This document shows, piece by piece, positions 1 through 32,000 of a stretch of DNA of 32,000 bases. Source of the DNA: Sulfolobus acidocaldarius DSM 639 (lineage in GTDB: Archaea > Thermoproteota > Thermoprotei_A > Sulfolobales > Sulfolobaceae). The notes below the pieces were generated by a model. That model ran no database searches. It saw only the letters and a program-made list of their open reading frames with translations, and was not told the origin of the DNA. The stretch covers positions 2,070,001-2,102,000 of the forward strand of contig NC_007181.1 of assembly GCF_000012285.1 (NCBI RefSeq), read 5' to 3'. A program made the translations under genes and the position numbers. Numbering within the stretch: position 1 is the first letter of the stretch; each line of letters opens with the position of its first letter.

Positions 1-106
1 TAGAACAAGACTGATTTCATATGAAAAATTTTCAGTTATAAGTGTATAAAACTAAATGAACATAATTCAAAACAAAACCTGACCATGAGGTTAATTCAAA
101 TAAAGG

Positions 107-114
107 TTTATAAA
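107..114 (+). promoter_or_regulatory. TATA-box-like element (TTTATAAA) for the peroxiredoxin gene
   Basis: TTTATAAA is centred about 27 bp upstream of ATG 137. The spacing fits an archaeal leaderless transcript. Confidence 0.4.
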
Positions 115-136
115 TTCAAAAAGAATATGTAATTTC

Positions 137-580
137 ATGGTAAAAATAGGGGAAAAGGCACCTATATTTGAAGCTGTTACTGATAGTGGAGAGAGGATTT
201 CATTAGCGGACTTTATTGGAAAATATAATATTGTACTCTACTTCTATCCAAAGGACGATACTCCTGGATGCACAACAGAGGCTTGTGCTTTCAGAGATAA
301 CTGGGACTCGTTAAAAGGATTTGACGCAATGGTTATAGGTGTTAGTTCCGACGATACTAACTCACACAAGAAATTTAAACAAAAGTACAACTTACCGTTT
401 ATCTTGGTAAGTGACCCCGACAAAAAGATAAGAGAAATGTATAACGCAAAGGGCTTTATCCTACCAGCCAGGATAACGTTTGTAATTGATAAAAAAGGAG
501 TAATTAGACATATTTACAATTCACAGATGAATCCAGGTAACCATGTAAACGAAGCTCTAAAAGCACTTAAACAGATTAAG

Positions 581-604
<24 letters not shown>
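137..604 (+). CDS. bcp: Bcp/PrxQ-type thiol peroxidase (peroxiredoxin)
   Basis: 155-aa ORF. It carries [14 protein letters not shown], with the peroxidatic Cys in PGCT and a second Cys five residues later, on a thioredoxin-fold peroxiredoxin pattern. Confidence 0.9.
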
Positions 605-1134
<530 letters not shown>

Positions 1135-1147
<13 letters not shown>

Positions 1148-2973
1148 AACTTATCCCATCCCTCCGGCTTATCTCCTTTTATAGATATTGCCTTAAATGG
1201 ACAGACGGGTACACATGCTCCACAGCCTATACAGTTATAAACGTCTATTTCAGCCTTCTTATCCTTCCTGGGGATAATAGCAGGGCATGTGAAGTAATCA
1301 TAACATATGGTACAACCAGTACACTTAGCCATATCAACTACAGCTTTAGGTAATTTATTATCATCAATCACATCTGTAACTAATAGGGCACAAGCTCTCT
1401 TGGCTATTATCACCGCAGGCTCTTTGTTCTTCTTTACCCACTCGATAGCCTCGGTCAAGCTCTTAACGGAAGAGTTCATCTCAAAAGGATCAAAGTACTT
1501 CACAAACCTTACACCGAGTCCTTTGGCAACTTCTCCTATATCTATCTCCTTTGAAGGACTTGGCTGTTGTCCAGTCATTGCGGTGGATCTGTTATCTAGA
1601 ACTAGGAGAACAAGAGGGGTCTTGTTATATACAGCATTAGCTAAGCCACTCATACCACTGTGGAAGAACGTGGAATCACCTATAATAGCAACAGGTATAT
1701 TTCCGGTAGCTCTATAGACACCATTCGCAATACCTACACTTGAGCCCATATCTGTCGAGGAATCTTGCTCTTCAAATGGGGGTAAAAGTCCCAGAGTGTA
1801 ACATCCAATGTCTCCTGATATGAACGCATTACTCATCGAGGTCATCGACAAAGCTTTCTTGAGATCTACAAATGAGCTTCTGTGAGGACAGCCTGGACAT
1901 AGTGCTGGAGGTCTCTGAGGAATATCTGAAGGTGACTCTAGAAAACTTAAATCTAAATTCAGATCAAAAAACCTGCTGAACGCACTATAAACTTTGTCCA
2001 ATGTCATCTCTCCTACTTTACTTACTATGTCCTTTCCATGAAGCTCTACCCTTATACCATGATCATAGAGCAAGTCCTTAACTTGATATTCCACAATTGG
2101 TTCCACTTCTTCCACAATTAATACCCTTTCAGCCTCGCTTACGGCTTTTAAAATCAATTTACTAGGTATGGGTACAGGGGTTGAAATGCGTAATAAATTG
2201 GCTCTTATGTTCAGTTCGTTCATTGCGTCTTTGACAAAGGAATATGATATACCTGATGCTATAATTAAGTCCTTAGAACCGTTGTCTTCATATTCATTTA
2301 GGTTTTCCACTTCCTCCTTTATCATTTCCCACCTTTTCAACTGCTCCATTCTGTTCCTCCTGGCATTTTCAGGTACAAGGACGTATTTCTTGGGGTTCTT
2401 TGTCACCTTACCGTATATGGGATTTATAGGCGGTTTTATTGAAACGGGGGCTCTCACATGACTTATCCTTGTTGTGGTCCTGAATATTACGGGATGTTTT
2501 ACCTTAGCACTGAGTTTGAAAGCCTCTATCATTAGGTTGTAAGCTGACTGCGGATCATAAGGTTCAATGACTGGAATTAAGCCATGTAAACCATAATAAC
2601 GATTATCCTGTTCGTTTTGAGAAGACCACATCGAGGGATCATCGGCTGATACTATAACAAAGGCACCCTCAACTCCTGTATAGGAGGAACTCATTAATGG
2701 ATCTGCAGCAACGTTTAAACCTACATGCTTCATTGTAGTCAATGCATATGCCCCATTTATGGCTGCACCGTACGCTGTCTCAAAGGCTACTTTTTCATTT
2801 GCACTCCATTCTACATAAACGTTCCTACTATGTTTTTGTATTGTCTCCAGTATTTCTGTGGAGGGTGTGCCTGGGTATCCTGCGGCTACTGACACCCCTG
2901 ATGCCAATGAGGCGAGTGCTATTGCTTCGTTTCCTAGCAAGATTTGCCTGGCTAATGAAGAAGTAATCATCAT
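1135..2973 (-). CDS. iorA: Indolepyruvate:ferredoxin oxidoreductase, alpha subunit (TPP plus two 4Fe-4S)
   Basis: It has the TPP motif GDSTFFHSG and the N-terminal LLGNEAIA. Two C-terminal ferredoxin motifs are present: [14 protein letters not shown] and [12 protein letters not shown]. The ORF track starts at TTG 2988. I prefer the in-frame ATG 2973 because a TATA-like ATATTTATT (minus strand, plus coordinates 2997-3005) lies about 28 bp upstream of it. Confidence 0.88.
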
Positions 2974-3135
2974 TATAAATGTTGACAAAAAATGCTAATA
3001 AATATTCCTATCTAATGTATATACTTTTGATAATTTAGAATAATTAAATCAAATAGAGTCAACTTACCAATGACGATTACTGAAAAATTTTTATCAAAAA
3101 ATATTTTAAAATCATGGAAAAATAAAAAGATATAT

Positions 3136-3570
3136 CTACTCTATAGAAATTCTCAAGGGGTAGTTAAAGTTTGAAACTCTTATCCTCCCACCCTTTTTAG
3201 GAGTCCCTTCAAGATAACAGAACAGACCGCCATTTACACCTTTAAACCTCAGTAACCCTATATGAACAGGCTCAGTCAATTTTTGTCCATCGTCATTTTG
3301 ATAGATTGTGGTGAATGAGTCCAAATACGCATCATCCAACTTGAGTTCAACATATTCCTCTATCTTTGTGAAACAGTCTTCACAGTATATTCTTGGCGGT
3401 AGATAGACTTTCCCACATTTCTTACACTTACTTCCCACTATTTTATTCTCCTTAAGACCTTGGAAGAATCTCTCTCCAGCTGGTCCCACTGTATATTCGT
3501 ATTTCTCAGCTTCCATTATGTCATACCATTTCAGTAAACTTCCTTCCTTACCCTCTTTTTCCCACGACAT
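3136..3570 (-). CDS. DUF35-type Zn-ribbon/OB-fold protein (thiolase-associated)
   Basis: 144 aa. It has the CKKCGKVYLPPRIYCEDC pattern (CxxC-x11-CxxC) followed by a beta-rich C-terminus. AGGTGAT SD lies 4 nt before the ATG. The start abuts the upstream stop (TAAATG). Confidence 0.85.
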   Translation of the reverse strand: MSWEKEGKEGSLLKWYDIMEAEKYEYTVGPAGERFFQGLKENKIVGSKCKKCGKVYLPPRIYCEDCFTKIEEYVELKLDDAYLDSFTTIYQNDDGQKLTEPVHIGLLRFKGVNGGLFCYLEGTPKKGGRIRVSNFNYPLRISIE

Positions 3571-4068
3571 TTAGATCACCTTAAAGCATTGAATATCCTC
3601 TATACTAGCTTTTCTTTCTTCTTTTGGTCTCCATACTGCCTTAACCCTCTTTCCAATAACGCTCATGTTCCTCACCTCTTCGTAGGAAACACATAGCCTG
3701 TGGAATATTCCAGGATAAACGAAGTCTCTGGGATTGGATGGAAGCAATCTTATGACTCCTACCAGTTCTGGTTCGGAAATCTTCTCCCTAGTCCAACTTA
3801 TAAAACTAGCAACTGCCGTCATTACATAGCCCTCGTCCATTACTTCTACCCAGATATCAGTGGGTCTAAAACACTCGTCACAATACATCTTAGGCGGAAC
3901 GTAAATCTTGCCGCATTTAACACATTTCCTTCCCAGAATCTTTCCCTCCTTTAGACCTAAGAGATATCTGCTTTGAGCCTGACCTGCAGTATAGGCATAC
4001 TTTGCGTTAGGTTTATATGGAATTAATACGTGCTTATGTAATTCCTCCTCTTTTAGAGAAGTAACCAC
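3571..4068 (-). CDS. DUF35-type Zn-ribbon/OB-fold protein (thiolase-associated), paralog
   Basis: 165 aa with CVKCGKIYVPPKMYCDEC. The start is GTG, preceded by GAGGTGA with a 6-nt spacer. Confidence 0.85.
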   Translation of the reverse strand: MVTSLKEEELHKHVLIPYKPNAKYAYTAGQAQSRYLLGLKEGKILGRKCVKCGKIYVPPKMYCDECFRPTDIWVEVMDEGYVMTAVASFISWTREKISEPELVGVIRLLPSNPRDFVYPGIFHRLCVSYEEVRNMSVIGKRVKAVWRPKEERKASIEDIQCFKVI

Positions 4069-4079
4069 TTCTTCTCACC

Positions 4080-5258
4080 TCAATTACGCATAATAATAAC
4101 TGTGGATGCTTGCATAAGATCGCCCCATGCTTGGGCTAAACCAGTGTGAACTGGTTTCTTTACCTGCATCTTGCCTGCAGTGCCCTTTAGTTGCCAATAT
4201 ATACTGATAACTTTCATAAGACCTGCAGCTGCTATGGGATTGCCAACTCCCAGGAGACCTCCACTTGGGCTACTAGGAATATCTCCATCAATATCAAAGA
4301 CTCCCTCTTTCAGGAGTTTAGGTGCTTCTCCTCTCTTTGCAATTCTTAACCCCTCAATGTGATGTAACTCTTTATAATCGAACGGGTCATATGGCTCTAT
4401 TACGTCAAGTTCTTTGTACGGGTTCTCTATTCCCGCCATTTTATAAGCCATCCTTGCGGCAAACTCTAAATACCTAGGATATGCAAGGTCTCTAGCGGGC
4501 CATTCTGTATTATCCAGTGTCCAACCCACTCCATCAACCCAAATTGGTGTATCAGAGTATCTTCTAGCCACATCTTCAGACGCCATAACCATTGCTGCTC
4601 CTCCATCACTTACAGGACTTATATCCAAAAGCTGAACTGGCCATACCAAAACTTCGCTATTCAGAACATCATCTACTGTTATGTTTCCTCCCAACTGGGC
4701 ATAAGGATTATTTGCTGCGTTCCTCTTGTTCTTTACAGACACTAACGCTATTTCCTCCTTCTTTATTCCATAAGTAGCCATATACCTATGCATCTCCATA
4801 GCGAATATCCATATTAAGTTTGGGTTCAATGGTTTTTCTAAAATAGGATCCCATATATATCTAAATACTGATTGTGGGTGAGGTCTTGCAGGACTCATCT
4901 TCTCTTCAGCAACGACAAGCACAGTATTACACATACCACTTGCAACATGATACCAACCAGTTATAGCAGCCATAACACCAGTAGCTCCGCCCACAAATAC
5001 TCTGCTCGAGGGCTTTCTAATGCCACCTGAACCATGGGATAGGTACTCTCCCTTTAGATTAACTCCATCGAAGGCATCAGGAGCACTTCCTATCACCACG
5101 CACTCTATGTCCTTTAACTCTAATCCTGCCTCTTCCAATGCCTTACTAGATGCTTCCCATGCTATCTCCTGAGGTGTCTCAAGTATTCTTCTCCTGAACT
5201 GTGTCATCCCAGCACCAATCACTGCTACCCTCTTATTCAAATGTATGTTTACCTTCAT
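4080..5258 (-). CDS. Thiolase-fold protein (SCP-x/nsLTP-like), apparently lacking the catalytic Cys and His
   Basis: 392 aa with an N-terminal VAVIGAGMTQF and thiolase-like overall layout. It reads VFVGGATG where thiolases have xACASG, and GGLLGVGNPIAAAG where they have GGxxSxGHPxGATG. An ATGA overlap joins it to the upstream gene, and a GGTGG SD precedes the start. Confidence 0.8.
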   Translation of the reverse strand: MKVNIHLNKRVAVIGAGMTQFRRRILETPQEIAWEASSKALEEAGLELKDIECVVIGSAPDAFDGVNLKGEYLSHGSGGIRKPSSRVFVGGATGVMAAITGWYHVASGMCNTVLVVAEEKMSPARPHPQSVFRYIWDPILEKPLNPNLIWIFAMEMHRYMATYGIKKEEIALVSVKNKRNAANNPYAQLGGNITVDDVLNSEVLVWPVQLLDISPVSDGGAAMVMASEDVARRYSDTPIWVDGVGWTLDNTEWPARDLAYPRYLEFAARMAYKMAGIENPYKELDVIEPYDPFDYKELHHIEGLRIAKRGEAPKLLKEGVFDIDGDIPSSPSGGLLGVGNPIAAAGLMKVISIYWQLKGTAGKMQVKKPVHTGLAQAWGDLMQASTVIIMRN

Positions 5259-6403
5259 GGTCTTTCCACCACCACAACAGAACCTGTAAAAGTAGGGATC
5301 CCTCTCCAGGATCCAACAAGAGCTCTATCTCCTTTTCCACTATTTATGTAGTCTATTGCGTCTAGTAGAAGAGAGAACCCTGCAGCTTCCAACGGAACCC
5401 CTTTAGACAGATGACCGCCTAGAGGATTAACCGGTATTTCGCCTTGTGGATGTAAATTACCCTCTCTCAGATCTTTAACTGGTTCTTCTGAGATCCCTAA
5501 TGCCTCAAGATGTTGTAACTCTTTATAACTGTATCTATCGTCAACAAATACCGCATTGAAGTATTTTCTCGGCGAGTCAATCTTACCCATTCTATATGCC
5601 ATATTTGCCGCTAGTTTCATGTATGTAGCTTTACCCATATCTGAGGTCTCGGCATTGACTGAATCTGTTGCATATCCAACTCCCCTTATTATTAGATAGT
5701 CATCCCCCTTAACTCTCTTTGCAACCTCCTCAGAGGCTATCACAATTGTAATTGCTCCATCCACGAATGAGGCAATATCTAGTCTAGTTAAGGGGTACAC
5801 CACATACTCATTATGTCTAAGAATCTCATCTACTGATAAGTTACTGGCATAAGATGATCTCACAGACTTAAGCCCAGCCTTTTTGTTCTTTTCTACAACT
5901 AAAGCTAAGTCCTCCCTTGTTACTCCTTTCCTTTCCATAAATTTCACTGCATCTATTCCTGCGAGAAAGTGAAAGTTAGGAGGGTTTAATGTCCTTAAGT
6001 AAATCGGATCCATGGCAAATTTCACTAGGTCGGGGAATGTTAGAATATCACTTACCTTGGAATGACCTTCAATGGCAACGACATCTGCTACACCGGCGTT
6101 AATATGCATTATACCATGAGCTAAACCCTGGATTGTATCGCCTGCAACGGTCATAGTTGGTCTCATTGCCCCTCCTATTTGATCTGGAGCAAACTCGTCG
6201 CTTATAGATATTCCCTCCCAAAAATCCTCTTGGCATGATATAAAAGAATCAACATCTGTTCTTGGATTAATATCTCCTGCGTCCTTATATGCCCTCGACG
6301 CTGCCTCAAATACCATTTCTCTGAAGGACACTTCTGGTGTAGTTGGTCTAAAACCATACCAACCCACGCCAATAATGGCTGTTCTATTCAGAAAAACCAC
6401 CAA
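5255..6403 (-). CDS. Thiolase-fold protein, second paralog, also apparently lacking the catalytic Cys and His
   Basis: 382 aa with TAIIGVGWYGF at the N-terminus. It reads TVAGDTIQG at the expected nucleophile position and GGHLSKGVPLEAAG at the expected His position. The start is TTG 6403 (GTG 6400 is an alternative). There is no SD and the upstream region is AT-rich, so it is probably the first gene of the operon. Confidence 0.75.
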   Translation of the reverse strand: MVVFLNRTAIIGVGWYGFRPTTPEVSFREMVFEAASRAYKDAGDINPRTDVDSFISCQEDFWEGISISDEFAPDQIGGAMRPTMTVAGDTIQGLAHGIMHINAGVADVVAIEGHSKVSDILTFPDLVKFAMDPIYLRTLNPPNFHFLAGIDAVKFMERKGVTREDLALVVEKNKKAGLKSVRSSYASNLSVDEILRHNEYVVYPLTRLDIASFVDGAITIVIASEEVAKRVKGDDYLIIRGVGYATDSVNAETSDMGKATYMKLAANMAYRMGKIDSPRKYFNAVFVDDRYSYKELQHLEALGISEEPVKDLREGNLHPQGEIPVNPLGGHLSKGVPLEAAGFSLLLDAIDYINSGKGDRALVGSWRGIPTFTGSVVVVERP

Positions 6404-6440
6404 TTAAAATTAAATAATTATTATTATTAAAAATTTTTGT

Positions 6441-7565
6441 CTAGATATCATCCAGCGTAGGAATTCCGTATTTTTCAACATATTTGGAAATAATATGCCT
6501 TTGAACCTCGTCTGTGCCTTCGCCAATTCTCATTAACCTCACGTCCCTGTAGATTCTCTCAATCTTTGTACCTTTCGCATACCCCATCCCTCCAAATATC
6601 TGTAAAGATAGATCCACAACTTGGTTTGCTACCTCTCCAGAAAGTAACTTAAGCATCGAAGCGTAAACTCCCTTGGTATTAGAGTTTTCCTCAAACTTCT
6701 TACTGACCTCTTTCATAAAAGACTTGACTGAGGTAAGTTTTGTAATTGAATCAGCAATATACCACTTTATTCCCTGAAAAGAATATAACTTACTACCAAA
6801 AGCCTCCCTATTTAGTGCCCAGCTTAAGGCTTCTTGTAGTGCAGATTCTGCTAAACCGATTGATATACCACTTATTGCCAATCTTCCAACCTCTAACACA
6901 GTATTTACCATATCCCAGCCCCTATTAATCTCCCCAACAACTTGAGACTCGTCAGCCTTGCACTCTCTAAATACGACCTCAGATGTCCCAGTGCCTCTGT
7001 TACCCATAACTTCAATCTTCCTGCTCTCTATACAATTACTCCTAGGTAATAGGAATACAGATAACTCGCCTCTCCTTGACCCAGTCCTAGCTACAGTTAT
7101 GAACAGATCAGCGTAAATTCCCTGAGTTATCCACATTTTACGTCCTGATATTACCCACTCTCCATTTCTCCTCTCAGCATATGTTTTCATGGAGCCAACA
7201 TCACTACCACCTGTGGGTTCGGTCAACGCAAAACTACCTATCATTTTCCCTCTGCTTATAGGATCAAGAAACTGTTTCTTCTGACTCTCATTAGCAAATA
7301 GTCTGAGCATTTCGCCTACTAACTCTCCCTGAGCATCAGCAATTAGAGCCACGGAACCGCTAACTTTAGCCATTTCCTCTAACGAGATGACCATATCATA
7401 ATAGGATAAGTTGTTCTGTAAAGGGACAAGATAGCCAAGCTCCCCTAGCTTTTCCACAATATCCCTCGGATAATAATCCTCTCTATCTACCTTCTCTGCG
7501 ATTTTCTCTACTTCTCGTCTGAGGAATTCTCTTAAAGAATTAACCAAAATAGTTGTTTCGCTCAT
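6441..7565 (-). CDS. Acyl-CoA dehydrogenase (FAD)
   Basis: 374 aa. Motifs seen are ALTEPTGGSDV, WITQG and the C-terminal RIGEGTDEVQR (catalytic-base Glu context). The palindromic TATA-like TATTTTAAAATA (7588-7599) lies about 28 bp upstream of the ATG. Confidence 0.9.
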   Translation of the reverse strand: MSETTILVNSLREFLRREVEKIAEKVDREDYYPRDIVEKLGELGYLVPLQNNLSYYDMVISLEEMAKVSGSVALIADAQGELVGEMLRLFANESQKKQFLDPISRGKMIGSFALTEPTGGSDVGSMKTYAERRNGEWVISGRKMWITQGIYADLFITVARTGSRRGELSVFLLPRSNCIESRKIEVMGNRGTGTSEVVFRECKADESQVVGEINRGWDMVNTVLEVGRLAISGISIGLAESALQEALSWALNREAFGSKLYSFQGIKWYIADSITKLTSVKSFMKEVSKKFEENSNTKGVYASMLKLLSGEVANQVVDLSLQIFGGMGYAKGTKIERIYRDVRLMRIGEGTDEVQRHIISKYVEKYGIPTLDDI

Positions 7566-7599
7566 ATTCTTAAATTAGAATTCTTGTATTTTAAAATAT

Positions 7600-7612
7600 T
7601 TGTTTTAAACAA
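7600..7612. promoter_or_regulatory. Inverted repeat TTGTTT-T-AAACAA between divergent promoters (candidate operator)
   Basis: Read directly. The repeat has 6-bp arms and a 1-nt spacer. It sits between the TATA-like elements of the dehydrogenase (7588-7599) and synthetase (about 7618-7628) genes. Confidence 0.25.
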
Positions 7613-7649
7613 GCAAAAGATAAATATAACTTTTTCTTAACTATATAAA

Positions 7650-9509
7650 ATGAATTGGAGAATATATTCTTTAGAACAAATTAAATCCATGAGCAAGTAT
7701 GCCATGGATGATCCCACGAGCTTTTGGAGGGATAAAACTGAGTATATCACTTGGTTCAAAAAGCCTGAAAGTATTGTAGAGGGGCAAGCACCATATGACA
7801 AGTGGTTTGTGAGAGGAACCACAAATATCAGTTATAACGCCGTAGATAGGCATATTCCCAGTAGGAAAGATAAAGTGGCATTTTACTGGGCTAATGAGAG
7901 ATTTGAGACTAAGACTGTGTCATATCTAGATTTGTACAATGAGGTGAATAAGGCAACATATGTACTGCAAGAGCTGGGAGTGAGAAAAGGAGATAGTGTA
8001 TCACTTCTATTTCCTAGTATTCCGGAGGCAGTATTTTTTAGTCTTGCCGTACACAGATTGGGTGCAGTACTTGTAATTCATTATGTAGGATTAAGCCATG
8101 AGACATTAGCTTATAGGTTAAATGACTGCGGATCAAAGGTGATGGTTGTTGCCTCGAAGGGGATTAGAAACGGTAACGAGATAAGAATCAAGGACTTTGT
8201 GGACAAATTACTTGACTCCCATACCACACCAGTAAAGAGTGTGCTTGTAGTGTCAAGAGGTTACTCGGATTTTGAAGTTAAACAAAACAGGGATATTGTA
8301 TATGAGGATGTAAAACCAAAGGGAAAGGTGTACGTTAGACCAGAGGAAGTGGAATCAAACGAGCCCGGTACTATTTACTATACTTCTGGTACCACTGGTA
8401 AGCCTAAAGGGTTATTCCACTCTCACGCCGGTTATACCATAGGCTTAAACTGGGCTTTTAGGGCACTTTTAAATCCTCAGGATAATGAGGTGTGGTGGAC
8501 AGTATCTGAATTAGGGTGGCCTGTTTGGCCCATGGCTAACCTATACACAATTCCAGTAATGGGAATTACAGGAGTCCTATTTGAGGGATTCATAGGATAT
8601 AAAAGGGATTTGTTCTCTAGGGTCATAGAACGATTTAACGTAAATTACGTATGGAGCTCGACCACTACACTTTACACTCTTAAGAGTTTAGGTGAAGAAT
8701 CTGTAAAGTCAGGAGACACTTCGAGCTTAAAGATCATTCTTAACACAGGGGAACCGCTAAATGTAGGGGCATGGAACTGGTTAACTGAAAACATGCCTCA
8801 TGTGAAGATCGGTGACGCTTATTGGATGACAGAACACCTTATACCCATAGCCTGCACACCATATGGATTAGGAGAGATTCCTTACAAACCTGGGTCTGCT
8901 GGTATAGTATTCCCAGGTACATATTTCACGGTAGTAGACGATGATGGAAAGCCTTTGCCACCAAAGCAGAAGGGATACATAGTGGTCAAACCTTTAAATC
9001 CTGCCACAGCTAAGATGTGGAATGACCCCACTTACGAGAAAATAAAAGATAAATATTGGTCTAGATTCCCAGGTTACTTCTATACAGGGGATTACGGATA
9101 TGTAGATGAAGACGGATATCTTTTTGTACTGGGAAGAGCTGACGACGTGATAAGAAGTGAGGGAGAAAGAATAGGAACCCTTGAGGTGGAAAGTATAATT
9201 GGGACCTATCCTCAAGTTGCAGAGACTGCAGTTGTGGGAACAACAAATTCTATTGTGGCTTTTGTTGTTCCTAAGCAGGGAGTTAACCCAGATGATGTTT
9301 TAAGAAATGAAATCAAGAACTATTGTAGAAACTCTGGATATATTGTAGATAAGGTGATATTTCTTAAGAGGTTACCAAAGACTAAGAGCGGAAAGATTAT
9401 GAGAAGATTATTAAAGTCAATTTTAGCTAACGAGGATCCGGGTGATGTTTCAACTCTAGATGACATCAAGATTATTGAAGAGTTAAAACAGTCCCTTAGC
9501 CAGACATAA
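7650..9509 (+). CDS. AMP-forming acyl-CoA synthetase (acetyl/propionyl-CoA synthetase-like)
   Basis: 619 aa. It has the AMP-binding motif YTSGTTGKPKG and an N-terminal DPTSFW...YNAVDRH layout typical of ACS-type enzymes. YTGDYGYVDEDGY and the C-terminal LPKTKSGKIMRR are also present. Confidence 0.9.
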   Translation: MNWRIYSLEQIKSMSKYAMDDPTSFWRDKTEYITWFKKPESIVEGQAPYDKWFVRGTTNISYNAVDRHIPSRKDKVAFYWANERFETKTVSYLDLYNEVNKATYVLQELGVRKGDSVSLLFPSIPEAVFFSLAVHRLGAVLVIHYVGLSHETLAYRLNDCGSKVMVVASKGIRNGNEIRIKDFVDKLLDSHTTPVKSVLVVSRGYSDFEVKQNRDIVYEDVKPKGKVYVRPEEVESNEPGTIYYTSGTTGKPKGLFHSHAGYTIGLNWAFRALLNPQDNEVWWTVSELGWPVWPMANLYTIPVMGITGVLFEGFIGYKRDLFSRVIERFNVNYVWSSTTTLYTLKSLGEESVKSGDTSSLKIILNTGEPLNVGAWNWLTENMPHVKIGDAYWMTEHLIPIACTPYGLGEIPYKPGSAGIVFPGTYFTVVDDDGKPLPPKQKGYIVVKPLNPATAKMWNDPTYEKIKDKYWSRFPGYFYTGDYGYVDEDGYLFVLGRADDVIRSEGERIGTLEVESIIGTYPQVAETAVVGTTNSIVAFVVPKQGVNPDDVLRNEIKNYCRNSGYIVDKVIFLKRLPKTKSGKIMRRLLKSILANEDPGDVSTLDDIKIIEELKQSLSQT

Positions 9510-9530
9510 AGCAAGACGAAATAATTGATA

Positions 9531-9542
9531 TTTTTTATTTTT
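9531..9542 (+). terminator. T-rich archaeal terminator candidate after the synthetase gene
   Basis: TTTTTTATTTTT lies about 22 nt downstream of the TAA at 9507-9509. Confidence 0.35.
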
Positions 9543-9605
9543 ATCTGAATTTTCCTTGAATACTTTTCATTAACTAATATTTGCCCTTCAGTCTTTTTCT
9601 AAAAA

Positions 9606-10427
9606 TTAATTCTTTTCTTTCTTAACTGAATACCTTACCTTACCTCTTTCCCTGATTTCTTCCACATATCCTAGCCTCACGAGTTTCCTTATCCTCCTAT
9701 ATATGGTGGATTTAGGTAAGCCAGTAAGTCTCATTATTTCTGTTAAGTTATTCCCTCCCATCTTTATGGCTTCTAAAATCATTGTATCTCTCTCATCTAG
9801 TGTTTCATTGGATAAATTTACCTCTTCATCCTCAGCTCCCTGCGTGACGATCTCGACATTTCTCCTCCTGAATAGCCTAACCAAGAAATACAATAGAACA
9901 GCGTCTATTATCACAAGAGCTATGATTATGGGGAATACTAAATTGTTTTGTTGTGAAACTGTAACTTGGGGAGAGGGTGAAGATGCATAAAGTAAAGTAA
10001 TTTGAGACACATTCTTGAATGTCAAATTATATAGATTGTTAACCACTGTAAAGCTACTGGGTTGAGGAGAAATGTAATTTAACGTGGCATTTATGGGAAG
10101 GAGAACAATAACGTTAAAACTGTTATTTTCTACCACGTTAATAACTCCTTTAGGAAGAACTGTATTGTAGACTACGTATATACTCCCTGTAATATTGTGA
10201 AAGTACATGTAACCATTTACTATTGTGTAACTTGCACCTGTCACCCTAATGTCATTATAACTAGAACCTATCAGCTTGAACTGGTTTACATTATTTAATG
10301 TCGCCACAACAGTTCCGTTATAATATATTATGATTTGATTGTTCAACTGTGAAGATGAACTAGACACCACGCATGTAAGGAGTATTAGTAGAGTTAGCAG
10401 AACCCCAAGTTGTAATGAAAACCGCAT
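9606..10427 (-). CDS. Membrane-tethered transcriptional regulator: signal peptide, sequon-rich extracellular domain, one TM, cytoplasmic winged-HTH
   Basis: 273 aa. The N-terminus is MRFSLQLGVLLTLLILLTCVVSSSSS. A beta-rich region carries NGT/NIT/NNS/NAT/NLT/NVS sequons. The TM segment FPIIIALVIIDAVLLYFLV is followed by RLFRRRN (positive-inside). The C-terminus is LTEIMRLTGLPKSTIYRRIRKLVRLGYVEE, a wHTH of ArsR/TrmB style. Confidence 0.75.
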   Translation of the reverse strand: MRFSLQLGVLLTLLILLTCVVSSSSSQLNNQIIIYYNGTVVATLNNVNQFKLIGSSYNDIRVTGASYTIVNGYMYFHNITGSIYVVYNTVLPKGVINVVENNSFNVIVLLPINATLNYISPQPSSFTVVNNLYNLTFKNVSQITLLYASSPSPQVTVSQQNNLVFPIIIALVIIDAVLLYFLVRLFRRRNVEIVTQGAEDEEVNLSNETLDERDTMILEAIKMGGNNLTEIMRLTGLPKSTIYRRIRKLVRLGYVEEIRERGKVRYSVKKEKN

Positions 10428-10451
10428 CTTAGCTTAATTTACATAAAGGGC

Positions 10452-10459
10452 TATTTAAA
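10452..10459 (-). promoter_or_regulatory. TATA-like box (TTTAAATA on minus strand) for the membrane wHTH gene
   Basis: It is centred about 28 bp upstream of ATG 10427. Confidence 0.35.
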
Positions 10460-10470
10460 GAGTTAGCCAT

Positions 10471-10484
10471 AATTTACGTAAATT
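10471..10484. promoter_or_regulatory. Perfect 14-bp palindrome AATTTACGTAAATT (candidate operator)
   Basis: Read directly. It lies just upstream of the TATA-like box of the wHTH gene. The 9-mer ATTTACGTA recurs at 10510-10518. Confidence 0.3.
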
Positions 10485-10619
10485 GTGACAAAAAGACCAT
10501 ATATCGTTTATTTACGTATAGAAATACTTTTTATGATTTAACAGAAAAATTTTACTAATATTTTAAACTCAAATACCAAAATATATTTAATTTAAAAAAA
10601 GATATATGTCTTTATATTT

Positions 10620-11117
10620 TTAGTCTTCAGATTCGTTTTCTTGTTGAGCAGGATGGACTATTATGAGAGGCTCTCTCTTAACATTCAAGTCTCCGTGAGG
10701 ATGCTCACTAACGGTATAGCTTAATGTGACTACCACATTGTATTTTCCAGTAGTGAGGTTTAACGCCTGATGGTCATTATCTAATGACAGAGTCACTACT
10801 TTTCCACTTATGTTCAGTGTAACATTGAAAGAGGAGAACACATTATCTAGTTTTTCCTCATGTAACAATTGAAATACATATGTTCCATTAGCATTCACTA
10901 TTAATGTAGTATTCAGCTTGATCTCTCCGCTCTGTCCGGGTTTTATGTTACCAAGGCTAAAGAATATTGGTGTTAACTGTATTGAAGAGTTGGAGTTGCT
11001 AACGCCTACTACATGGTAGGATATATATGCTAGTGGTCCGTATCCTGATACTCCTGCTACTAATACTCCGGTTGTTAGACCTATTACGGCTAATGCTACC
11101 AATAGTATTGGTTTCAT
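10620..11117 (-). CDS. Secreted or membrane-anchored sequon-rich beta protein, unknown function
   Basis: It has an N-terminal hydrophobic anchor (MKPILLVALAVIGLTTGVLVAGV), at least 6 N-x-S/T sequons and an acidic tail. The ORF track starts at TTG 11120. The adjacent ATG 11117 is preferred. It is a paralog of 11380..11988. Confidence 0.6.
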   Translation of the reverse strand: MKPILLVALAVIGLTTGVLVAGVSGYGPLAYISYHVVGVSNSNSSIQLTPIFFSLGNIKPGQSGEIKLNTTLIVNANGTYVFQLLHEEKLDNVFSSFNVTLNISGKVVTLSLDNDHQALNLTTGKYNVVVTLSYTVSEHPHGDLNVKREPLIIVHPAQQENESED

Positions 11118-11162
11118 CAATTATGTTATTGTCGTTTAGTCCTTATTAATACTCCCTTGTTT

Positions 11163-11178
11163 CACTGTTCCACTGTTC
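11163..11178. repeat. Tandem 8-mer CACTGTTC x2, containing the shared 10-mer CTGTTCCACT (11165-11174)
   Basis: Read directly. It sits about 15 bp upstream (in gene orientation) of the TATA-like ATTAATAA (11143-11150) of the minus-strand paralog. Confidence 0.3.
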
Positions 11179-11320
11179 ATGAAACTGAAGTTTTAAATAG
11201 AATTTATTAGTTCAAAAACTAAAAGACAATCGCGTATAGAATAGAATTTAGGCTCCTATCATGTTATCATAGATCAATTTTGAAAAATGACCAAAAACGT
11301 GATATATTTCCAATTAAATT

Positions 11321-11343
11321 CTGTTCCACTTCTCGGATGGAAC
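11321..11343. promoter_or_regulatory. Second copy of CTGTTCCACT within the inverted repeat GTTCCA-N9-TGGAAC (candidate operator)
   Basis: Read directly. It lies about 20 bp upstream of the TATA-like TTATATA (11350-11356) that sits 27 bp before GTG 11380. Confidence 0.3.
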
Positions 11344-11379
11344 TAATACTTATATAGAATTCATGGGGAATTATGAATC

Positions 11380-11988
11380 GTGGAAAAACAAACACTATTG
11401 ATAATACTACTGATAGTCACAATATTGGTAAATGCATTCTTAGGTATTCAAGTGTACTATCTGATTCATCAATCATCTCATCCTAATGCCCAAACTCCTC
11501 TCAACGTGTCAGATCTCCAGATAGTTAGCCAATCATCAAGTAGTCAGAACACCACGTCGTCTAACAATATGCAGACCAGCAGTATGTCCACAACTGTCAA
11601 CAATAACTCTGGACAAACATATAATTACTCACTTACAGTTAAATTCACTTTACACATTAGAGATCCAGGTGTCTACTTGGTAGTGATAAATCCCAAGATA
11701 TATTTCTATCACCTTTACGTTATATTGTATCTGGAGGACGGTAAAGTAGTATCTCTGAATCTCGATCATACTGCCCAGAATATAACAATAGACAGTAAAG
11801 ACGTAAAAGTGACACTGTATATTTATGCTGAAACTAATCAGCAATTATCTCCTAAGAAGCTCATAGAAGAGATAGGTCTTTCATTTAGCTTTGTATCACC
11901 CTCAGAAGACACTGAAAATGATTTCATCTTAGTTCTTCCTAAAATTTCATTTGATAGTCAATCCTATGACGGAGTAATTTTCTTCTGA
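11380..11988 (+). CDS. Secreted or membrane-anchored protein with Ser/Thr-rich stalk, paralog of 10620..11117
   Basis: 202 aa with a GTG start. It has an N-terminal anchor (LLIILLIVTILVNAFLGIQVYYLI) and an S/T/N-rich linker. TLHIRDPGVYLVV...DGKVVSLNLDHTAQNITI aligns with TLIVNANGTYVFQ...SGKVVTLSLDNDHQALNL of the divergent neighbour. Confidence 0.6.
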   Translation: MEKQTLLIILLIVTILVNAFLGIQVYYLIHQSSHPNAQTPLNVSDLQIVSQSSSSQNTTSSNNMQTSSMSTTVNNNSGQTYNYSLTVKFTLHIRDPGVYLVVINPKIYFYHLYVILYLEDGKVVSLNLDHTAQNITIDSKDVKVTLYIYAETNQQLSPKKLIEEIGLSFSFVSPSEDTENDFILVLPKISFDSQSYDGVIFF

Positions 11989-12132
11989 TTTTTCAGCCAT
12001 TTTTAACAACTAATTATGATTGAAACACATTCTATTGTAGTTAAACTCATGTTAACACAGTTAAAGTATCCCGAACTTTTTCGGACAAAGTTTTATTAGG
12101 AGGTTTTTACAATTACGACATGGCGTAAAGAA

Positions 12133-12903
12133 ATGATTGATTTGGCTCCAATCGCATTAGGATTTTTGGCAGGGGGAACAGTGGCAATAGGAAGTATAGG
12201 AATAACTAAGACTAATATAAGTAAAACTAAGACAGCTTACCTAAGTGTATTAGCAGCAGGTATCCTAGCATATATAGCCTTAGACACTGGACAGGCAGCA
12301 TCTGAGGTTATAGAGGGATACTTAGATCAGAAGCAATTATTCCTCTTCGGTGTTGGGATTGTTGTTACTTCGATTGCACTCCTTGGTACGTGGTTACTTC
12401 TAGCCTCTTTTGACAAGACTAGAGGACCCGCAGAGGCAACACATAACACACCTGTTATATTAGCAGCCGCATTGGGCTTCCATAACATAGGAGAGGGATT
12501 TGCTATAGCAGCAGCTTTATTGGGGGGAGCAGTAGCATCTGCTATAACTTTCACAATAGCCTTTGGTGTCCACAATGCTACAGAGGGTGTTGCAATAGCA
12601 TCTCCTGGAAAGTTGGTGAGGTCAAAGTGGTTAAACCTTAGGAATGTGGTGGTACTCTCGCTGATTGCAGGTTTACCAACAATGTTGGGTGCATCAATTT
12701 ATTACATTGGTATACAAAATCAGCTATTCTTGGCAACACTTAACACAATAGCTACTGCAGCTTTAGTATTTCCAATGATAAGGATAAATATGATAGGTGC
12801 ATCAATGCTAGGTGGCTTTAACGTTAAATTCTGGACTTGGTTCTTCCTAGGAATAGCAATAGCATACGGTTTAGAAAGCTTAGTTACATTGTCCATGAGT
12901 TAA
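12133..12903 (+). CDS. ZIP-family divalent metal (Zn/Fe) transporter
   Basis: 256 aa and polytopic. The duplicated signature HNIGEGFAIA / HNATEGVAIA is typical of ZupT/ZIP permeases. Confidence 0.85.
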   Translation: MIDLAPIALGFLAGGTVAIGSIGITKTNISKTKTAYLSVLAAGILAYIALDTGQAASEVIEGYLDQKQLFLFGVGIVVTSIALLGTWLLLASFDKTRGPAEATHNTPVILAAALGFHNIGEGFAIAAALLGGAVASAITFTIAFGVHNATEGVAIASPGKLVRSKWLNLRNVVVLSLIAGLPTMLGASIYYIGIQNQLFLATLNTIATAALVFPMIRINMIGASMLGGFNVKFWTWFFLGIAIAYGLESLVTLSMS

Positions 12904-12949
12904 GGAACCGAAAATAATTAGGAGTACAAATGCACTTGAGGTTTTTAGC

Positions 12950-13435
12950 CTATTTCGATAATTTCCAATAGGCTCTCCTAAAATATACCAAAGGCGAGAA
13001 ATCCTCTTTAAATATTTTTCCATCAATAACCTCTCCAATAATTATACTGTGGTCGCCTACATCGTGAATCTGATACTTTCTAGCCTCAAGGTAGGCGTAA
13101 CTTTGGGGAAATATGGGGGAGCCCGTTTTCCCCTCTTGGACTTCTATACCGTCAAAACGTTCCTTTACGTCTTTAAAAGCAAATATATCAAGTAGTTTTT
13201 CATTGTCAACAAAGTTTATGACGAAACCGTTACTCTCCCTGAAGGGCTTATCATTCCCTTTTATTCTATCTGCTGAAAACATGATTAGTGGAGGGTTTAA
13301 GGAGAGGGAGTTAAAGGTATTTATGGTCATACCTATATATCTTCCGTTCCAATTTGTAGTAACTATGGCTACGCCTAACGGAAAGTTCCTCATAACGTTT
13401 CTTAGCAGTTCACTCATATGATAAAATCCTCTCAA
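12950..13435 (-). CDS. Flavin reductase-like FMN-binding domain protein
   Basis: 161 aa. FPLGVAIVTT...TINTFNSLSLNPPLIMF follows the pattern of NAD(P)H:flavin oxidoreductase (HpaC-like) domains. TATA-like TTAATATAT lies about 24 bp upstream of ATG 13435. An alternative ATG is at 13417. Confidence 0.8.
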   Translation of the reverse strand: MRGFYHMSELLRNVMRNFPLGVAIVTTNWNGRYIGMTINTFNSLSLNPPLIMFSADRIKGNDKPFRESNGFVINFVDNEKLLDIFAFKDVKERFDGIEVQEGKTGSPIFPQSYAYLEARKYQIHDVGDHSIIIGEVIDGKIFKEDFSPLVYFRRAYWKLSK

Positions 13436-13520
13436 AAGGATATATTAAGTGATTTATGGAACGGGTTTTATGGATAGCTACATTTTTTAGTAAACAAGAG
13501 AAGAAATATATGCGATAAAA

Positions 13521-14297
13521 GTGAACGGAGTAGGATATTTCATATCCCATGGCTCTCCAATGATTCTTGTGGAGGAAAACCCTTGGAAAGGACACTTGGC
13601 TGACTTAGGGAAGGAAATAAAGAACAAGTACGATCCAGAGACAGTGATTATTTCAAGCCCTCACTTCTTCTCTTGGGGTGAAGGCAATTACACCGTTATT
13701 TCTAAAGACCTAAAATGTATACAAGATTACTTTGGTTTTCCAAAGGAACTTTACGAGTTCTGTTACCAGGCTGAAAATGATGTTGAACTTGCAAGTGAAC
13801 TAATAAAGGAAAGTAATGGTATGCTCAAAGTTGAGGAGAAGTGGGGACTGGATCATGGTGCATGGATCCCCCTTTATTATATGTTTCCAGAGGATAAGCC
13901 AAAAGTTGTCCCAATTTCAATCTCTTCTGCTAGTCCCAGAAGACACTATGAATTAGGTTCTATCATCAGAAAGGTCTCAGAAAAACTGGGCAGGAGGACT
14001 TTATTCATAGCCACTGGTTCACCTACACATAGGCTGGACTTACTTTACTTTAACCTTAAACCACGTGCAACGAAGTTTGACGTTTTACTTATAAAGCTCA
14101 TAAATGAGGGAAAGTTCGAGGATATACTTGACATGGATAGTAAGTATCCTAAGGAGTATTCCTCAGCGACCCCTGAAGGAGATCTGAAGACACTTCATAC
14201 TCTCCTGGGGTTTGTGAGACCTACAAAGGCTAAAGTCCTAGGATATGATATACCTTGGGCTGGCGTCAGTATGCTTAGCGCATTATTTGAAGAGTAA
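13521..14297 (+). CDS. Class III extradiol dioxygenase, LigB/YgiD (4,5-DOPA-dioxygenase-like) family
   Basis: 258 aa with a GTG start. Motifs seen are ISHGSPM, GLDHGAWIPL and GSPTHRL. Confidence 0.85.
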   Translation: MNGVGYFISHGSPMILVEENPWKGHLADLGKEIKNKYDPETVIISSPHFFSWGEGNYTVISKDLKCIQDYFGFPKELYEFCYQAENDVELASELIKESNGMLKVEEKWGLDHGAWIPLYYMFPEDKPKVVPISISSASPRRHYELGSIIRKVSEKLGRRTLFIATGSPTHRLDLLYFNLKPRATKFDVLLIKLINEGKFEDILDMDSKYPKEYSSATPEGDLKTLHTLLGFVRPTKAKVLGYDIPWAGVSMLSALFEE

Positions 14298-14348
14298 AAC
14301 AATAAAAAATAAGAGAGAAGATGGGTCACTTAGTAATCATATCAATGC

Positions 14349-14669
14349 TTAAACTACTTCCCTGAAAGTCTCTACTCCTGCGTCTTCATTAAAGCGGACA
14401 TAGAACTTATACTCCCTACCACCTCTCTTGGAGACACATGTCCTGCCACTACTGTAGTTTCCATTTATCACTAACTCGTCAATCCTATCCCAACCTGTTC
14501 TCTTCTTAACCTCCCTTAGCATATTTACGAACTCGAGAGCGCATATATCACAACAGAAGAAGAGTTTTTCCCCATCTATCTCCTCATAGTAGTCTCCCCA
14601 AGTTCCTCCACAAAGTGCACAACCAGTTTCTTTAGTTCCTGCTGTCCTACCATTTACAGTTATTTTCAT
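14349..14669 (-). CDS. Small Cys-rich putative metal-binding protein
   Basis: 106 aa with CALC...CCDIC (two CxxC knuckles 19 residues apart). An ATGA overlap couples it to the upstream gene. It possibly resembles the Thermoplasma Ta0938-type Zn protein, but this is unverified. Confidence 0.6.
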
Positions 14670-15580
14670 AAGTTATACACCTTCTTTACTAACTCAGGTT
14701 CTATTTCAAAACCTCTCTCTAATCTTGCTAATAAATATTTCGAAAAGGCATCAAAGGACCTTAGTACAATAATTTGAGCTTGCTCTTTTAATCCCAATTC
14801 CTCAGCATACTTCTCTCCAAGTTTTAATGCTTCAGAGGCATGGGATACATCAGCCTCATATCCTTCCCTCAAGAAATCTTTTACCTCTTGAGGGTACCTA
14901 TCTGAGGAAAGTATCTCAGGATTGAAGTAATGGACTTTGGCACCGTATTGCCTTAAACTTCTGTCAGCTACTAATTCTAAGCTATGCATAGCGAGCATAG
15001 TTTCTAACCATGTTCTTGTCTCAGCCACTCTTCTCCAGAAATTTATTGCGTTTCTGGTACTTGGTAAGGGAGTCATAGAGAGAATTTTCTCCCGTGGCAT
15101 CCCTAAAGACTCTCCCATCCTAAGGAGTAGCTCATAATGTGATGGTCTTACCCCATAGCCTATGAACTCCACCTTAATATTTTCAAGTTCATATTCCATT
15201 ACATCGTCCTTATCAGTCTTAAATACTATAGCAGATAGTACCTTCACCCAGTTTTTAAGAAAGTGTTGATGCTCTATAACGTAACCTAGCAGAACACCTC
15301 TTGTAGGATTTTGCATGGCTGAAATGAAAGGATGAGGGTTTTCTCCGTAAAACCTCTCTATAAATCTCTTTCTTATCCATGATGATAGCTCTGCGGGTTG
15401 ACTGAAGAAATTCTCAAGAGAAACCTTTAGCTCTTCCCTGTTCATTCTTTCATAACTTAAATTTCGATTGAGCCACATAACATGGGACGGGTCACTCTTA
15501 GAGTTTGCCATTAATTCAATATGACCAGCTAAATCTCCCCACGTCTCAAATTTCATCTCACATGAGGGACATAAAGGCAT
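14666..15580 (-). CDS. Heme-oxygenase-like (PqqC/TenA/CADD-type) putative diiron redox enzyme with N-terminal C2H2-like zinc finger
   Basis: 304 aa. The N-terminus is CPSC-x12-H. It is followed by [40 protein letters not shown] and EADVSHASE, which resemble the E / ExxH helix pattern of iron-containing redox enzyme family proteins. Confidence 0.65.
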
Positions 15581-15820
15581 ACATAAACTATTAACATGGT
15601 AAAATAAAAATTAAGTATTAAAATAAACATTTATAAATTGAAAGTAGAAGTCAATTTTTTCTTATAGAGATAAACTATATGACCAATTTTCATTTCTAAT
15701 CAGACTGTATTTTCAGTAGTTTATAAATAGAGTGTGTAGTGACTTCTAATTATTGTTTTAAACGATTATATCATTTTTCTATAGCTAAAAATATAAACAA
15801 CTCACATAAATTAATAGAGT

Positions 15821-16660
15821 ATGGGCTATATAGATGCACATACTCATGCGTGGTTCAGGGAATTCTTACCTCAAAATTTTTCCTCAAAAAATGCAGGTTA
15901 TGAGTTTAAGCCTCCTTCTCTTCAACAAGTCCTAAAGGAAATGGACTCAGCGAACATTGACTACATAGTTATCATAGCTTATCCAGCAAGAGAACTGTGG
16001 AATATTGATGAAAGTATTGCTATCCAGGCTATAGACTTTCTTAAACCCTATGGCGAAAGGTTCTCAGTTGTAGGTGGTATAGAACCTAACAAGCTTACTG
16101 TTGAAGAGACCAAATATTGGCTGGGAAAACAATACGAAAAAGGAGTAGCTGGCTTTAAACTGCATCCCGTACATAGCTGGGTAAAACCTAACGCTTATAG
16201 AGAAGAAGAGGGAGGACTTAAACAGTTGGAAATAATGTATCAGTTTGCAGAGGATCATAACTTACCTGTAATAATTCACACAGGTACCAGTATGTTCTTA
16301 AGGGCAAGAAATAAGTACGGCGATCCCATATATATCGATGATGTTTCTGTAGACTTTCCCAGGCTGAAGATAGTAATGGCTCATATGGGAAGACCTAACT
16401 GGGTTCCCACTGCTTTTCAGTTATGCCGAATTAGAAGAAACATATACGCGGAAATCTCATCTATACCACCAAAGAAGATTTTGGATTATTTGCCAAGAAT
16501 TGAAGAAATTTCAAATAAAACAATTTACGGAAGTGATTATGGTGGACCAGGTACAAAGGGACTTGCAGAAAATTTGAAAGAGTTCTTGTCATTAAACATT
16601 GAAGGAAAGGAAGACATAGCTGATAAAAACCCAAGATCTCTCTACAAGACTCTGAAATAG
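15821..16660 (+). CDS. Amidohydrolase_2 (metal-dependent TIM-barrel hydrolase/decarboxylase) family protein
   Basis: 279 aa. Metal-ligand pattern motifs seen are IDAHTHAW, KLHPVH, IHTGT, AHMGRP and YGSDY. TATA-like AAATATAAA lies about 28 bp upstream. Confidence 0.85.
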   Translation: MGYIDAHTHAWFREFLPQNFSSKNAGYEFKPPSLQQVLKEMDSANIDYIVIIAYPARELWNIDESIAIQAIDFLKPYGERFSVVGGIEPNKLTVEETKYWLGKQYEKGVAGFKLHPVHSWVKPNAYREEEGGLKQLEIMYQFAEDHNLPVIIHTGTSMFLRARNKYGDPIYIDDVSVDFPRLKIVMAHMGRPNWVPTAFQLCRIRRNIYAEISSIPPKKILDYLPRIEEISNKTIYGSDYGGPGTKGLAENLKEFLSLNIEGKEDIADKNPRSLYKTLK

Positions 16661-16759
16661 TTTCGCTATGCAGACCTCTTCTTTATAGTATATTATTCTA
16701 AATTTTGTAAAAAATATAAAATTAAAGATTTAAAAAGACTTAGGTTCTAATTATTCTTT

Positions 16760-17572
16760 ATGGACAGGATTAAGGTTATTGACGCCCATGTCCATTATCA
16801 TATTTATAAAGGCTTAATCCCTGATGAATGTAAAGGATTTCTAAGGTACACAAAAGATACTAAGATGACACTGAGTAACGATTGGGTGGAACTAGATAAA
16901 ATACTCCTGGTACCATCCCACCCCTGTTATACCAGAGAGTGCTACGACGGTTTTTACATAGATTATGAGGAGAGAAAGAGAAATCCTGACTTATATTTAC
17001 AGTGGGGCGAGGTAAACCCCTTAACCTGTAATGTTAAGGAGGAATTAGAGAAGCAATACTCACTAGGAATTATAGGAATAAAACTACATCCACCTCATCA
17101 CGGTTTTAAACCTAACGGTTACAGGGAAGAAGAGGGAGGGCTAAAGTCCTTATTGTACATCTACGAGTTTGCCCAAGATCACGACTTACCTGTCATGATA
17201 CACACAGGAACGAGCATAGAGGGTGCCACGAGAAATAAGTATTCTGACCCAATATTAATCGACGATGTAGTGAAGGACTTTCCAAAACTTAAAGTAATCA
17301 TAGCCCATGCAGGGAGACCCATATGGTACACTACCGCCTTTTATATGGCTAAATACTTTGACAACGTGTATTTAGAGATATCCTCTATTCCTCCGAGAAA
17401 TATACTGAAGTACTTACCTAATTTGCTCACCATACCTGAGAAAGTAATATATGGTAGCGACTTTCCTGCATATGTGGGGCAAGATTTAGCAGAGTATGCC
17501 CATCAGATTTATGAAGTGGTAAAGGACAGGAGGATATTGAGGGATAATATTTTACGGCTTATCAAGTTTTGA
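16760..17572 (+). CDS. Amidohydrolase_2 family protein, tandem paralog
   Basis: 270 aa with IDAHVHYH, KLHPPH, IHTGT, AHAGRP and YGSDF. Long blocks are identical to the upstream gene, for example YREEEGGLK, HTGTS and EISSIPP. Confidence 0.85.
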   Translation: MDRIKVIDAHVHYHIYKGLIPDECKGFLRYTKDTKMTLSNDWVELDKILLVPSHPCYTRECYDGFYIDYEERKRNPDLYLQWGEVNPLTCNVKEELEKQYSLGIIGIKLHPPHHGFKPNGYREEEGGLKSLLYIYEFAQDHDLPVMIHTGTSIEGATRNKYSDPILIDDVVKDFPKLKVIIAHAGRPIWYTTAFYMAKYFDNVYLEISSIPPRNILKYLPNLLTIPEKVIYGSDFPAYVGQDLAEYAHQIYEVVKDRRILRDNILRLIKF

Positions 17573-18931
17573 GCTATTCTGAAGTGACCTAGATAGGTCT
17601 TTAGTAGCCCTTATTATATTCACATAACCTGTACATCTGCAAATGTTCTTTATTGCATATTTCATCAAATCCTCGTCTGCATCAGGATCGACATTTGTCA
17701 AGTAGTCATAAACAGTCATCATAAAACCATGGGTACAGTATCCACACTGCATTGCGTAATTCCTAAGAAAAGCGTCTTGAACTAACTGCTTGGTCTTTAA
17801 ACCTTTAATTGTCACTATATTCTTCCCAGAGAACTGAATAGCGAATGCATTACATGACTTTATAGCCTTTCCGTCCACTAAAACTGTACATGCACCGCAC
17901 TTCCCCTCATCACAGCCCCTTTTTACTTCTGTAAACCCATTCTGTCTCAGAAAGTCAATGAGTAGAATTCTCGGTTCCACATTCAGAGGAATTTCCTCCC
18001 CGTTCACAGTTAAGCTATACTTAGACCCAGAGTGATTATTTGGCGTATTCACAATTTCTTTTGAGGGAAGTTTAATGTCAGAATACCCCATAAGCGTTTT
18101 AACTAACAAATTCCTAGTAAGCTTAAGTCTATAGCTCTTACTGGCATGGATATCATTTATAACCTTCTCATCCCTCTCCGCAATGATCTTTTCAGCAATC
18201 GAGTCCAAATCTGCCCTCCTCCTTATCTCGTCCACCTTTTCTCCTAAAAACAGATCCCTGATTAAAACAGGTTTCTCGAACACACCTCCAATAGCGATCT
18301 TTGAACTTACTACAACTCTATCCTCAGAGAGCTCTAGATTAACTGCAACTAGACATGTTGGATATGAAGCTCCTCCTCTTTTGACCACATTAAAGTTTAG
18401 CCAATACTCACTGTTCTTCTTTACGGGTATTTCGATCTCCTTTATTATTTCTCCATGACTTAACGCTGTGGTATAGGGGAATAAGTAGAAGTCTTCAATG
18501 TTAATTGACCTACCACTACTTAGTATAACCTTGCCCTCTAATGTAAATAACACCGGGAAATAATTTCCTGAGGGGTCTGCGTGAGCGATAGAGCCCCCTA
18601 TAGTTCCCTTATTCCTCACTTGTAGGTCTGCTATAACCCAAGATGCCTTTGCTAGGGACGGGTACCTTTGCCTTATAATATGATTGGTCGCAATTTCATT
18701 ATGAGTTAAGAGAGAGCCAATCCTGAGCTTATCTTCCTCTAACTTTACATATTTTAGCTCGTCTAGGTCATTGAGATCAACTAGTGTGTCTACATTTATT
18801 ATCCTTAATTTCATCATAGGAACTAAACTTTGACCTCCTGCTAATGGTCTAGCGCCCTCATTTTCCTTTAACAGGTCTAGAGCCTGTTGTAAGTTTGAAG
18901 GTCTGTAATACTTAAACTGGGCTGGGATCAC
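17552..18931 (-). CDS. Mo-hydroxylase medium (FAD, CoxM-like) and small (2x[2Fe-2S], CoxS-like) subunits fused in one polypeptide
   Basis: 459 aa. The N-terminus has F.Y..P..L..AL..L...ARPLAGGQSLVPMMKLR and GTIGGSIAHADP. The C-terminus has GCDEGKCGACTVLVDG...SC and QCGYCTHGFMM...CRCTGY. The GTG start is preceded by a GGTGA SD and abuts the large-subunit stop. Confidence 0.9.
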   Translation of the reverse strand: MIPAQFKYYRPSNLQQALDLLKENEGARPLAGGQSLVPMMKLRIINVDTLVDLNDLDELKYVKLEEDKLRIGSLLTHNEIATNHIIRQRYPSLAKASWVIADLQVRNKGTIGGSIAHADPSGNYFPVLFTLEGKVILSSGRSINIEDFYLFPYTTALSHGEIIKEIEIPVKKNSEYWLNFNVVKRGGASYPTCLVAVNLELSEDRVVVSSKIAIGGVFEKPVLIRDLFLGEKVDEIRRRADLDSIAEKIIAERDEKVINDIHASKSYRLKLTRNLLVKTLMGYSDIKLPSKEIVNTPNNHSGSKYSLTVNGEEIPLNVEPRILLIDFLRQNGFTEVKRGCDEGKCGACTVLVDGKAIKSCNAFAIQFSGKNIVTIKGLKTKQLVQDAFLRNYAMQCGYCTHGFMMTVYDYLTNVDPDADEDLMKYAIKNICRCTGYVNIIRATKDLSRSLQNSSKLDKP

Positions 18932-21259
18932 TTACTTCACCCCGTCTTCAATGAGTCCCATTATAATTTCGGGGGTTATAGGTATCTGGGTAATCCTTTT
19001 TCCTATTGCGTCTGAAACTGCATTGGCTATGGTTGCAGGAACTCCCATAATCGGACCTTCTCCTGACCCTAATGCCTTTGAGGGAATATAATTAATATCG
19101 CTTTCAAAGTGATGAATATCTACTTCAGTATGTAACATTTCGGAGAAAGTAGGGGTTTCATATGCATCAAAGGTAGTTATTAGTGGATTACCATTTTCGT
19201 CGTAAGCCAACCTCTCGTATAAGCTCATAGCTATCCCATGCAGTAAACTTCCATACATCTGACTTTCTAACAGTTCTCTTTTTAGTATTCTCCCCACGTC
19301 ATGAATTATAATGTATTTCTCCACCTTAACATCATAAGTAATGGGGTCTATCCTGACTACGGCGAGATGAGCTTGAATGGAATACCCTAGGGAGGAATTT
19401 ATCTTATCCCCCTCTGGTGGTGCTAGATACGGAGAATTGTAGAAAGAAACTACAGATAGACTCCCTGGATTTGAGTAGGGGTCCCAGTGGAAAGCTGACG
19501 CAAGTGTTTTTAAATCTACTGACTTAGTGGAATCTTTTTTAGCGTAAAATTTGCCATTCTCGTAGTAAACTTCTTCAGTCTCAAGGAACCTTTTGGCTAC
19601 ATCAGATAACTTGTCCTTTAATTCGTTACATGCCTTAAGGACACCGGTTATAACTATTGGAGCGAAACGGCTGGAATAACTACCACTGGCTATTGTCCAC
19701 GGAAGAGAGGTATCAACTCTATTCTCTACCTTCACTCTACTGACATCTATTCCAAACTCTTTAGCTACGACTTCCGCTGTGACAGTCTCATGACCTAGCC
19801 CTTCATTAGTACCATTTATAAATACACTAATACTTCCATCAAAATTAAGGGACATTATGATGTAATCCCCAGAAGCTGAATGTTTGTGTCTCCTCTTGGA
19901 TCCCTCAAGTGCCAAATCCACATAACCTAAATTAGTTCCGCTCGGTTCTAGGAAAAGAGATACTCCAATTCCTGTAAGAGGCTCTCTTTTTATTTTACTA
20001 TACTCTTCCTCCAAAAGTTTAAGAACCCTAATGTAGTCCTGTCTGGGATATAGTCCTCCCGTAGGAGTTTCATAAAAGTAGTCACTGTTAATCCTCTTGT
20101 TGAATTCAGTGATTACATTTCTTTTTCTAATTTCAATTGGACTTATTCCTAATTCTTCCGCTAACTTGTCTATAGTGGTCTCTAATGCAAAGTAAAATTG
20201 TGGGGCTCCATAAGCCCTGTTTAAACCTGTGGGAGATTTATTTGTAAGGACGACCGTGTGGTTTACTTCAATGTTACGTACATCGTAAGCTCCATTTAAA
20301 TTACCGTGAACTCTAAACAGAGCCCCTGGCTCTGGTGGTCTTGGATAAGCTCCTACATCCTCGAAGAAGGCATACCTTATCCCCTTTATTTTTCCTTCCT
20401 TATCACTAGCTATTTCTACATACCCCTCTCTGTCTCCACTTGACGAACTATATAGAAAACTCTCTGTCCTACTCTCGATCCATCTAACAGGGTGATTAGA
20501 TAGAATAGAAGCTGCTGCAGCTATAGTCATGTAAGGATAAAGTGAATACTTTACTCCAAAACTACCCCCAATGTCCCTAGGGGTCGAAAGCTTGATCCAG
20601 TTTAATGAAATACCCAATGCACGGCTAATAAAGTAAGCTTCCAGCATCGGACCTTGAAAGTTAGCTACTATATTTAATGTATCAGTTTTGTAAGCAAGAA
20701 CACCATAACCCTCGAGGGGCAAAGCCGAGTGTTTAGTGACCTTAAATTCGTTCTTTATCACCACAGGCGATTCTGAGAAAGCCCTTACCATATCACCATA
20801 GCTCATTTTACGATTTACAGCAATATTACTTCCTAACTCCTCATGTACTAGAGCTTTCTTATCTAGGGCTTCTCTCACGCTTGTTACAGCCGGCAAAGGG
20901 TCTACTTCGACATTAACATAGTCCAGAAGATCGACTGCCTTATATAAATCTCTAGCTAAAACTATGGCTATAGGTTCGCCCACAAACCTAACCTTGTCCT
21001 TAGCCACTGCATAGTATTTTATGGGTAAGTCAACACCCAAAGGGAATGGGTTCTTGATAACCTTCAGTAATTCCTGGTTCGTGTAAGCTATTCCGCCGTG
21101 GTTAAAGACCTCACTAACATCTACTTTTTTGATAACTCCGTGGGGTAAATTACTCCTATATATAGCCATAAATAGGGTTCCAGAGGGATTGGGTATATCA
21201 TTAATAAACTCTGAAGAGCCGTTAACGACCCTGGAACCCTCTACATAGTGAGTGCTCAT
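18932..21259 (-). CDS. Xanthine dehydrogenase/aldehyde oxidase-family molybdopterin-binding large subunit (CoxL-like, not a true CO dehydrogenase)
   Basis: 775 aa with the DIGGSFGVK Mo-cofactor motif. The active-site loop reads [16 protein letters not shown] and lacks the Cys-containing VAYRCSFR signature of form I CODH. Confidence 0.9.
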
Positions 21260-21391
21260 TAAGTAAACATATGTGATGTGGATTAATATTATTGTCTAAT
21301 TAAAATCATTAACGATTAAAATAGAATTTAATTTATCATGTGTATACCTAGTAAATTTTTACATTCCTGCTATTTATGACAGTCAACGATT

Positions 21392-21649
21392 CTACTTTTC
21401 ATTCCCACATACTGACAGTATGGATTTGAGTATTAGGTCTTCCTTGCCTTTACCCTTACCCATTGAAATATATTCTATTACCTCTTCTATTAGCTCTCTG
21501 ATCTTATCACTATCTTCATTACAAAATCTATTCTTCATTTCATGGTCATCATTCAATCTCTCCTGAATGTATTTCTCTATAGACTCTTGCTCAACAACTT
21601 CCCTTATAAAGTTCCTCATCAACGCATATTTATAAAATTGTGACTCCAC
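21392..21649 (-). CDS. Small acidic helical hypothetical protein
   Basis: 85-aa ORF with a GTG start. TATA-like TTTATAAT lies about 24 bp upstream. I recognise no motif, so the coding status is uncertain. Confidence 0.35.
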   Translation of the reverse strand: MESQFYKYALMRNFIREVVEQESIEKYIQERLNDDHEMKNRFCNEDSDKIRELIEEVIEYISMGKGKGKEDLILKSILSVCGNEK

Positions 21650-21713
21650 AAATTTGGGTAGATTTATATCATTATAAAGCTATTATTATTAATTTAGAAT
21701 ACCACATTAACTC

Positions 21714-22904
21714 ATGGAAAGAAAATTAGGGTTCATATTCGACCACAGTAAGTGTATTATATGTAATGCTTGCGTTGATGCTTGCAATAAGGCTTACGGT
21801 GGTTTGAACTGGAGAAGCTTGATTGTAATGCCCTACGAAGAGACTAAAACTGCCCTTTCCATAGCGTGCAACCATTGTGATAATCCAGTTTGCATGAACG
21901 TTTGTCCTGCAAATGCCATAACAAAGAACGAGATGGGGATAGTGCGAATAATAGAGGATAACTGTATAGGCTGTGGTTTCTGCACATGGGCATGTCCCTA
22001 TGAGGCGTTAAAGATAACCCCGAGCGGTATAATGAGCAAATGTCATCTCTGTTATAATAGGATAGGAAGTGGTCTCCCCTATTGCGTTGAAGCATGTCCC
22101 ACTGGAGCACTGACATTTGGCTGGATAGAAAAAGGAGATGCCAATGTAAATTACTTAGCGCCTGAAGATATAACTGAACCTAGATTCGTTATTAAGAAAC
22201 CTGAGAAGGCTGAAACTATAAAGGTTGAAACTCTTCATCGAAAGAAAGAGGAGAATTACATAGGATTACTAGCTTTCACCATAGCCAGCGAGTTAGCCTT
22301 AGGTTACTCCATTTTCAAGTTGCCATACTGGAATTTAGTTGGTCTTATACTACCCCTAGTGTCATTATTGCTCTCAGTGAACCACGCAAAGAGATTTGAC
22401 AGGTTTTACAGAGTGATTTACAATTTGAAGACTTCGTGGTTAAGTAGAGAGGTATTATTCTCCTCCATATCGGTATTATTCTACCTCATCTCCTTCTTCA
22501 ATCAGTTATTTTACTATCCTGCTGTAATATTCTTAGGGTTGGGCGTACTTTCAAGTATCATGATATATATACTAAAGGCGAGACCATCTTGGTACAACCC
22601 TGACACACCAGTATCATTTATAGGCTCGATTTTCACAACCTCTCTCCCATTACTGTTCTACCTAACTCATGAGGTTTTCATAATACCAGCTTTAATTGTA
22701 GTACTGGGAGTTGAGATACTTACAGGCTATAAGAAATCAAGGACTAGGGTAATACTGAACGCGGTCTCTATAGCTCTGTCACTACTTTCTATACCTCTCC
22801 CCTTCATTATTTTAGCAGATGAAATAGTAAACTTAGTATCTGAGGTAAGCCACAGGATTCAGTTCTATCAAAAAGTTGTATATTACGGCTTGCCCAAAGT
22901 TTAA
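21714..22904 (+). CDS. Fusion of a DmsB/NrfC-type four-cluster Fe-S protein with a DmsC-type polytopic membrane anchor
   Basis: 396 aa. Four Cys groups are present: CIICNACVDAC, CNHCDNPVCMNVCP, CIGCGFCTWACP and CHLC..CVEACP. About 7 hydrophobic helices follow, with the loop NHAKRFDRFYRVIYNLKTSWLSREVLF resembling the DMSO-reductase anchor subunit family. Confidence 0.85.
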   Translation: MERKLGFIFDHSKCIICNACVDACNKAYGGLNWRSLIVMPYEETKTALSIACNHCDNPVCMNVCPANAITKNEMGIVRIIEDNCIGCGFCTWACPYEALKITPSGIMSKCHLCYNRIGSGLPYCVEACPTGALTFGWIEKGDANVNYLAPEDITEPRFVIKKPEKAETIKVETLHRKKEENYIGLLAFTIASELALGYSIFKLPYWNLVGLILPLVSLLLSVNHAKRFDRFYRVIYNLKTSWLSREVLFSSISVLFYLISFFNQLFYYPAVIFLGLGVLSSIMIYILKARPSWYNPDTPVSFIGSIFTTSLPLLFYLTHEVFIIPALIVVLGVEILTGYKKSRTRVILNAVSIALSLLSIPLPFIILADEIVNLVSEVSHRIQFYQKVVYYGLPKV

Positions 22905-22953
22905 ACATTTTTCATAATAGACTTTTTAAACATCGAATACTATATATTTCTCA

Positions 22954-22959
22954 AGGTGG
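22954..22959 (+). promoter_or_regulatory. Shine-Dalgarno-like AGGTGG before the porG TTG start
   Basis: It lies 7 nt upstream of TTG 22967. The same GGTG-type motif precedes the other internal operon genes in this window. Confidence 0.35.
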
Positions 22960-22966
22960 TCAATTA

Positions 22967-23530
22967 TTGCTCGAAATAAGATTCCACGGTAGAGGTGGTC
23001 AAGGTGTCGTTACGGCTTCTCACCTACTGGCTGAAGCAGCAGGTTATGATAACTTATACTCTTCATCATTCCCCATATACGGGGCTGAGAGAAGAGGAGC
23101 CGAAATAGAGGCATATTGTAGAATTTCTGATAGTCAAATCAGGGTTACGTCTCCAATACAGGAACCTGATTACGTTGTAGTTCTAGATGGTTCCCTCCTA
23201 CATCTTTCAAACAATGTTTATAGAGGTCTAAAGTCTAACTCCGTAATTCTTGCTAACTACGGTTCTGAAATTAAGACAGATAAGAAAATAATTACTGTAA
23301 ACGCTACAAAGGTAGCCTCGGAACTAGGCTTAATTAGATCAGGTTGGCCTATGGTAAATGTAATAATGTTAGGTTCTTTGATCAAACTTACTGGAATGCC
23401 AAGTATTGAGTCACTTGAAAAGGCAATTAGAGATGAATTTGATGATAAGCTAGCAGAGATCAACATGAAAGGAGTAAGAAAGATGTATGAACTAGTAGAG
23501 GGGAGGAGGTACAATGTCCTTACTACTTGA
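22967..23530 (+). CDS. porG: 2-oxoacid:ferredoxin oxidoreductase, gamma subunit (substrate not assignable)
   Basis: 187 aa with a TTG start and the FHGRGGQGVVTAS motif. Confidence 0.85.
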   Translation: MLEIRFHGRGGQGVVTASHLLAEAAGYDNLYSSSFPIYGAERRGAEIEAYCRISDSQIRVTSPIQEPDYVVVLDGSLLHLSNNVYRGLKSNSVILANYGSEIKTDKKIITVNATKVASELGLIRSGWPMVNVIMLGSLIKLTGMPSIESLEKAIRDEFDDKLAEINMKGVRKMYELVEGRRYNVLTT

Positions 23531-23780
23531 TTATCAATACTTTCCAATAACAAAGCCCGGTAAGGGCGCTGGAGGTAAGACAGGTTCCTGGAGAGTGGTT
23601 AAGCCTGTTGTAGATTTGAGTAAGTGTATAGGTTGCAAGGCTTGTTTCATGTTCTGTCCAGAATCCACCATAGTTCCCAAAGGAGGGAAAGTCACAGTTG
23701 ACTATGAGTATTGTAAGGGATGTGGGGTTTGTTCGAATGTTTGCCCTGTAAAGGCAATAAGTATGGTGAGTGAGACATGA
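23514..23780 (+). CDS. porD: 2-oxoacid:ferredoxin oxidoreductase, delta subunit (2x[4Fe-4S])
   Basis: 88 aa with CIGCKACFMFCP and CKGCGVCSNVCP. GGAGGAGGT precedes the ATG. The gene overlaps porG by 17 nt. Confidence 0.9.
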   Translation: MSLLLDYQYFPITKPGKGAGGKTGSWRVVKPVVDLSKCIGCKACFMFCPESTIVPKGGKVTVDYEYCKGCGVCSNVCPVKAISMVSET

Positions 23781-24970
23781 TCAGGAAAATTATTTCAGGA
23801 AACGAAGCAGTAGCCACTGCAGTAAAGTTAGCTAGAGTAGGATTAACAGGAATTTACCCAATAACACCACAGACTTCAATAATAGAGAAATTGGCTGAAA
23901 TGAAAGCTCAAGGAGAAATACAGACAGAGATAGTTAGAGTTGAGAGTGAACACTCAGCGATGGCTGCAACATATGGCGCTGCACTAGCTGGTATAAGGGC
24001 TTTTACAGCTACTGCATCACAGGGACTTCTTTATATGCACGAAATGGTGTGGTGGGTAGCTGGAAGTAGAGTTCCAGTAGTGATGGTTGTTGGAACTAGG
24101 GCAGTTGGAGCACCGTGGAACATTTGGAACGAACATACTGACTTTACAAGTGAGAGGGACAGTGGTTGGATAATGGCGTTTGCAAGTAACCCACAGGAAG
24201 CATTAGACTTGACTATTCAGGCTTTTAGGATTTCTGAAGACGAAAGGGTATTCTTGCCTGTAATGGTGGGGATGGACGGGTTCATTCTATCACACACTAA
24301 GACTAACGTGCTAATACCTGACCAAGAGCAGATTGATGATTACTTGCCACCTAGGAGGCAGCCATATGTAATTGATCCTGAGGACCCAGTGGAAATAGGA
24401 AATATGTTTCCTCCAGAGGGTTATATGAAATTGAGGGAGTCAATCCATCTTGCACTGAAGAATTCTGAAGACATAATCAGGCAGCACGGCAGAGAATATA
24501 ACAAGAAAGTTTCCCCTATGATTGATTATTCCACCCTTAATTCTAGCTATAGGTTGGAAGATGCTGACTATGCTGTAGTATTAATGGGAGCTTGGGCAGG
24601 AGATGCTATGGAAGCTATAGATGTTCTCAGGGAGAAGGGAATAAAAATAGGTATGTTGAGAGTGAGATACTTGAGACCATGGAGCGAAAAGGAGATTAGG
24701 GAGAATCTAGAAGGTAAGAAGGGAGTTCTGGTACTTGACAGGAGTACTAGCTTTGGCAGAGGAGGACCATTGTACATAGAAGTTAAGTCTACTATTCGGG
24801 ACACAGAAGTTAAAGATATAGTCACTGGACTGGGTGGAGTTACAGTTGGTAAGAGTGATATGATATATCTGTTCTCCAAGTTTGTAGAGGGCATAAAAGA
24901 GGATGTAACCTGGTATTATCCAAAAGAGGTGGGAAAACTTGACGTTAGGACTCCGAGAGATATTGAATAA
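23777..24970 (+). CDS. porA: 2-oxoacid:ferredoxin oxidoreductase, alpha subunit
   Basis: 397 aa with GNEAVA...GIYPITPQT...ESEHSAMAA. An ATGA overlap joins it to porD, and a GGTGAG SD precedes the start. Confidence 0.9.
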   Translation: MIRKIISGNEAVATAVKLARVGLTGIYPITPQTSIIEKLAEMKAQGEIQTEIVRVESEHSAMAATYGAALAGIRAFTATASQGLLYMHEMVWWVAGSRVPVVMVVGTRAVGAPWNIWNEHTDFTSERDSGWIMAFASNPQEALDLTIQAFRISEDERVFLPVMVGMDGFILSHTKTNVLIPDQEQIDDYLPPRRQPYVIDPEDPVEIGNMFPPEGYMKLRESIHLALKNSEDIIRQHGREYNKKVSPMIDYSTLNSSYRLEDADYAVVLMGAWAGDAMEAIDVLREKGIKIGMLRVRYLRPWSEKEIRENLEGKKGVLVLDRSTSFGRGGPLYIEVKSTIRDTEVKDIVTGLGGVTVGKSDMIYLFSKFVEGIKEDVTWYYPKEVGKLDVRTPRDIE

Positions 24971-25829
24971 ACACAATTCACTTATATCAGGTACAGCAGC
25001 CTGTCCTGGATGCCCAGAAAATATGGCAATGAGAATGTTGGGGATGGGACTAGGAAAGGATACGGTAGTTGTAGTTGTAGCAGGCTGCTCATCCATAATA
25101 CAAGGTAATGCACCTTATAATTCCTATAATTTACCTGTAGTAAACATAGCATTTGCAGCTGGTCCTGCAGCTGCGTCAGGACTTGCTAGAGCATATAAAC
25201 AAAAGGGTAAGGATGTGAACGTGGTAGTATGGGCTGGGGATGGAGGGACTGCAGATATAGGATTTGCGTCATTAAGTGGTGCTGCAGAGAGAAATGAGGA
25301 TATAATCTACGTATGTGTGGACAATGAAGCCTATATGAACAGTGGAGGACAGAGAAGTGGTTCCACGCCATTGGGCGCAATAACTTCTACCACCCCAGAA
25401 GGCAAGAAAGAAAATAAAAAGAACCTTCCCTTCCTTATGGTATCTCACAACGTGCCTTATGTTGCTACAGCAAGTGTAGGGTATCCTCACGATTATATTC
25501 AGAAGTTAAAAAGAGCAAAGGAAATTGATGGCTTTAGGTATATACATGTGCTTACCCCCGATCCATATGGATGGCTATTTGACCCATCGAGGACTGCTGA
25601 AATAGCTAAGTTAGCAGTGCAGACGTGTTATTGGCCGTTATTTGAATATTACAATGGTAAAATAACAGTAAGTCAAGAGTGTCTTCACTGTTTAGACAAG
25701 AGGACAAGAAGACCAATTAAGGACTTTCTGTCTGTGCAGGGTAGATTTAAGAGAGTAAAGGAAGATGATATAGCCAAACTGGAGAAATATATAGATGATA
25801 TGTGGGAAAAGATAAAGGAGCTAATGTAA
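24939..25829 (+). CDS. porB: 2-oxoacid:ferredoxin oxidoreductase, beta subunit (TPP-binding)
   Basis: 296 aa with CPGCPE and the GDGGTADIG TPP motif. TTG 24939 is preceded by GAGGTGG (5-nt spacer). An in-frame TTG 24963 is an alternative start. Confidence 0.88.
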   Translation: MTLGLREILNKHNSLISGTAACPGCPENMAMRMLGMGLGKDTVVVVVAGCSSIIQGNAPYNSYNLPVVNIAFAAGPAAASGLARAYKQKGKDVNVVVWAGDGGTADIGFASLSGAAERNEDIIYVCVDNEAYMNSGGQRSGSTPLGAITSTTPEGKKENKKNLPFLMVSHNVPYVATASVGYPHDYIQKLKRAKEIDGFRYIHVLTPDPYGWLFDPSRTAEIAKLAVQTCYWPLFEYYNGKITVSQECLHCLDKRTRRPIKDFLSVQGRFKRVKEDDIAKLEKYIDDMWEKIKELM

Positions 25830-25853
25830 ATAAAAAGAGAAGGGAAAGTTACC

Positions 25854-26726
25854 TTAAGGTCTCATGGATTTAAAGAAACTTACAACTTTCTCCTTTAAGT
25901 ACCCCTTAGTCCTGAAATGATTATTTATTGCCTCCCAATCTTCCCTTGAAAGTCTCCACTCCATAGCCTGCGCATTTTCTTCCACGTGAGCAGGAGTAGA
26001 AGCCTTAACGATAGGCACTAAATTATCCACACTTATATACCAGTTCAGAGCAACTTGTGATGCAGTCTTGTTGTATTTCTTACCTATTTCATTGAGGAAC
26101 TCATTTCTTGTTAGTATTCCATTTTCTAATGGAGTATAAGCCATATACATTAACCCATTGTTCCTTGCAAATAATAAGGCATCGTTCTCGTCTTTTCTAC
26201 TCAGTAAGCTAAAGTGGTTCTGAATTGCTACAACTTCATACTTTTTACAGCAAGACATAGCCTTTTGGATACCTGAGGAATCAAAATTACTTAAACCAAA
26301 AAATCTTATTATACCGTCGTCTACTAGTCTCTCGAAAGCACTTATAGTTTCACATAATGGAACTGTCCTTGATGGTGCATGAAGAAGATACAAATCTATA
26401 TGTGTTCCCAACCTTTGTGAACTTGCCTTAGCAGATTTTAACACTTTTTCATAACTTGCATGACTAGGCCATACCTTGGATACTATAAACAATTTGTCCC
26501 TCTCAAAACCCTTTATAGCCTCTCCTACCAGTTCCTCAGCATGCCCATTACCGTACATTTCAGCTGTATCAATTGTAGTTATCCCTAACTCTATTGCCCT
26601 TTTTATCGACGCAGTCCACTCTCCGTCTCTTGCATGGCTCGCCCTCCAAAAACCTCCCCCTATCCTCCATGTACCAAAAGCCATAGACGAAACGGTAAAA
26701 TGTTTAAATTTCTTTAGGTCAGCCAT
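25854..26726 (-). CDS. Aldo/keto reductase
   Basis: 290 aa with IDTAEMYGNG (Asp/Tyr), SKVW (Lys) and YLLHAP (His). A GGAGGAG SD precedes the start, which abuts the upstream stop (TGA|ATG). Confidence 0.9.
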   Translation of the reverse strand: MADLKKFKHFTVSSMAFGTWRIGGGFWRASHARDGEWTASIKRAIELGITTIDTAEMYGNGHAEELVGEAIKGFERDKLFIVSKVWPSHASYEKVLKSAKASSQRLGTHIDLYLLHAPSRTVPLCETISAFERLVDDGIIRFFGLSNFDSSGIQKAMSCCKKYEVVAIQNHFSLLSRKDENDALLFARNNGLMYMAYTPLENGILTRNEFLNEIGKKYNKTASQVALNWYISVDNLVPIVKASTPAHVEENAQAMEWRLSREDWEAINNHFRTKGYLKEKVVSFFKSMRP

Positions 26727-28319
26727 TCATCTCCTCCTGAATAATATTGTTGGTACACTATTAGGAGTAACGTGAACTCTCAAGAGAGTGGGATACTTAT
26801 ATGATGAATTTATTGCCTCCTCAGTAATCCTCTTTAAATCGTCTTTCTTCTCCACTTCAAAGACCTTTACACCAATACCTTCAACGACCTTTGTATAATC
26901 TATAGGAAATACATCAGTTGCAAAGGGCTTACCGTGCTTCATCATTTGATTCATCCTCAAGAAGTGTTGTACATTGTCTTGAACCAGTACTGTCAAGAAA
27001 TTTACCTTATATTCCACAGCAGTAATTAACTCATTGAAACAGGCCTGAAAACCTGCATCTCCGATTATACTAACCACTTCTCTCTCTGGTGAGGCTATTT
27101 TAGCACCTATTCCAGCCGGTATAGCTGACCCCATTGCGTTGAAAATTAAGGGATTAAAGTAAGAGTTATGCCTATATACTTTCATATCCATAGCCATTAC
27201 TTGGTTTGTACCTGCATCGGCTATCACAATCCTATCCTCACTTAATTGGCTATCTAAAACTCTGATAAGATCATCATGGGTAATATCAGGATTCTCAGGG
27301 GCTGGGAATTGACGTTCTACCTTCTCGACTGTCCATGTCCTAGTCTTAACCTTTTCAGATATTTGTTCTAAGAAAGCTTCGGCACTAGCCTTAATCTCGA
27401 CATCGGTTTTAACACTGTTATTAAAAACTGAAACGTCTACATCAACATGCAATATTTTAGGAGGCAATTTAGTTGTCCAGTTCCACATTTCAAGAGAATT
27501 AAAGGAAGTCCCTATGGCTATCAGACAGTCCCCAGGTACCTCTGACATTTCAAATATGTTTCCTGCATATAAGGGATGGTTTTCTGGTATTGCGCCTTTG
27601 CCCCTGACAGTAACTACTACTGGGATACCCAATTTCTCCACGTATTTCAGGACATTAGATCTCGATGCGCCATAACCAAGTAAGAGAATAGGCTTAGAAC
27701 ATGAGTTAATGAAATCGACAGCCTCCTTCAGCTCATCCCTTGTGGGATAAATTAATTTCCTACCTATCTTTGATTGATTTTTCAATTCAATGTCTGTCGA
27801 ATCCTCAAGTACATCCACTGGAACTTCAACATATACTGGACCCATCTTGTCCTCTAATGCTATTCTGAATGCTTTCTCCATGGTGGACTGGGCTTCAGAT
27901 GCGGAGTAAATTCTAAAGGAAGCCTTTGTCACTTGTCTAGCTAACTGTAACTGTGCATCATAATAGCCCATGTCATGCAGTTGCTTATCATTACGATATT
28001 TAAACTCCTTATTCAGTGATATTAAGACTAATGGCGAGCCTTCAGAATAGGCTTCAGCTAGACCTGTTAGGGAATTGGTGAAACCTGGACCGTTTACTGA
28101 TATGAACACACCGACATTCTCCTTTACCCTTGCATAGTAATCTGCCATTATAGCTCCTCCGTACTCTAGCCTAGGCATAAAGTATTTGAGTTCCCCTTTC
28201 TCAGTTTTCTTCCTTATTTCCTCAAAAAGGCTCAGTCCATGAGTTCCTGCTATCCCGAAAACATCTGATATCTGGGAGGATATGGAATCTATCAAAATTT
28301 CAGCTGTGGATTTTGCCAT
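26727..28319 (-). CDS. Thiamine-diphosphate enzyme of the acetolactate synthase / 2-oxoacid decarboxylase superfamily
   Basis: 530 aa. The N-terminus has EYGGAIMADYYAR (cofactor-activating Glu context). The C-terminus has the TPP motif GDAGFQ...VQDN. Confidence 0.85.
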   Translation of the reverse strand: MAKSTAEILIDSISSQISDVFGIAGTHGLSLFEEIRKKTEKGELKYFMPRLEYGGAIMADYYARVKENVGVFISVNGPGFTNSLTGLAEAYSEGSPLVLISLNKEFKYRNDKQLHDMGYYDAQLQLARQVTKASFRIYSASEAQSTMEKAFRIALEDKMGPVYVEVPVDVLEDSTDIELKNQSKIGRKLIYPTRDELKEAVDFINSCSKPILLLGYGASRSNVLKYVEKLGIPVVVTVRGKGAIPENHPLYAGNIFEMSEVPGDCLIAIGTSFNSLEMWNWTTKLPPKILHVDVDVSVFNNSVKTDVEIKASAEAFLEQISEKVKTRTWTVEKVERQFPAPENPDITHDDLIRVLDSQLSEDRIVIADAGTNQVMAMDMKVYRHNSYFNPLIFNAMGSAIPAGIGAKIASPEREVVSIIGDAGFQACFNELITAVEYKVNFLTVLVQDNVQHFLRMNQMMKHGKPFATDVFPIDYTKVVEGIGVKVFEVEKKDDLKRITEEAINSSYKYPTLLRVHVTPNSVPTILFRRR

Positions 28320-28549
28320 TAATAGTGTATTAAATTATCTTGTTAAATTAAGTTTCGGATGCTATATACCAAGATAAAATACGAATTAGTCAAGTGGTAT
28401 TGGAATCCTTTAGGATATCACTTAAACCTTTAACAAATAAAAAACGATTATGTTTTCATTATCTAGTATGTTTGTACGGCTATGGTTCTAGTCATTTACA
28501 AGATAAAATCTACTCTGTTTTATTAGATTTGGATGAATAAAAATAAATA

Positions 28550-29113
28550 ATGATAAAACTTAACAGGGATCAAAAGCTTACCTATAAATTTCTCATTATA
28601 CCTATTGCATTATTGATTCTCTCGTTTAACCCTTACACTGAAAGCCTGGAGTTCTCCCTACCTGCAGTATATATGGCTTCCCATTACGCTGTGTATTTCT
28701 CAGGTCTGTATATAGGTTATAAGTACTTTAAAGGAGGATATATATCCCTTATTCTAGGGTTAATCCCAGCCGTCTTATGGCATTCTCCATATTTCTTCTC
28801 ATTAGGGGCAGCCATGTTAGATTATAGAATACTCCTTGAAATAACACTACTATTTGGAGGGGTTTTGTTAGGATCGTCGATTAACTCAATGAGACTACAA
28901 ATTAAAATAACACTATTAGCCCTGTGGATGTTAGGAGATTCCATACTGGCAATACTGTTCATTACTTCCACACCACTCTACTCAAATTTAGCTTATCCTT
29001 TTTCCCCTTATACACCATCAAGTCTACCGTTAGCAGGGATACTGATGTTTGTAATAATGAATGTGTTTCTGATCTACGTTATATCAAAGTTCATGAAAAG
29101 TATTATTGGATAA
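28550..29113 (+). CDS. Polytopic membrane protein, unknown function
   Basis: 187 aa with about 5-6 hydrophobic helices. It shares LTY.F, HYAVY and R(L).K...LAL..MLG motifs with 29323..30048. A TATA-like element lies about 27 bp upstream. Confidence 0.55.
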   Translation: MIKLNRDQKLTYKFLIIPIALLILSFNPYTESLEFSLPAVYMASHYAVYFSGLYIGYKYFKGGYISLILGLIPAVLWHSPYFFSLGAAMLDYRILLEITLLFGGVLLGSSINSMRLQIKITLLALWMLGDSILAILFITSTPLYSNLAYPFSPYTPSSLPLAGILMFVIMNVFLIYVISKFMKSIIG

Positions 29114-29322
29114 TTTTTAGATTTTATAAAGTTAAATCAGTTTTGAATACAAAAAACTATTTTTAAGATCACTAAATTGTAAATTGCTATACTGATATTT
29201 ACTTATTGTGATGACATGGTATCTACTGTATCATATCATTTACATCTAAGAATAAGTAGATAAGATAGAGAAATCTCCATTAACTGGATTATACATTCAA
29301 TTACCGACTACACTTAAACCTC

Positions 29323-30048
29323 CTACGACATTAACTTATGTAATGAATTAGATAGGTGTTTTAAAACTATAACTGTAACTAAAGGTAAAATAACATAGGC
29401 AATAAACACTACTTCCCACGAAAACGTCGTCAATAAAACCACTCCAGCGGTCTCAATTGAAGTTGCCAGCAATACGGGTATGGAAACGCAACAACTTGCT
29501 CCCACCAAAATTCCGAGCATGGGAACGAGTGCTAAGTACTTCAATCTCCTTCTAGTTGAAATCACAATCATTAAGCTTGACGTCACTAAAAAAGAGATCA
29601 GCAGACCCATGGAAATTGAGTAAAACGATAGCTCTATGACCAGTTGATTAGATAAGTGAATTAGTAAAGTGGGATTTAATATTAGAGATAGAGCTAGACC
29701 CGTCAAACTTGGCGATACACTAAAGGGTGTGGTGTAAATTCCTAAAGGTGGACCTACATATAGTACGTTATTACCTTGAGTAAACTGACCTAATAATAGC
29801 TCAATAGCAAGGCTGTATACAGCATAATGCACTACTAAGTAAAGGAAAAATATTATCCATTTAATCTTGTCTTTACCGAAGATAACCAGTTTTGCCTCAT
29901 CGCTTAGTGCAGTACGTAGAACTAAAATGGTTGTGAATATCCAGAATATAGTTAGAGGCACTAATTGGCTTAGAGGAAATAGGTAAGTAAGTAAAAGGCT
30001 TCCAAATATTATAGGCAAATACGGAAGAACATTTACGAGGGATTTCAC
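29323..30048 (-). CDS. Polytopic membrane protein, unknown function (possible distant paralog of 28550..29113)
   Basis: 241 aa with a GTG start and about 7 hydrophobic helices. HYAVY and an intramembrane GASCCVS motif are present. Confidence 0.55.
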   Translation of the reverse strand: MKSLVNVLPYLPIIFGSLLLTYLFPLSQLVPLTIFWIFTTILVLRTALSDEAKLVIFGKDKIKWIIFFLYLVVHYAVYSLAIELLLGQFTQGNNVLYVGPPLGIYTTPFSVSPSLTGLALSLILNPTLLIHLSNQLVIELSFYSISMGLLISFLVTSSLMIVISTRRRLKYLALVPMLGILVGASCCVSIPVLLATSIETAGVVLLTTFSWEVVFIAYVILPLVTVIVLKHLSNSLHKLMS

Positions 30049-30161
30049 ATTATTTAATCATTATTTCAAATTAATAAATCTTACTTAATCTAGAATAAAA
30101 TTGTGTTAAAGAGAATGTACCAACTGTTAATAAAAAAGAGAAAAAATATATGACTTTCCCT

Positions 30162-30608
30162 TTAGTCCGTGAAGTACATTTTATATATTAAGTAAATTAT
30201 TGAGCCAAATACAAAAACGTCAGCTGATGCTAATGCGCCTATTAAGAATTCATATGAAATGGTCATCATTAAATACGTTATGACTACTCCTGCAATTAGA
30301 TCCATGACTAGAGCTATGTAATAGTAAGTTACTGTACTTATTCTCTTTACCTCCGTAGTTGTTGAAGGAGCTCTAAATCTAACTGCAAGAAATACAATAC
30401 TCCCCATAAATATGGCGAAAACGATTCCAGCAGCCAAATATGTGGCTGTGTAAAGATTCTCCACATAACTACTGATTGGACTTGACGTTAAATATGCTAA
30501 TTTGCCGAAATCACCAACCCACTCAAAAGCAACAAAGAATGCTACGACAGTAACTACCCACCATATATAATCCTTTAAAGTCAGTCTCTTCCTATTATTA
30601 GCGTCCAT
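30162..30608 (-). CDS. soxI: Small hydrophobic subunit downstream of oxidase subunit II (SoxI-like position)
   Basis: About 148 aa with 4 predicted TM helices. ATG 30608 is preferred over the track's TTG 30614 because GGTGAG lies 6 nt upstream of the ATG. Assignment rests mainly on gene order (cyt b, then subunit II, then small membrane protein). Confidence 0.5.
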   Translation of the reverse strand: MDANNRKRLTLKDYIWWVVTVVAFFVAFEWVGDFGKLAYLTSSPISSYVENLYTATYLAAGIVFAIFMGSIVFLAVRFRAPSTTTEVKRISTVTYYYIALVMDLIAGVVITYLMMTISYEFLIGALASADVFVFGSIIYLIYKMYFTD

Positions 30609-30610
30609 TC

Positions 30611-31051
30611 TCAACTCACCACTATGAGAGTTCCTTTCATGGTGTAATGACCAGGACCGCAGAATTCAGCACACCATATATCATATGTGCCTGGCGTCTT
30701 CACCACTATATAGAAGTCGTACACATATCCAGGGATAGCCTCAAACTTAAACCCTAACTGCGGTATATAGAACGCATGAATGACATCCTTTGACTGTATT
30801 TCCAGCAAATAGGTCTGATTAGCCTTAAGCACTAGCTTGTCTATAGTGGTAGTTCCGTTAGGATATACAAACTCCCAAGCGTATTGAAAAGCTATGACCT
30901 TAATAGGTATCGCATCTTGTTTCTGTTGCGCTGACAAATAATTACCACTGTTTATAAGAGCTAAATATCCATCCGATATAACACCTAATACGATTAAAAC
31001 AACTGCTGCAAGAACTATAGTTGTTAATTCTAATATTCTACCTCTTTCCAT
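30611..31051 (-). CDS. soxH: Terminal oxidase subunit II with a complete CuA site (SoxH-like)
   Basis: It has an N-terminal TM and a cupredoxin domain with HAFYIP...CAEFCGPGHYTM (H...CxExCGxxHxxM CuA ligands). ATG 31051 is preferred over the track's TTG 31057 because GGTGA lies 6 nt upstream. Confidence 0.85.
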   Translation of the reverse strand: MERGRILELTTIVLAAVVLIVLGVISDGYLALINSGNYLSAQQKQDAIPIKVIAFQYAWEFVYPNGTTTIDKLVLKANQTYLLEIQSKDVIHAFYIPQLGFKFEAIPGYVYDFYIVVKTPGTYDIWCAEFCGPGHYTMKGTLIVVS

Positions 31052-32000
31052 AACCAATCACCACGTTCAGAAATATGGATAATGAAAACATAATCATGGA
31101 TAGACCTATATATTGACCTATTATAAATTGATTAGCTAATGAAGTCATGGGTATTGTTAATGCTTGATATAGAGAGTAGATCAGCGTACCTAGGATGAAG
31201 AGATTCATTGATAGAACCAATGCTCCACTAAGAACTCTTTTCTCAGGCTTTATTGTCATTATACCGCCGTCTCTAAATGGTGAACTACTCATTTTCGCCA
31301 ACACCCTTGGCTGTACAACGTATCTGAGTAAGGGCCATAGAACTGCAAAACAGGCTATGAATATAATTGCGTCCACAACTAGACCTATGGTACCAATCTC
31401 TTGACCTGGAGTTTCCTCTGCCCAAATGGTATTTACTATGAATGCTATTATGAATCCTGTACCTAAAGATACTGCGGCAGGTCTGAGTCCTGGATGAGGA
31501 GCCTTATGCCTAAATACATAAGCATCTATAAATGGGAATAGTACAGTGACTGCTACCCAGCCTAAGAATATTATTGAGGCACTACTGGGATCTATTGCTT
31601 TGTAGAAGAAGTAGATGAATAAGAAATACCAGTCTGGTAATGGAGGTGCTTGGGCAGCGTTTATAGGATTGTACTCCGGTTTAACGTATTTAAGCACAGT
31701 ACCGCTAACAGAAATATCAAAGGGTATCATAGATGCAATGAAGAATATTATCCCGAAGGTTAATAGGAAAATCATTACTACCATACCTATAGATCTTATT
31801 AGAGGTTGTAGCTCCCATCTGTAGTCAGACTTCAGCTTGTCTTGATACTCGTCTATTAACTCAGGTGCACCGGGCTTAACTTCAGAAACTGGTGGAGTTA
31901 TACCGTGTTTCTCGAATATATATAGGTGAAGCCCAACGACAGCTACTAATAACCCGCCAACTATCCAGTGGAAAACAAAAAACCTTTGAACCAAAGGATC
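31038..32000 (-). CDS. soxG: Cytochrome b-like subunit (SoxG-like), 5' end outside the window
   Basis: The reading frame is open to the window edge, so the TTG at 31994 is an artefact of truncation. FHWIVGGLLVAVVGLH gives the H-x13-H heme-ligand spacing of a cytochrome b helix. Multiple TM helices follow. Confidence 0.8.
   Translation of the reverse strand, partial: DPLVQRFFVFHWIVGGLLVAVVGLHLYIFEKHGITPPVSEVKPGAPELIDEYQDKLKSDYRWELQPLIRSIGMVVMIFLLTFGIIFFIASMIPFDISVSGTVLKYVKPEYNPINAAQAPPLPDWYFLFIYFFYKAIDPSSASIIFLGWVAVTVLFPFIDAYVFRHKAPHPGLRPAAVSLGTGFIIAFIVNTIWAEETPGQEIGTIGLVVDAIIFIACFAVLWPLLRYVVQPRVLAKMSSSPFRDGGIMTIKPEKRVLSGALVLSMNLFILGTLIYSLYQALTIPMTSLANQFIIGQYIGLSMIMFSLSIFLNVVIGYGKR

Follow-up and report, generated by a model that had tools for sequence, protein, structure and literature searches.

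A conserved archaeal four-gene module pairs two thiolase-fold proteins lacking the thiolase triad with two DUF35 proteins and may encode an acyl-CoA C-C lyase

Genes and signals at the locus

The window analysed here is a stretch of 32,000 nucleotides from Sulfolobus acidocaldarius DSM 639. Four consecutive genes encode two thiolase-fold proteins, B and A, and two DUF35 proteins, D165 and D144, which together we call the module. The features of the locus are as follows.

7650..9509, plus strand: acetate/propionate-type AMP-forming acyl-CoA synthetase, 619 aa, divergent (profile matches)
6441..7565, minus strand: acyl-CoA dehydrogenase (ACAD), 374 aa, directly upstream of the module (Pfam matches)
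6404..6440, minus strand: AT-rich intergenic stretch; TATA-like box some 25-33 nt 5' of the B start (acaaaaatttttaataataataattatttaattttaa; by-eye reading)
5255..6403, minus strand: subunit B, 382-aa thiolase-fold protein, TTG start (ORF list; NCBIfam PRK06066)
4080..5258, minus strand: subunit A, 392-aa thiolase-fold protein (NCBIfam PRK06065)
4986..4988, minus strand: Gly91 codon (GGA) of A, where thiolases have the nucleophilic Cys (alignments)
4389..4391, minus strand: Tyr290 codon (TAT) of A, in the motif YDPF, at the HDCF His position (alignment; PMC12329534)
4239..4241, minus strand: Asn340 codon (AAT) of A, in GNP, at the GHP His position (alignments)
3571..4068, minus strand: D165, 165-aa DUF35 protein (Zn ribbon and OB fold), GTG start, predicted first clamp subunit (Pfam zf-ChsH2)
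3136..3570, minus strand: D144, 144-aa DUF35 protein, orthologue of SSO2064 (PDB 3IRB), predicted second clamp subunit (phmmer)
3100..3135, minus strand: T-rich stretch immediately 3' of the D144 stop codon (atatatctttttatttttcc...; sequence read)

The preliminary description took the four genes for one tight operon, and the sequence bears this out: they are translationally coupled. Besides the common minus-strand order, B and A overlap by ATGA at 5258-5255, GAGGTGA lies at 4081-4075, six bases 5' of the D165 GTG at 4068, and the 3571/3570 junction of D165 and D144 reads AAGGTGATC-TAA-ATG. The peptide motifs quoted there were likewise all found as written. B probably has its own promoter and a leaderless transcript, as predicted from the stretch at 6404..6440, and the T-rich stretch behind D144 is probably an archaeal terminator ending the operon.

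Subunit A matches PRK06065 with 826 bits (cut-off 455) and subunit B matches PRK06066 with 662 bits (cut-off 516). D165 reaches 38.5 bits with Pfam zf-ChsH2 and is homologous to PDB 3IRB (E 2.6e-16). D144 matches both zf-ChsH2 and OB_ChsH2_C above the cut-offs, and aligns with 3irb_A over 143 residues (phmmer, E 5.6e-66). The zinc ribbons previously noted in both DUF35 proteins are present, but with a spacer of ten residues rather than eleven, CxxC-x10-CxxC in both; D165 retains this motif in 56 of 56 modules.

Replacement of the catalytic residues in A and B

Two alignments, phmmer against solved thiolases and MAFFT with eight PDB references, agree that the catalytic Cys and His are absent from both proteins, as had been proposed. 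In A, Gly91 stands at the position of the nucleophilic Cys and Asn340 at that of the GHP His. In B, the GHP His is replaced by Val336, and in the alignments to solved thiolases Ala87 or Thr90, depending on the register, occupies the nucleophile site, with no Cys closer to it than about 15 residues. This thiolase subtype has one more catalytic residue, the HDCF His, which is likewise replaced, by Tyr290 in A and Asp288 in B.

Among 39-40 homologues of each protein, Gly91, Tyr290 and Asn340 are invariant in the A family, and the B family is consistently non-catalytic, with A/T/S/P replacing the Cys, D/E the HDCF His and V/R/I/W/N/T/L the GHP His. This family-wide state, together with a gene order kept in 56 loci, indicates that neither the substitutions nor the order is due to chance. 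Across 33 representatives of a wider G-Y-[P/A]-N clade, these positions are the only clade-specific active-site changes. Identity across phyla reaches 64-89% for A, and across lineages it is about 68% for A versus about 45% for B. Judged from these sequences, A and B are not equivalent, a point absent from the preliminary description: A carries a conserved alternative triad and B is degenerate. A is hence the predicted catalytic subunit, and B, varying at all three triad positions, looks like a non-catalytic partner.

The AlphaFold2 model of A has a pTM of 0.84; its confidence is low in loops 62-79, 124-146 and 206-215, which are invariant. The best Foldseek matches of A are 7yvy, 6esq and 4yzo; those of B (model pLDDT 90.8) are SCP2 and archaeal thiolases. 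The sole near-invariant Cys residues of A, C53 and C110, both lie outside the catalytic loops.

Conservation and neighbourhood of the module

Archaea carry the module very widely, and its conservation among them is unusual; the preliminary description did not note this. Of some 80 loci from different species, 56, spread over many phyla, show the order B-A-DUF35-DUF35 with gaps of at most 20 nt. Bacteria, moreover, carry a natural 731-aa A-D1-D2 fusion (27 cluster members) with a B-like gene immediately upstream. The 2+2 complex proposed earlier draws its support from this comparative genomics. From stoichiometric logic and the fusion we infer an A:B heterodimer rather than separate A2 and B2 dimers.

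The neighbourhood differs between lineages. ACAD genes are the most common module neighbours (22 of 82 loci), and genes of the acyl-CoA synthetase type (13 of 82) are the commonest family among the immediate ones. A Phe/Gln-type acyl-CoA mutase with MeaB occurs at 10 loci; at one locus (L081) the module is embedded in an acyl-CoA mutase operon, and in nine Bathyarchaeia loci it adjoins mutases. At the positions of Tyr89 and Arg207 of methylmalonyl-CoA mutase, these mutases have Phe and Gln, and they are unlikely to take a carboxylated substrate. Enoyl-CoA hydratase was not a recurrent neighbour among the archaeal loci examined. Aldehyde-handling neighbours are limited to a few loci, for example one in Hodarchaeota, where genes for SCP2, Fe-ADH and an aldehyde:ferredoxin oxidoreductase come after the module. 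Bacterial A-like/B-like pairs lie just downstream of ACAD and MaoC hydratase genes, as on Rhodococcus pLP1 (ACAD-ACAD-MaoC-MaoC-[B-like][A-like][DUF35]), and in Simplicispira the pair adjoins an Ltp2-type gene and Fe-ADH. The ACAD, the acetate/propionate-type CoA ligase and the isobutyryl-CoA-mutase-type mutase point to short-chain C4-C5 substrates.

A possible acyl-CoA C-C lyase and its alternatives

Tentatively, we read the module as a heteromeric acyl-CoA C-C lyase of 1:1:1:1 composition that works independently of Cys, probably a short-chain (retro-)aldolase, with stoichiometry, aldol chemistry and substrate all predicted. The assembly would most simply be a pseudo-symmetric D-A:B-D heterotetramer acting as one hetero-oligomeric enzyme, after the architecture of the DUF35-clamped dimers of Ltp2, Sal, BbsAB and archaeal thiolases, in which one DUF35 protein would clamp each protomer. 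A would be the sole catalytic subunit, and B, a degenerate paralogue, the other half of an obligate thiolase-fold dimer. Because Cys-His-His is replaced by Gly91-Tyr290-Asn340 in A, no acyl-enzyme would be possible. Acyl-CoA would be bound by A, its thioester polarised via Asn340 and the backbone amides at Gly91/Gly379, and Tyr290 would serve as general base on the beta-hydroxyl. The outcome would be a reversible retro-aldol reaction, 3-hydroxyacyl-CoA <-> acetyl- or propionyl-CoA plus an aldehyde or ketone.

In sequence terms, A shares a signature with the proven thiolase-fold retro-aldolases Ltp2 (Gly, Y294DHF, Y344) and Sal (Gly89, Y302DCY, Q352): Gly in place of the nucleophilic Cys, combined with Tyr in YDxF. 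In these enzymes aldolase activity is lost when either Tyr is replaced by Phe (PMC12329534). Tyr290 of A aligns with the catalytic bases Tyr294 and Tyr302, and Asn340 with Tyr344 and the amide Gln352. This match, together with the bacterial gene contexts, strengthens without establishing the aldol/retro-aldol chemistry suggested in the preliminary description. Ltp2-ChsH2 (DUF35), the steroid side-chain retro-aldolase of Thermomonospora curvata and M. tuberculosis (PDB 6OK1), shares the SCP2-type thiolase fold with A as well as a DUF35 partner, predicted to be a clamp in A, and, like the bacterial A-like genes, its gene follows ACAD and MaoC hydratase genes in bacterial clusters. Sal-Shy (DUF35), the bile-acid aldolase of Comamonas testosteroni (PDB 9MYR), likewise has a DUF35 clamp. 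However, both are homodimers, unlike the proposed A:B, the DUF35 of Sal is fused to a MaoC hydratase, and the archaeal module has neither a steroid context nor a fused hydratase.

A further difference, missed earlier, is that A lacks the general-acid residues of both enzymes: Pro replaces the oxyanion-hole His of Ltp2 (YDHF) and the essential Cys304 of Sal (YDCY), and Asn replaces the acid Tyr344. Its mechanism therefore cannot copy Ltp2 or Sal. A scores 117 bits (cut-off 469) against the NCBIfam model that we take to be the Ltp2-type family. It is nearer to archaeal thiolases than to Ltp2, and in a rough NJ tree A-like proteins do not cluster with Ltp2 or Sal. The match in Gly and Tyr may be convergent or coincidental. 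Moreover, the 64-89% identity is unusual for a catabolic lyase, and A may have a different, more central role.

Other thiolase-fold systems resemble the module in part. DUF35-partnered archaeal thiolases, the nearest relatives of A by sequence and fold, also form operons with DUF35 and require it for soluble, active complexes. However, they are active and have an intact triad (Cys, HDxF His, GHP His), and they consist of one thiolase gene and one DUF35 gene instead of two and two. The heterodimeric ketosynthase/chain-length factor (KS-CLF) of type II polyketide synthases, in the same superfamily, resembles the proposed A:B in joining a catalytic subunit to a degenerate paralogue without the catalytic Cys. 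Its catalytic partner retains Cys-His-His for Claisen condensation on ACP substrates, whereas neither A nor B has the nucleophilic Cys. Bacterial B-like proteins best match the 353-aa 'lipid-transfer protein' model PRK07937, which, judged by gene length, may be the Ltp4 family; archaea are not known to degrade sterols. Neither A nor B reaches the cut-off of any of the four 'lipid-transfer protein' models. As portrayed in PMC6678751, Ltp3-Ltp4 of actinobacteria is a heteromeric thiolase-like aldol-lyase, proposed on genetic evidence (Wilbrink 2012, cited therein) for C24-branched sterol side chains; its two genes, like those of B and A, are adjacent and different, and both ltp genes are required. 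TbSLP, the SCP2-thiolase-like protein of Trypanosoma brucei (PDB 5AB4-7), has a YDCF motif comparable to YDPF of A, binds acyl-CoAs and has a suggested aldolase role (PMC12329534). Unlike A it retains Cys at the third position, and it has neither a DUF35 nor a paralogous partner.

That both thiolase-like proteins are pseudo-enzymes, forming with DUF35 an assembly that acts as a scaffold, binds acyl-CoA as its carrier or sensor, or regulates other enzymes, is unlikely. Every canonical catalytic residue is missing, the neighbourhood is variable, the very high conservation of A would suit many interaction surfaces, and DUF35 proteins are scaffolds, one of which, Trf (Sso2509), has a reportedly non-metabolic role (PMC6996347). 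Yet the former catalytic positions are fixed as G/Y/N across a broad A clade and drift in B, the pattern expected of a working active site, and the pocket of A is surrounded by invariant loops.

Decarboxylation appears quite improbable; here the Tyr/Asn pair of A would form an oxyanion hole for a malonyl-type or beta-keto-acid CoA ester, with B and DUF35 being structural. Asn at the GHP-His position is used by decarboxylating condensing enzymes of the KAS III/CHS type, the Cys-less chain-length factor offers a precedent, and at the loci named above the module adjoins acyl-CoA mutases. TbSLP also slowly decarboxylates malonyl-CoA, but Sal, with a similar site, does not (PMC12329534). Furthermore, the Phe/Gln mutases speak against a carboxylated substrate, and the Rhodococcus context suits an aldolase better.

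A CoA-independent acyl transferase of the PhlABC/MucABC type (Friedel-Crafts acylase), or other non-aldol C-C/C-X chemistry on a non-CoA substrate, is very unlikely. Such complexes likewise contain a DUF35 protein alongside two distinct thiolase-fold subunits (PMC12960953, PMC2954200), and PhlC and MucB are among the Foldseek matches. However, the catalytic Cys and GHx His are still present in PhlC and MucB, which pair with an HMG-CoA-synthase-like protein instead of a second SCP2-type thiolase (PMC12960953), and the archaeal neighbours are acyl-CoA enzymes.

An ordinary beta-ketothiolase with an unconventional nucleophile, consistent with the thiolase fold, the DUF35 partners of active archaeal thiolases, most source annotations ('acetyl-CoA C-acetyltransferase') and the listing of two adjacent M. 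sedula genes, Msed_0270/0271, possible counterparts of A and B, as ketothiolase candidates (PMC7078158), is extremely unlikely, in line with the preliminary description, because all three catalytic residues are missing family-wide from both proteins, C53 and C110 lie away from the catalytic loops, and NCBIfam names both families just 'thiolase domain-containing protein'.

The lyase reading concerns a hitherto uncharacterised module present in hundreds of archaeal species, whose genes are routinely annotated as acetyl-CoA acetyltransferases and small zinc-ribbon proteins. Most likely, they encode a four-subunit enzyme incapable of thiolase chemistry, which probably cleaves or forms C-C bonds of acyl-CoAs by an aldolase-like route.

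The gene module and its proteins

Four ORFs, all on the minus strand and arranged head to tail, encode two thiolase-like proteins (A and B) and two DUF35 proteins (D165 and D144).

Genes of the module
6403..5255, minus strand, B, ORF of 382 aa with a TTG start
5258..4080, minus strand, A, ORF of 392 aa
4068..3571, minus strand, D165, ORF with a GTG start
3570..3136, minus strand, D144, ORF

The tight junctions reported in the preliminary description can all be read in the sequence. B and A are joined by an ATGA stop/start overlap, GAGGTGA at 4081-4075 lies six bases 5′ of the D165 GTG, and the D165/D144 junction reads AAGGTGATC-TAA-ATG. By eye, the 37-nt spacer 5′ of B is AT-rich and carries a TATA-like element, which lies about 25-33 nt before the start codon, and a T-run is found 3′ of the D144 stop codon. 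Together, the junctions, the spacer and the T-run would make these four genes a transcription unit of their own.

Pfam assigns A and B to the thiolase fold and D165 and D144 to DUF35, the latter two combining a ChsH2-type Zn ribbon with an OB fold. A belongs to NCBIfam PRK06065 (826 bits, cut-off 455) and B to PRK06066 (662 bits, cut-off 516), both named merely ‘thiolase domain-containing protein’. The single-chain AlphaFold2 models of A (pLDDT 77, pTM 0.84) and B (pLDDT 90.8) both have the five-layer thiolase fold. Their best structural matches are SCP2-type and archaeal thiolases, namely those of P. furiosus (7YVY) and M. thermolithotrophicus (6ESQ) and ST0096 of S. tokodaii (4YZO), with Foldseek TM-scores of 0.8-0.88 against 7yvy, 6esq and 6hsp. 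Sal and Ltp2, the proven Cys-less retro-aldolases of this fold, ranked lower. The nearest homologue of B is a Sulfolobus acidocaldarius protein with 95% identity, which assigns the window to this species or to a close relative.

D144 is the orthologue of SSO2064 (PDB 3IRB, E 5.6e-66), the first DUF35 structure, and both its zf-ChsH2 and OB_ChsH2_C domains score over the Pfam cut-off. D165 is a more distant 3IRB homologue (E 2.6e-16), with the Zn ribbon over the cut-off and the OB domain under it (17.9 vs 27.1 bits). The ribbon spacing is CxxC-x10-CxxC in both proteins, and not x11 as first described. Across the module loci, the four Zn cysteines are always complete in the 165-type DUF35; of the 57 aligned 144-type sequences, 15 lack two of them (CGD--K ... 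CPD--), for example at loci L006, L007, L009, L012 and L015-L018.

Loss of the thiolase triad and distribution of A

Phmmer alignments to solved thiolases, and a MAFFT alignment in which about 80 family members were placed beside eight PDB references, bear out the early observation that both thiolase-fold proteins lack the catalytic Cys and His.

Residues at the thiolase catalytic positions
Nucleophilic Cys position: A, Gly91; B, Ala87 or Thr90 (B family A/T/S/P)
HD(C/A)F His position: A, Tyr290; B, Asp288 (B family D/E)
GHP His position: A, Asn340; B, Val336 (B family V/R/I/W/N/T/L)

The Cys of the CxS motif, which marks canonical SCP2- and archaeal-type thiolases, is missing family-wide, and neither A nor B has the HDxF or GHP His. 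In the A family the Gly/Tyr/Asn replacements are invariant in 39 members, with one Ser at residue 340 as the sole exception. The A family has no invariant Cys, and the single Cys of B lies outside the catalytic loops. Near the nucleophile site of B, where the register is uncertain, no Cys was found in either alignment register. Because the catalytic residues are gone, acyl-Cys-based thiolysis or Claisen condensation can, on sequence grounds, be excluded for A and B. The earlier view that these are not ordinary beta-ketothiolases is therefore well supported, the residues being absent throughout both families. A further non-canonical archaeal thiolase paralogue is PDB 4YZO (ST0096 of Sulfurisphaera tokodaii, ‘thiolase-like protein’), which has Ser for the nucleophilic Cys and keeps both catalytic His.

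A was searched against 1.84 billion cluster representatives, and four positions were typed in the 111 full-length matches. G-Y-[P/A]-N was present in 33 of them, and a few had G-Q-P-N. In a rough neighbour-joining tree, the deep branches of which are unreliable, these matches and the A family form one clade, adjoined by a clade of the B family and further proteins whose signature is degenerate. Canonical C-H-[A/C]-H thiolases, Ltp2, Sal and 4U4E were placed elsewhere, and A did not group with Ltp2 or Sal. The sole clade-specific active-site changes of the A-like proteins are C to G, H to Y (91%) and H to N (100%).

When one genome per species was scanned, more than 593 genomes were found to encode A, with 64-83% identity. 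Among the matches listed, the archaea include Sulfolobales, Thermoproteales, Desulfurococcales, Acidilobaceae, Bathyarchaeia and thermophilic Nitrososphaeria, as well as Geo- and Geothermarchaeota, one Korarchaeote, and Hod- and Promethearchaeota; one listed bin bears the label Deltaproteobacteria.

A predicted four-subunit complex and its relation to known aldolases

The gene order B-A-DUF35(165-type)-DUF35(144-type) is the rule across the 80 loci fetched, and the median intergenic gaps in the 56 complete modules are 0.5-3.5 nt. In addition, the 731-aa protein P0242 is a natural A-D1-D2 fusion, D1 and D2 being its two DUF35 parts. Its cluster has 27 members from several contigs, and at its bacterial locus a B-like gene lies directly upstream. 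This is the only fusion that we accept as genuine. P0116 (679 aa), at first sight a natural B-A fusion, joins B(1-339) to A(55-392) with both junction parts absent and is probably a deletion chimera. P0483 (686 aa), resembling a B-like/A-like fusion, comes from a single contig and has an Arg-rich, nonsense, out-of-frame linker, which points to a frameshift.

A four-subunit complex is thus supported by synteny and gene fusion. Since A, D1 and D2 occur once each in one chain beside a single B gene, a 1:1:1:1 assembly would fit best, in which an A:B heterodimer has one DUF35 flanking each protomer. The fusion also lends indirect support to the predicted binding of DUF35 to a thiolase-fold protomer. 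The proposed DUF35-A-B-DUF35 order would correspond to the way in which Sal and Ltp2 are built (alpha-beta-beta-alpha). Over the 56 modules the median identity to the window proteins is 68% for A, against 45% for B, 46% for D165 and 39% for D144, and neighbouring acyl-CoA dehydrogenases (ACADs) are about 40-46% identical to one another. Judged by these values, A is under unusually strong constraint.

Thiolase-fold retro-aldolases with proof of activity have Gly at the nucleophile position, and their catalytic base is the Tyr of a Y-D-x-F/Y motif (Y294DHF in TcLtp2, Y302DCY in CtSal), whose mutation to Phe destroys the activity; as general acid, Ltp2 uses Tyr344 and Sal uses Cys304 (PMC12329534). 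The sequences of 6OK1 (Ltp2) and 9MYR (Sal), taken from a PDB search, were aligned with A.

Active-site positions of A and of the proven retro-aldolases
A: Cys site, Gly91; YDxF motif, Y290-D-P-F; GHP-His site, Asn340
Ltp2: Cys site, Gly; YDxF motif, Y-D-H-F; GHP-His site, Tyr344
Sal: Cys site, Gly89; YDxF motif, Y-D-C-Y; GHP-His site, Gln352

Gly91 and Tyr290 of A align with the Gly and Tyr294 of 6ok1, but His296 (oxyanion hole) and Tyr344 of Ltp2 are replaced by Pro292 and Asn340. The Tyr of the YDCY motif of Sal is likewise kept, whereas its Cys304 corresponds to Pro292, so that A lacks the Tyr-Cys dyad. As the Gly and the base Tyr are shared and both known acids are absent, A would be a third variant, if it is an aldolase at all. 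Asp380, in the loop forming the second oxyanion hole, is invariant in the A family. Wholly invariant too is the loop at residues 124-152 (PHPQSVFRYIWDPILEKPLNPNLIWIF), which has low confidence in the single-chain AlphaFold2 model. From its position after strand 112-119, it seems to correspond to the beta4-alpha4 loop that covers the active sites of Sal, Ltp2 and BbsB like a roof and is disordered in all three (PMC12329534).

The profile models also keep A and B apart from the known lipid-transfer families. PRK07855 was treated as the model of the Ltp2 family, since a protein with the Ltp2 signature reaches 401 bits there; on it A scores 117 and B 59 bits (cut-off 469). On the ‘lipid-transfer protein’ models PRK08256 and PRK07937, which we take to represent Ltp3 and Ltp4, the scores are 170 and 93 bits for A and 80 and 74 bits for B (cut-offs 436 and 419). 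PRK07937, a 353-aa model, is the best match of the bacterial B-like proteins, and the bacterial A-like proteins match PRK08313. Actinobacterial Ltp3-Ltp4 is mentioned, on genetic evidence, as a heteromeric aldol-lyase for C24-branched sterols (PMC6678751, citing Wilbrink 2012). Its two thiolase-like genes are neighbours, differ from each other and would act jointly; A and B are adjacent and co-conserved, and a link to this pair is a possible lead. No protein named Ltp3 was among the homologues retrieved in a search started with a Rhodococcus A-like protein.

Genomic context, proposed chemistry and meaning

In the window, an ACAD gene lies directly upstream of the module, an acetate/propionate-type acyl-CoA synthetase is divergent from it, and an indolepyruvate-type 2-oxoacid:ferredoxin oxidoreductase follows downstream.

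Other features of the window
137-604, plus strand, 155-aa ORF, convergent, overlapping the 3′ end of the 188-aa oxidoreductase subunit gene by 24 nt; by sequence it looks like a peroxiredoxin/Bcp
581-2988, minus strand, indolepyruvate-type 2-oxoacid:ferredoxin oxidoreductase genes, 617 aa (TTG start) and 188 aa, overlapping each other by 13 nt
9606-10427, minus strand, 273-aa protein with two hydrophobic segments, one at the N-terminus and one after an Asn-rich (NxS/T) middle part, and with a winged-helix DNA-binding domain (IclR/TrmB/MarR-like) at the C-terminus; by sequence it may be a membrane-anchored one-component regulator
10620-11120, minus strand, and 11380-11988, plus strand, ORFs adjoining the 273-aa protein, Pfam-less, NxS/T-rich, secreted or membrane proteins
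13521-21259, mixed cluster with a LigB-type extradiol dioxygenase, a TENA/THI-4 and C2H2 Zn finger fusion, two Amidohydro_2 and a molybdenum hydroxylase pair (775 and 459 aa)
21714-25829, plus strand, second 2-oxoacid:ferredoxin oxidoreductase set (POR gamma, POR_N/PFOR_II, TPP_C), behind a 396-aa 4Fe-4S protein
26727-28319, minus strand, TPP enzyme

With the last two entries, the window is rich in 2-oxoacid enzymes. Pyrobaculum oguniense has a molybdenum hydroxylase pair similar to that of the mixed cluster, some 5 kb away from its module.

Across 82 loci, the neighbours of the module include ACAD (22 loci), ligases of the acyl-CoA synthetase type (13), a branched-chain amino-acid ABC ATPase (11-12), the acyl-CoA mutase large subunit (10-11), MeaB (10) and the B12-binding subunit (9). 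The picture was no different in a Pfam census of 149 immediate neighbours, among which no conserved or recurrent hydratase was found beside the archaeal module. Aldehyde:ferredoxin oxidoreductase (AOR), Fe-alcohol dehydrogenase (Fe-ADH) and Zn-ADH occur at 2-5 loci each; for example, a Hodarchaeota module is followed by SCP2, Fe-alcohol dehydrogenase, aldehyde:ferredoxin oxidoreductase and flavodoxin. These aldehyde enzymes are suggestive, not systematic. A route from 3-hydroxyisovaleryl-CoA to acetone, considered for hydantoinase/acetone-carboxylase genes in Pyrobaculum and Vulcanisaeta, was dropped because such genes occur at 2 of the 82 loci. In most of the Bathyarchaeia loci L052, L054, L055, L057, L061-L063, L067, L069, L072, L073 and L083, a thiolase-like gene, with A as its best BLAST match, and a DUF35 gene are found immediately upstream of the module, in divergent orientation.

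At L057, L061-L065, L068, L072, L073 and L081, genes for MeaB and a split acyl-CoA mutase (about 560 and 135 aa) border or surround the module, about 1-5 kb away; at L081 the module lies inside the mutase operon (ACAD-CobA-mutase-B12 subunit-[B-A-D-D]-MeaB). All ten mutases have Phe at the Tyr89 site and Gln at the Arg207 site of methylmalonyl-CoA mutase, presumably the isobutyryl-CoA-mutase pattern, and lack the Asp of 2-hydroxyisobutyryl-CoA mutase. Judged by these substrate-specificity positions, they are not methylmalonyl-CoA mutases, despite their likely annotation as such.

Module-like genes also occur on bacterial plasmids. Plasmid pLP1 of Rhodococcus qingshengii has thiolase-ACAD-ACAD-MaoC-MaoC-[B-like][A-like: G, YAPF, N][DUF35]-CaiB-SDR-FadD; aldolytic cleavage of side chains classically has its genes in the order ACAD, hydratase, aldolase. 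On a Simplicispira plasmid, [B-like][A-like][DUF35] is followed by an Ltp2-signature protein with its own DUF35, SDRs, a thiolase and Fe-ADH. This protein (Simplicispira suum, L086, 8698-10328) has the exact Ltp2 signature (Gly, YDHF, SEAYIHG), directly adjoins, with its DUF35 partner, the A-like/B-like/DUF35 set, and is annotated as ‘hypothetical protein’. The gene contexts place the module in acyl-CoA catabolism and, as a prediction, make short-chain (C4-C5) compounds the likelier substrates in archaea.

Of the mechanisms considered, aldol-type chemistry in subunit A has the best support, held tentatively and at somewhat less than an even chance, by analogy with the proven retro-aldolases and from gene context. 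A non-catalytic assembly, the scaffold role that the preliminary description set beside non-thiolytic C-C chemistry, appears unlikely. A decarboxylase is rather improbable: the mutase neighbourhood had raised the idea of methylmalonyl-CoA as its substrate, which the Phe/Gln pairs and the missing Asp in all ten mutases weaken. Chemistry of the PhlABC type, or of some other kind, is very improbable; PhlABC/MucABC combine an HMG-CoA-synthase-like subunit with an ACAT-like one that keeps Cys and GHx (PMC12960953), whereas A and B are both SCP2-type and without Cys. A true thiolase is hardly credible, with the Cys and both His positions replaced in A and B.

Possible, yet doubtful, is the wider reading that the module is an unrecognised CoA-dependent, cofactor-free aldolase on which the metabolism of short-chain acyl-CoAs centres in Thermoproteota, Bathyarchaeia and some Asgard archaea. 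On this reading, an ‘aldolytic’ route could stand in for the final two beta-oxidation steps, splitting 3-hydroxyacyl-CoA into acetyl-CoA and an aldehyde without a dehydrogenase or thiolase. In the reverse direction, C-C bond formation from acetyl-CoA and aldehydes would be thermodynamically easier. The Gly-Tyr-Asn catalytic solution, residing within one subunit of an obligate pseudo-enzyme heterodimer, would have arisen independently of the bacterial steroid aldolases. Compared with the known DUF35-clamped, Cys-less thiolase-fold lyases, the predicted novelties are an obligate enzyme/pseudo-enzyme pair, two dedicated DUF35 subunits and a distinct Gly-Tyr-Asn site; new as well is the very wide, strongly conserved archaeal distribution.

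A full-text literature search found no paper characterising the archaeal 2+2 module. When the SSO2064 structure was solved in 2010, neither a partner nor a function was assigned to the protein (PMC2954200). A paper on archaeal thiolases counts seven KT/DUF35 pairs in a genome and does not mention Cys-less ones. The adjacent Metallosphaera sedula pair Msed_0270/0271, a possible counterpart of A and B, is tabulated as untested beta-ketothiolase candidates (PMC7078158). Thiolase-like genes have been counted as ketothiolase/DUF35 pairs or candidate beta-ketothiolases, and source labels on the proteins studied here read ‘acetyl-CoA C-acetyltransferase’ across archaeal genomes and metagenome bins numbering in the hundreds. 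If A and B cannot perform thiolysis, pathways reconstructed by counting thiolase genes are in part mistaken; beta-oxidation, the 4-hydroxybutyrate cycles and the fatty-acid synthesis proposed for archaea would be affected, in Bathyarchaeia and Asgard archaea among others. If the aldolase reading is true, a heat-stable, cofactor-free, CoA-dependent enzyme would be useful for C-C bond formation, and the enzyme/pseudo-enzyme heteromer would be a third, independent solution beside the active sites of Ltp2 and Sal. It would also give a function to SSO2064, the founding DUF35 structure, partnerless since 2010.

Follow-up and report, generated by a model that had tools for sequence, protein, structure and literature searches.

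A fused DmsB-DmsC-type module beside a four-subunit 2-oxoacid oxidoreductase in Sulfolobus acidocaldarius and related Sulfolobales

In the membrane anchor of E. coli DMSO reductase, DmsC, substitution of His65 abolishes quinol oxidation and Glu87 is important for quinol binding according to mutational studies (PMC8076601). Modules of the NrfD type can also drive endergonic, gradient-dependent reactions, e.g. in Psr (PMC8076601). SoeABC, in which His65 and Glu87 are likewise present, is an earlier example of a complex that is inverted and reduces quinone; a cytoplasmic orientation has been proposed there too. An iron-sulfur domain added to the 2-oxoacid oxidoreductase class is known from PadI, the beta subunit of phenylglyoxylate oxidoreductase. 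Ferredoxin is the established acceptor of the Sulfolobus 2-oxoacid oxidoreductases, and its re-oxidation in Sulfolobus-type archaea has been described as not established (Iwasaki 2010, PMC2946596), in line with a remark made in the first-pass annotation of this DNA. For both S. acidocaldarius and S. solfataricus, the pyruvate oxidoreductase that was purified is of the two-subunit type without delta (PMC9405506), and the four-subunit enzyme therefore appears to be uncharacterised. S. solfataricus also has a separate DmsA-like/DmsB-like pair, SSO2794/2795, with its own Fe-S subunit (COG0437/COG0243; PMC2739297).

The window, a stretch of 32 kb of the S. acidocaldarius genome, contains a gene in which a DmsB-like and a DmsC-like domain are joined, with porG, porD, porA and porB directly downstream on the same strand, as had been noted before. 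We found no published description. The features are collected in Table 1; for the fusion and por ORFs the ORF list agreed with the coordinates given originally.

Table 1. Position, strand and basis of assignment of the features around the fusion gene (window coordinates)
Feature	Position	Strand	Basis
Small conserved ORF, 85 aa, GTG start, divergent from fusion	21392..21649	-	Homologues in loci
Divergent spacer, 64 bp, AT-rich, between small ORF and fusion	21650..21713	.	Direct sequence reading
Fusion ORF, 396 aa, ATG start	21714..22904	+	ORF list
DmsB/PsrB-type ferredoxin domain, fusion residues 1-170	21714..22223	+	Pfam, NCBIfam, hhalign, Foldseek
8-helix DmsC/NrfD-fold membrane domain, fusion residues 183-396	22260..22901	+	AF2, Foldseek, hhalign
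Predicted quinone-site segment with S221, H224, S241, E246	22374..22451	+	Alignment to DmsC
Fusion-porG spacer, T-run, TATA-like box and SD-like motif	22905..22966	+	Sequence reading
porG, gamma subunit of 2-oxoacid:acceptor oxidoreductase	22967..23530	+	TIGR02175, Pfam POR
porD, delta subunit, two [4Fe-4S] clusters	23514..23780	+	TIGR02179
porA, alpha subunit	23777..24970	+	Pfam POR_N, PFOR_II
porB, beta subunit, binds TPP and [4Fe-4S] cluster	24939..25829	+	NF008819

Domain, fold and alignment evidence confirmed that a four-cluster iron-sulfur domain and a membrane domain are parts of one chain. The four Cys groups read as quoted in the first-pass annotation, and their 16 Cys residues, enough for four [4Fe-4S] clusters, are invariant in an alignment of 52 fusion homologues. 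This half matched Pfam Fer4_11 above the cutoff (4.3e-19) and the NCBIfam DmsB model with 6e-30 and 104 bits, under its 214-bit equivalog cutoff. It aligned with E. coli DmsB in hhalign (E 4.7e-39) and with PsrB (2vpw_B) in Foldseek (2.9e-9, TM 0.72). Residues 8-136 were additionally recognised by the NCBIfam model for the N-terminal domain of PadI (3.2e-20).

For the membrane half, the AF2 model of the fusion (pLDDT 93.3, pTM 0.90) places eight helices at residues 183-200, 206-222, 242-259, 264-284, 297-318, 323-338, 343-358 and 365-386, rather than the approximately seven counted earlier. The modelled domain resembles PsrC (2vpw_C; Foldseek E 1.6e-3, probability 1.00, TM 0.62), and hhalign related it to E. 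coli DmsC with 85% probability (E 6.5e-6). The S. acidocaldarius membrane half itself gave no Pfam or NCBIfam match, including at permissive thresholds, and is linked to PF04976 through 43 of the 52 full-length homologues. Its identity as a DmsC/NrfD-fold anchor is further borne out by the quinol site: S221, H224, S241 and E246 align with Ser62, His65, Ser82 and Glu87 of E. coli DmsC, and the loop YNLKTSWLSREV, in which a DmsC likeness had first been seen, is the counterpart of the Ser82-Glu87 motif. H224, S241 and E246 are invariant in the 52 fusions, archaeal and bacterial, and S221 is nearly invariant among the 16 Sulfolobales-type sequences. Public annotations name the orthologues 'DmsC/YnfH family molybdoenzyme membrane anchor subunit'.

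The predicted quinone-site segment extends from the end of TM2 into the TM2-TM3 loop, on the same side as the iron-sulfur domain. In 16/16 orthologues the loops on that side hold 13-18 Lys and Arg residues versus 0-2 on the opposite side; in E. coli DmsC, used as a control with its DmsB side periplasmic, the bias was reversed and weaker. The N-terminus MERKLGFIFDHSKC, read directly, has neither a twin arginine nor a hydrophobic signal, as had been reported. Because of the loop charges and the missing Tat motif, both the iron-sulfur domain and the predicted quinone site probably face the cytoplasm, an orientation already suggested for the iron-sulfur domain in the first-pass annotation. In keeping with this, bacterial fusion relatives pair with molybdopterin subunits that are Tat-less, and unfused relatives with RRSFLKW Tat subunits.

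The assignment of the downstream genes is based on family models. PorG reached 220.8 bits with TIGR02175 PorC_KorC (cutoff 81.1) and 7e-37 with Pfam POR, PorD 112.3 bits with TIGR02179 PorD_KorD (cutoff 60.05), and PorA 1.9e-69 and 3e-27 with Pfam POR_N and PFOR_II, respectively, its score with NCBIfam PorA_Arch being 395.9 bits, under the cutoff of 550. PorB exceeded the cutoff of 405 bits with NF008819 PorB (486.8 bits) and likewise with the VorB-type model NF008818 (428.2 bits).

We then compared ten Sulfolobales-type loci from Sulfolobus, Saccharolobus, Metallosphaera, Acidianus, Sulfurisphaera, Ca. Aramenus and further Sulfolobaceae. In all ten, porG, porD, porA and porB come directly after the fusion, and this linkage is kept although the flanks vary and are rearranged; as the loci belong to one archaeal order only, common descent may account for part of it. 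Caldisphaera and Acidilobus, anaerobic Acidilobales, supply the nearest relatives of PorA (52-53% identity), and the fusion is absent from the porGDAB operons of both. Sulfolobus and its relatives keep a DMSO-reductase-like quinone module beside a pyruvate-type oxidoreductase, not a molybdenum enzyme, which suggests that low-potential electrons may enter the respiratory chain directly.

We favour, with a probability of about 60%, the reading that the fusion is a cytoplasm-facing module delivering electrons from the oxidoreductase or from ferredoxin to caldariellaquinone. A ferredoxin- or 2-oxoacid:quinone oxidoreductase had been put forward on first reading, and the analyses of context, anchor identity, topology and linkage all support it. 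The module would be a DMSO-reductase-type electron-transfer and quinone unit, DmsB and DmsC in one chain, that has lost its molybdenum partner and in Sulfolobales became tied to the four-subunit, delta-containing oxidoreductase, with which it may form a physical or functional partnership. A 2-oxoacid (pyruvate, branched-chain or other) would be oxidised at the TPP of PorAB, and the electrons would pass via the PorB cluster and the two PorD clusters and enter the four-cluster wire in the fusion, with or without soluble zinc-ferredoxin as an intermediate carrier. At the S221/H224/S241/E246 site on the cytoplasmic face a quinone, presumably caldariellaquinone, would be reduced with cytoplasmic protons, and the quinol would be re-oxidised by terminal oxidases; the net activity would be that of a membrane-bound 2-oxoacid (or ferredoxin):quinone oxidoreductase. 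The CuA oxidase locus reported downstream was found again, its CuA motif CAEFCGPGHYTM lying in ORF 30611-31057. The donor has a potential of roughly -500 mV and the quinone of roughly +100 mV, and electrons should therefore flow from donor to quinone. It counts against the proposal that a direct transfer from about -500 mV to a quinone of about +100 mV would, if not coupled, dissipate much energy, and that a role in ferredoxin oxidation has been proposed for complex I-like enzymes too.

Unlike the fusion and por, the por genes overlap one another (porG/porD by 17 nt, porD/porA by 4 nt, porA/porB by 32 nt). The fusion-porG spacer has T5 runs at 22908-22912, just past the fusion stop codon, and at 22923-22927, a TATA-like box TTTTTAAA at 22923-22930, TATATATT at 22941-22948 and a Shine-Dalgarno-like AGGTGG at 22954-22959 ahead of the porG TTG at 22967; apart from the TATA-like box, all of these had been noted before. 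TATATATT is not conserved. All ten spacers keep a T-run and, after it, a TATA-like box, so that por probably has its own promoter and the fusion and por are probably transcribed separately, the spacer acting as terminator and por promoter with possible read-through. Of the earlier statement that the fusion heads the por operon, the adjacency therefore stands and the shared transcript is doubtful. Such signals would also suit a general ferredoxin:quinone oxidoreductase, i.e. a shared membrane electron sink without a dedicated PorGDAB complex, an alternative that we consider unlikely but that deserves real weight. Its donors would be zinc-ferredoxin and perhaps XDH-family hydroxylases as well as two-subunit and indolepyruvate oxidoreductases, and the position next to por would reflect co-regulation in a catabolic island. 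The established role of ferredoxin as acceptor (PMC2946596) fits this, as does a loose enrichment of catabolic redox genes: within about 7 kb, XDH-family paralogues occur at 6/10 and acyl-CoA dehydrogenases at 7/10 loci, and the window further holds iorAB, thiolases, an acyl-CoA synthetase and a LigB dioxygenase. However, invariant neighbours of the fusion are limited to por (10/10) and the small divergent ORF (9/10). The XDH-family genes announced divergently upstream were indeed found (L subunit and FAD/2Fe-2S fusion), but across loci the paralogue (29-63% identity), position and strand differ, which leaves the suggested molybdenum hydroxylase a loose candidate as electron source. The closest por operons that lack the fusion belong to anaerobes without such a respiratory chain, which fits a dedicated and a shared outlet alike.

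That the fusion is an ordinary molybdoenzyme anchor, as its public name says, with a DmsA-like partner elsewhere in the genome and a functionally meaningless por adjacency, is very unlikely. The S. acidocaldarius sequence covered comprises 32 kb, and the bacterial fusion relatives (about 30% identity) adjoin molybdopterin subunits in all cases examined. However, tblastn with E. coli DmsA confirmed that the 32-kb window is free of a DmsA homologue (best E 0.18 over 40 aa), and none was found within 6-8 kb at any of the ten loci, as against por at every one. Furthermore, the SSO2794/2795 pair of S. solfataricus has an Fe-S subunit of its own (PMC2739297), and the Sulfolobales clade (identity at least 47%) is sharply set apart from the molybdoenzyme-linked bacterial fusions (at most 35%).

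Even more improbable is reverse flow, in which caldariellaquinol would be oxidised and the proton gradient would lift electrons through the NrfD-like domain to PorD, with Por as a pyruvate (2-oxoacid) synthase in carbon assimilation: Psr-like precedents, the conservation of E377, R381 and Y385, counterparts of the proposed DmsC half-channel residues Glu267, Arg271 and Tyr275, and the autotrophy of several locus carriers (Metallosphaera, Acidianus) speak for it, but by general thermodynamics the gap of about 600 mV per electron is far beyond one or two translocated protons, and the locus, which is placed among catabolic genes, is just as well conserved where the carriers are heterotrophs (S. 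acidocaldarius, Saccharolobus).

The small ORF divergent from the fusion (about 80 aa in its homologues) is restricted to Sulfolobales: all 30 clusters found were from Sulfolobales or metagenomes, nearly all labelled 'hypothetical'. M1, F5, Y6, A9, L10, R12, N13, C43 and C81 are invariant. No Pfam family matched it, and its five-helix AF2 model (pLDDT 92) had no fold match in the PDB. The divergent spacer carries back-to-back TATA-like elements, CTTTATAA on the minus strand at about 21671-21678 and TTATTATT at about 21683-21690. Since their spacing fits the distance of about 26 nt known between TATA box and start in Sulfolobus, they may well serve as promoters of two leaderless transcripts.

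ORF calling recovered the 396-aa DmsB-DmsC-type protein (hereafter the fusion) and the four por genes exactly where the first-pass annotation had placed them. The fusion is 96% identical to a protein of strain SUSAZ and its gene is separated by a 62-nt spacer from porG, after which consecutive por genes overlap by 17, 4 and 32 nt. PorA and the product of a small ORF divergent from the fusion gene are each 100% identical to an S. acidocaldarius protein. The gamma and delta subunits scored 220.8 and 112.3 with the NCBIfam models PorC_KorC (cutoff 81.1) and PorD_KorD (cutoff 60.05), respectively, and the beta subunit scored 486.8 with the PorB model NF008819 (cutoff 405). PorA matched Pfam POR_N and PFOR_II and reached 395.9 with the PorA_Arch equivalog model, under the cutoff of 550. 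Judged by these matches, porGDAB is a four-subunit 2-oxoacid:acceptor oxidoreductase of the PorGDAB/VorGDAB type. Since PorB exceeded the cutoffs of both PorB and VorB-type models, the models do not fix the substrate choice between pyruvate and another 2-oxoacid.

Coordinates of the features in the window and in the loci compared with it (locus numbers with the prefix L)
Feature	Sequence	Position	Strand	Remark
Indolepyruvate-type oxidoreductase pair (iorAB)	window	581-2988	-	of the PorGDAB superfamily, second one in the window
Catabolic island	window	3136-9509 and 12950-17572		
TENA/PQQC-family protein, N-terminal C2H2 zinc finger	window	14666-15580		in the catabolic island
XDH-family hydroxylase	window	17552-21259	-	Mo subunit and FAD/2Fe-2S fusion
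Fusion ORF, 396 aa	window	21714-22904	+	ORF calls
TATA-like box TTTTTAAA	window	22923-22930		in spacer 22905-22966
porG start TTG	window	22967	+	followed by porD, porA, porB
Part of terminal-oxidase cluster	window	29323-31994	-	CuA motif CAEFCGPGHYTM in 148-aa subunit II-like protein
Bacterial fusion and Tat-less molybdopterin oxidoreductase	L090	7001-10671		
Bacterial fusion and Tat-less molybdopterin oxidoreductase	L091	5268-10743		
Bacterial fusion and Tat-less molybdopterin oxidoreductase	L007	5949-9332		
Bacterial fusion and Tat-less molybdopterin oxidoreductase	L013	3855-6972		
Acidilobales porGDAB and the gene pair after it	L092	8263-10768		
Acidilobales porGDAB and the gene pair after it	L093	9351-11883		

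The neighbourhood was compared in ten Sulfolobales-type loci, namely the window and those of Saccharolobus solfataricus, Metallosphaera sedula, M. yellowstonensis, Sulfurisphaera ohwakuensis, Acidianus brierleyi, Ca. A. copahuensis, Ca. Aramenus, a Sulfolobaceae MAG and a metagenomic contig. This set is a sample from a single order, not a census, and at least four of the Sulfolobales loci came from a genome-wide scan. The por genes lay directly downstream of the fusion in all ten loci, and the flanks varied. By tblastn, each of the nine genome loci holds all four por genes; gene calling on the metagenomic contig gave porG, porA and porB and left a gap at the expected place of porD. A DmsA homologue was present within 6-8 kb of the fusion in none of the ten loci, and E. 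coli DmsA found nothing in the window by tblastn (best E 0.18), as had been read from the 32 kb before. Fusion proteins share at least 47% identity inside the Sulfolobales clade and at most 35% with bacterial relatives, and the orthologues are publicly annotated as '4Fe-4S dicluster protein' or 'DmsC/YnfH molybdoenzyme anchor'. Outside the order, the nearest PorA relatives (52-53% identity) belong to the anaerobic Acidilobales Caldisphaera and Acidilobus, in whose operons the fusion is absent upstream of porGDAB. In the two Acidilobales loci porGDAB is followed by genes for a MoxR-type AAA ATPase and a VWA/CoxE-like protein; none of the Sulfolobales loci has these two together.

The Fe-S half of the fusion (residues 1-170) matched Pfam Fer4_11 with 69 bits (cutoff 26.2). 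It carries four Cys groups (C14, C17, C20, C24; C52, C55, C60, C64; C84, C87, C90, C94; C110, C113, C124, C128), the ligands for four [4Fe-4S] clusters, and all 16 Cys are invariant in the 52 homologues aligned. The half aligned with E. coli DmsB by hhalign (E 4.7e-39) and with PsrB by Foldseek (2.9e-9); the sequence search of solved structures likewise matched the domain to PsrB of polysulfide reductase. The DmsB equivalog model TIGR02951 (NCBIfam) gave 104.4 bits, about half of its cutoff of 214.1, and the Fe-S half is thus a DmsB relative and not a DmsB. Residues 8-136 also matched positions 8-136 of PadI (NCBIfam, 3.2e-20), the beta subunit of phenylglyoxylate oxidoreductase, the matched part being the extra N-terminal Fe-S domain of that subunit. 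Thus, enzymes of this class can work with an Fe-S domain of this kind.

When searched alone, the membrane half gave no useful Pfam or NCBIfam match, and PF04976 was not found on the window protein even at E up to 10. Homology was therefore traced through orthologues, profile comparison and fold. PF04976 was matched by 43 of the 52 full-length homologues (best E 1.5e-24), and the orthologue profile aligned with E. coli DmsC over 106 columns (hhalign, 85% probability, E 6.5e-6). The AF2 model of the fusion (pLDDT 93.3, pTM 0.90) has eight TM helices, which corrects the count of about seven made earlier, and its membrane part matched PsrC (2vpw_C) by Foldseek with E 1.6e-3, probability 1.00 and TM 0.62; ActC (6f0k_C) was a weak match (E 0.33). 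The solved structures found by sequence search included no DmsC-type chain, only matches to the Fe-S domain. By three independent lines, the orthologue Pfam matches, the profile alignment and the model fold, the membrane half is assigned to the DmsC/NrfD fold.

S221, H224, S241 and E246 of the fusion align, with identical spacing, with DmsC Ser62, His65, Ser82 and Glu87, which are given as quinone-site residues; replacement of His65 blocked quinol oxidation, and mutational studies found Glu87 important for quinone/quinol coordination (PMC8076601). Each of the four is invariant or nearly so in homologues, and none of the 52 archaeal and bacterial fusions departs from the window protein at H224, S241, W242, L243, S244, E246, Y285, E377 or R381. 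The alignment predicts S221, H224, S241 and E246 as the candidate quinone site. Furthermore, E377, R381 and Y385 align with DmsC Glu267, Arg271 and Tyr275, which have been placed in a putative ion path (PMC8076601).

The orientation in the membrane was predicted from loop charges, counted from the helices of the AF2 model. In 16 out of 16 orthologues the loops on the Fe-S side held 13-18 Lys+Arg vs 0-2 on the opposite side. E. coli DmsC, used as control, showed an opposite, weaker bias (about 5 vs 8 Lys+Arg), and its DmsB side is periplasmic. Reading of the fusion N-terminus revealed no twin-arginine motif or signal peptide. The charge bias together with the missing N-terminal signal predicts a cytoplasmic position for both Fe-S domain and quinone site, in line with the first-pass annotation. 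The Tat export and outer (P) side placement typical of DmsABC are not predicted for the fusion.

The fusion and por most likely constitute a membrane-bound electron outlet for 2-oxoacid oxidation; we infer both the partnership and the activity. Electrons of 2-oxoacid oxidation would exit through PorD, pass directly or by way of zinc-ferredoxin to the four-cluster wire of the fusion, and reduce caldariellaquinone at its cytoplasmic-side site. The potentials are roughly -500 mV for the donor and +100 mV for the quinone, and flow would therefore be directed toward the quinone; a driving force of ~600 mV would be needed for the reverse reaction. An oxidative role fits the abundance of catabolic genes (iorAB and genes for thiolases, acyl-CoA dehydrogenase and synthetase, a ring-cleavage dioxygenase and XDH-family hydroxylases) in the window and at several of the related loci. 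In aerobic Sulfolobales, pyruvate and other 2-oxoacids are oxidized in a ferredoxin-dependent manner, and according to a 2010 review it had yet to be established how ferredoxin is re-oxidized in these archaea (PMC2946596), which agrees with the earlier remark that this route is not settled.

It is conceivable, but in our estimate improbable, that PorGDAB and the fusion together make up a stable, energy-conserving 2-oxoacid:caldariellaquinone oxidoreductase bound to the membrane, in which moving protons through the inverted NrfD-like domain would save part of the ~600 mV drop from the oxidoreductase clusters to the quinone, with E377, R381 and Y385 as half-channel. Electrons would then enter respiration through a complex of a new kind, which would replace both 2-oxoacid dehydrogenase and complex I for such substrates and would explain what becomes of low-potential electrons in aerobic thermoacidophilic archaea.

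The electron outlet proposed here for the fusion and por can be set beside several known systems. With DmsABC of E. coli and PsrABC of T. thermophilus, the fusion has in common the four-cluster ferredoxin fold with its Cys pattern, the 8-helix, cofactor-less anchor fold and a quinone site on the same side as the Fe-S domain, and all seven DmsC residues aligned here are conserved. However, the B and C subunits, separate in these complexes, form one chain in the fusion, and the Mo-bisPGD catalytic subunit has no counterpart nearby. Whereas DmsABC and PsrABC oxidize quinol, the fusion, with its predicted inverted orientation toward the cytoplasm and no Tat export, is expected to reduce quinone.

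SoeABC is the sole inverted NrfD-like system described; it presumably faces the cytoplasm and reduces quinone, and SoeC has eight helices and a His65/Glu87-type site (PMC8076601). The fusion, compared with SoeC by description, has the same type of site and, by prediction, the same N-side orientation. In contrast, SoeABC has separate B and C subunits and the molybdopterin subunit SoeA; no gene for a SoeA-like molybdopterin oxidoreductase occurs at the fusion locus, and the genes next to the fusion encode a 2-oxoacid oxidoreductase that depends on TPP.

The DmsB-DmsC fusions of bacteria (Bacteroidota, Acidobacteriota, Bacillota and others; ~30% identity) are likewise single chains of this layout and carry the invariant residues, but a molybdopterin oxidoreductase adjoins in every relative examined. 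This partner was without Tat signal where B and C are fused and with Tat signal where they are separate; thus, the bacterial fusions should also face the cytoplasm. At two bacterial loci, nitrite reductase genes (nirBD-like or NIR_SIR) adjoin the fusion and molybdopterin genes, at one of them together with nitrate ABC-transporter genes. These two look like systems in which quinol electrons pass to a cytoplasm-facing assimilatory-type nitrate reductase, opposite to the flow proposed for Sulfolobales; no description of such a pairing was found. From the bacterial and Sulfolobales contexts the fused form seems to connect the quinone pool, from the cytoplasmic side, with an enzyme of the cytoplasm, and gene content suggests that in Sulfolobales the molybdenum partner of the module was replaced by a 2-oxoacid oxidoreductase.

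On the side of the oxidoreductase, the PadI N-terminal domain is a polyferredoxin-type module that extends the wire of the enzyme to a specific acceptor, as proposed for the fusion; the PadI route, however, is soluble, leads to NAD+ through PadH and lacks the quinone-binding membrane domain. The PorE/PorF proteins of Methanococcus por operons are soluble extra Fe-S carriers from hydrogenase-type donors, and to our knowledge they have no quinone-binding membrane domain. The known source of reduced ferredoxin in Sulfolobus is a two-subunit (alpha-beta) 2-oxoacid:ferredoxin oxidoreductase (PMC2946596, PMC9405506), and POR purified from S. acidocaldarius and S. solfataricus was of this type, without delta (PMC9405506). 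That enzyme belongs to the same superfamily and occurs in the same organisms as PorGDAB, but the characterized form is soluble and O2-insensitive, with zinc-ferredoxin as acceptor, whereas in PorGDAB delta and gamma are subunits of their own, and the enzyme is linked to a membrane protein.

All NrfD/DmsC-type quinone modules treated in a 2021 review have molybdenum, haem c or NiFe partners (PMC8076601). If such a module has been recruited to a TPP-dependent 2-oxoacid oxidoreductase, this would define a new class of respiratory entry point, show that the quinone module is swappable between unrelated catalytic partners and correct the 'molybdoenzyme anchor' annotation throughout the order. Literature searches by locus tag and concept returned no description of the fusion gene or of any membrane-anchored oxidoreductase of its class; SSO7412 and SSO1209 appeared as table entries only. 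The electron-transfer and quinone module as such is known, and what would be new is the inferred catalytic partner and the predicted inverted orientation. As S. acidocaldarius is genetically tractable, the hypothesis is directly testable.

The fusion-porG spacer of the window (22905-22966) was compared with those of L002, L004-L006, L009-L012 and L089. A T-run directly after the fusion stop and, ~20 nt further on, a TATA-like box were present in all ten spacers, the box lying ~25-40 nt before the porG start. Loci with a TTG start mostly kept a GGTG-like Shine-Dalgarno motif too, and in M. sedula and A. brierleyi the spacing would suit a GTG start on a leaderless transcript. The conserved T-run and TATA-like box suggest that por probably has its own internal promoter and that the fusion may be monocistronic. 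A single operon of fusion and por therefore became less likely, and of the view that the fusion heads the por genes the adjacency stood in 10/10 loci, while headship of an operon is uncertain. Of the candidate signals for termination and re-initiation noted earlier in this spacer, the T-run was conserved; TATATATT at 22941-48 was not conserved and lies too near the TTG to serve that start.

As electron donor to the fusion, the Mo hydroxylase encoded divergently upstream had also been considered. XDH-family genes occurred near the fusion in six of the ten loci, and a 63% identical orthologue lies downstream of porB in Ca. Aramenus, but paralogue, distance and strand vary among loci and the link is weak; this enzyme was accordingly downgraded as a partner. 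In the window a single 459-aa protein combines its FAD (medium) and 2Fe-2S (small) subunits, and the gene for it starts immediately at the stop of the gene for the 775-aa Mo subunit. The catabolic island comprises two thiolase-like genes, two genes for ChsH2-type zinc-ribbon/OB proteins and genes for an acyl-CoA dehydrogenase, an acyl-CoA synthetase, a flavin reductase and a LigB-type ring-cleavage dioxygenase, together with two amidohydrolase_2 genes. Thiolase and acyl-CoA genes like these also border the fusion locus in A. brierleyi and the Sulfolobaceae MAG. The iorAB alpha subunit has 617 aa (POR_N, TPP_enzyme_C and Fer4) and the beta subunit 188 aa (POR domain). Downstream of por, the CuA-type oxidase was found as reported; its cluster, which we take to resemble a SoxM-type cluster, also encodes a 150-aa membrane protein and a 318-aa multi-helix membrane protein whose ORF lies at the window edge.

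The small ORF of the window (85 aa) lies at 21392-21649 on the minus strand. A homologue of the small ORF was divergent upstream of the fusion in nine of the ten loci (homologues in L002, L004, L005, L006, L009, L010, L011 and L089), with a shared spacer of 42-106 bp, and the small ORF probably belongs to the fusion module. Its product may act in regulation or assembly, or as a small extra subunit; it has no Pfam family and no fold match in the PDB. The protein is acidic, ~80 aa long and present only in Sulfolobales, with two invariant Cys and the N-terminal motif ME(T/S)xFYxxALxRNF. An AF2 model built on database homologues showed five helices with a pLDDT of 92.
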